A stretch of DNA of 64,000 bases. Origin: Squalus acanthias (lineage: Eukaryota). Under the pieces are notes generated by a model. That model worked only from the letters and a program-made list of their open reading frames with translations. It made no database searches and was not told where the DNA came from. The DNA is taken from positions 135,348,001 through 135,412,000 of the forward strand of contig CM059431.1 of NCBI GenBank assembly GCA_030390025.1. The letters are read 5' to 3'. Both the position numbers and the translations under genes were made by a program. Positions 1-64,000 of the stretch are shown here, one piece after another. Position 1 is the stretch's first letter; each line of letters begins with the position of its first letter.

Positions 1-612
1 ATAAGAGCAGGGAGGTTATGATGGAGCTGTACAAAACGCTAGTTAGGCCACAGCTGGAATACTGTGTGCAGTTCTGGTCGCCACACTATAGGAGGGATGT
101 GATTGCATTGGAGAGGGTGCAGAGGAGATTCACCAGGATGCTACCTGGGCTGGAGCGCTTCAGCTATGAAGAGAGACTAGACAGGCTGGGGTTGTCTTCC
201 TTAGAGCAGAGAAGGCTGAGGGGGGACCTGATTGAGGTGTACAAAATTATGAGGGGCATAGATAGGGTAGATAGAAAGGAACTTTTCCCCTTAGTAGAGG
301 GGTCAATAACCAGGGGGCATAGTTTCAAGGTAAGGGGCAGGAGGTTTAGAGGGGATTTGAGGAAAAACTTTTTCACCCAGAGGGTGGTTGGAATCTGGAA
401 CTCACTGCCTGAAAGGGTGGTAGAGGCAGAAACCCTCACAACATTCAAGAAGCATTTAGATGAGCACTTGAAACGCCATAGCATACAAGGCTACGGACCA
501 AGTGCTGGAAAATGGGATTAGAATAGACAGGACTTGATGGCTGGCGCGGACACGATGGGCCGAAGGGCCTCTTTCTGTGCTGTATAACTCTATGACTCTA
601 TCTATGACTCTA
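1..612 (+). mobile_element. CR1 LINE, 3' fragment (ORF2 C-terminus, 3' UTR, microsatellite tail)
   Basis: ORF 18-521 has CR1 motifs LVRPQLEYCVQFWSP, RRLRGDLIEVYKI, FFTQRVV..WNSLP; ends in a (CTATGACT)n-like tail. Confidence 0.95.
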
Positions 613-767
613 ATATATGTTACGGGAGACACATTAAACTTTTTGATGTTAATATGTGGTGGTGGAATGGCTGTGCAGAGTGGCGGAATGGATTTGTATG
701 ATACAATGGAATGATCATGATGCTGTAAATGTTTTTAATGTTCAATCAATAATATATTAAAAAAGAC

Positions 768-1846
768 GGGTAGCACTCTCACCTCTGAGTCAGAAGGTTG
801 TGGGTTCAAGTCCCACTCCAGAGACTTGAACACAAACATCTAAGGTGGACAGTCCAGTGCAGTGGTGAGGGAGTGCTGCACTGTCAGAGGTGCTGCCTTT
901 TGGATGAGACGTTAAACTGAGAATTCTGTAGGTGGTTTGCTTTGGTGGTTCGAATCACCCCTCCTACTTAGTTCTATACGACAGGAATTACGGTGAACAG
1001 GATTGGGACACAGACAAGCTTTTCGGACTCAACCGTACGGTGTTTAATAAGGTTAACACACACACCCGCCTCCAGTACATAAAATGCCTGGTGGCGTAAA
1101 ACAAACAGTACAACAATACAACTTGGACCATCGAACAGGCCCCTGTCTCGTATTAAGACGCCTAAAATCACACTGTGTTGCAATACAGAGTATAACACGG
1201 ACTTGTCCCACAAACCCCGGAACATACACTATATAATACACACAGAACCTCCCCACTAAACCCCTCTGGCTTGGTTGGGATACATAACACCCCCTCACAC
1301 AGTACTGGTGGTCTTATGGATGCGTGGGCTTGGACAATGCTCACCCTGATTGTCCGTTTTCTTGCTCGCTGCTTCCCCGTGTAGAACGTGTCTCCTGGTT
1401 CCGTATCGCCGATGCAGTATCCAAGTCCTAGTTTCGAGGTTCGAAGAGCAAGGCGAGGCTCTTGTCGCTCGTGGTGGTTTAGAGCAAGCGAGAGAGAGAG
1501 AGAGAGAAAAATAGCCAAAGCTGCCTTCTCTGTATCATTCTAAAAGTCTGCTCTCTCAAGTGGACGTAAAAGATCCCATGGCACTATTTCAAACAAGAGC
1601 AGGGGAGTTATCCCTGGTGTTGTGGCCAATATTTATCCCTCAATCAACATAACAAAAACATATTATCTGATCATTATCACATTACTGTTTGTGGAAGGTT
1701 GCCGTGCGCAAATTGGCTGCCGCGTTTCCGACATTAGAACAGTGATTACACTTCATGATTACTTAATTGGCTGTAAAGCGCTTTGGGACATCCGATGGCT
1801 GTAAAGGCACTATATAAATGCAAGTCTTTCTTTCTTTTCTTTCTTT
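768..1846 (+). mobile_element. tRNA-derived DeuSINE (SacSINE1-like), split by an insertion at ~927-1537
   Basis: B-box-like GGTTCAAGTCC head and Deu-type core (GGGAGTGCTGCACTGTC..GATGAGACGTTAAAC) that resumes at ~1546 (GTGGACGTAAAAGATCCCATGGCAC); colinear with the copy at 15990-16418; tail AAGGCACTATATAAATGCAAGTC. Confidence 0.85.
927..1537 (-). mobile_element. LTR-like insertion (solo or truncated LTR)
   Basis: Interrupts the SINE; TG...CA ends; ATTAAA on the minus strand near 1044-1049; CpG-rich; no clean TSD. Confidence 0.45.
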
Positions 1847-2719
1847 GTACATTCACGACCCATTTATTTTCAGAACCTATATGATGCTAATTGTTTTAAT
1901 AATTTAGCATATGAATATTACAATAATTACACTAATGTATCCATTCACTGCCATGAAATGCTGTTTTTGGGAATATAATTATATTGAGTATCAATTATTA
2001 TGAAGTTCCCCAGAATCAAAAGAGTTTCCATAGAAATGAAATATTCTCTAATTCATAGCCTACCTTCTGGGCATTTTTCTGCTCATTGGGATTGTTATGC
2101 AAAGTTGAGAAATGGAACTCCTGATTGGTTGTAAGTGCTGTAATGATTTATTTAATATGACAAAACTCAACTCTAAAAGAGACAGGTGGACCTGAGTGAG
2201 AGGAAGCTTTAAGGAAAAAATATACACATATATCAGACTGGGCTCCTGATTCTGCCTGCTTTTACTGTCAATCTTCCTCAGCTTCTTGCTTGATTCCAAT
2301 CTTGAAGCCTGTATCAGTTGTTTATTTTGTCAGTCTCCCACAATGCATTCCATGGGATAAGATACTCATTTCTGAAAATATGTTTGTTTCTGATAGAAGA
2401 AGTTCATTTGTGATGATATGTTTATTTTTGATCACATGTATCCATCTAGTAGATGTGCTGACTTAAAAAAAAGAACGCTGTCAGTCCACACCAACTGCAT
2501 TCAAAGGTTCAAAACTGGTAAAGTAAGTCTGATACACGATGTTCACATTTAGTTAACACATATTTTTTGCTAGTACAGTACCAACAGGGAAGACACCATC
2601 TTAACACTTTGCTGGGGGAAATCATCTACATTAATGTCATTCTTTTAAGCCAGAATTTGCACCAATGTGACAGATGGAAAAGAGATCCCTTAGGATTCAA
2701 ATCTATCAATCTATTCAAG

Positions 2720-3560
2720 CCAAGAATGGTCTGCACCATCTCCTCCAAGGCGTTGAAGTGAGGGTAGGAATGGGAGATGTACCTTGTGATTGATACAGAT
2801 TGTTGGTAGGTGAGTTATGGGGGTGGGGGGAGTCGTGCATTGAGTAGTGTGTGAGGCTAGTGATGCAGTTGGCAGGAGACGACTTTTGAAGATGCATTCA
2901 CTGACCTTGATCAGTGGTCTGAGGTCATGAAGCTTCTTTGGGCACTGGAGCCAGGTTGTGGGGCGACACTGCTGCCAGTGATGGCCCCGGTGATCTGGTC
3001 CCACATCATTCTTTCTGGAGGGCCTCCTGGCCCCTGTGGGTAGAGGACCTCTCTTGCAGTGTTGACCCCCTGCACAAACCTGGAGTGCTGCGTGCGAGAC
3101 CCTGGGTGACCCTTCGCTGGCTTGCTGAGCCATTTGTGTTAGTGCTGAAGCACTTTTACTATTTTTTTAGGCGTGGAAGACAATTCAGCTTTAAGAGCTG
3201 AAGACTGCCATTTGGGAATTATTTTTAATATTTATGTTTTTTTTGAAAGGCAGTAAGGGCTGAAAAATGTATGTTTTCACTTGATTTTAATGTTTATTAG
3301 TTTTGAATGCATAGCCCCTTTAATTTATAGCCCCTTTAATTGCCCACAATGCCTTGCGAACTCCACAGCCTCACTTCCAGAGGCTGTAAGAAGCAGCAAC
3401 ACCGACTGTGGACGGGAACTTCAGTCGGAGGCCTCCATTAACACCACCAGAAGGGCGCTGCACTCCACATCGCCAACCCCCAGAGCCACTTTTTGCACGG
3501 TAGTGCTGTGGCCATTTTGGTTGGCTGTTAACTCGAGTTGCCATGCACAAATTTTTGCCC
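2720..3560 (-). mobile_element. Decayed Harbinger fragment with Myb/SANT exon remnant
   Basis: Frameshifted peptide ...TTWLQCPKKLHDLRPLIKVS resembles Harbinger Myb exon 1 at 57034-57264 and 10603-10824; terminal-like AAATTTTTGCCC at ~3549-3560. Confidence 0.6.
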
Positions 3561-5604
3561 CATAGTCATTTTAATTCTACTCGTATTTATCTCAGGAAGT
3601 GGCTGCTGAAATATTGTTGAAACAGCTTTTAGTGCTTGTTAGCTGAGAGTTTATCAGTGTAATTTGACATTTAATTAACTGTACCTTCACTCAAGTTTCA
3701 CTCTGTCTGTATTTGGTAAACTGAGCTGACAGCGTGCTCTTTCCCTTTCTGTCAAATCAACATCGGTGTTATATAGAGTTATCCTGATTAAACAGGCCTT
3801 TTAAATATTAATACCAAGAGAATACAGGGGTTTATTCGGTTCAGGGATACTAAAAGCTAACTTTACAGCAGAGCTTCTAATGAGAGTGTTATAATAAGAC
3901 TATGATTAGTAAGTGTTCAGCCCATGGTGCCACGGTAAGAATTTCATTGCATATTCATATTGCATTTAGTCTTAATAGTCCAAAGCTGATTTTAGTGGAT
4001 ATATTGTGGGTGCTAATATTTGTAACAATTGCTTGAGCTACTTGAATTACTGTTGATATGATTTATTTTACACATTACTGAATGCCTATCGTGTGGAAAG
4101 CAATTGGAAAAAAAAATAACCAGGAGCCTAAATCTTAACATAATCTAGTTTTATTGTAGATTGTTAATTTGAATGCACAAGGTAATCTATTGTGAAGTGT
4201 CCTAAAATGGTACTGCTGATGCTAAAACTGCTTTATTATTGCGGATATAACCTTTCACTGTGATGGATCTCCAGATACAATATTTCATTGAACATCCTAG
4301 CTAATTTATAGAGAAGGGAAATCTGTAATGTCACTGCTGTTTATTATTCCATGTAATTCATACAAATGAGATAAGCACACAGACATCCCTGAAAGAGTTG
4401 CTAAAGTCAGTGCTGAAATTCCTGGGGCTGGAGATGGGACATAAGTCGGAGTTACACTTGGGGCAGTGGAGGGGGCTGGAAAATGGTCTGAATCCTGGAT
4501 CCACTGGGATCCCCCACATTTGACCAAATCGAGAAATTCCAGTCAGGGAGCCATGGTCAGATCTTCTGCCATCCCCCACCCCTTCCCTGCCCCAACAGCA
4601 ATGGGAATTTCTCAGGCTTTCCCAGGAAATTCTTCCTTTTGCAACCTTGGAAGGCGTCAGTGGAACTCACGCCAGTGCAGACCTGTTGAAAATCTCTTTG
4701 AGGCCTTCTAAAGGCCCCAAACCTTTACTAGAGTAAGGCAATCCAGCAGGAGCCAAATAATTCACAAAAAAATGTCTTCAGTCACTTGGGCCTCTGATGG
4801 ACTCTGGCTGGGAAGGGTAGATCAGTTTGGGTTGGGGCGGCCACCGCTGATGCACCCTTGCAGGTGCCAGTGGCCCACTCCAGCTATGCACTTAACCTTG
4901 TCCCCAGAATTTGGGATGGGGTCTCCAGCCTTGGGCGAGTTGGCAGGAGGTTCCTCTCTGCTGCACTTACACTGATGGAGTGGGGCCCCAAAAATTTCCA
5001 GTGCTTTTTTTAAATTTGTCATTTTTTTCCCCTGACAATCAGCACCTGTATCCACAGTCTCCTTGCCTTTCATTTATCTCTTTCCCCTAAGTGGATTCCT
5101 TGAGACTAGTAAACATGTCTTTCATGGTTCTGTGGCCATTTTCTTTCATGAATAGAACCTAGACATGCCTTAAAATGCCTTTCGAGCAGAGTCTAGCCTA
5201 AAAGGGTTAGCTGATCCAGATAGTCCCGTGATGTATTGTCACTCCAGTGGCAGTCAAGAGGTGTTTTAAAAGTGCAACAGGCTGTTGTTGTGAAGAGTTC
5301 TGAAGCAATGGTCCATTTGATAGCAAACTAGTCATTCAGGAGACTATCTGCACCTTAGTGTTTGATCTGTGTGAATCTTGGAAGAAAGACTATTAAAAAG
5401 CAACACACACACCAAGTCAGAAAGGCTACAAAAAATGTGAAGGCCACAGAAAGGATGTGAGGGAGAATTAACCTCCGCACTATCAGCAGGACGGATAGAA
5501 CAAATCTATCATTCCTTTACTTTTGTAGCAGTACTCAAACAGAAGTTGAACAGATTGTACAAAGTGCCTTTTAGCATATTCAGTGTGTTGTGTGTTTTGC
5601 CTAC

Positions 5605-5770
5605 CATGGAATGAAACAGTTTATGAACTGAACCAAACAATACTTCATCTAGTGTTAACTCGATCTGGCTTTGGAGAGATTGAAGGTGGGCATGTACGTT
5701 CTTTGGTCCCACTACTGCGCTAGCTGATTCAAGGCAATGGGAGCCAATTTCCGTAAACAAATCAACTAAC
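5605..5770 (-). CDS. Candidate internal host exon (55 codons, unidentified)
   Basis: CCCTTAAACAG acceptor and ATG|GTAGGC donor flank an open frame LVDLFTEIGSHCLESASAVVGPKNVHAHLQSLQSQIELTLDEVLFGSVHKLFHSM in non-repeat DNA; no homology recognised. Confidence 0.35.
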
Positions 5771-5949
5771 CTGTTTAAGGGAGTGACTGACAATACTAAA
5801 GCTGAGTAAATGCCTGTGGCAGACCCGAATTTGTAACAGTGACCTGCATGTGGGATAATATCAGTTGACACTTCAAATTGAACTCAGGTCTCTGAGTTCA
5901 GAGTCCAGTATTCCAATAATGAAGAATTGGTACTTTAAAGAGGCACACC

Positions 5950-7290
5950 GCGAAATTCGGCACCTTAGCGCTGGCAGTTAAGGCCGGTTTCGAGAAAAAA
6001 ATGGCAGCTGCCTCGCTTCCGCCCACTTCCAGCATGGCCCGCTCTGGTCACCATCTTGGTGAGGGCAACAGCGCGGGTGGGGTGTGCGTGCGCCAGCAGT
6101 ATGCAGAGTGGGCAGATCGTGACATTCAGCTAAATGAGGGAGCCCCACCAGCGCTATTTAAAGGGATAAATCCAACTTGCCGGTAAGTTGATTATTTCTC
6201 TTGTACTGGCTCTTGCAGAGTTTATATCAATACTGGCTTGCTGGAACACATTTATAATGTTTTTAAAGTGTGCAGGGAGTTCTGGTAGATGTTGGGAAAT
6301 CATTGGCTGCTACTGGAAGGTCTCTGACTACACCACCTGCTCCTAGTCATGGGGGCTGTAGTTGCAGTCCCCCTCACACTGCAGCATGACAGGGAGATGG
6401 AGCAGAGGCAGCAAAGACAAGCTGCTCACAGAGGGAGGAAGAGGAAGCGGGGAAGGAGGGCTCTCAGCAGGAGGCCTTACCCACCTGGGGTCTTCAGGGA
6501 GCACTTCTCTTACCTGCACCTAAGTCAGGAGCAGTGTGTTCAGTGGCTCTGCTTCACCAAGGAGGTGGTCACAGCACGCTGCCCACTCTTGGAACCAGAC
6601 CTGCAGCCTCAGAGCAGGGTGACAACGGCGCTGCCAGTTTTCCTTAAGGTGACCATGGCCCTGAATTTTTTCACCAGCGGAATCCATCTAGGCTGGAAAT
6701 GGCGACATAGCAAACATCTCCCAGTTCGCTGTCCATTGCTGCATCCGGGAGGTCACAGAGGCTCTGTACTCCAAGAGAAGGGACTTCATTGTCTTCTCTT
6801 TAAACAGAGAGAAGCAGGAGGAGCGCGCAACTGGCTTTGCCAGGATATCGGGCTTTCCCATAGTGCAGGGCGCCATCGACGGCACACACGAGGCTTTGCG
6901 GGCGCCGCATCTCAAGGCTGAGATGTACCATAACCGCAACGGCTACCACTCTCTTAATGTGCAGTTGGTGTGTGACCCTGCCCAGTACGTCATAATGGTG
7001 AATGCCTGGTATCCTGGCAGCAGTCATGATGCTTCATCCTGTGCCAGTCCGCTGCGCCAGCAATCTTCCAGCCATCATGTCAAACCCAAGGGTGGCTGTT
7101 CGGAGACAAGGGCTATCCGCTCTACACCTGGCTGATGACTCCCATCCACAACTCCACCACACATGGCCAGCAGTCATATAATGCCATGAGGAACCTTATT
7201 GAGCAGACCATATTGGTAATAAAGCAACGGTTCCGCTGGCTTGACCACTCTCCAGTACTCACTGAAGCGGATGTCCCAATTGTTCACTAT
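5950..7290 (+). pseudogene. Harbinger transposase pseudogene
   Basis: Frameshifted ORFs 6349-6921, 6863-7135, 7135-7329 with RRPYPP, KVTMALNFF, GAIDGTH, NGYHSLNVQLVCD, PGSSHDA, RNLIEQTI..KQRFR. Confidence 0.9.
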
Positions 7291-7879
7291 GCAGACTCCC
7301 ATCCAACAACCTCCCTCACTGGGAAGTGAAGAGAAATCAAACCTACTTGACAGAAATGCTACCTCTGCACCAATTTTTAACATTCAAACCACTACAAAGA
7401 TGATCTTTTTGCAATACACTTCTGTTTAATTTTGCCTGATTTAAAATAAAATCACTTTCTGTGTAAATATAATTAGTGCTAATGGCATCATGAGGTACTG
7501 AGCTATGACAGTATGAGAGCTGAATTAACCATGCACAAACAAAGCTGAAGTACCATGGACTAATGAGCAATATTAATTCTGTTTCCTCACTTTAATGTCT
7601 CCTTTATATTAAAGAGCCACTTCAAGTGGAACAACCTTAGAGCTGATGGTGCTGCACAATATGCCCCATTTATATTGCAGGGCAGCACTAGCCGCAATAG
7701 ACAAACACACTTCAGGCTCAATATTAACTGCCTCTGCCAGTGTAAAGGGGTGGTAGTGGCCTGAAAATGGTGTTGGGTCACTTACTGCCCCTTTTACACT
7801 GGCACTCCAGCCACTGCCATCTTTGGTAGGGTCCTATGTTCCTATGTCATCACTGTTCACTACTTAAACAATAATTAAA

Positions 7880-8012
7880 GCATCTGATGAAGGGTCATCG
7901 ACCTGAATCATTAACTCTGTTTCTCTCTCCACAGATGCTGCCTGACCTGCTGAGTATTTCCAGCATTTTCTGTTTTTATTTCAGATTTCCAGCATCCGCA
8001 GTATTTTGCTTT
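7880..8012 (+). repeat. Penelope-like pLTR fragment with decayed hammerhead core
   Basis: CTGATGA-AGGGTC-ATC-GACCT-GAAT (GAAA mutated), followed by CTCTCCACAGATGCTGCCTGACCTGCTGAG, a repeat recalled from elasmobranch genomes. Confidence 0.6.
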
Positions 8013-8284
8013 AATATTTAAAGCAGCCTGGGTAAGCCAGTTAATGAGTGAGCTGCCTAAGTATTGTCATAATACTTTGTGCTATCATCATGTCTATGTT
8101 TTAGACTCATCCTTGTTTGATATTTAATTCACCAAAATACATACTTTCCCTCTTATTACAGCTGAACTGCAATCTGACACAAATTTGCCATGCTTCTTTG
8201 CCATGTTAGCTAGTCCATCTCCTATGCTTGCAAAAATCTCTGGCATCATTCCATCAGGGCCAATCCTGTTCTGTCTCATAAGCC

Positions 8285-8890
8285 ATGATTTAACACTGGG
8301 TGAGTGGCACACATGGGGTAGGCAGGGTGAATGCCAGGACCGCCCAACACACTGACCTGAGGCCCGGGCTATTGTAACTCCCAGGCCTCATTTATATAGA
8401 CCAAGCCCAACGACCGCCCAAACCCAGCGGCAATGATGTGAGGCTGGCAGGTGGGAGCAGGTGAGCACAGTAGTCGGCCATCGGCAGGGACCCAGGGCAA
8501 TGGTTCCCGGCAAGGTAAGGGGGAGGGGGTCTGAGGCAATGGCGGGAAGCCTGGGCAGAGGTGATCCAAGGATTCCTTGTGGGGCCGGAAGAGTTACTTT
8601 TTCAGCCCTCTTCTGGGCCTGCTGCTCCTTGGGGCCGGGTTTTGCTGGCAAGGCTGGCACCTTGTTGCTGCAGGTTAAAATGTGGTTGGGTTCTGAATGA
8701 CATCAGCAGACCCCCACTTTTGAATCTGATTGAGGTCCTCACTTACCTCAGACGAGGGCCTCACGCTGCCTGAAATGCGCCTGTTAAAATGATGTGTGCA
8801 GCGTGGATTCGGTGAGTGCCACGCTGCCTATATTTTAACTCCCCATAAGACCCATTCTCGTCAGGCACAGAGGGTTGAAATCGGGGTTTT
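8285..8890. mobile_element. Probable Harbinger-type MITE
   Basis: GC-rich island in AT-rich DNA with degenerate inverted ends (GATTTTAAC.../...GTTGAAATC). Confidence 0.4.
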
Positions 8891-10273
8891 AATTTCACTT
8901 TTGTACTATTTAGAAATAATTGTTAGATAGCTGATAGAGTTCGGAGCTGCCAACTAAAGGCTTTAAATTTGAATTAAAACTTTGAGTACCAATTCAAAAT
9001 CCATTACCATCACAGGAAGCCTTTAACAGTTCTTAACAGGCTGACATTGATATTACATCATTTGTGCACATTAGTTTAAGGGGAGGTTAAGGGGGATAAG
9101 GTGGAATAGTATGGGGTCGTACATGATTGAATAGGATGCACATTTCATTTTCTAGAGCAGGGGCACTGAGATTTTGGGTTGTAGTTCTTACTAATTCCAG
9201 ACAGTCACAATCTATGAAGACTGACACATTTTGTGCATAGAGATTTTGAAATAAGTGGGACAGAAGCATTAACCAAGGACATGTTCGACTGTAAGAAGCA
9301 GAACGTTAGATGACACCAGGGATTGAAAGTGGATTTGAGAAAGCTAGGTGTTTGGGTCACAGTGCCTGTTATTCCAGACACTGTCAACAAGAAAGCCAAA
9401 GCAATTAGCGCATAGCCATGATTCCTAATAATGTAATAATAAGTAAATATGTCGGCTTTGGTCGGCACAGGTGGTCCAATTTCAGAATATGACACTGGCT
9501 TTCAAGACATGTAATGTAATTTTTAACTGACAAAATGGCTTACGGGGCTATTATCATTCTCAGTTGTTCATATTGAAACTAGTATTATGGTAACGTGCAC
9601 ATTACTGTGCCATATTTAATTATTGTCATCTTTCTTTATTTTGGGTGGTGTTTATGTTTCTGAATACTCTGTATTCATTAACAAGTTGAGGAACTGATTT
9701 GGAGGGAGAAAAGAACAAGGCAGTCAAAATTAATAAAGACGTTGGTATCTAAAATTGGCGCAATCAATGTCGAGCACTGATGCTGTCATGCAACAGTCAA
9801 GACCATATTGGCTACAGTATTGCCAAATTTGCAGGTATATGTGGATTTTAATGAACTTTTTAAACTTGTAGTTATTGAATATAGATGATTGTGAACACAA
9901 GGCTCAATCAGTGTCTTTGTGCAGATGATCAGTTCTGCACTCCCATACTTCAATGTTTTTGATAAGTTGCGCATTAAGCCGCCCAGCAGGATCTCCATTC
10001 ATTCTGTAACTGACACAGGATTCTTCAGTGTGTGATTGACAATGAGACATAACACAGTCTGAGACCCTCTTGGTGTAATGTTTTAAAATATCCTATTCCC
10101 AGTCCTTTTCAGGAGGTTCGGAAGACATGCCATAACAGGGCAGGGAGTTCTCTACGCTTGTACTAAACATCCAATTCTCTATTTTTGCAATTGATTTCTT
10201 TGCTAAGTCATTTGTACCAGTTCTAGCCTCATGAAACAACAGCTCAACATTTTTTTGAATTATAATTAATTTA

Positions 10274-13242
10274 GGCCAGAATTTTCCCTACCTGGGCGGG
10301 TCTGGTGGGCGGTGGCCATGGCAGATCGCGACCCCATTGCTGGCTCCATCCCGCTGCACAAAATGACTTTACGTCAATAGGGCCTATTAAACCCGCCCTG
10401 CGTGTTACCCGGCCCAATGAAATGGTGTGGGTCTGATGACATTACCCATGACGCGTTTTCAGCTGGGATATTTAAAGGGGCCATGGCCACACTACATTTG
10501 AAGTTTCATCTAAAATAGTGCAGTTAGTGCACGACAGCATTGGAGTGCTGCAAACACTTTGGAAATGACTGCACAGAGTCAGAGGACTGCCTCCACAAGC
10601 ATATGGAGGGAGTCAGGTTCCCCAATGACTCCCTCCATATGCTTATGGAGGGAGTCAGAGCACGCAGGGAGGTCCTCTTCCCTTCCAATGGGCAGAAAAG
10701 ACCTCCCCAGGAGACAAAAAGAGCCTGGCTCCAAATTGCCGAGGAGGTCAACAGCAGGGATGTGTTCAGGAGGACCTGGGTGCAGTGCCAGAAACATTTC
10801 AATGATCTCATTAGATCAGGAAAGGTGAGTACAAAGCGACACTCACCTTCATCCTGCTGTGCCTCTCATCACATCCCCATCACACTGCCTTCCCAACCCT
10901 ACTCCTGCCCATCCTTATTCACACCAACATATCTTACACATCCACCCATCCCTCTCTCTATCTACATTATCACATCCCCATCTCACTGGCCACCCCTCAC
11001 ACTCACCCTTATCCTAGTGCAATCATACCAACTAACAACACGCAAGGAAGCCACTTGGCTTTCGCACCCCACTCCATCATAGTCTCCCTCTAAAGATCTA
11101 ATCCATCCAATCCTTACACTCATTCCATCACTCTCACTCAACCTTCTCTTCTTTCCCTCCTTGCTGGAAAAGAGAGCACAAAATAAGAGCGAGAGAGAGA
11201 GAACCAGCAGTAGCCCTCCATCATTTGCAAACCTTACAACAGCAGAGGAGGTCTGCTTTCGAAATATCTGGAGTCGCTGAGCAACTGGAGGTGGGAGACG
11301 GAAAGAGGGGGTCATCTCAGCAACCTGGTGACAGAGTTACATCTCATACAGCTACATGTCATACATCAGTCACTCATATGGGGACTGATGTCAGCAGCCA
11401 TGTGCATAATGGTATCTGTATGACATATCTAACTCATCTTTTTACTCTCCCACAGGTCCATCAATAGCCCCCACCATTGCCCAGGAGGAAGAGGAAGACA
11501 ACTCCTCAGAGGAGCCTCCAGCCTCTGAGGGCACACCATCACCAGACGTAAGCGCACCCAGCACCAGCACAGATACGCACACCTGGGTGGGTCCCATGTG
11601 ACATAGAGTAGTGTTGTTACCTGGTGTCTCACAACTCACAAGTGAGCAAGAGCAGATGGTGGAGATAGGGTCAGCAGTGGAGAGTCTTCACCAGAGGGCA
11701 CAGGACGCTCGTAACTCTGCTCAGCTGCATGCAGACCCTGAGCCTCAGGGCCATCCAGAAAGAGGACGATCCTGGAGGTGCAGAAAGGAGTGCAGGGGCC
11801 TCTTGAAGGTTTTGTGAGCGCGATGTCTGCAAATGTTCAGAGAATGGAGGAGTCCATCTCCAACATGTGCACCACCGTGTCGCAGGCGATGGCGACTGTA
11901 GGCTCTTCCATGGATAGGATGGCCACCTACATGGAGCAGCTAATGCACCACTCACAGGAGCACATGGTCTCTATGGAGAATAGATGGCAGAGGCTCATAG
12001 ACCTCCTCTCTAGGAGGGATATAAATGTAGATGTAGGTCCTCATGGCCCCACTGATGTGCAGCAAGGTGCTCTCCAGCTCCTTGGCAGCAGGGAAGTGAG
12101 CAGGCTGCCTCTACCTCTGCTGAAGCCACAGGGGTAGCACCTCGTAGAAGCACGTGGAAGAGAAAGATAACACGCAAGTAAATTCACAAGGTTAGCCACT
12201 TGGGTGTTTTATCCAATGTAAATGTAAAGTTTCCGTTAATGTGCTGCCAAACATAAAAATCTTTATTTTCAACACTTTCCAGTCCTGGACAGATTTGTGA
12301 GCACCTTTGGAAGTGGCTTAGTGAGTTGCAGTGAATGGTGAGACATAACGGTACCTCCAGCAATGGTGGTGAGTGTGAAAGGAATGATTTGGTCATTGTA
12401 AGGATGCTTTATGGTGTTGGTCTGGGGTGGTGTCAACCTGACGCATCATGTGGCAGCCATATGGGTGTATAGTGTAAAGTTAAGTAAATCTGGCCATGAT
12501 GAGGCCATCCCTGGCCTCCCAGGCAACAATGTGCTCGGGTGTTGATGCCCTCTGTCCTGTGCAGCATCAGGTGATTGCGGAGAAGGTTGGTGTTGTGGTT
12601 GTTGGTGCTGCTGGTGTGCCTGGTGATGCTGGTGTTGGGGCTTATTGTGGTCAGATTCTGAGGAACAAGGTGAGACAGTATAAATGGCACCCATGTTGAT
12701 GGAATACATGGCAGGTGAAGTAGAGATGACAGAAGCAATCCGTCAATGGTGAGAGAGGTTCTTCCAGTGAGGTGAGATTGGAGGTAGACTTTGTTGGAAA
12801 GATTGCAGCCTGCAGAAAGCTCAATCTGTGCTGGCAATGCAGTGAGTAACAGCTTCTGTCTGAGGAAAGTGATCAGCTGTCAGGTGGGAGCTTTTATACT
12901 ACATTTGATGCTGTCAACTAATCAGCTGGAGCAATGGCCACTCAACTCCCACCTCAAATTGACAGACATGGTCCCTGAGCCGCATGAGTCCTGTGGGCAT
13001 CCAGTGAAATTGGAAAGGTAAGGTTAAAAAGACTCTTAAGTGTCTGACAACAAGCTAATAATCCTTTAAATTGGGTCGCCCACCTCTGCCGGTTGGGTTG
13101 CTACCACGCTGACAGATGCGCCCGAGGGAAAGACGTGTGGGGTCGGGATGACGGCGGGTTCCCGACCTGCTCCCAGAAATTTCAACTTTTCCACCCGACC
13201 CGCCTCCGATCGCGCCCGCATGGACCCCGGAAAATTCCGGCC
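10274..13242. mobile_element. Non-autonomous Harbinger: Myb/SANT gene (+), internally deleted transposase (-)
   Basis: TIRs GGCCAGAATTTTCC / GGAAAATTCCGGCC; flanks TTA/TAA; Myb exon ..AWLQIAEEVNSRDVFRRTWVQCQKHFNDLIRSGK|GTGAGT; minus strand carries only the transposase N-terminus (MGA..) joined to its C-terminus (..ARDGLIMARFT*). Confidence 0.85.
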
Positions 13243-14929
13243 TAAGTCTTTTGTAGAAAACTTCAGTTGTTCATTGAACTGTTTGTTACCTTTACAATAC
13301 TGTGTAACTAAAATTCTGCACTGGTAGAATCTATAATATATTGTGCTGGATTTTGTGGTTAACATCAAATGAATGGCAGGAGCTGTTCATTACACTTGCA
13401 CTTTCCCATACATTCTCAGCCAACTATCGAAACATCGGCGGCACCCTCTACAGAGCATCTGTGATTTGTGTGAACAGGGAAAGCAACTGAGTATCTCCTT
13501 AACCAATCAGATTGTAAAATCGTTAATGAGCACCGCAGAGTCTGAACCAGAAGTGTTGGGTAGAATATTGAATTCAATGTCAAATCAGGTACAGAAAGCG
13601 AAATAGAGAGGGGAAGAAAAATTGGATTAAGAGAGAGACGAGAGACAGAAAGAAAAAGTAAAATAAATCTTTTATTTTTTTTTACTTTTTAAAATCACCA
13701 ACAATAATTAAAATCTGAAGGAATGAGACTCCACACTTGTAAAAGTTAATTTTGAGTTCCAGAGAGGCAGTTTGGCAAAAATTAAGGCTTATCACGCCAA
13801 TAACAGGGTACTTGCATCTGAGTAGACAAGCTCTAACTTTTTATGGTGAGTTTAGTCTGTATCTATGAGGTAAGTACAGCAGCTTCACACCGTTCAATAT
13901 ATTTGAATGGTGAGTCAGACAGCGACATTACGTTTTCGGGAGGGTTTTGCAAGAGCAGGGCATCTCGGACAGCAACTTCCGTATTTTCACGTTTACCTGC
14001 GCATGTGTGGTCACAGGAAGTTGCTGTCCGGTTTCCACGTAAGCAATGGTGAGCACTGTTAGCCTCACTGATATTTCTACTGCAATATCTGGCCTATAAG
14101 GTAATGAATACCCTGGTAACCGAGTGCAAAAAATAATTCTCTTATTCCTACCACGTGAACAGTGCTTTTTTTAAAAGAAAAATCTTTGTTGAAAAAAAAA
14201 TCTTGTTTTTTGCTGCCAATAATTTGGAATTTGGTGCCGACAGTGCCATTGGGCACTGGTGACCCAGATTAGCAGGCACTATTGTCTCTGGCCTTTCCGG
14301 ACTTGTTTTGCTTTTGGCCAAAAAATTTGTCATTACGGCCCCAAAACATATTTAAATGAAATAGTGGTCCCATAGTGCATTTAGAGAGCCTGAATAACAC
14401 TCCAGCCACTCACTGCCCATATAAAGCAGGTGCTGGCTGTTAGGCCCGTACAACCATGTTGGAACCTCTTCTTAGAAGGGAGTTGCTTGGTAGTTATTGT
14501 AATTATGTCGTGACAAATTCTGACACTGATTTATTTTGGTTTTACCACTAAAGCAATTATTACCTTGTTAAAGATGGCCACCAACTCCCATTCAGACTCT
14601 CAATGGCAACTGGCCCTGGCTCTGGAGGACAAAGACAGGTGTATTTACACCTTAGATGCTCAAGACTTGGCTACCCTTACCACACCACTTATGTATACAG
14701 GCCATGGCAATCTTGCCTGGATATGTCTGGGGAGAACTGCAATTGGAGACTTTGATTCAGACCTGAAACCAGATCTTGAAACCAAGTGAGTTCCGCCTTG
14801 AACGTTTTTGCCACTGATTCTTTCCAAGTAACAAAGGAGGTAGCTGTCAAATCTCCCAACCATTGCACATTTGCATCATACAAGTGACAGATGCATTATT
14901 TGCCCAGGCTGGGGATTTCATTTTCTTTT

Positions 14930-16630
14930 AGTTCATTCTCGTGGTGTGGGCATCAATGACAAGTTGGCCTTGAGAAGGTGAGCCTTCTTCTTGAATCGCT
15001 ACAGTCTGTGTGGTGAAGGTACTCCCATAGTGCTGTTAGGGAGGGAGTTCCAGGATTTTGACCCAGTGATGAGGACAGATCGGCGATATATGTCCAAGTC
15101 AGGATGGTGTGTGACTTGAAGGGGAACCTGGAGTTGATTATGTTCCCATGCACCTGCTGCCCTCGTCCTTCTAGGTGGTAGAGGTTGCGGGTTTGGGAGG
15201 TGCTATCGAATAAGCCTTGGTGAGTTGCTGCAATGCATCTTGTAGATGGTAAACACTGCAGCCACAGTGAACCAGTGGTGGAGGGAGTGGATGCTTGAGA
15301 TGGTGGATGGGGTGACGATCAAGCGGGCTGCTTTGTCCTGGATAGCATCAAGCTTCATAAGTGTTGTTACAGCTGCACCCATCCAGGCAAGTGGAGAGTA
15401 TTCCATCACACTCCGCACTTGTGCCTTGTAGGTGGCAGAGAGGCTTCGAGGAGTCAGAAGGTGAGTCACTCACCGCAGAATACCCAGCCTCTGACCTGCT
15501 CTAGTAGCCACAGCATTTATGTGGCTGGTCCGGTTAAGTTTCTGGTCAATGGCAAGTCCCAGGATATTGATGGTGGAGGATTTGGTGATGGTAATGCCAA
15601 TGAATGTCAAGGGGAGGTGGTTGTACTCTCTCTTGTGGGAGATCGTCATTGTTTGGCACTTGTGTGGCGCAAATATTACTTGCCAGTTATCAGCCCAAGC
15701 TTGGATGTTGTCCAGGTCTTGCTGCATACGGGCATGGACTGCTTCATTATCTGAGGAATTGTGAATAGAGATGAACACAGTGCAATCATCAGCAAACTTT
15801 TGACCTTATGATGGAGAGAAGGTCATTGATGAAGCATCTGAAGATAGTTGGGCCGAGGACACTGCCCTGAGGAATGCCTGCAGCGATGTCCTGGGGCTGT
15901 GATGATTGGCCTCAAACAAACACAACCATTTCCTTTGTGCTATCTATGACTCTAGCCATTAGAGAGTATTCCCTCTGATCCCCATTGATCAAGATTGTGG
16001 GTTCAAGTCCCAATCCAGGGACCTGAGTACAAAAATCTGTGCTGCCACTCCAGTGCAGTGCTGAGGGAGTGCTGCACTGTCGGAGGTACCATCTTTCAGA
16101 TGAGATGTTAAACCGAAGCTCCATCTGCCCTCTCAGGTGGACGTAAAAGATCCTATGGCACTATTTCGAAGAAGAGCAGAGGAGTTATCCTCGGTGTCCT
16201 AGCCAATATTTATCCCTCAATCAACATCACTAAAACACATTATATGGTCATTATCACTTTGCTGTTTGTGGGAGCTTGCTGTGCACAAATCGGCTGCCAT
16301 GTTTCCTACATTACAACAGTGACTACACTCCAAAAAGTACCTCATTGGCTGTAAAGCACTTTGGGACATCCGGGGGTCGTGAAAGGCACTGTATAAAGGC
16401 AAGTCTTTCTTTCTTTTGACTTCAGTTTTACTAGGGTTTACTAGTTTTGGAGCACAGGTCTTCAGCACTACAGCCAGGATGTTGTCGGGAATCGTAACCT
16501 TTGCTGCATCCAGTGCATTAAGCTGTTTCTTGATATCACGTGGAGTGAATCGAATTGGCTGAAGACTGACTTCTGTGATGGCGGGGACCTCAGGAGGATG
16601 CCGAGTAAGGATCATCCACTCGGCATATTT
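14930..16630 (-). mobile_element. CR1-clade LINE RT/3' fragment (second family)
   Basis: ORFs with MQQDLDNIQAWADNWQVIFAPHKCQ, YKAQVRSVMEYSPLAW, AVVLKTCAP. Confidence 0.85.
15990..16418 (+). mobile_element. DeuSINE (SacSINE1-like)
   Basis: Colinear with the 768-1846 copy, including the Deu core and tail. Confidence 0.85.
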
Positions 16631-17417
16631 CCCTATATAAACCAACCAGCAATACAAAAGGCTGGGTTTTCCAAAGTGAAGGGCATTATTGATGCCATTA
16701 AGATTCCCGAGAATATCCTGGCTGTAGTGCTGAAGACCTGTGCTCCAAAACTAGCCATGCCGCTAGCCAAGCTGCTCCAGTACAGCTACAACATTGGCAG
16801 CTACCTAGCATTTTGGAAAATTGCCCAGGTATGTCCTGTCCACAAAAAGCCTGACCAATTAATATGACCATATAGTTTCCAACCCCTAATGCCACTGCCT
16901 TCATGAACAAAAAGGGATTCCACACCATGAATGTGCAGTTGGTCTATGACTATAGGTACAAATTCAGGCACATTAATGCCAGCTACTCTGGTGGCTGTCG
17001 TGATTGTTTTATTTTATCGCAGTCGATGATACCTCCATTATTTCAAAGGCCCTCAAGACTATTTGAGTGGATGCTTGCTGTGGGACAAAAGCTATTCACT
17101 GGGGTCAGGCTCAGAAATAGGTAATACATGAAGAAAGATAAATGAGGCATATAATGGAGCAGACTATGTTAAAGCAAAGTCTCAGAGGCCTCCACTGATT
17201 AGGGGGAGTCTTGCAGTATAGCGAGGCCAAGCTATTTAAGATCATTGCAGCCTGCTGCACTTTACACAATTTTGGGTATTGCCATAAAACAGGTAGAAGA
17301 AGGGAGGAAGTCTGAACAGTGGCAGAAGAGGACCCAGACCATGAGCCAGAATAGATGTCTGCAGAACCAACCATTCACACAAGTACAGTCTTAAGCTAGG
17401 TTCTAATGGACATTTTC

Positions 17418-19470
17418 ATAGAATCATAGAATGATACAGCACAGCCCATTGTGCATGTGTCAGCTCTTTGGTTGAGCTATCCAATTAATTCCACTCCTCT
17501 GCTCTTTCCCCATATTCCTGTAATTTTTTCCCTTCAAGTATTTATCCAATTCTCTTTTGAACGCCACCATTGAATCTGCTTTCACCATCCTTTCAGGCAG
17601 TGCATTCCAGATCACAACACGCTGTGTAAAAACTGTTTACTCATGTTGCCTCAGGTTCTTTTGCCAATCACCTTCAATCTATGTCCATTGGTTACCAACC
17701 CTTCTGCCACTGGAAACAGTTTCTCCTTATTTACTCTATCAAAACTGTTCATGATTTTGAACACCTCTATCAAATCCCCTCTTAACCTTCTCTGCTCTAA
17801 GAAGAATAACCCCAGCTTCTCCAGTCTATCCACATAACTGAAGTCCCACATCCCTGGTACCATTCTAGTAAATCTCTTTTGCACCCTCTCCAAGACCTTG
17901 ACATCCTTCCTAATGTGTGGTGACCAGAATTGAACACATTACTCCAGTTGAGGCCGAACCAATATTTTATAAAAGTTTAGCATAATTTCCTTGCTTTTGT
18001 ACTCTTTTCCTCTATTAATAAAGCCAAGGATCCCATATGCTTTTATAACAGCTTTCTCAACTTGTCCTGCCACCTTCAAAGATTTGTGTACATACACAGC
18101 CAGGTCTCTCTCTTCCTGCACTCCCTTTTGTACTATTTAGTTCATATTGTCTCTCTCCTCATTCTTCCTACCAAAATGTATCACTTCACACTTCTCTGCG
18201 TTAAATTTCAGCTGCCATGTGTCTGCCCATTTCACAAGCCTGTGTATGTCCTCCTGAAGTCTTTTACTATCCTCATTGTTTACTACATTTCTGAGTTTCG
18301 TATCATCTGAAAACTTTAAAATTATGCCCTGTATATCTAAGTCCAGGTCATTAATATATATGCAAAAGAGCAGTGGTCTGAATACCGATCCCTGGGGAAC
18401 ACCATTGTATACCTCCCTCCAGTCTGAAAAACAACTGTTCACCACTTCTCTCTGCTTTCCGTTCCTTAGCCAATTTTGTATCTGTGCTGCCACTGTCCCT
18501 TTAATCCCATGGGCTGTAATTTTGGTAGCATGTTTATTATGTGATACTTTGTCAAGCGCCTTTTTGAAAGTCCATATACACAAACATCAACCGCACTATC
18601 TTCATCAACCCTGTCTGTTACTTCATCAAAGATCTCGATTAAGTTAATCAAACAGGATTTGCCTTTAACAAATCCATGCTGACTTTCATTTATTAGCCCA
18701 TACTATTCCAAATGCCAATTCATTTTGTCCCGGTTTACTGTCTCTAAAAGTTTCCCCACGACCGATTCTAGGCTGACTGGCCTGTAGTTGTCGGGTTTAT
18801 CCCTCTCCACTTTTTTAAACATGGGTGTAATGTTTGCAATCCTCCAGTCCTCTGGCACCACCTCCATATGCAAGGAGGATTGGAAGATTGTGGCCAGAGC
18901 CTCCGCAATTTCCACCCGGCCTGGTGACTTATTTCCTTTGAGGACTGCCAACTTTTTAAGTACCTCTTTATTTATTTTATTCTATGCAATATTGCCTCCT
19001 CCTTTATTGCTACATTGGCAGCGTCTTCTTCTATAGTAAAGACAGATGCAAAGTACTCATTTAGTACCTCAGCCATGCCCTCTGACTCCACAAGAATGTT
19101 TCCTTTTTGGTCCCTAATCGGTCCCACCCTTCCTTTGACTACCCTTTTACTATTTATATGTTTATAAAAGACTTTTGGGTTCCCTTTAAGTTAGCCACTA
19201 AGCTATTCTCATTCTCTCTCTTTGCCTCTCATCTTCCATTTTTTAGATTGCCTCTGTACTTTCTATATTCAGCTTGGTTCTCAACTGTATTATAAACCTT
19301 ACAATTATCATAAGCCTCCTTTTTCTGTCTTAATTTAAACGCTATACCTTTAGTCATTCATGGTGTTCTTTGGATGCGCTTCCTTTTCCCCTCACAGGCA
19401 TGTGTCCACTCTGTACATGAATCATCTCTTCTTTCAAGGCCTCCCATTGTCTTGCATACAAATGTTTGCA
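17418..19470 (-). mobile_element. CR1 LINE, 5'-truncated, decayed ORF2
   Basis: (CATAGAAT)n tail; RT motifs PEDWRIAN, NYRPVSL, GVPQGSV, FSDDTKL across frameshifted ORFs. Confidence 0.92.
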
Positions 19471-22400
19471 AGGCCATCTGCAGTCTCCCCCACTGAAAGT
19501 CAGCAACCTTCCACCAGCTGCAGCCACTGGGGCAGCACTGCATAGAAGCACTAGGACAGGCAAAGGCACACTCAGGACAGTCACTAAGGGAATGCACAAG
19601 GGTGATTCATTGATTTTTTGATTTAATATTTGATGTATAAAGTTGGATTGGAATCTTTGCTTTGTGATGGCTTTTATTTCAGCATTGTGGCCAAGAGGGC
19701 ACTGTGATGGTCATTAACAGAGGGAAGGTAAGGTATGGGACAAATGTTGAAAGAGGAATTGGGGTTGCATTCACTCGTACTGCAGGCAGATGATTTGATC
19801 CCAGATATCCCGACCAGAAAGGTCCAGGGTTGCCTCCTGACTTCCGCATCCTCTCCTGCTCTTCCGCATCCTCTCCTCCTCTTCCGCATCCTCTCTCCTC
19901 TTCCGCTTCCTCCTCTTCCGCTTCCTCCCAAGAACATAAGAACAGAAGAATTAGGAGCAGGAGTAGGCCATACGACCCTTCGAGCCTGCTCCACCATTCA
20001 ATAAGATCATGGCTGATCTTCGACCTCAACTCCACTTTCCCGCCCAATCCCCATATCCCTTGATTCCCCATGAGTCCAAAAATCTATCTAACTCAGCCTT
20101 GAATATACTCAATGACTCAACATTCACAGCCCTTTGGGGTAGAGAATTCCAAAGATTCACAGCCCTCTGAGTGAAGAAATTTCTCCTCATCTCAGTCTTA
20201 AATGGCCGACCCCTTATCCTGAGACTACGCCCCCTAGTTCTAGGCTCTCCAGCCACGGGAAACAACCTCTCAGCTTCTACCCAGTCAATCCCCCTTAGTA
20301 TCTTATATGTTTCAATGAGATCACCTCTCATTCTTGTAAACTCCAGACAGTATAGGCCCAATCTCTCCTCATAGGACAACCCTCTCATCCCAGGGATCAA
20401 TCTAGTGAACCTTCATTGCACCGCCTCTAAGGCAAGTATGTCCTTCCTCAGATAAGGAGACCAAAACTGTGCACATTACTCCAGGTATGGTCTCACCAAA
20501 GCCCTGTACAATTGTAGTAAGACTTCCTTACTCTTGTACTCCAACCCCCTTGTAATAAAGGCCAACATGCCATTTGCCTTCCTAATTGCTTGCTGTACCT
20601 GCATGCTAACTTTCTGTGTTTCCTGTACGAGGACACCCAAACCTCTCTGAACCCCAACATTTAATTCTTTCTCATCATTTAAAAAATATTCTGTTTTTCT
20701 ATTCTTCCTACCAAATTGAATAACCTCACATTTCCCGACATTATACTCCATCTGCCACCTTAATGGCCAGTCACTTAACCTGTCTATATCCCTTTTCAGG
20801 CTCTTTGTGTCCTTCTCACAGCTTACTTTCCCACCTAGCTTTGGATCATCACCAATCTTGGATACATTGCACTTGCTCCCTACATCTAAGTCATTAATAT
20901 AGATTGTAAATAGCTGAGGCCCAAGCATTGATCCTTGAAGCAACCCACTAGTTACAGCCCGCCAACCAAAAAATGACCCGTTTATCCCTACATTGTTTCC
21001 TTTCGTTAACCAATTCTCTATCCATGCTAATATATTAACCCCAACCCTGTGATCTTGCATAGCAACTTTTTATGTGGCACCTTATTGAGTGCCTTTTGGA
21101 AATCCAAATATACTACATCCACTAGTTCCCCTTTATCTACCCTGCTAGTTATATCCTCAAAAAACTCTAATAAATTTGTTAAACATGATTTCCCTTTCAT
21201 AAAACCATGTTGACTCTGCCTAATCCTCCTTCTCTTCCTCCTCCTCCTCTTCCTCCTCCTCCTCCTCCTGCTCCTGAGCTCGTGGCCGTATCCCTCATGG
21301 CAAGGACTGTGCCCTCATGATGGTCAAGTTGTGGGTGATACAGCAGACCACCACGAATCGGGAGACACGTTCAGGTGAGTACTGTAGGGCTCCTCCAGAG
21401 CAGTCGAGACAGTGGAACTAATTGCTTCAGCACCCCAATGGTCTTCTCTATGATGTTTCATGTGGCAGCATAGCTCTCATTGTACACATGCTGGCCACGT
21501 GTGTTTGGGTTGTGGAGCGGAGGCATGAGCCTGGTGGTAAAGTGATAGCCCTTGTCGCCCAGTAGCCACCCTCTGGTTTGTCGTGATGGTGCAAAGACTG
21601 AGGCAACAGCGGGCTGGTGCATAATAAAAGCATCATGGTTGCTGGCAAGATACAGGGCATTCACCATCGTGATGTACTGAGCATGGTCACATACCAACTG
21701 CACATTCAACGAGTAGAAACCTTTGCGGTCACAGTACATCTCAGTATTTATATACGGTGCCCGCAAAGCCATATGCATGCTGTCAATGGCGTCCTGCACC
21801 ATGGGTAAGTTTGCTATCATGGCAAAGCCACATGTATGCTCCGTCTGCTTCTCTCTGGTCAGATAGAAGACAATGAATTCCCCTCTCCTGGCATAAAGAG
21901 CATCTGTCACCTCTATTATGTAGCTGTGGATGGCGAACTGTGAGATATTACAGATATTGCTTGCTCCTGCCTGGAAGGATCCTGATGCGAAGAAATTCAG
22001 GGCCACGGTCATCTTCATCCAATGGCAGTGCTGTCCTTGCCCTGGTGTGAGGCTGCAGGTCTGGTTGCAAGAGGTGGCAGAGTTCTGTGAGCACCTCCTT
22101 CATAAAGCACAGATGCCTCACACACTGCTCCTGGCTCAGGCTGAGGTAAGAGAATTGCTCTCGGAAGACCCTAGGTGGGTAAGGCTTCCTGCTGAGAGGC
22201 CTTCTCCCCCTCTTCCTCCTCCCCCAGTGAGCAACTTGTCCTCTTCTTTGCTGCCTCTGCTCTATCTCCATGTCATGCTGCAGGCCAAGGGGGATGACAA
22301 CTAGAGCCCCCATGACTGGGACAAGTGGTCTGACTAGAACCCTTGAATCCAGAAGCAAGGCCTTCTCCACTTGCAGCACCACTCCCTGTCAGCTCACCAA

Positions 22401-22821
22401 CTTTAAATAACACTAGTAATCTCCAAACACTTTCACAAACTTACGCAGAGCCAGTGGAAGTCAAAAAGCAAGTTACCTGAAAGTTGTTGATGATCCCTTT
22501 AAATATCGCTGGTCGGGGGTCCTTCCTGCTGCTGAATGCATGTTCAGCTGTGTGAGGTTAAGACAGGGTGTTAGTTCCAGCGATGACGACGAAAGTGGCA
22601 GCGCTGATGTCAAATTAGCGCTGCATGCTGATTAACGTCACGATCTGCGTATTACCATACGTCCAGCGCACGCTCCTAACGGCCATGCTACGGCCCTCAC
22701 CAAGGTGGCGTCCACACAGTCTGCACCAGAAGTGTGTGCGCGCTGCTCGGACACCATTTTTGACCCAATTCGGCATCCGTAGCGCCCAAACAATGGACGT
22801 AACGCAACCCAATTTCTAGGC
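19471..22821 (-). mobile_element. Harbinger copy: transposase pseudogene (-) plus Myb C-terminal remnant (+), interrupted by CR1
   Basis: ORFs 21948-22382 and 21458-22018 (MGALVVIP.., ALNFFASGSFQ, KGFYSLNVQLVCD, WLLGDKGY); acidic tail split between 21226-21275 and 19840-19930; Myb tail ESQQPSTS at ~19495. Confidence 0.88.
19931..21225 (-). mobile_element. CR1 LINE fragment inserted in the transposase acidic tail
   Basis: AAGAACATAAGAAC tail; ORFs 20476-21060 and 20026-20400 with CR1 RT/C-terminal motifs. Confidence 0.92.
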
Positions 22822-23002
22822 ATTTGTCTCACAGGTGTACACAATTAGCAATAACACTTTTGTCAACAAAATATAGGTGGAGATAATCAGTTGCCTCATA
22901 GAACACAAAACAAAAGTTACAACAGGTGTAATTGAAACATGCTTCCATATTACATAAATACACACACACACCCTACTTTTGAAAAATTAAGGTAAATTTT
23001 AC

Positions 23003-23111
23003 CTCAGCAGAGCTTTTTAAATTTGTCTTCTCTTTTTTCAAAAATTTTTGAAGAAAAGCTGAGCAGGAAGTGTTGGGAGGTGAAGAAAAGGATCTCATCA
23101 GTCGATGCATC
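23003..23111 (-). CDS. Candidate internal host exon (36 codons, unidentified)
   Basis: TTTTTCTAATTTCCCAG acceptor and GAG|GTAAAA donor; open frame MHRLMRSFSSPPNTSCSAFLQKFLKKEKTNLKSSAE. Confidence 0.25.
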
Positions 23112-24155
23112 CTGGGAAATTAGAAAAACTGCATCTGCTCAGGCTGCACATTAGACAGTTCAGTTATTGAGGAAACAAGTGTTGTTTGAAAATTTTCTCA
23201 GAAAGCATTTTGAGCAATTTATGGCAGCCAAATGGCCAGATTGTATAAAATTGTGTCGTGGCACCTTTAACAGTGCCACCTACAGTTATAATTTGTACTG
23301 CAGGTACTTATAATTGGCCCGGATTTTGCAATTGGGATAACGGAAAGGCGAACAGCGCTCACCGTTATAACGATGTAAATCGTACAGAAACTTCAGACAT
23401 GCGCAGTTAAATGTGGAAATCTGGAAGTTGGTGTCAGAGAGACCCTGCTCCTCCACAGGATGCGCTGTAACAGTCCTCGCCGATAGACTCGGCACTGAAA
23501 TCAATGTAATGGCATGAAGTTGCAGTACTTACCCACTAGTTAGAATCATAGAATAGAATCATAGAATGGTTACAGCACAGAAGGAGGCCATTTGGCCCGT
23601 CGAGCCCGTGCCGGCTCTCTGCAAGAGTTCTTCAGCTAGTCCCACTCCCCTGCCCTTTCCCCGCAGGTACTTCTCCAATTCCCTTTTGAAAGCCGCGATT
23701 GAGTCTGCCTCCACCACCCTTTCAGGCAGTGCATTCCAGATCATAACCACTCTCTGCGTAAAAAAGTTTTTCCTCATATTACCTTTGGTTCTTCTGCCAA
23801 TCACCTTAAATCTGTGTCCTCTGGTTCTCGACCCTTCCGACAATGGGAACAGTTTCTCTCTATCTACTGTGTCTAGACCCCTCATGATTTTGAACACCTC
23901 TATCAAATCTCCTCTCAACCTTCTCTGCTCTAAGGAGAACAACCCCAGCTTCTCCAGTCTATCCACGTAACTGAAGTCCCTCATCCCTGGAAACATTCTT
24001 GTAAGTCTTTTCTGCACCCTCTCTAAGGCCTTCACATTCTTCCTACAGTGCGGTGCCCAGAATTGGATTCAGTACTCCAGTTGAGGCAGAACCAGTGTTT
24101 TATAAAACTTCATCATAACTTCCTTGCTTTTGTACTCTATGCCTCTATTTATGAA

Positions 24156-24372
24156 ATTGAGAGGTCGCACAACACCAGGTTATAGTCCAACAGTTTTATT
24201 TGAAATCACAAGCTTTCGGAGCTATTGATCACCCCTTCCTCACCTGAGGAAGGGGCGATCGATAGCTCCGAAAGCTTGTGATTTCAAATAAAACTGTTGG
24301 ACTATAACCTGGTGTTGTGCGACCTCTCAATTTTGTCCACCCCAGTCCAACACCGGCATCTCCGCATCATGA
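24156..24372. mobile_element. Penelope-type palindromic short element
   Basis: 89-bp inverted arms (24154-24242 / 24245-24333); 14-bp TSD CCTCTATTTATGAA at 24142-24155 and 24373-24386. Confidence 0.85.
24240..24281 (+). ncRNA. Minimal type I hammerhead ribozyme motif
   Basis: Stem I TCAC/GTGA, core CTGAGGA (24244-24250), stem II GGGGC/GCTCC, GAAA (24270-24273), palindromic AGCT stem III, CUU cleavage triplet. Confidence 0.6.
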
Positions 24373-25044
24373 CCTCTATTTATGAAGCCCAGGATCCCGT
24401 ATGCTTGTTTAATTGCTTTCTCAACCTGCCCTGCCACCTTCAATGATTTGTGCACATATACCCCCAGGTCTCTCTGTTCATGCATCCGCTTTAGGATTGT
24501 ACCCTTTAGTTTATATTGCCTCTCCTCATTCTTCCTACCAAAATGTATCACTTCGCACTTTTCTGCATTAAATTTCATCTGCCACGTGTCCACCCATTTC
24601 ACCAGCCTGTCTATGTCCTCTTGAAGTCTATCACTATCCTCCTCACTGTTCACTATACTTCCAAGTTTTGTGTCATCTGCAAATTTTGAAATTGTGCCCT
24701 GTACACCCAAGTTTAAGTCATTAATATATATCAAGAAAAGCAGTGGTCCTAGTACCGACCCTTGGGGAACACCACTGTATACCTTCCTCCAGTCTGATAA
24801 ACAATTGTTCACCACTACTCTCTGTTTCTTGTCACTTAGCCAATTATGTGGCACTTTATCAAATGCCTTTTAGAAGTTCATGTACACCACATCAACCGTA
24901 TTGCCCTCATCAACCCTCTCTGTTGCCTCATCAAAAAACTCAATCAAGTTAGTTAAACAGGATTTGCCTTTAACAAATCCGTGCTGGCTTTCCTTAATTA
25001 ATCCACACTTGTCCAAGTGACTGTAAATTTTGTCCCAGATTACA

Positions 25045-25750
25045 GTGGGAAAAATTCGGAATCAACCATTTTGAGGCGCTAACATCGCCTGGACGCTAAC
25101 TTTAGCGCCTGGCGCTAATTAGTGCTGGTGACAGCGAAATTGAGTTTTAGCGCCCAAGGAGGGAATTGGAGCGCAAATCAAACACTCCACTTCCTTCTTA
25201 GGACACTAACGTCGGAGAGCAGGGCGGAGACTTCAGCAGTGCTGCACACTGGGCCGTGCAGCGCTGCCACATTCAAAGGCTCCTTCCCTACCTTAAAGGG
25301 AAGGGCCATCGCTGCAGGCTCTGCAATTTAAAAAGTACCTGCCTGGACCACCAAGGCAGCTGCGATCCCACACGATCAGCCCGGCATTCAAACAGAGTGC
25401 CAGTCTGATCGATCGCGGGCAGGAACCCGCGAAAAAACTAGAAGAGGAAAGGTAAGTTTTGTTTTTTTTACTTACCTCGGCAACCTCGCCTTTAATCATC
25501 GCCCCCGAAGCGGCCGGCCGACCGATGCACGCCGACTGCAGCTGTTGGGGTTTTCGACTGGCGTTGCTGCAGGGGGCGCAAGTCAATTTCGGGTCCGCGT
25601 TGCTACCGGGTCGAGTCGCACGGTGATGACGTCACGATCTCCAGGTGAAGGAGATTGGGGCACAACGCCATAGCGCAGCTGCAAAGCTCCTGCTGAATAA
25701 AACTCCTGGTGGCGCTAATGACAGGCGCAAAAGCACCCAATTTCACCCCC
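25045..25750 (-). mobile_element. Harbinger-family MITE
   Basis: Ends GTGGGAAAAATT / AATTTCACCCCC; repeated TTAGCGCC motifs; interrupts CR1 RT; TSD not clean. Confidence 0.8.
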
Positions 25751-26064
25751 ATTGTTTCTAAAATCTTCCCCACTACCGAGGTTAAACTGAATGGCCTGTA
25801 GTTGCTGCGTTTATCCTTACACCCTTTTTTGAATAAGGGTGTAACATTTGCAATTCTCCAGTCCTCTGGCACTACCCCCGTATCCAAGGAGGATTGGAAG
25901 ATTATGGCCAGTACCTCCGCAATTTCCACCTTTACTTCCCTCAGCAGCCTAGGATGCATCCATCTGGTCCTGGTGACTTATCTACTTTAAGTACAGCCAA
26001 CCTTTCTAGTATCTCCACTTTATCAATTTTTATCCCATCCAGTATCTTGACTACCTCCTCTTTC

Positions 26065-28389
26065 TTCTCTTCTTAGGCAGTCCCTTGGAACCGAGGATGA
26101 CTTGCTTCCACATTAAAAATGAGTTCTCAGTGACTGAGGAGTCCAATGCGGGACCTACAGTCTCTGTCACAGGTGGGGCAGACAGTGGTTGAAGGGACGA
26201 GTGGGTGGGGTGCTTGGGTTGACGTGCGCTCCTTCCGCTGTTTGTGCTTAGCTTCTGCTTGCTCCCGACGAAGAGACTCGAGGTATTTGGCGCCTTCCCG
26301 AATGCTTCTCCTTCACTTTGTACAGTCTTGGGCCAGGGATTCCCAGGTGTCGGTGGGGATGTTGCACTTTTTCAAGGAGGCTTTGAGGGTGTCCTTGAAG
26401 CGTTTCCTCTGCCCACCTGGGGCTCTCTTGCCGTGTCAGAGCTCCGAGTAGAGCGCTTGTTTTGGGAGTCTCGTATCGGGCATGTGGACGATGTGACCCG
26501 TCCATAGGAGCTCATCGAGCGTGGTCAAAGCTTCGATGCTGGGGATGTTGGCCTGAGCGAGAACACTGACATTGGTGTGCCTATCCTGCCAATGGATTTG
26601 CAGGATCTTGCGGAGGCAGCGTTGGTGGTACCTCTCCAGTGCTTTGAGGTGCCTGCTGTACATGGTCCATGTCTCTGAGGCATACAGGAGGGTGGGTATT
26701 ACTACTGCTCTGTAGACCATGAGCTTGGTGCTGGGTTTGAGGTCCTGGTCTTCAAATACTCTCTTCCTCAGGTGACCGAAGGCTGCACTGGCACACTGAA
26801 GGCAGTGTTGGACTTCGTCATCGACGTCTGCCCTTGTTGACAGTAGGCTCCCGAGGTATGGAAAGTGGTCCACGTTGTCCAAGACCTTATCATGGATTTT
26901 GATAATCGGGGGGCAGTACTGTGTGGCGGGGGCAGGTTGGTAGAGGACCTTTGTCTTACGGATGTTTAGTGTAAGGCCCATGCTCTCGTACGCTTCGGTG
27001 AAGGTGTTAACGATGGTTGGGAGTTCGCCCTTTGAGTGTGCGCAGACGCAAGCGTTGTCTGCATACTGTAATTCGACGACAGAGGATGGGACGACCTTGG
27101 ATCTGGACTGGAGGCAACGGAGGTTGAACAGTTTCCCGTTTGTTCTGTAAATTAGCTCCACTCCAGCGGGGAGCTTACTGAGGGTGAGATGGAGCATTGC
27201 CGCAAAGAAAATCGAGAAGAGCGTTGGTGCGATGACACAGCCTTGCTTGACCCCGGTTTGTACGTGAATTGGGTCTGTGGTGGAACCATTGGTCAGGATC
27301 ATGGCTTGCATGTCGTCGTGAAGCAGGCGGAGGATGGTGACAAACGTTTGAGGGCAGCCGAATTTGAGGAGGACACTCCATAATCCCTCATGGTTGACAG
27401 TGTCAAAGGCCTTTGTGAGGTCAAAGAAGGCCATGTACAGCTGTGCTGGTGCTGTTCCCTGCATTTCTCTTGTAATTGATGCGCGGTGAAGATCATGTCC
27501 ATTGTGCCCCTTAGTGGGTGGAATCCGCATTGCGACTCTGGGAGGAGCTCTTCAGCCACTGGGAGAAGGCGATTGAGGATGATTCTTGCGATGACTTTCC
27601 CTCTGGCAGACAGCAGGGAAACTCCTCTGTAATTACCGCAATCAGACTTGTCACCTTTCTTGAAGATGGTCACAATTACGGCATCTCTGAGATCCCCTGG
27701 CATGCTCTCCTCCTTCCAGATAAGAGAAATGAGTTCTTGAATTCACGCCAGTAGTGCTTCTCCGCCATGCTTTAGCGCCTCGGCAGGAATTCCATCTGCT
27801 CCTGAGTCCTTGTTGTTCTTCAGTTGTCGGATGGCCTTTTCAACCTTTTGCCGGGCTGGGGTTGTGCTGAGATGGTGGCGGGTAGCATGCTGCGGGATGG
27901 AGTTGAGGACGCGCGCGTTGAAGACAGAGTCTCGGCTAAGGAGATCTTCGAAGTGCACCTTCCAGCGGGCACTGACTGCCTCTCTGCCCTTGATGAGTAC
28001 CTCTCCGTTCTTGGCCCGCAGTGGGGTAGGACCTTGGGTGCTTGGGCCGTAGGTGGTCTTGACTGCGCTAAAGAATCTACGCACGTCGTGGTTGTCGGCT
28101 AGCTGCTGGATCTCCTGCGCTTTCTCCACCCACCACCTGTTCTTTAGGTCGAGAGTTTTTTGTTGGCCCTCGGCCTTCAGGCGTCTGTAGAGCTGCTTTC
28201 TTGCTCTTGAGTTGTGTTGCTGTTTCCAGATCAGGAATGCCTTGCGCTTGTGGCTTATTAGCTCCTGGATCTCCTGGTCGTTCTCGTTGAACCAGTCTTG
28301 GTGTTTCCTGGTTGAGTGACCGAGCGTCTCTTCACAGGTGCTGATTATGGAGGCCTTGAGTGCAGACCAGGCGCTGTGGACACTCTGAC
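26065..28389 (-). mobile_element. RTE-clade LINE, 5'-truncated, frameshifted
   Basis: ORFs with NYRGVSLLS..GKVIARI, LPESQCGF, FFDLTKAFDTV, GVKQGCVIAPTLFSI, LQYADN, RLPKQALYSEL; (AGA)n tail; CR1 resumes either side at CTTTC. Confidence 0.93.
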
Positions 28390-29869
28390 TTTCACCATGA
28401 CTTCGGCAGCATCTTCTTCCTTGGTAAAGACAGATGCAAAGTACTCATGTAGTACCTCAACCATGACCTCTGCCTCCATGCGTAGGTCTCCATTTTGGTC
28501 CCTAATCGGCCCCACCTCTTACTCCCCGTTTATTATTTATGTGCCTACAGAAGACTTTTGGATTCCCGTTTATGTTAGCTACCAATCTATTCTCATACTC
28601 TTTCTATGCCCCTCTTATTTCCTTTTTCACTTCCCCTCTGAACTTTTTATATTCAGCCTGATTCTCACTTGTATTCTCAACCTGACATCTGTCATATGCC
28701 CCCTTTTTCTGCTTCATCTTACTCTCTATCTCTTTCGTCATCCAGGGAGCTCTGGCTTTGGTTGCCCTACCTTTCCCCCTCGTGGGAATGTACCTTGACT
28801 CTACCCGAACCATCTCCTCTTTAAAGGCAGCCCATTGTTTGATTACAATTTTGCCTGCCAATCTTTGATTCCAATTTACCCGGGCCAGATCCATTTTCAA
28901 CCCACTGAAATTGGCCTTCCTCCAATTAAGTATTTTTACTCTAGATTACTCCCAGTCCTTTTCCATAGCTAATCTAATGCTTATGATACAGTGAGCACTG
29001 TTCCCTAAATGTTCCCCTACTGACACTTGCTCTACTTAATCCACCTCATTCCCCAGAACCAGATTCAGCAATGCCTCCTTCCTCGTTGGGCTGGAAACAT
29101 GCTGATGAAGAAGGTTGTCCTGAACACACTTCAGAAATTCTTCCCCCTCTCTGCCCTTTGCATTATTACTATCCCAGTCTATATTAGGAGAGTTGAAGTC
29201 CCCCATTATCACTACTCTATAGTTCTTGCACCTCTCTGTAATTTCCCTGAAAATTTGCTCCTCTATATTTTTCCCACTAATTGGCAGCCTATAGAATACA
29301 CCTAGTACTGTAATGGCACCTCTATTATTTCTCAACTCTAACCAAATAGATTCTGTCCTTGACCCCTCCAGGACATCCTCTCTCTCCAGCACTGTAATAT
29401 TCTCCTTAATCAATACTGCCACACCACCTCCTTTCTTTCCTCCCTAGCTTTCCTGAACACCTTATATCCAGGAATATTTAGTACCCAATCCTGCCCTATT
29501 ATGAGCCATGTCTACGTTATCGCCACGACATCATATTCCCACGTGTCTATTTGTGGCTGCAGCTCACCAACCTTATTTACCACACTTTGTGTGTTCACAC
29601 ACATGCACTGTAAACCTATCTTAGACCTTCTTGTATTCTCTCTTAGTCTGACCCCACATAATACCTTACTATTTCTCACTCTGGGCTTAACTTGGGCTCT
29701 GTGGTTCCACTCCTCCTTTTCAGTCAGAAGTCTCACCCGCCTTCCTCCTCTCGGTCTGCTTGCGATTCACTCCTTTTGCGTTCACCCAGCCCTGTCTCCA
29801 AGCTCTGTGCTCTCTGCTTAGTTACCCACTAAAGATGCCAGAAAGTTAGGGCTGGTGCATTCAGGAGTA

Positions 29870-30330
29870 AGTGAATTTTTAACGTCCTATCCAGACTGCT
29901 TTAGCTACTTCAACGACAACTTCAACTTTTTGTGCTCGCTTTGGTCCTAACATATTTAAATATAATCTATTCTTCATGATGAATTTCACTTCCCTTACAA
30001 ATCCCCCTCCCCATTATCTGTAAAAATAAGATTTTCCTTCTTATTCCATCCTGAGGTTAATCATGAAATATAAATTCTACCATTTATTTCAGAAGAACCT
30101 TTGATGACTGGTAGCAATTCTGAAATAACTATCCCTGAATTTAGATACCATAGCCTGATATTTCTTCTTTAGGATTACGGACTCCCTATCCACATCATTG
30201 GTGCTTATACCTAATACATCAACAGCTTTCTTACTCTTTCCCCTTTAGCAGAACAACCACTCTATTATCAATATCCTTAACTCTCGCCCCGGGAAAATGC
30301 ATGGCTGAATTACTTCTGTTACTTACCTAG
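29870..30330 (-). pseudogene. Old SGNH-esterase (LINE ORF1-type) remnant
   Basis: Minus-strand peptide HFPGARVKDIDNRV..LGISTNDV resembles the GARVKDI..NDI motif at 45950-46045. Confidence 0.55.
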
Positions 30331-30794
30331 TCGTTCATGTTTACCTTGTGGCTTACATTTGCTTGAGTAAAGATTGGTTGTTGAATATATGGCCTTATCC
30401 TGTTCCCTAGGTTTTTATAATCTATTATATATTAAATTTGGAACATGGGGTACATGCTTCATTGAATTGAAGCATTATGAAATATTGGGAGGTGTGGCTC
30501 ATTAAACGATGCAAGTATAATTGGGAGGGAGGACCAAGGTAATCGAGAGGAATAAGTTTGCATACAGCTGAAACTGGTTAGGTCCCAAGTTGATAATTGG
30601 CATCTTTTATAGGCCTCCAGTGATTTGGGCAGAAGATAACAGCGAGCTATGTATGCAAATTAGCAAAGGAATGTTGTACTGTGATTATGCCAACTATCCG
30701 TCTATAAGCTGGGGAGTTACCAGAGGAATTTGAGACTGAATGATAGTTTCCATATTTAGCATGTTGGTGATGATACCAGAGGAGAAAACTTAAT

Positions 30795-31280
30795 GGGGGA
30801 AAAATTCATTAGCGACCATTTTGGGTCGCTAAGATCGCCTTGGCGCTAAATTTAGCGCCTGGCGAAAAATAGCGCCAGCGATCGCTAACTTCAGTTTTAG
30901 CGCCCCAAGAGGAAGGTGAAGCGCTAATTCAAGCGCTCCACTTCCTTCTTAGAGCGCTAACCCCGAATGTCGGGGCGGTGCGTTCTGCAGCGCTACACAC
31001 TGGGCCACATGGCGCTGCCACATGGAAGAGCTTTTCCCCTCATTAAAGGGGAGGACCCAAGCCCACAATCTGTGGGGGGGCCCTACCTGGACTACTGGGG
31101 AGCGGGGTGCCATGCCAGCAGCCCAGTGCACAAGAGGAGTGCCAGGCTGCCAGATCGCGGCACGGTCCCCGCGTTCAAAGACGCAATGGGTAAGTTGGAC
31201 GATTTTTTTTTCCCCGCCCGCCACCTCCCCTTTACTTAACGCCCCGCGAGCCTCCTGCCGCTCCGTTCCCACCCCCTGAA
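30795..31280. mobile_element. Truncated Harbinger-family MITE end
   Basis: GGGGGAAAAATT terminus; colinear with 25045-25300; second TIR not found. Confidence 0.7.
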
Positions 31281-31299
31281 CACCAGCACACTCTTCATC

Positions 31300-33300
31300 C
31301 TCTAAAATTAAGAGGGGTTCAACTAACTCTCCACAGTGTGCACTCTGGTTAAGAGAGGCACTAACTTTGGATCTTTCAGTATATTCTTCATTGCAGACAA
31401 CAATGAAGTGTGTGGCAACCTCACTGAAATCTGCAACAGCCTCACACAAAGAAGCAGCCAGGGAACAGTTGGTGCTTCCTCCTTCGTGGAAGCACAAACT
31501 CTGTCGGCAGCAGGGGACAGATTAGCTAGCACCCTGTATACTGGCATTTAGATCCTACAGGCTGGGATACAGGCCACTACTTCCCTTGGCTTTCAGGATC
31601 TGATACGTGCTATTAGACCAGCCATACCGCTAATCAGTGAGGAAACAGATCTAGGGCCCAGTGAAATGACGACAGCTGGAAATAACCTGTTGATCCTGTC
31701 ATCTCTCAGGACAGCATTACATACCAGGCATCCAGCCTTTCACTCAGAGCACCATGTCACTGGCATGTAGAAAGTAACACCAGGCTGCCCAGGCACAATC
31801 TCCAGAGATACAGCCAGCAGCAACTTCCTTTCAGAAGCAAGCTACCATGAGAGGCTGGCCACCTCAGTCCCATGACCCTTTTGTAGAGTTTGAGCAGCCA
31901 AACATTTCCACTGGCATTCAGGTAACACCTCGAAGAAGCACATAAGTGAAAGAAAGGCACATTTAATCACCCAGGGAATGAATGGTATGAGGAAAGAGAA
32001 GGTTGGTTTCTGTTCACTTTGGAGTTTGTTGTATTAAAAGAGAATGTGCACTTATGTCCTGCTTTGCTATTCCTGGAGATTAGAGATATGTAGGAAAGGG
32101 TGGACTTACTTCATGCTGTCTTATTCAATCAAGTAATTATTAGTGGCATGGTCAAATTGGGGGAAAGCGGTTCATGTGTTGCAATGTTCTAGAATGGGTA
32201 CTGAATTGAAGGATTGGTCCTTTATTTGAAAGTGGGGTAGAATGAGTTAAGACAGTGGTGCGAAGGTAGATTGTGTTAGAAGAGAAGATTTTCGTGATCA
32301 GTTTTGCTCTAATATCCCTTGTAGCAGTTGCTGAGGAGTCCTTTGAATGACAGTCATTCTGATTCTGTCCTCTGTGTCGTTATGCCTGAAAAGCAGACAG
32401 GCCATAACCAGGTCTTTTTGGATGGTGAAGTTGTACAGGGCACAGCAGGCTACAGTTAAGTAGGACACATATTCTGGAGCATACTGCAGAACTCCTCTGA
32501 ACCTGTTAAGCAGCAAAAGCGCCCTTTTAGGACCCCAATAGTTTTCTTGATAAACGACTCTGGTAAAGCCATGTACCTCGTTGTCGTGCTCCTCTGCTGC
32601 TGTTTATGCAACTCATAGTGGGGTCATTAGCCATGGAAGTGGGGAGCATGTATTGTCACTCATATTGGCATGACTTTCTTCCTTAAAGAGCTCAGTTAAA
32701 CCCGAATTCCAAAGGATGAATGCAAACTTCCATTGATGTGCAGGATCCTTTTCATGTTGTCACACACAATGTATACATTCAGAGAGTGGGAGTGCTGTTG
32801 AGGTAGTTGAGGAGGGTTTCTGTAGGAGATCACAAAGAAACGTGGCTGCCATCTATTGCACCTTGGACTTTGCGTAAGTCCGTAAACTGGATGACCTTAT
32901 TTTGTTGCTACTTTCCTGTGATGCCAAACTGGCTGGATTCAACAGCTATTCTGAAAGATGCACCAGTCACCTGATGAACACATGCCGGTACAGCACCCTG
33001 GCTGATATTACAGAGTTCCCCTCTAGCTGCCTGAAATTATATGCTGCCATAAAGTTGAGATAAATAGTCACCTTCATGGTCAAGACAGCAGCATGAGAAG
33101 ATGAATGTGGCTGCAGGTCTTCATGCAATAGCTGCTACAGCTCCTCTATTGCCTCTTTGGTGAAATGCATGATTCTAATACTCATATTCTCACTAAGGTT
33201 TTTCACAGGAGCTTTGCTGGACAGAAAAAAAATGGCTGATACTACAGTGAAGAACTGTCCAAAACAGCATGGAGTTTCAAGGCCCATCCCACTAGTGTGC
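31300..33300 (-). pseudogene. Old Harbinger: transposase remnant (-, ~32290-33260) and probable Myb remnant (+)
   Basis: VLQYAPEYVSYLTVACCALYNF and IMHFTKEAIEEL match the intact transposase (LQYSPEQV..VCCMLHN; LRFSKEVVTEL). Confidence 0.7.
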
Positions 33301-33931
33301 TGAAACCATTTGCTGTGCTGGTGCCAGAGTTGAGCAGTGATTAGACATTTCTGTCTGCCATCCAGCAACAAGTGACAGCATATTGTGTCATCCGAGGCCT
33401 TTCTCATTCAGCACCCATTCAGTATACTTCTGGTGGTAGTCAAGTGATGTGCAACCACAGTTGATGGGAAGAGAAAGTTTCAAATAATTAAAATAACACA
33501 CTTTTACAATATCTAAAGACAAATGTGTATGAACTCCAGTGGTAGGCAGACCTTAATATAGCAATTTATGATAATGAGGAGCTGATGTCACCTTTTGGGA
33601 ACTATTTAATTTAAATCGTGTAATCTATTGGGATCAGCAGATTATGACAAATTCCAGGAATGGGAGTTTCATGAATTATTTAATCCAAAATCTCACTGAT
33701 GCAACAGAATATTGAACAATGCAGATGCATTCAGCTCAATGGGAAGCCTGAGGGAGGCTATGTCTGTAACAGATTTCCAGCTGGTGTAACAGAGCTTTGC
33801 TTGTTATCAGTGCAGAGAGACGCCTAATCATACATTCCAGATTGCTGCCTTCTGTTTTGTTAATTTGCAGTTGCTGCAAAGCTGCTGTAACATACTAAAC
33901 TCTAGCACTGTGTTCAGTGAATAAATCTTTG

Positions 33932-34692
33932 GGGGGAAAAATTCAGCTGCTTGCGCCTCCCGTTAGCGCCTTAAATGGGCGCTAATGGGGCGTAAAGCAG
34001 CTAACGCCCGGGCGCAGCGCCGCCCACGCCTCCCGAAAAATTTAGTGGGAGGTTAGCGGCGGCGGCAGCCGGTAGCGCCCTGTGGCGCTGCGCCGCCGGC
34101 GATGACGTCATCGCCGTGCGCAGCGCCCCGCTCGCGCCCCGGCCGTGATCTTCAGTCGCGCCCCCTGATTTACCGCCAGACGCTATGTCCGACGGGTTCA
34201 GGGGGGCGTACGTGCGGCCGGGGCGGCGATATTTAAAGGGGAGGTGGCAGGCGGCCATTTTTGTTGCTGGCCGCCTGCCAGCACCTGCCCCCGGCCCCCG
34301 CGAAGCCCCCCCACCGTGAAGTGCCGGCTGCGCTCCAAGAGCCCGGCACTTCTCTTGAGTGCCGGGCTCTTTTGCCGGCACTCCCGATCCCTGGGAGCCC
34401 AGCTGGGCCCCGGTTCGCGCTGCGCAAGGCCCCTCCCCTTTAAGAAGGGGAGGAAGGCCTGCAATACCGCGGCGCGACGTGCCGCAGCGCGTGGCGCTGC
34501 GGCACGTAGCGCCAGGATATTCACTCGCAGCGCCCCAAGAGGGATGCGGGGTGCTTCCAGTTGCGCCCCGCTTCCCTCTTGGGGCGCAACCACTGAAGTT
34601 CCGGCGCGGGGCCGCTAATTTTTTCGGGGCGCTAAAAGTCGCGCCCCGGCGAGGTTAGCGCCCCAAATGGGGCGCGACTCAATTTTTACCCC
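33932..34692 (+). mobile_element. Young Harbinger-family MITE (761 bp)
   Basis: TIRs GGGGGAAAAATT / AATTTTTACCCC; TTG TSD; left ~90 bp closely matches 53491 onward; very CpG-rich. Confidence 0.92.
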
Positions 34693-34849
34693 TTGGTATT
34701 TGTGTCTCAGGCAGCTTTTAGAAATTGTACATCATAGCCAGCCAAAAAAAAGCTGATTGTGAGAATCCTGCATAAGTTGCAGAAATTCCTCTGTCATAAA
34801 GTCAGAGGTGGGGCTGTTCACTGACAATTATACACAGATTCTACAATTC

Positions 34850-36380
34850 TACACATTTAACGCAAAAATGTGTGAAGTGATACATTTTGGTAGGAAGAAC
34901 AAGGAGAGGCAATATAAACTAAATGATACAATTTTAAAGGGGGTGCAGGAACGGAGAGGCCTGGGGGTATATGTACACAAATCTTTGAAGGTGGCAGGAC
35001 AAGTTGAGAAGGCTGTTATAAAAGCATACGGGATCCTTGGCTTTATTAGTAGAGGTACAGAGTACAAAAGCAAGGATATTATGCTAAATTTTTCTAAAAC
35101 AATGGTTAGGCCTCAGTATTGTGTTCCATTTTGGGCACCACACTTTAGGAAGGATGTCAAGGCCTTCGAGAGAGTGCAGAGGAGATTCACTAGAATGGTA
35201 GCCGGCATGATGGATGTCAGTTATGTGGAGAGACGGCAGAAGCTGAGATTGGTCTCATTAGAGCAGAGAAGGTTAAGAGGAGATGTGATAGAGGTGTTAT
35301 AAATTATGAACAGTTTTGATAGAGTAAATAAGGAGATATTGGGCTGGATTTTGCCAGCCCTGGGGAGGCGGGTTTGGAGGCAGGACTGCTGGGAAAATGG
35401 CAGAATCTGGGGGTGGGTACCCATCCCGCACCCAACCCGCCTCCGTGCCATCTTCCCAGGAGGCGGGTAGTCGACCCGCGGCGGATCCCGTCTCCTGGAG
35501 GTGGGAAGGGAATTACAGCCACTTAACTGCCTGTTAACAGGTAGTTAACTGGCAGTTAAGAAGAGGCGCGGGCTTCCAGACGTCGGGAAACCCCACCAGG
35601 GTCACCGAGGCGAGCAGTGGGTCTGCGGGGGTCGGAGGGGTGCAAAAGTGTGCTGTGGAGGTGAGTGATGGGTGCAAGTGTGGAGAGGTAAGTATGTGAG
35701 GTGAGTGAAAAGTGATAGAAAATGTTTACTTACCTTTGTTTCTTCCTGCAGGCTTCAATCGTTGGGGATGCGGAGACTCTCGCATCTCACCGGCAGAGAT
35801 GACAGATGGCTGCTGCATTCTCCAATGCAACAGCCATCTGATTTCTGCTCACAAAAATTTTTGACAGATGAAACGTCATACGCTGACGTTCTCTGTAACC
35901 GGCATCGCCTTAATTGGCCTGCTAAGCCCACTGGGCGGGCTTAACAAGGTCAATCAAGGGAAAATAGTGTGGGTTGGCCAGACGTCGATGGAGGCGGGAC
36001 TGAAACCCGACAAGCAGCAGTCCCGCCTCCAACGCGCCCCCATTGACAAAATCACTCCCATTGTTTCCAGTGGCAGAAAGGTCAGTAACCAGAGGACACA
36101 GATAACCACAGGCCATAGATTTAAAAAAATTGGCAAAAGAACTAGAGGCGAAATGAGGAGAATTTTTTATGATCTAGAACGCACTACTTGAGAGGATGGT
36201 ACAATCAGATTCCATAGAAACTTTCAAAATACATTTGGACATGTATTTGAAGAGAACTATATTGCAGGGTTATGGGGAGAACGCTGGGGTGTGGGATTAA
36301 ATTGGACAGCTCTTTCAAAGAGCCGGCACAGGCACGACGAGCCGAATGGCCCCCTTCTGTGCTATAAGATTCTATGATGC
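34850..36380 (+). mobile_element. CR1 LINE 3' fragment interrupted by a MITE
   Basis: ORF 34808-35302 ([12 protein letters not shown], RDLGV-like, RRLRGD); resumes at 36060; TTCTATGA tail. Confidence 0.88.
35341..36059. mobile_element. Harbinger-type MITE (second TIR family)
   Basis: Ends GGGCTGGATTTTG / CAAAATCACTCCC; ATT TSD (35338-35340, 36060-36062). Confidence 0.8.
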
Positions 36381-36558
36381 TCTGGTCATTATCACATTGC
36401 TGGTTGTGGGACCTTGCTGTGTGCAAATTGGCTGCTGCATTTCCTACTTTACAACAGTGACTACACTTCAAAAGTACTTCATTGGCTGTAAAGTGTTTAG
36501 CGATGTCCTGAGGTGTGAAAAGCTCTATATAAATTAAAGTTCTTTCTTCCTTCTTTTT
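36381..36558 (+). mobile_element. DeuSINE 3' fragment
   Basis: Matches 1665-1846 and 16243-16418. Confidence 0.8.
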
Positions 36559-37969
36559 CAACCTTCTATATAAAATAAAATCATTAAAGTATCCTTTTTT
36601 TAAATAGTCTCATCTTTAGTTGGGGAGTGTGGCCACGATGTCTGTACAAACCTTTGTTGTCCAGCCATTACTATCTTGAGATCATAGATGAAACTTCTTT
36701 GTAAGCTATTTGAGTAGTTCAGTATATGCTAAGGAGCATGTGTGAACACCATAATCAATTTTCTCTACTGGATTGTAGTTTTAACATTCAAGTTTTGGTT
36801 TCAGAGAGCCCCAAACCCATAGAAAGCTACATCTGACCCTAAATAGCAGTTAATTAAAATTCAGAATGAAGAAATGGATAACCTGGTAAGGACTCTAGTA
36901 TTGTAGGTTCAATCTCTGCAAAGGATCATACTTATGTTACTCACATTAAACTCGGATATTCAGTTCAGTTAACCATTATAATATTCCAATTTCCTCATAC
37001 TCAGCATTCTGATTACAGAATGATTTATCTCATTTTATACTGTGTGCACATTTCTAGCATAGAAAGTTTAGATAATTTATGCTTCATTTTTTCACAGTGT
37101 ATGTCTTTCATGGTATGATATATGAATTTCATTACATAATGGAAGTGAATTCACAAAATGATGCATGAGCTTGCTGACTTCAATTTCTTTAAGTCCATAG
37201 CAGTCCCTTGTGCTTTTTTAATTTGCCAGTTTATCTATATTTTTTGTTTGTTTAACAAGAGGTCAAATAAGTTTTAAACCATTTTGTTGCAAATCTGTGA
37301 ATCCTGGCTAAGTACAATCATCAATAATTCCATGCCATGGCGAAGAGGCATCAAAAAGAAAAAAAATCTCTAATTATACAACAATAATGCATTTTCTCCC
37401 AAATTATAAACTGATGCAAAAATAAAATATTTGCAATAGTCAAAAGTAACGTGTGTGCTAGAAGCAAAAACTTGCGAACTGTTGGAAATTGTCCCCCTTC
37501 CCTCAGGCTTTAAAAACCCCAAGCAATTTACATCTGGAAAAATAAAATTAAAGCAATTTTATGGAGATAATTTTCTGAGTATGTGCCACCAGTGAGGAAG
37601 CTCAGCCAGGTGTGAGGCTCTTTAGCCTCGGGGAGGAGCCGTTATAATGAGGTGATGCGTTCAGGCGCAGGGATCAATATTTTGGGCAAAAAACAGCAAT
37701 GAAATTCTGATAATTGCATGCGTAGCACCCTTGCACCCGAGCTTCCTTTATATTTTAGGCCAGGTATTTGCTTTATGCCCCAATTACAGATGTCTCTGGG
37801 CACAAATGCACAGCAAATTATATCCCTTTGTGTTTAATTTGTGAGCACAGTAATGATTTGTGTTTACTTATCATGCCTGACTTTACATCTTCATTACTCT
37901 CCCTGGAAAAGATAACCAAAGTTATTGTGCCAAAGTTATGCAACTACACAATGAAAAGACTAATATTAT

Positions 37970-39161
37970 CTTTATATGTAGTGTATATGAACTTTAGCAA
38001 GGCTTTTGATAAGGTTCCACATGGCAGACTGGTCACAAAGTTAAAAGCCCATGGGATCCAGGGCAAAATTGGATTCAAAACTGGCTCGGAGACAGGAAGC
38101 AGATGGTAATGGTTGATGGGTGTTTTTGTGACTGGAAGGCTGTTTCCAGTGGGGTTCCGCAGGGCTCAGTACTAGGTCCCTTGCTTTTTGTGGTATATGT
38201 CAACGATCTTGACTTGAATATAGGGGGTATGATTAAGAAGTTTGCAGATGATACTAAAATCGGCTGTGTGGTTGATACTGAAGAAGGAAGCTGTAGACTG
38301 CAGGAAGATATCAATAAATTGGTCAGGTGGGCAGAACAGTGGCAAATGGAATTCAATCCGGAGAAGTGTGAGGTAATGCATTTGGGGAGGGCTAACAAGG
38401 AAAGGGAATACACATTAAATGGTAGGACACTGAGTAGTGTAGAGGAACAAAGGGACCTTGGAGTGCATGTCCACAGATCCCTGAAGGTAGCAGGCCAAGT
38501 AGATAAGGTGGATAAGAAGGCATACAGAATGCTTGCCTTTATTAGCCGTGGCATAGAATACAAGAGCAGCGGGGTTATGCTTCAACTGTATAAAACACTA
38601 GTTAGGCCCAGCTAGAGTACTGCGTGCAGTTCTGGTCACCACATTACAGGAAAGATGTGATTGCACTAGAGAGGGTACAGAGGAGATTTACAAGGATGTT
38701 GCCGGGAGTAGAGAATCTTAGCTATGAGGAAAGACTGGATAGGCTGGGTCTGTTTTCCTTGGAACAGAGGAGGCTGAGGGGAGACCTTATTGAGGTGTAT
38801 AAAATTATGAGGGGCATAGATAAAGTGGATAGAAAGGACCTATTTCCCTTAGCAGATGGGTCAAAAACCAAGGGGCACAGATTTAAAGTAATTGGGGGAA
38901 GGTTTAGAGGGGATTTGAGGGGAAATTTCTTCACCCAGAGGGTTGTGGGGGTCTGGAACTCACTGCCTGAAAGGGTGGTAGAGGCAGGAACCCTAACCAC
39001 ATTTAAAAAGTACTTGGATGTGCTCTTGGGATGCTGCAACCTGCAGGGCTACGGACCAAGAGCTGGGAAGTGGGATTAGGCTGGATAGCTCTTTGTTGGC
39101 CGGTGCGGACACGATGGGCCGAAATGGCCTCCTTCCGTGCTGTAACTTTCTATGATTCTAT
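37970..39161 (+). mobile_element. CR1 LINE 3' portion
   Basis: ORFs 38103-38615 and 38624-39079 ([16 protein letters not shown]); TTCTATGATTCTA tail. Confidence 0.93.
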
Positions 39162-39342
39162 TTGATGCACATTGCTGATATTGCTGACCAACTGTCAAGG
39201 ATTAATGATCCAAAAATAATTAAACGAGACAATTCTTTAGGCTGTGAATTGTAATTTCATTGTGAAGGCAGGCCTGTCGTCAACATCCACATTCATTTGT
39301 AAAAGTCATGAAAAACAAGTAAACTTATTTTACAAGATTTAG

Positions 39343-40748
39343 GGGGGAGAAATTGGCCTCCTTTTCGCCTCCTGTTAGCGCCTCCAGGGGGCGTTAACGG
39401 GGCACTACCGGCTTTGCGACCGGGCGCAACGATAGTACCGACGCCCGCGAAATTGACGTGGAGGTTTGCGGCGGCGGTAACCACTAGCGCCACGCTCTCC
39501 TGCACCCGGAGATCATGACGTCATCCGGCTGCGCAGTGCCCCAGTAGCACCCTGGATCTGAACTTCGGTTCAGACCCCTGCAGCATCGCCAGGCGATAAC
39601 ACCAACAGCTGCAGGAGGCGTTGTTCGGGAGACTGGCCATTTGGGGAGCGGTATTTAAAGGTAAGGCTGCTTGTGTCAATGAAAAATTTGTTTTTACCCC
39701 TTAGGTTGTTTTTTCAACTTTTTCCTGTCAGAGTGCTTGGGGCTGATCGTCGTGGATTGTGGCTGCTGTTGGTGACGAGGGACATCAATTTAATGCAAAG
39801 CCTGCAGCAATGGCCCTTCCCGGCAGCGCTGCACCCGACCATGGTCAGCGCTGCACCCGACCATGGGCAGCGCTGCACCCGACCATGGGCAGCGCTGCAC
39901 CCGACCATGGGCAGCAATGGCCCTTCCCGGCAGCGCTGCACCCGACCATGGTCAGCGCTGCACCCGACCATGGGCAGCGCTGCACCCGACCATGGGCAGC
40001 GCTGCACCCGACCATGGGCAGCGCTGCACCCGACCATGGGCAGCAATGGCCCTTCCCGGCAGCGCTGCACCCGACCATGGGCAGCACTGCACTCGACCAT
40101 GGGCAGCGCTGCACTCGACCATGGGCAGCACTGCACTCGACCATGGGCAGCGCTGCACTCGACCATGGGCAGCGCTGCACCCGACCATGGGCAGCGCTGC
40201 ACTCGACCATGGGCAGCGCTGCACTCGACCATGGGCAGCAATGGCCCTTCCCGGCAGCGCTGCACCCGACCATGGGCAGCGCTGCACCCGACCATGGGCA
40301 GCGCTGCAACCGACCATGGGCAGCGCTGCACCCGACCATGGGCAGCGCTGCACCCGACCATGGGCAGCGCTGCACCCGACCATGGGCAGCGCTGCACCCG
40401 ACCATGGGCAGCGCTGCACCCGACCATGGGCAGCGCTGCACCCGACCATGGGCAGCGCTGCACCCGACCATGGGCAGCGCTGCACCCGACTATGGGCAGC
40501 GCTGCACCCGACCATGGGCAGCGCTGCACCCGACCATGGGCAGCGCTGCACCCGACCAAGGGCAGCGCTGCACCGCTACCGCCCCGCTTGCCGAACTTTA
40601 GCGCTCCAAGGGAAGTGGTAGCGCTTGATTTAGTGCTCCACTTCCTTCCTGGAGCGCTAAACCCGAAGTTCGCATTGGATTCATTGGCATAGCGCCTGGC
40701 ACTACTTTTTCGTTACCGCTAAACAGGACGATACTCAATTTCTCCCCC
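39343..40748 (+). mobile_element. Harbinger-family MITE expanded by an internal minisatellite
   Basis: 12-bp TIR GGGGGAGAAATT / AATTTCTCCCCC; TTAGCGCC motifs; antiparallel homology to 25045-25750; TSD not clean. Confidence 0.85.
39804..40573. repeat. 22-bp minisatellite GCAGCGCTGCACCCGACCATGG with a periodic 19-bp interrupt
   Basis: 31 full units in blocks of 4, 5, 8 and 14, each block led by GCAGCAATGGCCCTTCCCG (39804, 39911, 40040, 40235). Confidence 0.97.
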
Positions 40749-40984
40749 AGACTGTTGCATTGTTATAATGCACTGAAACTTAACAAAATGTTTGAATTAG
40801 CTCCGCTGATGTCTCAGCCGGTTTATCCAGTGAGTAGCTGTGCCAGGTCCTATCCTTGCTCTCAGTGGATTAACTGATTTCAACCGGCCAGTAAGGACAC
40901 AGCAATTTGCTTCAGCATCTCTGTTAAGAATGGGATAAATTGGCCAAGGTTTCTGGTCCGGATTGCAATCCAGAGTTTCCTACT

Positions 40985-41290
40985 TTTTTAATATTCATTA
41001 TTGGGATATAGGCATCACTACCAAGGCCAGCACTTATTGCCCATTCCTAGTTGCCTTTGAGAAGGTGGTGGTGAGCCTTCTACTTAAACAGCTGCAGGCC
41101 ACGTGGTGAAGGTACTCCCACAGTGGTGTTAGTTAGGGAACTCCAAGATTTTGACCCAGCGACAATGAAGGAACGGTGATATATGTCCAAGTTGGGATGA
41201 TATGTGACTTGGAAGGGAACTTGGAGGTGATGGTATTCCCATGCACCTGCTGTCCTTGTCCTTCAAGGTGGTGGAGGTCGTGGGCTAGGG
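40985..41290 (-). mobile_element. CR1-clade LINE 3' end (same family as 14930-15200)
   Basis: Colinear with 14930-15200 (GGTGAAGGTACTCCCA..GATTTTGACCCAG). Confidence 0.85.
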
Positions 41291-41694
41291 AGGTAAGTAT
41301 ATGTGTGTAAGTAGAGGGTGAGGATAGGATTGGGCTCAGCTGTGATAGCTCTAGCCTGCCTGCATTCTTTGTCAATGCTCACACATGAATGGCCACCTGG
41401 GCATGGTAACAGTGAGCACCTGGCACTGCAAACAGTAACTTATCAAGGAATCGATGCCTTCAGTAATGTATGAGAGCTGCAAAAAGTGATGAGATAAATA
41501 AATTAGCCTGTCAAAAGTGGTAAATTGCCTTCAGTAAACTATTTACAGACTCCTTCAAAATTTGTTAATGTTGTTACATTTTGTCCAGATTCATCAAGTA
41601 ATTTTCAAAATCAAAAGTAAACTGGATGCTTGAAGATAAAGCAGCAATATTATGAGTACAATAGCAATACTTTTAGCACTTGATGTGCCGTAAC

Positions 41695-41822
41695 CCAGAG
41701 GGTTACGGGCCAAGAGCTGGAAAGTGGGATTAGGCTGGAGAGCTTGTTGTCGGCCGGTACAGACATAATGGGCCAAATGGTCTCCTTCTGTGCCGTAAAC
41801 TTCTATGATTTCTATGATTCTA
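41695..41822 (+). mobile_element. Short CR1 3' end
   Basis: Matches 39045-39161; TTCTATGA tail. Confidence 0.8.
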
Positions 41823-41827
41823 TTCCG

Positions 41828-42562
41828 GGGACTGGGAGCATTGTGGTTATATTACTGGACTAGTAATCCAGTGGCCTGGACTAATGATCCGGAGACATGA
41901 GTTCAAATCCCATCACAGCAGCAGGGGAATTTATATTCAATTAATTAAAGGTTTTGATAGAGTGGATACAGAGAGAATGTTTCCACTTGTGGGGAAGAGC
42001 ATAACTAGAGGCCATCAATATAAGATAGTCACCAAGAAATCCAATAGGGAATTCAGAAGAAACTTCTTTACCCAAAGAGTGGTGAGAATGTGGAACTCAC
42101 TACCACAGGGTGTGTTTGAAGTGAAAAGTATAGACGCATTTAAGGGGAGGCTAGACAAGCATATGAGGGAGAAGGGAATAGAGGGTTATGCTGATAGATT
42201 TAGATGAGGAAAGACGGGAGGAGGCTCGAGTGGAGCATAAATGCCGAATGGCCTGTTTCCGTGCCATATATCCTTTGTAATCCTATGTAAATCAATGTGG
42301 AATAAAAAGCTAGTATCAGTAATGGTGACCATGAAACTACCGGATTGTCGTAAAAACCCATCTGGTTCACTAATGTCCTTTAGGGAAGGAAATCTGCCGT
42401 TTTTACCTGGTCTGGCCTATATGTGACTCCAGACCCACAGCAATGTGGTTGACTCTTAACTGCCCTCTGAAATGGCCTAGCAAGACCTTCTTTTGTATAA
42501 GGCGGCTCACCACCACCTTCTCAAGGGGAATTAGAGATGGACAATAAATGCTGGCCTTGCCA
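41828..42562 (+). mobile_element. tRNA-derived SINE with LINE-derived tail, interrupted by a CR1 fragment (~41946-42290)
   Basis: GAGTTCAAATCCC B-box-like head; tail GGCTCACCACCACCTTCTCAAGG..AATAAATGCTGGCC is the reverse complement of 41020-41080. Confidence 0.75.
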
Positions 42563-43090
42563 TGTGTTCAGGAGAATTTTCTTGGTCAGTATGTTTCCTG
42601 TCCAACGAGGAACAAGCCATTGCTGGATCTAGTCTTGAGGAATGAAATGGGTCAAGTGGAGAATGTCACAGTTGGAAAGCATCTCGAGAATAGATTAGAT
42701 TAGTTATGGAGAAGGACAAGGATCAATCTAGAATAAAAATATTTAACTGGAGGAGGGCTAATTTCAGCGAATTGAGGAGGGATATGGACTGGGTAAATTG
42801 GAGTCAAAGACTGGCAGGCAAAAATGTAATGGAGCAATGAGCGGCCTATAAAGAGGAGCTGGTTTGGGTACAGTCTAGGTACATTCCTACAAGGGGGAAA
42901 GGGAAGGCAACCAAAGCCAGAGCTCCCTGGATGACAAAGGAATTGGAGAGTAGGATGAAGCAGAAAAAGGGGACATATGACAGATGTAAGCTTGATAATA
43001 CAAGGGAGAATCAGGCTGAATATAAAAAGTACAGAGGAGAAGTGAAAAAGGAAATAAGGGGGGCAAAGAGAGAGTATGAGAATAGACTGG

Positions 43091-43590
43091 CAGGAACAGG
43101 GATACCTTGCTGCAGCTGTACAGGGCACTGGTGAGACCACACCTCGAGTACTGTGTACAGTTTTGGTCGCCTCATCTGAGGAAAGATGTTCTTGCCATGG
43201 AGGGGGTGCAGCGGCGATTCACCAGGCTGATACCAGGAATGGCGGGATTGACCTATGAGGAGAGACTATGTAGTTTAGGGATGTACACACTGGAGTTTAG
43301 AAGATTGAGAGGGGACCTCATAGAAGTGTATAAAATTCTGACAGGTCTAGACAGACGAGATGCAGAAGGAATGTTTCCCTTGGCGGGTGAGAACAGAACT
43401 AGAGGACATAATTTAAGGATAAGGGCTAAACCATTTAGGACAGAAATGAGGGGGAATTTCTTCACTCAGAGGGTGGTGAACCTGTGGAACTCATTGCCAC
43501 AGAGGGCAGTGTACGCCAGCTCATTAAATATATTTAAGAGGGAATTAGATGTATTTCTACAGGCAAAAGGGGTTAAGGGTTACGGAGAGA
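43091..43590 (+). repeat. 500-bp near-identical direct copy of 44644-45143 (internal CR1 segment)
   Basis: Only two substitutions noticed; lacks the CR1 3' UTR and tail. Confidence 0.9.
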
Positions 43591-43779
43591 CTAACATAAA
43601 GGGGAATCCAAAGGTCCTATATAGGCATATTAACAGTAAAAGGGATGTCAGAGGAGCGGTGGGGCCGATTAGGGACCAAAATGGAGATCTATTGATGGAG
43701 GCAGAAGGCATGGCTGAGGTACTAAATGAATACTTTGCATTGGTGTTTACCAAGGAAGAGGACTTTGCCAAAGCTATGG

Positions 43780-45264
43780 TAAATCGTGCTTGACTAATCT
43801 ATTGGAATTTTTTGAGGGAGTAACTGGTAAAATAGATGGGGGAGAGCCAGTAGATGTGGTGTACCTGGACTTCCAAAAGGCCTTCGACAAGGTCCCACAT
43901 AAAAGATTAGCATGGAAAATTGAAGCTCATGGGATAAAGGGGAAAGTATTGACGTGGATAGAGAACTGGCTGTCAGATAGAAGTCATGATGCGGAGATGC
44001 CGGTGTTGGACTGGGGTGGACAAAATTGAGAGGTCGCACAACACCAGGTTATAGTCCAACAGTTTTATTTGAAATCACAAGCTTTCGGAGCTATCGATTG
44101 CTCCGAAAGCTTGTGATTTCAAATAAAACTGTTGGACTATAACCTGGTGTTGTGCGACCTCTCAATTTTGTCAGATAGAAAACAGAGAGTTGGAATAAAC
44201 GGCTCATTTTCTGAATGGCAGGCAGTAACAAGTGGGGTACCGCAGGGATCTGTCCTGGGTCCCCAGCTGTTCACAATTTACATTAATGACCTGGATCAGG
44301 GAGTCGGATGCAGCATTTCCAAATTTGCAGACGACACTAATCTAGGAGGGGGGGTGGGCTCAGAGGAGGAGACCAGGAAGCTCCAGAGCGATTTGGACAG
44401 ACTGGGTGATTGGGCGGATAAATGGCAGATGCACTATAATGTGGACAAGTGCGAAGTTATCCACCTTGGGTGCAGGAACGGGAGGGCAAATTATTATTTA
44501 AATGGCAATAAATTGGGAGAGGGGGAAGTACAGAGAGACCTGGGTGTTCTTGTACACCAGTCACTGAAGGCGAGCATGCAGGTGCAACAGGCGGTCAAGA
44601 AGGCAAACGGTATGCTGGCCTTCATAGCAAAAGGGTTGGAATACAGGAACAGGGATACCTTGCTGCAGCTGTACAGGGCACTGGTGAGACCACACCTCGA
44701 GTACTGTGTACAGTTTTGGTCGCCTCATCTGAGGAAAGATGTTCTTGCCATGGAGGGGGTGCAGCGGCGATTCACCAGGCTGATACCAGGAATGGCGGGA
44801 TTGACCTATGAGGAGAGACTATGTAGTTTAGGGATGTACACACTGGAGTTTAGAAGATTGAGAGGGGACCTCATAGAAGTGTATAAAATTCTGACAGGTC
44901 TAGACAGACTAGATGCAGAAGGAATGTTTCCCTTGGCGGGTGAGAACAGAACTAGAGGACATAATTTAAGGATAAGGGCTAAACCATTTAGGACAGAAAT
45001 GAGGGGGAATTTCTTCACTCAGAGGGTGGTGAACCTGTGGAACTCATTGCCACAGAGGGCAGTGTACGCCAGCTCATTAAATATATTTAAGAGGGAATTA
45101 GATATATTTCTACAGGCAAAAGGGGTTAAGGGTTACGGAGAGAAGGCGGGGACGGGATACTGAATTGGAGGATCAGCCATGATCTCATTAAATGGCGGAG
45201 CAGGCTCAAAGGGCCGGATGGCCTACTCCTGCTCCTATCTTCTATGTATCTATGTATCTATGTA
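43780..45264 (+). mobile_element. Young 5'-truncated CR1 LINE
   Basis: RT frame 43790-45163 is open apart from the hairpin insert; (TCTATGTA)n tail. Confidence 0.93.
43983..44168. mobile_element. Penelope-type palindromic short element (second copy)
   Basis: 73-bp perfect inverted arms; 12-bp TSD TGTCAGATAGAA (43971-43982, 44169-44180); nearly identical to the reverse complement of 24156-24372. Confidence 0.88.
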
Positions 45265-45631
45265 AACGAGGAGGTTGCTGGGAAATGGGTGGAGATAAAA
45301 ATAGATAAAGAGGAGGTACTAGACAGGCTAGCAATAATTGAAGTGGATAAGTCACCAGTCCGGATGGGATGCATTCTAAGTTGCTAAGGGAAGTAAGGTT
45401 ATAGATTGCGGAGGTGCTGGCCACAGTCTTCCAATCCTCCTTAGATACAGGGCTGGTGCCAAAGGACTGGATGATTGCAAATGTTACACGCCTGTTCAAA
45501 AAAGGGGAGAAGGATAAACCTGGCAATTACAGGCCAGTCAGTTTAACGTCGAAGATGGGGAAGCTATTAGAAACAATAATCTGGGGGTAAAATTAATAGC
45601 CACTTGGACATGCATGGACTATAAAGGAGAG

Positions 45632-46329
45632 CGGGTGGTCAGCACAGAGTATCTTAAATGGAGTGCACTTAAACAGAGTGTTAAACTTGGGAATTTGGAG
45701 AGAGTGGGAATTCGGAGCAGAGTGGGAAGGAGGTGTTGCTTTTTGCCTCCAATACTTGGAGTGCTTTGTGCTACAGGTAAATATTTAATTTCATTTACCT
45801 AGAACTTAAACTAGATCTGGTAATTAGTTAAAAACTAAACTGTAAGCTAAGTTAATTAAATGTTGTAGTGGTAGGGGACAGTATAGTCAGGGGGATAGAT
45901 ACTGTTCTCTGAAGCCGCGATTGGGAGTTCTGATGGCTGTGTTGACTTTCCGGTGCGAGGGTTAAGGATATCTCCTCACGGCTGGAGAAGAATTTGGAGT
46001 GGGAGGGGGAGATTCCAGTTGTCATGGTCCATGTAGGAACGACATAGGTAGAACTAGGAATGAGGTTCTGCTGAAAGAGTTTGAGGAGCTAGGGTCCAAA
46101 TTAAAAAGCAGAACCTCAAAGGTAATAATCTTTGGATTGTTACCTGAGCTACGCACAAATTGGCATAGGGACAAGCAGATTAGAGAGTTAAATGCGTGGC
46201 TCAAAGAATGGTGTGCGAGGAAGGGGTTTGATTCATGGGGCACTGGCACCAGTACTGGGGAAAGAGGGAGCTGTTCCGTTGGGACGGTCTCCACTTAAAC
46301 CAGGCTGGGACCAGTGTCCTGGCGAATCG
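45632..46329 (+). mobile_element. CR1 5' region with ORF1 SGNH esterase pseudogene
   Basis: VVVGDSIVRG, GARVKDI, NDIG, ELNAWLKEWC, DGLHLN motifs. Confidence 0.85.
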
Positions 46330-46613
46330 TAAGAACATAAGAATTAGGAGCAGGAGTAGGCCATACAGCTCCTCGAGCCTGCTCCTCCATTTTAGTTTCC
46401 TACAAACTTTCTTTATTCAAATTAATGGAGACCTTGAAACTAATGACTATTCTAGCTGTAAGGAAATACTAATTTGCTATTTGCCTCATAAACTAATGTT
46501 AAGCTAGCCTTAATTTCCCATCAACCTCTCTGTCTCTTCCCTCTCCATGTTCCAACATGTCCCATGTTCCAACATTTCCTACTTTTATTTTTTGTAATCT
46601 GCACCTCTTTTAC

Positions 46614-49261
46614 CTACCAGGGGCCATGATTCGCTTTCAGTGCCCTCGTTATCTCTCTATCTTTTCTGATATTTTCTATGTCTCTTATCAACTTCCTTAC
46701 ACAGCATAACGCAATGACCAGAATCCCTAAGGCTATTATCTGTGCTATCACCATTCCCATCTGGAACAGTCTAGCCCAAGGATGTAGTTCCACACTAGAG
46801 GTTACTTTCCACCATTCATGATTCCCAAGTCTCATGATTGCCTGTTCTGTCTCTCTATTTGTCTCCATCATTTGCACTATGTATTTCTGGGATGTCCTAG
46901 TTCGCTCAATTATGCCCTTTAAAGCCAGAGACAGGGGAGTTATATAGTGACCCATACGCGGAATGGCTCATAGAAACATAGAAAAATAGGAGCAGGAGTA
47001 GGCCATTCGGCCCTTCGAGCCTGCTCCGCCATTCAATATGATCATGGCTGATCCTCTATCTCAGTACCATATTCCCGCTCTCTCCCCATACCCCTTGATG
47101 CCTTTTGTGTCTAGAAATCAATCTATCTCCTTCTTCAATATATTCAGTGACTTGGCCTCCACAGCCTTCTGTGGTAGAGAATTCCACAGGTTCACCACCC
47201 TCTGAGTGAAGAAATTTCTCCTCATCTCAGTCCTAAATGTCCTACCCCGTATCCTGAGACTGTGACCCCTTGTTCTAGACCCCCCAGCCAGGGGAAACAT
47301 CCTCCCTGCATCCAGTCTGTCTAGCCCTGTCAGAATTTTATATGTTTCAATGAGATCCCCTCTCATTCTTCTAAAGTCTAGTGAATACAGGCCTAGTCGA
47401 CCCAATCTCTCCTCATACGACAGTCCTGCCGTCCCAGGAATCAGTCTGGTGAACTTTCGCTGCACTCCCTCTATGGCAAGTATATCCTTTCTTAGGTAAG
47501 GAGACCAAAACTGCACACAGTACTCCAGGTGTGGTCTCACCAAGGCCCTGTACAACTGTAGTAAGACATCCTTGCTCCTATACTCAAATCCTCTTGCAAT
47601 GAAGGCCAACATACCATTTGCCTTCCTAACTGCTTGCTGCACCTGCATGTTTGCTTTCAGTGACTGGTGTACAAGGACACCCAGGTCCCTTTGTACATCA
47701 GCATTTCCCAATCTATCACCATTTAAATAATACTCTACCTTTCTGTTTTTCCTACCGAAGTGGATAACTTCACATTTATCCACATTATACTGCATCTGCC
47801 ATGTATTTGCCCACTCACTCAACTTGTCTAAATCACCTTGAAGCCTCTTTGCATCCTCCTCTCAACTCACAATCCCACCTAGTTTTGTGTCGTCAGCAAA
47901 CTTGGAAATATTACATTTGGTTCCCTCATATTCCAGAGGCAGTTTCAGCTGCAGATAAGTGGCATTATGATGATCAATGTTTTAGCACCGATACAAGTGT
48001 TTCTCTTTGGAGTCAGACAAAACTGGTGTTCTAGTATGGGGCATCGGGTTGAACCTACGGTCGATATACACGGTATTAGTTTGCTCCTTGACCTATTTAC
48101 TTCTTCCAATCTGGCATTTTGGTGATTCTTTGTCGAGAATGAACCCACAAACTGGAACAGTCTGTTGATGGACGACATCACATCTACAAACCCACGTTGT
48201 CCCTTTCAGAGTGCAACACTCCATATCTGGTGTTATCCAAGTTCCTGCCTTCTTAATCAGATATTTTGGATATTCCTCATATGGATCGGACCTAACTCGG
48301 AGTCTTCCAACATTCCAGTCGATTCTACCCATACACCTTCCAAGGTTTCGTTTAATTTACATTTTTCCTTAACAAAGGCAAAACCAATACTACTGGTATA
48401 ATATCTTCATTTCTTTCCCCTTCCCTAGGGGCCAAAAAAGCCCCTATTTGCTGCATTACATCATAGTCCCATTCATTCTCTGAATTCTTCAAGTTGTTAA
48501 ACACCTTCGTATTTGTTTCTGATGAATAAACAGAGGCACCTCATGTCTCTTTATTTGGTCCATTCCTTTCTGGATTATGTTCATCACAAAAGCCGCATAC
48601 AGGTTCCACATATTACCTCTCGCTGTCTCCTGCCTTTCATTGGCCTCATTGTTATTATCTATTAACTGATTAATTATCTTTTTACTTTGTCCAATTATCT
48701 CACTAACGCCTCAGTAGATACTAAGGTGCTTTGATTTTCAACTAAATCACCTCCCCCTTCTTGGTTCATTTTGGATAAAATGTCTTTCAATTGCTTTCTC
48801 ATCACCACATCATGTTCCCACATTCCCTTTAGATTGGTTCGGTTCACTCCAGACAAACCTGCTCTTGCTCCTATACCCATCCATTCCATTAGCTCCCTCT
48901 TCATTTATTACCCTCCTTGTGCCTATCTTCCCTCCAGTCTGATTATTCTTCTAATCACTTACGCTTCTCTCCCTCCTTTTCCACTAAGGCTTGCAACATT
49001 CTATGCAACATATCTGTATAATTACAATGACAGAGTCTTTTGGATATATCCAATTTCATATTCAATAACACTGGTGCAATCTCAAAATGGACATCATTAT
49101 ATAGTACAGTCCTGGATTCGATTACTTCGAGTCTGTTTTTATTTGGGTTCAGTCATTGAGGTTGCCAGGTGTACATACTGGGTATGTTACACAGTTCCAT
49201 ATTCTCTCCGGTTGTTGTTTTGCGTGGTCGAGATCAGCAGTAGTACAATTACTATCCACAT
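46614..49261 (-). pseudogene. env: env pseudogene, class I fusion (F-like) glycoprotein, ~560 codons after removing the CR1 insert
   Basis: Signal peptide MWIVIVLLLIS after a TTTTATTTCAACAG acceptor; KR|ELMEWMGIGARAGLSGVN cleavage site/fusion peptide; heptads; Cys-rich PDMECCTLKGTTWVCRC; TM MGMVIAQIIALGILVIALCC; several stops and frameshifts. Confidence 0.75.
46973..47924 (-). mobile_element. CR1 LINE 3' fragment inserted in env
   Basis: ORF 47118-47822; (CATAGAAA)n tail; CTCATA at both junctions (46967-46972, 47925-47930). Confidence 0.93.
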
Positions 49262-50060
49262 CCTGTTCCTGTTGAAATAAAATCAAATGCAGCATTTATT
49301 CTTCATCTGGTTATCTGAGCTCTTCTTGTACAGTTTACACTGATCTCCATGATACCACACATTTTGTGGTTTCTTCCCTTGTTTCTGAATGGCCAATTTA
49401 AGATTTGTTTCTCCCAATTTGTCCATGACTTCACACAGACCTTCCCAATTAGCCTACCAGGCCCCACCTTTTAACATTTTTTTAAGCGTGACTTGATCAT
49501 CAATGAAGTAGTTTAATGCAACGTGATTGTCCCTGGTGGTGTAATTTTCCTGTTTCTATTTTACATCCTAAGTGGGGCATAAGCCCTGGAGAAACTTTAC
49601 TGTCCAATGCAATATTTTCACAACATCTTTAAAACAAAAATCAAACAAAGAAAAAACTTTCCCGATCAAACTTTTTTTCCCCCAAGTCTTTGTGGTTTGG
49701 AATCAATTACGATAGCATGTCTCGGACTTGCAATAACCAAATTAAGAAGACAATGCTTTGTAAACGTTCAAATTGATTTCAAACGCGACCACACATTTTT
49801 AATTTAAACTGCATAAAGCCATAGCATTTTTTTTTACTGTAATTCAATTAAAACAAAGTGCCTTGAGAGTTCAAATTCATTTTGCACCAGACACCATGGC
49901 AACTGTAACTTCAAGGCTGAAGCTTATCTTTTGTCAAACAAACTAGTCTACCTCCTGTCCCAGAGCTCGTCCGGATCGATTCCTTTGTGGTCCAGGTTTC
50001 ACTTCAGTCCGATATCGACAATTAACTCCCCGGTTTTCAGTAAAAAACTACAAGTCCAAG

Positions 50061-50077
50061 CCTGGCTAGGTTCACCA
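50061..50077 (-). promoter_or_regulatory. Primer-binding site, tRNA-Arg(ACG)-like
   Basis: Plus-strand CCTGGCTAGGTTCACCA resembles the vertebrate tRNA-Arg(ACG) 3' end CCTGGCTGGCTCGCCA (from memory); 1 nt from the LTR end. Confidence 0.65.
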
Positions 50078-50409
50078 ATGAAGTAAATGATGTTGGTAAA
50101 GAGACCCACGTTGTCTCTTTACTTGAGTAGTAATGAAAATAGTCATTGCTTCAGGTTGAATACCTTTGCTTCTTCCTTCAGCAGGCGAAGCAATTTACAA
50201 GCGAAGTAGATTGACAGACTGAGTACAATAGATGTAAGCATGCATCCTCACATTGTACTAAACTTTAAAACACAAAATGACTGTTTTTATATAATTCTGT
50301 GCCTGTCGTGAACTCGAATCCACCTCTTTTCCCTTGATTGGATTCCTTCTGTCACCTGACTTACCACTCCAGTACATTTCCATTACAGCCAGTCTAGCCC
50401 GAAGACTAA

Positions 50410-51050
50410 GGGGGAAAAGTTTGGTGGCGCCCCTTTTGGGGCACTAACGTCGCCGGGGCACTACAAGTGAATATCGCAGCGCTACATGCAACAGCACCAC
50501 GCGAGTCGGCACGTAGCGCCGCGTCATTGCAGGCCTCCCTCCCCTGATTAAAGGGGAGGGGCCTAGCGCTGTGTGCACCGGAGCCCTGCTGGACCCCCGG
50601 GGAGTGAGGTGCCATGAAAACAGCCCGGCTCTCAAGAGGAGTGCCGGGCTGAGCGGTCCTGGCTGGCACCCCGAAGAAAAAAGGGGAAGGGGGCAGGTGC
50701 TGGCAGTCGGCTCAAGAAAAATGGCCGCCCGACACCTGCCCATTAAGTAGCACCACCGCGGCTACAAAAACGCCACCCTGACCCTGTCGGACAAATGGTC
50801 CGGCGATAGGTCAGGGGGCACAACCCAAGTTTGCGGCTGGGGTGCGAGCGGGGCCGCTGCATACGGCGATGACGTCATTGCTGGCGGCGCAGCACCGCGG
50901 GGCGCTATTTGCTACCGCCGCCGCTAACCTCCCGCTGATTTTCGCGGGAGGAGTTAGCAGTGCCATGCCCGGGCGCTAGGGAATTTGTGCCGCATTAGTG
51001 GCCCCCAGGGGGTGCTAATGAGAGCTGCAAACTAACCCCATTGTCCCCCC
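50410..51050 (-). mobile_element. Harbinger-family MITE, antiparallel relative of 33932-34692
   Basis: TAA TSD (50407-50409, 51051-51053); ends GGGGGAAAAGTT / CATTGTCCCCCC. Confidence 0.85.
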
Positions 51051-51053
51051 TAA

Positions 51054-51874
51054 GCTTAATTATCGCCACCGACTGCAAACTTGACTTTTATCGCCCCTGG
51101 AGGTGATTGCAGCGCTAAATCAGGCGCTTCACACCTGTCTTAAGGCGCAAAGGCCGAGGAGCGAGGCGCTACCTCAGAGCGCTGGCGAAGCTCATGTAAT
51201 GTCAGTCAGCAATGGAACACACACACAATGCCACGGGCCAGTTCTTAAAGGGGATGGTTAATCTTGCTTTCCATCCACATCCTGCTCATTGCAGCCTTGA
51301 ATCTCGGCCTGGAGAGACCTGCACATCAAATCTGCTGGAAAGAACAATGGAGAGTACCAGGCAAAGAGCTCAGAGTGCAGCCCCCACAGTCTCTTCTAAA
51401 TCGATACAAGGAATGGCAAATCAAAATGAACCTGCAAAGTGCTGCTCAGTACCCAAAAGTCCTTCACACAACGTTGAATCTCTCCAGAAGTCTCTCCCTC
51501 TCTCAGAATGTGTAGTTCAAAAATGGCACCAACAATAAAAGGCAAGAAGCGGTCACCTTTAAATAGCGCTCCCCCTTTCCCTTCATGACTGCAGAACGCT
51601 CCCCTCAACCTGTCGTTGCTAGCGTCAGGCGGTAAGGCAGGGGGCGCCACTCAATATCAGCTCCGGGGCGATACCGGGGCGTTGCGCACTCGACTGACGT
51701 CACGACCTGCCGGTGCAGGAGATCGTGGCGGTAGTGTTTAGCGCCGCCGCAAAATGTCTAGTTAATTTCGCGAGCGGCGCAAACTTTGCCGCGCCTGGGC
51801 GCCAGATGCTTTGCGCCCCATTAGCGCCCTCTTAAGGCGCTAACGGGAGGCGCAACCAACTGAATTTTTCCCCC
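51054..51874 (-). mobile_element. Deletion derivative of the 53491-57622 Harbinger family
   Basis: Right end is the reverse complement of 53491-53570 (GGGGGAAAAATTCAGTTGGTTGCGCCTCCC..); left part matches the reverse complement of ~57450-57555; outermost ~70 bp of that end missing. Confidence 0.85.
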
Positions 51875-52067
51875 AATGTCTTTTGTTCAATTAACAGTGC
51901 TAACAAGCTTACACACACACTATCAATGGATTATTATGATGGTACACTATTGTGCCTAGCTCTATTAATTAGACAGAGACTTCACTTATCTTTGTTTTTA
52001 GCTTCCTCCAAATTTTCTTTATTCAAGTTAATGGAGACCTTGAAACTAATGACTATTCTAGCTATAA

Positions 52068-53205
52068 ACAACAACAACAAAAACTTGCATTTATATAGCG
52101 CCTTTAACAGAGCAAAACGTCCCAAGGCTCTTCACAGGAGTATTATAAGACAAAAAATTTGACACCGAGCCACATAAGGATAAATTAAGGCAGGTGACCA
52201 AAAGCTTGGTCAAAGAAGTAGGTTTTAAGGAGCGTCTTAAAGGAGGAAAGAGAGGTAGAGAAGCGGAGAGGTTTAGGCAGGGAATTCCAGAGCTTAGGGC
52301 CGAGGCAACAGAAGGCACGGCCACCAATAGTTGAACGATTATAATCAGAGATGCTCAAGAGGGCAGAATTAGAGGAGCGCAGATATCTCGGGGGGTTGTG
52401 GGGCTGGAGGAGATTACAGAGACAGGGAGGGACGAGGCCATGGAGGGATTTGAAAACAAGGATGAGAATTTTGAAAACGATGTGTTGCTTAACCAGGAGC
52501 CAATGTAGGTCAGCGAGCACAGGGGTGATGGGTGAATTGGACTTGGTGTGAGTTAGGACATGGGCAGCCGAGTTTTGGATGACCTCAAGTTTACGTAGGG
52601 TAGAACGTGGGAGGCCAGCCAGGAGTGCGTTGAAATAGGCAAGTCTAAAGGTAACAAAGGCGTTGATTAGGGTGTCAGCAGCAGATGAGCTGAGGCAAGG
52701 GCGGAGATGAGCGATGTTACAGAGGTGGAAATAGGCGGCCTTAGTTATGCCACGGATATGTGGTCGGAAGCTCATTTCAGGGTCAAATATGACAGCAAGT
52801 TTGCGAACAGTGTGGTTCAGCATCAGACAGATGTTAGGGAGAGGAATGGAGTCAGTGGATAGGGAACGGAGTTTGTGACGGGGACCGAAAACAATGGCTT
52901 TGGTCTTCCCAATGTTTAATTGGAGAAAATTTCGGCTCATCCAGAACTGGATGTCAGACATACAGTCTGACAATTTAGAGACCGTGGAGGGGTTGAGAGA
53001 AGAGGTAGTGAGGTAGAGCCGGGTGTCATCAGCGTACATGTGGAAACTGACGCTGTGTTTTCGGATGATGTCACCTAGGGGCAGCACGTAGATGAGAAAT
53101 AGGAGGGGGTTAAGGATAGATCCTTGGGGGTCACCAGAGGTAATGATGTGAGAGCGGGAAGAGAAGTCATTGCAGGTGATTCTCTGGCTACGATTAGATA
53201 GATAA
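52068..53205 (-). mobile_element. L2 LINE 3' portion
   Basis: ORF 52185-53087: MLPLGDIIRKH..FHMYADDTRLY, NFLQLNIGKT, ITPVLADLHWL, GPKLWNSLP; (TTG)n tail. Confidence 0.93.
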
Positions 53206-53991
53206 GAATAGATAAGAGGGAGTTAGGAGGTAAATTTAAAAATAGGACCTCAAAGGTAGTAATCTCAGGATTGCTACCAGTGCCATGTGCTAGGGGGAGT
53301 GTTTGCTAGTGCTGTTGGGGAGGGTTTAAACTAAAATGGCAGGGGGTTGGGAACCTGTGCAGGGAGACAGAAGAAAGGGAAGCAAGGCTAGAAGCAAAAG
53401 ACAGGAAGGAGAAAGCAAAAATGGAAGGCAGAGAAATCAAGGGTGTAAATCAAACAGGGCTACAGTAAATAATAATTCTAAAAGGACTAAGGGGTAAAAA
53501 TTCACTTGGTTGCGCCTCCCATTAGCGCCTTAAGAGGGCGCTAATGGGGCGTTAAGCCGCTAACGCCCGGGCGCAGCGATGTTTGCGCCGCTCGAGAACT
53601 TAACTTGAGATTGTGCGGCGGCGCTAAAACTTACCGCTGCGACCACCTGCGCGCGCAGATTGTGATGTCATTCCATAGTGCAACGCCCTTGGGGCGCCCC
53701 GGAGCGGAAATTGAGTGGCGCCCCCTGCCTTACTGCCTGGCGCTTCCAACGACCGGAAGACTGGAACGCTATCAATCGGTGTGGGGCTGGGGGGGGCGCT
53801 ATTTAAAGGGGGCCTCTTCCTGTGGTCGACATTTATGCACCACTCGTTCTGAGAGAGAGAGAGAGATTCGGAGAGAGAGAGAGAGAGACTTCTACATTGA
53901 CTCAATGCTTTGTGAGGTAGTTTTGCCTATTCATCCTAACTTTGTTGCTACTTTAGTTGCTGTACCTCATTACTTTTCTGGCAAAGAGAAT

Positions 53992-55021
53992 ATGGGGGCT
54001 GCAATGATTGGGGGCGTCGTCCTGCTCCAGCTGAATCGGAGGATACCGAGACGCAGACAGAGAGTGGCAATGATGGCCAGACGGAGGAGGGCCATCAGGC
54101 GCATGTACAGGAGAGCTTACCCTCCCAGGGTATATCGTGAACAGCTCTCCTACATCCATATGTCCAAGGAGCTGTGTTTGCGAAGGCTGCGATTCAGCAA
54201 GGAGGTGGTCACTGAGCTCTGCCACCTGCTGCAGCCAGATCTGCAGCCTCAGCTGAGGTCCAGGACGTCTCTGTCGGTGGCAGTGAAGGTCACAGTGGCT
54301 TTGAACTTCTACGCCACTGGCTCATTCCAAGCTGCTGTTGGGGACCTCGCCAATATCTCCCAGTTTGCGGTGCATCGCTGCATCCGGCAGGTCACCAATG
54401 CCCTCTTCAGAAGGAGACGAGACTTCATCTCTTTCCCTATGACCCCAGACAAGCAGCGTGACCGTGCTCTGGGCTTTGCGAGGGTAGCGGGCTTCCCCAT
54501 GGTGCAGGGCGCCATTGACTGCACGCATGTGGCTTTGCGTGCTCCGCGAGAGAATGCAGAGGAATTCAGGAACAGAAAGGGGTTCCATTCCTTGAATGTG
54601 CAGTTGGTCTGTGACCACAGACAGGTGATACTCGCTGTCAATGCCCACTATCCGGGCAGCTGCCACGATGCTTTCATCCTGCGCCAGACTACTGTGGCAG
54701 AAGTTTTCGAGGCACCGCATCAGCCAGTTGGTTGGCTTCTCGGGGACAAGGGGTACGCATTGAGCACCTGGCTGATGACACCGCTCCGTACGCCAAACAC
54801 CCCTGCTGAGCTGCGGTACAATGAAAGCCATCAAGCAACCAGGAACATTATTGAGCGCACAATCGGCATGCTGAAACAACGGTTCCGCTGTCTGGACCAT
54901 TCCGGAGGAGCCCTGCAGTACTCGCCTGAGCAAGTTTCGAACTTCGTAGTCGTGTGCTGCATGTTGCACAACATGGCAATCCTCAGGACCCAGCCAATGC
55001 CACCAGGCCTTGTAGCACCAC

Positions 55022-55052
<31 letters not shown>

Positions 55053-55152
55053 CGAGGACGATGATCATCAGCAGCACCAAGGCAGGAGGGCGGCCCACAA
55101 TGGTCAAACTGCAAGGGCCGTCCGTCAACGACTAATAGCAAGCCGCTTCTAG
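53992..55152 (+). CDS. Harbinger DDE transposase (HARBI1-like, 386 aa), intact
   Basis: Uninterrupted frame from MGAAMIGG (MGA start shared with other copies); GAIDCTH, NRKGFHSLNVQLVCD, PGSCHDAFIL, LLGDKGY, RNIIERTIGMLKQRFRCL, CCMLHN. Confidence 0.95.
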
Positions 55153-55446
55153 GGCCCCTGCCATTGCTACAAACACTAATCAACCCAGCACGCAACCCCT
55201 AAGCCGGCCAAGGCACCAATAATTCCAACCACCAGCCATGTATATTTTGAATACAGAAACTTATTTATTTTACAAACTCTGTGTGTGTCAATTCCTCATG
55301 ACAAACTCATAGAAATAAACACAAAAAAACAGTCAATAACATAACTGGTTCTCACAACCTGGAGATAATGTCCAAAACACTAAACAAAAGTTGGACCATG
55401 AACCTCGGCCTTTAATAAAAAAATGACCAGCATTTTGTCACACCTC

Positions 55447-57264
55447 CTACTTTTTGCCCTTCGAGGGTGATCTCCTTCCCTTGCGCACTTCCCCCCTTCT
55501 AACCCTACTGCTCCTCCGTAATGGGACCTCAGTGGCTGCAGCAAGGCTGGTGGAAGGCTGCTGCTCGTCAGACCCTGACACTGCAGATGCCCCTGAAGGA
55601 CGGCCTCGACCACTTCTGGGCCTGGAGGGCCCGGCTGCAGACTGCACCAACTCTGCATGGGCGGCAGCAGTCTGTCCTACAGGCGGTGGCAAGTGCAGTG
55701 GAGAAGTGACAGTGTTGGCAGCAGGAATGCTGTCATCGTGAGAGAGGCCAGCAACTCCCTGCTCGCCCGACACACTGGCACTCCCACGGGGCAGCACTTC
55801 AGCATCCGGAGCAATCTGCCGGAGAACAGATTGCTGGCCTGCTGCGGCGCGGTGACAGCCCCGGGGACATGTGCACGAACCATCGAGGTTGGCAGCAGTC
55901 TGTGCTCGCGTGGCCTCCATCTGAGTCTGTATGAGAGCAGTCAGAGGTGGGATCATGGCAGCCAGTGACTGAATTGCAGCACTAAGCGTTAGTGTGGCAT
56001 CCGCCTGTGCTACAGCGAAGTGCTCCACACTCCTTGCCAGTGACTCAATGCATTCGGGCACCCTTCCCACTGCACCCATGAGCTCAGTGTGCATGCCCAC
56101 CGCCTGGGTGTTCATTTCTGCAATCAGCCACGCCTCCTCTGCGTCCATTGCAGTAGGAGTGTCTGGCATACTCTCCCTCTGGGGAGAAGGCCCCCGTTCT
56201 TCCCTACCCCCCCCCATGGCGTTGCTGCAGCCCGCTGGGTCCTTGAGCTTCACCATCATCAGCCCCTTCCCCCCTGCTCCCCTCCGGGGAAGGCGTGTTC
56301 CCAGTGTGGGCATGGGCTTCCTCGGGAGAGGGTGGCACTGATGCTCTGGCTTCCTCTTCCTCCTCGGCTGCAGCATCACTCCCAGTGGCAGCTTCAGGGC
56401 CCGTCTCCTCAGCTGGTGAATCACCATCTGAAAGCAGGGAGGTACAAGAGTGGCTTTAGCGTGAGGACAGGGTGGCAGTAAGGGAGGAATAAGTGCAGCG
56501 AGTTAGCAAGTTGGATTGAAAGTGTCAAAGGCTGGTGTTGTGAGGGACAAGTGGAAGGACAGAGGACAAAAAGGTGATGACCTTACCATTGCTGTCCACA
56601 ACGGGGTCGGCGTCTCCAGTGGCGACGGGACCGATCACCCGGCTTGCCACAATCCTGTGGACGCGCTCCTCCAGATCGCTGAGGGGTTGCAGCTGAAGCC
56701 GCCCTCCACCTGTCCGTTGCTGCTGTCTCCTATTATGAGCCAGCTTAGCCTGCAAGTAAAAGGACAGCATCTGAGTAAATATACAGCCATGGTCTTGCCT
56801 GATGTGCCTCCCATAGGTGAATAGCCCTTACTGTATACAGCCATGGTCTTGCCTGATGTGCCTCCCATAGGTGAATAGCCCTTACTGTATGCAAAGTGTG
56901 GAATGTGTGTGTGTGTTTGATGAAAGGGCCATAGGTGTTGGATGAGTGTTGTGCATTGGGGTTTTAAGACCCTCTGGCCATAGAGTGAGGTTGAGATGGA
57001 GGGATGGAGAGGTATTGAGAAAAAGCCACTCACCCTGACGACCCGAGTGAGGTCGTTGAACTTTTTGTGGCATTGAGTCCTGGGCACCATGCTCCTGGAG
57101 GAGACGCTCTGAGCCACCTCCCTCCACACTCTTCTGAACTCGCGTGGCAAAGGCCTCCTGCCACTCTCAGGGAACAGCATACATCGTCTGCGCTCCACTG
57201 CGTCAACCAGAGCATCCAAGGCCCGCTCGGTGAAGCGATGAGCGCGTTCTCTCACCCTCTCCAT
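55447..57264 (-). CDS. Harbinger Myb/SANT-like DNA-binding protein, 3 exons (57264-57034, 56749-56587, 56427-55447), one apparent frameshift
   Basis: RFTERALDALVDAV..VWREVAQSV..RTQCHKKFNDL; GT-AG introns with matching phases 0 and 1; G9 run at 56207-56215 shifts the frame. Confidence 0.85.
56780..56890. repeat. Perfect 54-bp tandem duplication in Myb intron 1
   Basis: 56780-56833 equals 56834-56887. Confidence 0.95.
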
Positions 57265-60200
57265 GCTTGGCAGCAAAATGGATTCACAGGTCTCTCCAGG
57301 CTGAGATTCAAGGCTGCAATGAGCAGGGTGTGGCTGTGGAGCAAGTGGCCCCCCCCGCTTTAAGAAGTGTCCGGCGCCAGTGTGTCTGTGTTCCCTCGCT
57401 AACTGGCAGCAGCTGCGCTGCGCTCGCGCGCTGAGTTAGCGCCTCACTCCTTGTCCTTTGCGCCTTAAGACAGGTGTGCAGGGCCTGCTTTAGCGCTCCA
57501 CTCACCTCCCGGGGCGGTAAAAGTGAAGTTTCCTGTCAGTGCCGATAATTAGCGCCAGGCGCTAATATTTGCGTCCGGACGATATTTGCGCCCCAAATGG
57601 GGCGCGACCTAATTTCTACCCCTAAGAGTGTTAAAAAAACAAGCCTGAAGGCTTTGTGTCTTAATGCGAGGAGCATTCATAATAAGGTGGATGAATTAGC
57701 TGCGCAAATAGATGTAAATGGATATGATATAATTGGGATTACGGAGACATGGCTCCAGGGTGACCAAGGCTGGGAATTCAACATCCAGGGGTATTCAATA
57801 TTCAGGGAGGACAGGCAAAAAGGAAAAGGAGGTGGGGTAGCATTGCTGGTTAAAGAGGAGATTAACACAATAGTAAGGAAGGATATTAGCTCTGATGATG
57901 TGGAATCTGTATGGGTAGAGCTGAGAAAAACAAGGGGCAGAAAACATTAGTGGGAGTTGTATACAGACCCCCAAACAGTAATGCTGAGGTTGGGGATAGC
58001 ATTAAACGGGAACTTAGGGACGCAAGCAATAAGGGCACAGCAGTTATCATGGGTGACTTTAATCTACATATAGGTTGGGCTAACCAAGTTAGTAACAATA
58101 CTGTGGAGGAGGAATTCCTAGAGTGTATACGGGATGGTTTCCTGGACCAATATGTCAAGGAACCAACTAGAGATCAGGCCATCTTAGACTGGGTATTATG
58201 TAATGAGAAAGGATTAATTTGCAATCTTGTTGTGTGAGGCCCCTTGGGGAGGAGCGATCATAATATGATAGAATTCTTCATTAAGATTGAGAGTGAAGTA
58301 GTAGTTGACTCAGAGACTAGGGTCCTGAATTTAAATAAAGGAAACTACGATGATATGAGGCGCGAGTTGGCTAGGATGGATTGGGGAACGTTACTTAAAG
58401 GGTTGACGGTGGATAGGCAATGGCAAACATTTAAAGATCGCATGGATGAACTACAGAATTTGTTCATCCCTGTTTGGCATAAAAATAAAACAAAAAAGGT
58501 GACTCAACCGTGGCTAACAAGGGAAATTAGGGATAGCATAAGATCCAAGGAGAAGACATATAAATTGGCCAGAAAAAGCAGCAAACCTGAGGATTGGGAG
58601 CAGTTTAGGATCCAGCAAAGGAGGACAAAGGGATTAATTAAGAAGGGGAACATAGAATATGAGAGTAAGCTTGCAGGGAACATAAAAACTGACTGTAAAA
58701 GCTTCTATAGATATGTGAAGAGAAAAAGATTGGTGAAGTCAAGCGTAGGTCCCGTGCAGTCAGAATCAGGGGAATTTATAATGGGGAACAAAGAAATGGC
58801 AGACCAATTAAATACATACTTTGGTTCTGTCTTCACAAAGGAGGACACAAATAACCTCCCAGAGATGTCGGGTAACATAGGGTCTAATGAGAGGGAGGAA
58901 TTGAATGAAATCAGTATTTGTAGGGAAATTGTGTTAGGGAAATTGATGGGATTGAAGGCTGATAAATCCCCAGGGCCTGATAATCTATATCCTAGGGTAC
59001 TTAAGGAAGTGGCCCTAGAAATAGTAGATGCATTGCTGGTCATCTTCCAAAATTCGATAGACTCTGGAATAGTTCCCATGGATTGGAGGGTAGCTAATGT
59101 AACCCCAATATTTAAAAAAGGTGGTAGTGGGGAAAATGCTAGAGTCCATTATAAAAGATGTAATAGCAGAGCACTTGGAAAACAGTGACAGGATCGGACA
59201 AAGTCAACATGGATTTATAAAAGGTAAATTATGCTTGACTAAGCTACTGGAATTTTTTGAGGATGTAACTGGTAAGATAGATAAGGGAGAACCAGTGGAT
59301 GTGGTGTATCTGGACTTTCAGAAGGCTTTCAATAAGTTCCTGCATCAGAGATTAGTGTGCAAAGTTAAAGCACGTGGGATTGGGGGTAAGGTACTGACTT
59401 GGATAGAGAACTGGTTGGCAGACAGGAAGCAAAAAGTTGGAATAAACAGGTCTTTTTCCGAGTGGCAGGCAGTGACTAGTGGGGTACCGCAGGGATCGGT
59501 GCTAGGACCCCAGCTATTCACAATATATATTAATCATCTAGATGAGGGAACTAGATGTAATATTTCCAAGTTTGCAGACGCCTGGGTGGGCGTGTGTGCT
59601 GTGAGGAGGATGCAGAGAAACTCCAGTATGATTTGGACAGGTTGGGTGATTGGGCAGATGCATGGCAGATGCAGTATAATGTGGATAAATGCGAGGTTAT
59701 CCACTTTGGTGGCAAAAACAGGAAGACAGATTATTATCTGAACGGCAATAGATTGGGAAAAGGGGAAGTGCAACGAGATGTGTGAGTCCTTATGCACCAG
59801 TCGCTGAAGGTAAGCATGCAGGTGCAGCAGGCGGTTAAGAAGGCAAATGGTATTTTGGCCTTCATAGCGAGAGGATTCGAGTACAGGAGCAAGGATGTCT
59901 TGCTGCAGCTGTACAAGGCCTTGGTGAGACCACACCTTGAGTATTGTGTGCAGTTTTGGTCGCCTTATCTGAGGAAGGATGTTCTTGCCATGGAGGGAGT
60001 GCAGCGAAGATTTACCAGACTGGTACCTGGGATGGCAGGAATGACGTATGAAGAGAGATTGGGTTGATTAGGCTTATATTCGCTAGAGTTTAGAAGAATG
60101 AGAGGGGATCTCATTGAAACTTATAAAATTCTAACAGGACTAGACAGACTAGATGCAGGAAGGATGTTTCCGATGGCGGGGGAGTCCAGAACCAGGGGTC

Positions 60201-60499
60201 ACAGTCTAAGGATAAGGGGTAAGCCATTTAGGACTGAGATGAGGAGGAATTCCTTCACCCAGAGAGTGGTGAACCTGTGGAATTCTCTACCACAGAAGGC
60301 AGTTGAGGCCAATTCATTAAATATTTTCAAGAAAGAGTTTGATATATTTCTTAAGGCTAAAGGGATCAAGGGATATGGGGAGAAAGCAGGGACAGGGTAC
60401 TGAATTTGGATGATCAGCCATGATCTCATTGAATGGCGGAGCAGGCTCGAGGGGCCGAATGGCCTACTCCTGCTCCTATCTTCTATGTTTCTAAATGTT

Positions 60500-61350
60500 A
60501 AGAATGTCAGCTAGCATGGGAGCCAGAATCGGAAGTTGGGTGGTCAGCAGCTTGTAGAGGAAGTTTGGCCCGGTGGTGACTTTCTTCTATTTAGTTTTGG
60601 ACTCCCCCACAAGTTCAGCTCAGGGTTAAACCGGGCACCAAAGATGCAAATTGTTAGGTTTATAACAAGCAATCTGGAGGTGGGATGCAATGGAAGACAA
60701 AAATACAAAGTTTCTGAGGGGTGACCAAAAGGTTTGCTTTTGTCTTGCTAATATTGAGCTGGAGAAATTTTCAGCTCATTCATTAATTGATGTTGGACAG
60801 GTAATTGAACAGCACAGTGGAAGTCTTGGAGTTGATGGTGGTGGTGGAGAGTTANNNNNNNNNNNNNNNNNNNNNNNNNNNNNNNNNNNNNNNNNNNNNN
60901 NNNNNNNNNNNNNNNNNNNNNNNNNNNNNNNNNNNNNNNNNNNNNNNNNNNNNNNNNNNNNNNNNNNNNNNNNNNNNNNNNNNNNNNNNNNNNNNNNNNN
61001 NNNNNNNNNNNNNNNNNNNNNNNNNNNNNNNNNNNNNNNNNNNNNNNNNNNNNNAGCATTGGGTATTATTAGCATACGTATGGGAGCTGAACCCATGATT
61101 AGGGATGATGTTGCTGAGTCCAAGCATGGAAACTTGGGGCCATGCTAGAGGTGACCATACAGGCCTAGGATTTGGTGGTACCACAGAAGTGGATCATGGA
61201 GTAAAGGTAATGGAGCAGGGTATTTGGTTGACTATGTTGGATGGTTTATGTGGACTGGGCAGAAGCTGGACTAAAGGGAGTGATTAGAGAAGTGGAGACA
61301 GAGTTGGGTGGTAACAACACGTGAGAACTTTAGAGAGGATGGGGATGTGC
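60500..61350 (-). mobile_element. Old L2 fragment spanning the gap
   Basis: LSNIIPNHGFSSHTYANNTQ resembles the L2 YADDTQ motif; weakly colinear with 52700-53100. Confidence 0.6.
60855..61054. other. Assembly gap (200 N)
   Basis: Run of N. Confidence 1.
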
Positions 61351-62169
61351 CACATTTAATTCTGCATGAGGTTGTTCATGATTGGCTTTTCACAAATTCC
61401 TCCAATTACTTCATTTGTCCACATCTTCTATAAATGCTTCTGTTGGTGAAGGGCATGGCTATAACAATTAAAGTTATCATTCGTTTACAGGTTGATTCAC
61501 AAGTGTGGAAAAACCTGTAACTTATGAGCAGCATAGTAGATGTGTGTGAAGTAATCTTTTGCATAAGCAAAGGAACAGCTAACATGCTGTAACCATTCGT
61601 GTGTTGGACAGAATTTGATGAGCACACTAATAGAGTTGCTAACAACAACATGGTGCAAAATATGAATTTGACGTGGAACACAATTGCCCATGCCTGAACA
61701 CACACAATGTACTCTTGTAAATAATTTTGTAGCATTAAGAACATTTTCATTTGTATTTATGTTGTGTGTGTATGATGTTTCCATTCTTTACTCAAAGATA
61801 ATCCAATTGCCTGGAATTTCCGCATAGGTTCTCCGGTGACAGATTAGTGAAACTTCCCCGGAGAAATGGCTAAAAATGGCTGTTAACGCAGTTTCTTCAG
61901 GGTTTCTGCTGATCTTTCATAAAATTTAATGTGGGAGATTGGAACAACCTTGCAATATTTCTCCTCCTATATGTTTAGCTACTTCCCACAAATGGTTACA
62001 ATGAGCGCATCTTGAGCTCAAATCTCTTTATGTAAAACAAGTGTCAGGTAAAAAACCGAGTTAACCAACACTGCTGAACCATGGTTGCTGAAGCATGCAT
62101 TACACTATGGGAAGTCTGTTAGTTGCCCGTTAGTGCCACCAATATAATTCTGCAAATCATTTTGATTAG

Positions 62170-62500
62170 CAACAGGGGAGATGCTGGGAGGAAGTTTCCC
62201 CTGGCTGGGAAGCCTAGAACCAGGGGTCACAGTCTCAGAATAAGGGATCGGCCACTTAGGACTGAGATGAGAAGAAATTCCTTCACTCAGGTTGTGAATC
62301 TTTGGAATTCTCTACCCCAGAGGGCTGTGGAGGCTCAGTCATTGAGGATATTCAAGACAGAGATCGATAGATTTTCGGGCACTAGGGGAATCAAGGGATA
62401 TGGGGATAGTGTGGGAAGGTGGAGTTGAGGTAGAAGATCAGCCATGATCTTATTGAATGGCGGAGCAGGTTCGAAGGGCTGAATGGCCTACTCCTTGTGT
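62170..62500 (+). mobile_element. CR1 3' fragment
   Basis: RTRGHSLRI..WNSLPQRAVEA; 3' UTR like 60404-60480. Confidence 0.88.
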
Positions 62501-62667
62501 ACTTAAACTGGATAAAATGTGTCTAAAACACTATTGTTCACCAGACATCTAGAAGAATTATCTCCGTCATTGCAAATATCAAAACTGTTTTGCAGGCCCC
62601 AGCTGATAGTTATATTCAAACTGTAAAACTTTTTTTTTGCTTAATATATGTTTTGTAATCTTCAAAA

Positions 62668-63230
62668 CACATAGAAGTTACAACACGAAAACAGGCCATT
62701 CGGCCCAACCAGTCCATGTCACCATTCACCCTCCACATGAGCAAATAGCTCTAATCGCATTTACTCGCCCGGTACCCATATCTCTTAGCTCCTTTTCCTT
62801 CATCCACCTATGCAATTATGAATGTTACATAGTTTCTTCCTCAACTACTTATCCCAGTGAATTCCACAGCCTCTGAACTCTCTGTGTAAAGAAGTTTCTC
62901 CTGCTCTCTGTTACATTTAATCTTCTAGCTGTGGCCTTTCGTTCTTCACCTCTCAATTACTGGAAACAGTCTGCTTCTATCTACCCCATCCCATCCTTTC
63001 ATCATTTTAAACACTTTAGTCATATCACCCCATAATCTACATTGTTCTAATAAAAAAGATCCAGTTTTTCAAGTCTTTCTTCATATTTGTATTTCCTCAT
63101 ACCAGGCAGCATCCTAGTGAATCTGCATTGTACCCTCGCTAAAGCCGCGCTATCCTTCCTATAGTGTCGATTCTAATACTGCACACAATACTCTAACTGA
63201 GGTCTTATTAAGGTTTTATATAGGCTTATT
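62668..63230 (-). mobile_element. Old CR1 3' fragment
   Basis: Degenerate match to 23541-24110. Confidence 0.75.
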
Positions 63231-64000
63231 AATGGCCCGGATTTTGCGGTCAGTGGCATAATTAAGGATTACGCCGCTGGCATTCGAACGGAAGGCGCAC
63301 TTACCTGCGGGGACCCCTCCTCCGAGAAGTTGCTGTCAGACGCTGTGTAGTAGAGGGCAGCGTAGTGGCCCACGGATCCCAGGGGCACACCGTCTGCGTA
63401 AGTGTACCTGGGATCACGTGGGCCAGTGCTCCAAACAGTAATCAGAAGGTCTCTCATTAATACTATTAGAGATCATTAGTCTTTGCACTTCAGAACTTTG
63501 AAAATAACTTAAATGTGTGATTTGGGGGTCTGGGTGTGTGCAGAATGCATTTTGTAAGTCATCTACATTTTCATATTTTTCCTCCCAGCAAAAATATTTT
63601 AAAAACCTGAGAATAGTGCTTTCTTCAAAAATCTATTGGAAGACAGTTCTTTATTTTTCATGAACAAAATCCTGTGGGTCATATGTAAATGTTTCCATTT
63701 CAGGCCTCGTATAGCTTTTAAAATTAAATATATTACTTGGATTTGTCAGGGGGTATCCCCTTACGCTGCGCTACTTTGCACCAGCCATAACATTTTCATA
63801 CGTAATTGCTGGGCAGTTGCTGGGCAATTAGCCCAACTCTGTGCCAGCAATTAGGATTTCAACATCGGTGCGGATCATCTGTCAAGTCGGAACATGACAG
63901 ATCGCGAGTTCGGGATTTAGCGCATGTGGAAATCCCAAACTTGCTATCCATTTCAAAGGCGGTAGGACGGCGTACTCTCAGAGTATGCCGTCATACCCAC

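Follow-up and report, generated by a model that had tools for sequence, protein, structure and literature searches.

An env-only provirus with a probable F-type envelope in Squalus acanthias and its link to a candidate domesticated shark gene

Introduction

Lokiretroviruses are defined by their RT (sister, with Odin, to the sampled retroviruses), by their tether/RH and by a CGIN1-like IN, and their Env is similar to the fusion family PF00523, according to the accessible text of Wang and Han (PMC7947760). The same text reports a screen of 6 chondrichthyan genomes, including those of Scyliorhinus torazame and Chiloscyllium punctatum, in which no lokiretrovirus was found, and it leaves the origin of F-type versus other retroviral Env open, with four scenarios. 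Foamy virus Env shares the F core (PMC11468914, accessible part). The snakehead retrovirus (SnRV) clade spans fish to birds (PMC12193657), and SnRV-clade endogenous retroviruses have been published for the elephant shark as CmiERV lineage I (PMC4422223), as far as the accessible portions of these two papers describe them.

Env genes of cartilaginous fish have also been screened for syncytin-like members (bioRxiv 10.64898/2026.05.06.723177). That screen started from syncytin queries and retained only candidates with ISD and CX6-7C(C) motifs, and the words paramyxo, loki, snakehead and foamy occur 0 times in its accessible text. Here we describe an element of Squalus acanthias that is a real, dead, env-only provirus with a probable F-type envelope, and we compare it with these systems.

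Results

The sequence analyzed (the window) is a 64,000-nt stretch of the S. acanthias genome. An env remnant runs along its minus strand from 49261 to 46614, beginning with a hydrophobic, signal-like segment and ending at a stop. The original prediction, made from the letters of the window, had quoted a series of env motifs and given a length of about 1.69 kb, or 560 codons, once a CR1 insertion was removed. Three-frame translation of 46300-50400 recovered all of the quoted motifs on the minus strand in the order given there, and without the LINE insert we measured ~1,690 nt, or ~560 codons (1,687 nt with approximate junctions). The gene is broken: it lies in nine pieces that change frame, with at least 7 frame switches and with in-frame stops between pieces.

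The 5' part of env (47925-49261, minus strand; 8 frame pieces) holds a signal peptide, a short N-subunit, a KR remnant, a fusion peptide, a heptad and a Cys-rich domain. The predicted signal peptide coincides with the hydrophobic start at 49261 (mean KD 3.4 over 10 aa), and the N-terminal subunit, put at ~120 codons, counts ~122 codons and ends at KR, before ELMEWMGIG, near 48896. A cleavage site had been proposed here; the basic KR is in place, but KR is all that this copy keeps of a furin-type site. Beyond it come, in order, heptads, VVLVLPLL, the Cys block (48281-48096), a second heptad, a TM segment and the stop at 46614. The env 3' piece (46614-46967, minus strand) carries the second heptad, the transmembrane segment (near 46754; KD 2.9), a short tail and the stop, and is 35-36% identical to aa 634-738 of the relative P0005 (0/100 shuffles). 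Between the two parts sits a 5'-truncated LINE (46967-47924, minus strand), presumably of the CR1 type, with a 6-nt target duplication found at both LINE/env junctions; its similarity to the window's other LINE copies is 78-84%, and its contig depth is very high. None of the 3 minus-strand frames of the window env contains a CX6-7CC or ISD-like pattern, in keeping with the predicted absence of CX6CC and immunosuppressive motifs. Searches with the fragments themselves returned little: Pfam matched no fusion family in 7 env fragments (PF00523 included), Atlas gave no usable match to an 87-aa fragment, and a word-based protein search with the Cys-block fragment supported 0 of 2 candidates.

The element extends beyond the 46614-49261 first assigned to it, to ~52067. 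It is a decayed LTR element with a primer-binding site (PBS), a leader, the broken env, a purine tract and LTR remnants, in which gag and pol were undetected. Its LTR nature, also part of the original prediction, is supported by a 72-bp direct repeat that flanks env (46390-46461 versus 51996-52067; 93% identical; score 119, where 100 shuffles reach 30 at most). The 3' LTR remnant (46390-46523, minus strand) retains the U3 start, and the remainder is lost beneath a LINE tail at 46330-46391. This LTR appears to start at the TG at 46523, directly behind the purine tract; an alternative start at 46574 would give ends TGTTGG...CCAACA, equal to those of Loki-Bsp. The polypurine-tract-like run itself (46525-46546, minus strand) has 21/22 purines, and its position before the downstream repeat suggests its role. 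On the other side of env, a leader of ~800 nt (49262-50060, minus strand) separates the gene from the PBS-like motif (50061-50077, minus strand) and has no recognizable gag or pol. At the 3' end of the leader, a pyrimidine run and AG directly upstream of the env ATG resemble a splice acceptor. The 5' LTR (50079-52067, minus strand) survives in pieces at ~50079-50401, 51355-51478 and 51875-52067, among which pairing establishes the 72-bp U3 piece and position suggests the rest. It is broken by three repeat insertions and truncated by an L2-type LINE from 52068, and a TATA-like box lies at 50283-50293 in the first piece. Five differences in 72 bp (K2P 0.074) are too little sequence to date the LTRs, and we rejected such an estimate. 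An Rfam scan of 45500-53500 yielded 0 matches.

Is there any trace of gag or pol? We ran Pfam on 92 frames, made up of 90 of the 108 window ORFs of at least 100 aa and one stop-read frame from each of two leader stretches; 5 further ORFs were scanned separately and 13 of the 108 were left out. The 92 frames contained no protease, RNase H or integrase, and RVT_1, endonuclease, DDE and Myb domains were found elsewhere in the window. The leader (one minus frame for each of its two stretches) had no Pfam match. A primer-site scan of IMG/VR had yielded one 10,688-nt retroviral genome (L003/L004), which we take, from its features, to be snakehead retrovirus. Its Gag and Pol gave nothing credible against the window by tblastn, Pol having no match at E 0.01. 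Neither the Pfam frames nor tblastn thus detected any gag or pol, and a candidate "gag stub" at 49500-49320 was rejected for want of support. No pol-bearing relative was recovered elsewhere: IMG/VR and metagenome scans for relatives found none, and PBS-pattern scans (13 of 64 parts in the case of the metagenomes) found 124 loci, 0 of them with env homology (tblastn E 0.01) and only L003/L004 similar to L003 pol. Because no RT is present, any lineage assignment rests on the PBS and Env, which are swappable between lineages.

Sequencing runs of six organisms, from six studies, contain parts of the element stretch. In three DNA-type runs from three organisms, every bin was covered at 80% likeness and several distinct contigs lay over env; one difference at 49076, for example, was carried by 6, 15 and 16 contigs in the three runs. 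So many contigs in three organisms point to a multi-copy family common to several species, although summed depth is not copy number. None of the contigs listed bridges the LINE insertion in env. Among the runs holding the stretch no RNA run is on record, and a 694-nt contig over 48065-48435, from one run guessed to be RNA, was not counted as expression.

Intact relatives of the env came from sharks. A HMMER (phmmer) scan of 1.84 billion representatives, queried with one window frame carrying X at stops, returned 2 matches, P0002 (E=2.5e-25) and P0003 (E=1e-4). P0002, annotated as Ig-like domain-containing, is GCC29952.1 of C. punctatum. Two unnamed proteins from Logan are P0003, which is connected with the shark ORF at E=9e-48, and P0004. 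With P0002 as the query we found XP_072333160.1 (S. torazame) and XP_067889054.1 (Heterodontus francisci). The three shark proteins come from three galeomorph orders, and the best matches by sequence are shark proteins, which supports the probable shark host of the original prediction. All 7 env pieces tested match P0005 in order (0/100 shuffles reach each score), and identity to the shark proteins is 24-53% per piece for pieces found by tblastn. Given the E value of 2.5e-25 and the seven pieces in order, the homology is beyond chance.

The shark proteins and the window env are homologous, in order, from the N-subunit through the TM segment, and have the type of fusion peptide and the Cys block in common. 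They differ in that the shark proteins are open ORFs of 739-754 aa with an intact R-X-K/R-R site and a head of ~170-190 aa annotated as Ig-like, whereas in the broken window env just ~37 codons precede the shared part. A head of ~170 aa was undetectable in 49130-53500 (43/50 shuffles reach an equal score), and the faint similarity of 49369-49164 to the shark ORF head was rejected as no better than chance.

Further searches with the relatives did not widen the family. Word-based protein searches with P0002 (~7,900 candidates scored) and with profile A4 (7,999) recovered two shark clusters only, and no lokiretroviral Env. PDB sequence searches gave nothing significant, antibody V domains appearing for the head at E 0.05-1 only. 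Pfam matched no fusion family, PF00523 included, in the intact shark relatives, and CXXC, CX6-7CC and ISD patterns were absent from 4/4 relatives.

We consider it likely that the window env encoded an F-type (class Ib) fusion protein. In Atlas, aa 185-720 of P0002, a part-protein query of a kind for which calibration is unmeasured, lay nearest to an "envelope protein" cluster of mixed Fusion_gly and Baculo_F content (PF00523 21%, Baculo_F 11%) at 0.95, with 219/256 features. A Gypsy/Baculo_F cluster (0.94) and then 12 F0 clusters (0.94) came next, and all 10 top family matches fell in one clan. These results agree with the F2/F1-type layout originally proposed. Structure added a mixed answer to the Foldseek comparison with F and retroviral Env that had been suggested as a check: many of the PDB matches are pneumo/paramyxovirus F or foamy Env (best match, foamy Env 8rm1, E=1.8e-4), but the two AlphaFold models behind them are poor (pLDDT 35 and 40) and TM-scores stay below 0.2. 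BFVD lists from the same models were mixed, with chuvirus glycoproteins and walleye epsilonretrovirus Env also high, and a wide VIA-align search was uninformative, finding generic helical bundles only (best Z 8.9).

Paramyxo/pneumovirus F and foamy Env (PMC11468914, accessible part) have the short-then-long subunits, two heptads and Cys-rich ectodomain of the window family. Paramyxo/pneumovirus F depends on a separate attachment protein, and the window element has none. Gamma/epsilon-type (syncytin-like) Env differs in its CX6-7CC and ISD, which the window frames and the relatives lack.

On lineage, we lean toward derivation from the SnRV clade rather than from lokiretroviruses. The PBS-like motif stands 1 nt behind ...CA, as the L004 PBS stands 1 nt behind its LTR, and the two agree at 14/16 positions with one gap. 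It is the best site in 49262-50400 (0/300 shuffles), whereas over 49262-52100 a MITE site outscores it, 12 versus 10. We assume that the window PBS is of the tRNA-Arg type and that the SnRV-type PBS is tRNA-Arg as well. L004 Env scored well above shuffles against P0003 (z=9.8, 0/200) and, at a lower level, against P0006 (z=3.7, 1/200). Taken alone, P0002 and P0005 were not significant (19/200 and 13/200 shuffles reach the score), and the 7 window pieces gave no convincing in-place match, with 3-98 of 100 shuffles reaching the score. Profile methods returned an hhalign probability of 7% (E=0.005) and an hmmsearch score of 3.6 bits against 3.1 for the best shuffle. Seven cysteines align across P0006, P0002, P0003 and L004 Env, and the basic cleavage site is kept. 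The GLxExxGxG start of the fusion peptide aligns in P0006, P0002 and L004 Env, and P0003 shares only GL and G.

The likeness to L003/L004 covers the PBS and, via P0003, the C-terminal half of Env. The N-terminal region differs. In SnRV itself, the Env start and signal peptide lie upstream of gag. L003 has a short hydrophobic, signal-like ORF with a donor-like site at 180-226, upstream of gag, and its env frame, at 1,134 aa, includes a long N-terminal part. The window env carries a signal-like start of its own, at 49261.

The shark ORF deserves attention in its own right. The three proteins are 85-88% identical overall. Identity is highest in the F1 ectodomain (89-93%), lower in the head (82-83%) and lowest in the TM segment and tail (66-75%); the ectodomain is conserved above the head and tail at p=4e-6 to 0.045. 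All three (3/3) retain 19 cysteines and the R-X-K/R-R furin site. In a substitution-only neutral simulation of matching divergence, all three frames stayed open in 0 of 400 trials. Ectodomain conservation and the failure of neutral trials to stay open make selection on the shark ORF clear. It may have acted on a host gene, but equal constraint would be expected of a circulating virus that had spread among sharks only recently. There is one database record per species, only a hint of a single locus. Judged from its sequence, the ORF may be a domesticated F-type envelope gene, and we treat it as a candidate. A search of the open literature (titles and abstract starts, without bioRxiv supplements) found no paper naming GCC29952.1, XP_072333160.1 or XP_067889054.1 or describing the gene. 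Like the syncytin-like Env of chondrichthyans, it would be a captured retroviral env ORF in sharks; a syncytin-type screen is blind to this family because, per the accessible text of 10.64898/2026.05.06.723177, ISD and CX6-7C(C) motifs are required.

Discussion

The original prediction placed the element in a loki-like lineage. We do not follow it there, because an F-like Env does not by itself give a loki-like one: foamy Env shares the F core, and the Env of the SnRV-like genome appears to be related to the shark family through the bridging protein P0003. We nevertheless weighed a true lokiretrovirus lineage of cartilaginous fish, in which pol-bearing copies are decayed or absent and so escaped RT screens, and regard it as unlikely, though the least so of the alternatives. 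The Env layout (signal peptide, short subunit, basic site, fusion peptide, coiled coil, TM segment) and the size of ~560 aa match lokiretroviral (lokiortervirus) Env, as does the presence of a signal peptide in env itself. By eye, the Cys block follows the lokiretroviral pattern (accessible parts of PMC7947760 and PMC9040795) more closely than that of L004 Env, and a "RIP" motif matches. The alternative LTR ends equal those of Loki-Bsp, and zebrafish has non-autonomous loki elements. The lokiretroviral trait set (signal peptide, RXKR, fusion peptide, coiled coil, TM) is thus all in order here, but it is not loki-specific, and the site is reduced to KR. The defining RT, tether/RH and IN are missing from the window element. 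Against the same reading stand the 0/6 chondrichthyan genomes of PMC7947760, a count that also agrees with the prediction's remark that cartilaginous fish are not among the reported hosts. The PBS type, a supporting trait that is not given as a defining one, differs as well: in the accessible supplement of that paper, three lokiretroviral PBSs (labelled Bsp and Sri, and one beside Sme entries) begin TGGTGCCCCGT, from which the window motif differs, and no Arg-type PBS stands at a loki LTR. In 8 of the 23 Env entries there, the fusion peptides are visible and start with F(L/I)xG (most of them) or AVFG, unlike those of the shark family.

An F-type env might also have been acquired independently by another deep retroviral lineage, foamy-like or unclassified, or by an env-carrying Ty3/Gypsy element, which we hold to be slightly less probable still. 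The top PDB match in Foldseek is a foamy Env, the second Atlas cluster is Gypsy/Baculo_F, and F-type env is widespread in invertebrate errantiviruses (10.1101/2023.10.26.564294), but the accessible text of that preprint reports no vertebrate elements homologous to the invertebrate set. The internal RBD and long leader peptide of foamy Env (PMC11468914, accessible part) are not seen in the window env, and most fish foamy-like endogenous retroviruses have Lys PBSs. It is very improbable that the locus is a processed or duplicated pseudogene of a conserved shark gene rather than a provirus. The best and nearly only protein relative is indeed a host-annotated gene, but identity is just 24-53% per piece, no part of the ~170-aa head could be detected, env is covered by several distinct contigs in each of three organisms, and paired LTR remnants, a PBS and a purine tract accompany it.

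How would such an envelope have worked? From what is established for class I fusion proteins, a spliced env message, using the acceptor-like site before the ATG, would have been translated and its signal peptide removed. Cleavage of the precursor at the basic site would have left a short N-subunit and a long, membrane-anchored subunit, whose new N-terminus would insert into the target membrane while the two heptads zip into a six-helix bundle. Env itself would have had to bind the receptor, since the element has no attachment gene; in the relatives the Ig-like head may serve this purpose. Lacking gag and pol, the provirus could have moved only via helper proteins, unless it lost these genes after insertion. 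LINEs and MITEs would later have broken up the provirus. In galeomorph sharks, this env lineage probably survives as one domesticated gene whose frame is still open.

What is new here is the link from a dead provirus to an open ORF, a candidate ancient domesticated F-type env. Our fuller reading, to which we give only a slight edge over its negation, is that galeomorph sharks possess a domesticated F-type env with an Ig-like head, intact since horn, cat and bamboo sharks split, and that the window provirus is a headless viral cousin tying this gene to an SnRV-like lineage. We know of no F-type env capture in vertebrates. If this reading is true, no class Ib fusogen captured by a vertebrate would, to our knowledge, have been described before the shark gene, which would also rank with the oldest env captures.

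An F-like Env loses force as a lokiretrovirus hallmark. If SnRV-type orthoretroviruses, foamy viruses and lokiretroviruses share an F core, retroviruses may have started out with an F-type fusogen, with the gamma/HIV-type TM taking its place later. For sharks, which include many live-bearing lineages, the ORF is a candidate for a very old host-captured fusogen or a receptor-blocking restriction factor.

Leader and LTR boundary of the provirus

Within the roughly 800-nt leader that separates env from the primer-binding-site-like motif lies a segment (49504-49913) with the ends TGAAGT...ACTTCA, whose terminus repeats the end of the 5' LTR at 13 of 14 nt. Contig depth in bins across this segment was several-fold to more than 20-fold that of env and the LTR, and no target duplication was seen at it. 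The segment may be a solo LTR nested in the leader, or a repeat of some other kind. At the other end of env, a 17-nt tandem duplication (46545-46578) includes a TGTTGG that supplies an alternative LTR start, after a second purine-rich run.

Contigs of X12, a run from another organism that we guess to be RNA, matched 48065-48435 and 46639-46832. In env, they fall on the TM region and on the Cys block; without controls, they are no evidence of expression.

Neighboring features

A Harbinger-type DDE transposase frame (53545-55152, plus strand) is open over 535 codons (Pfam DDE_Tnp_4, E=3e-39) and faces a minus-strand frame with Myb/SANT (55447-57435). The element looks fairly young; related MITEs sit within the provirus 5' LTR. 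Elsewhere, the window holds about 900 bp of GC-rich tandem repeats with a 22-nt unit (39715-40629) and an assembly gap of 200 N (60855-61054). A LINE 3' segment also occurs as a near-identical local pair (43091-43590 and 44644-45143), spaced 1,553 bp apart and 100% identical across 300 nt, which either arose by duplication not long ago or is an artefact of the assembly.

Relatives of the F-like env

Chiloscyllium punctatum (GCC29952.1), Scyliorhinus torazame (XP_072333160.1) and Heterodontus francisci (XP_067889054.1) each carry an intact env ORF of the F-like kind, whose product bears an Ig-like head. These are 85-88% identical across three galeomorph shark orders, and the ORF is a candidate domesticated gene. 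Two related Logan proteins (P0003 and P0004; 749 aa, intact) have a head that weakly matches V-set (Pfam E=0.045) and lack an R-X-K/R-R site. They connect the shark family to the Env (6131-9532) of L004, a retroviral genome that we take to be snakehead retrovirus. In its C-terminal half, this Env lines up with F-type Env at the cysteines and the cleavage site, and the Env of walleye epsilonretrovirus is likewise among the high-ranking Foldseek matches, hinting that the F core is more widespread among fish retroviruses.
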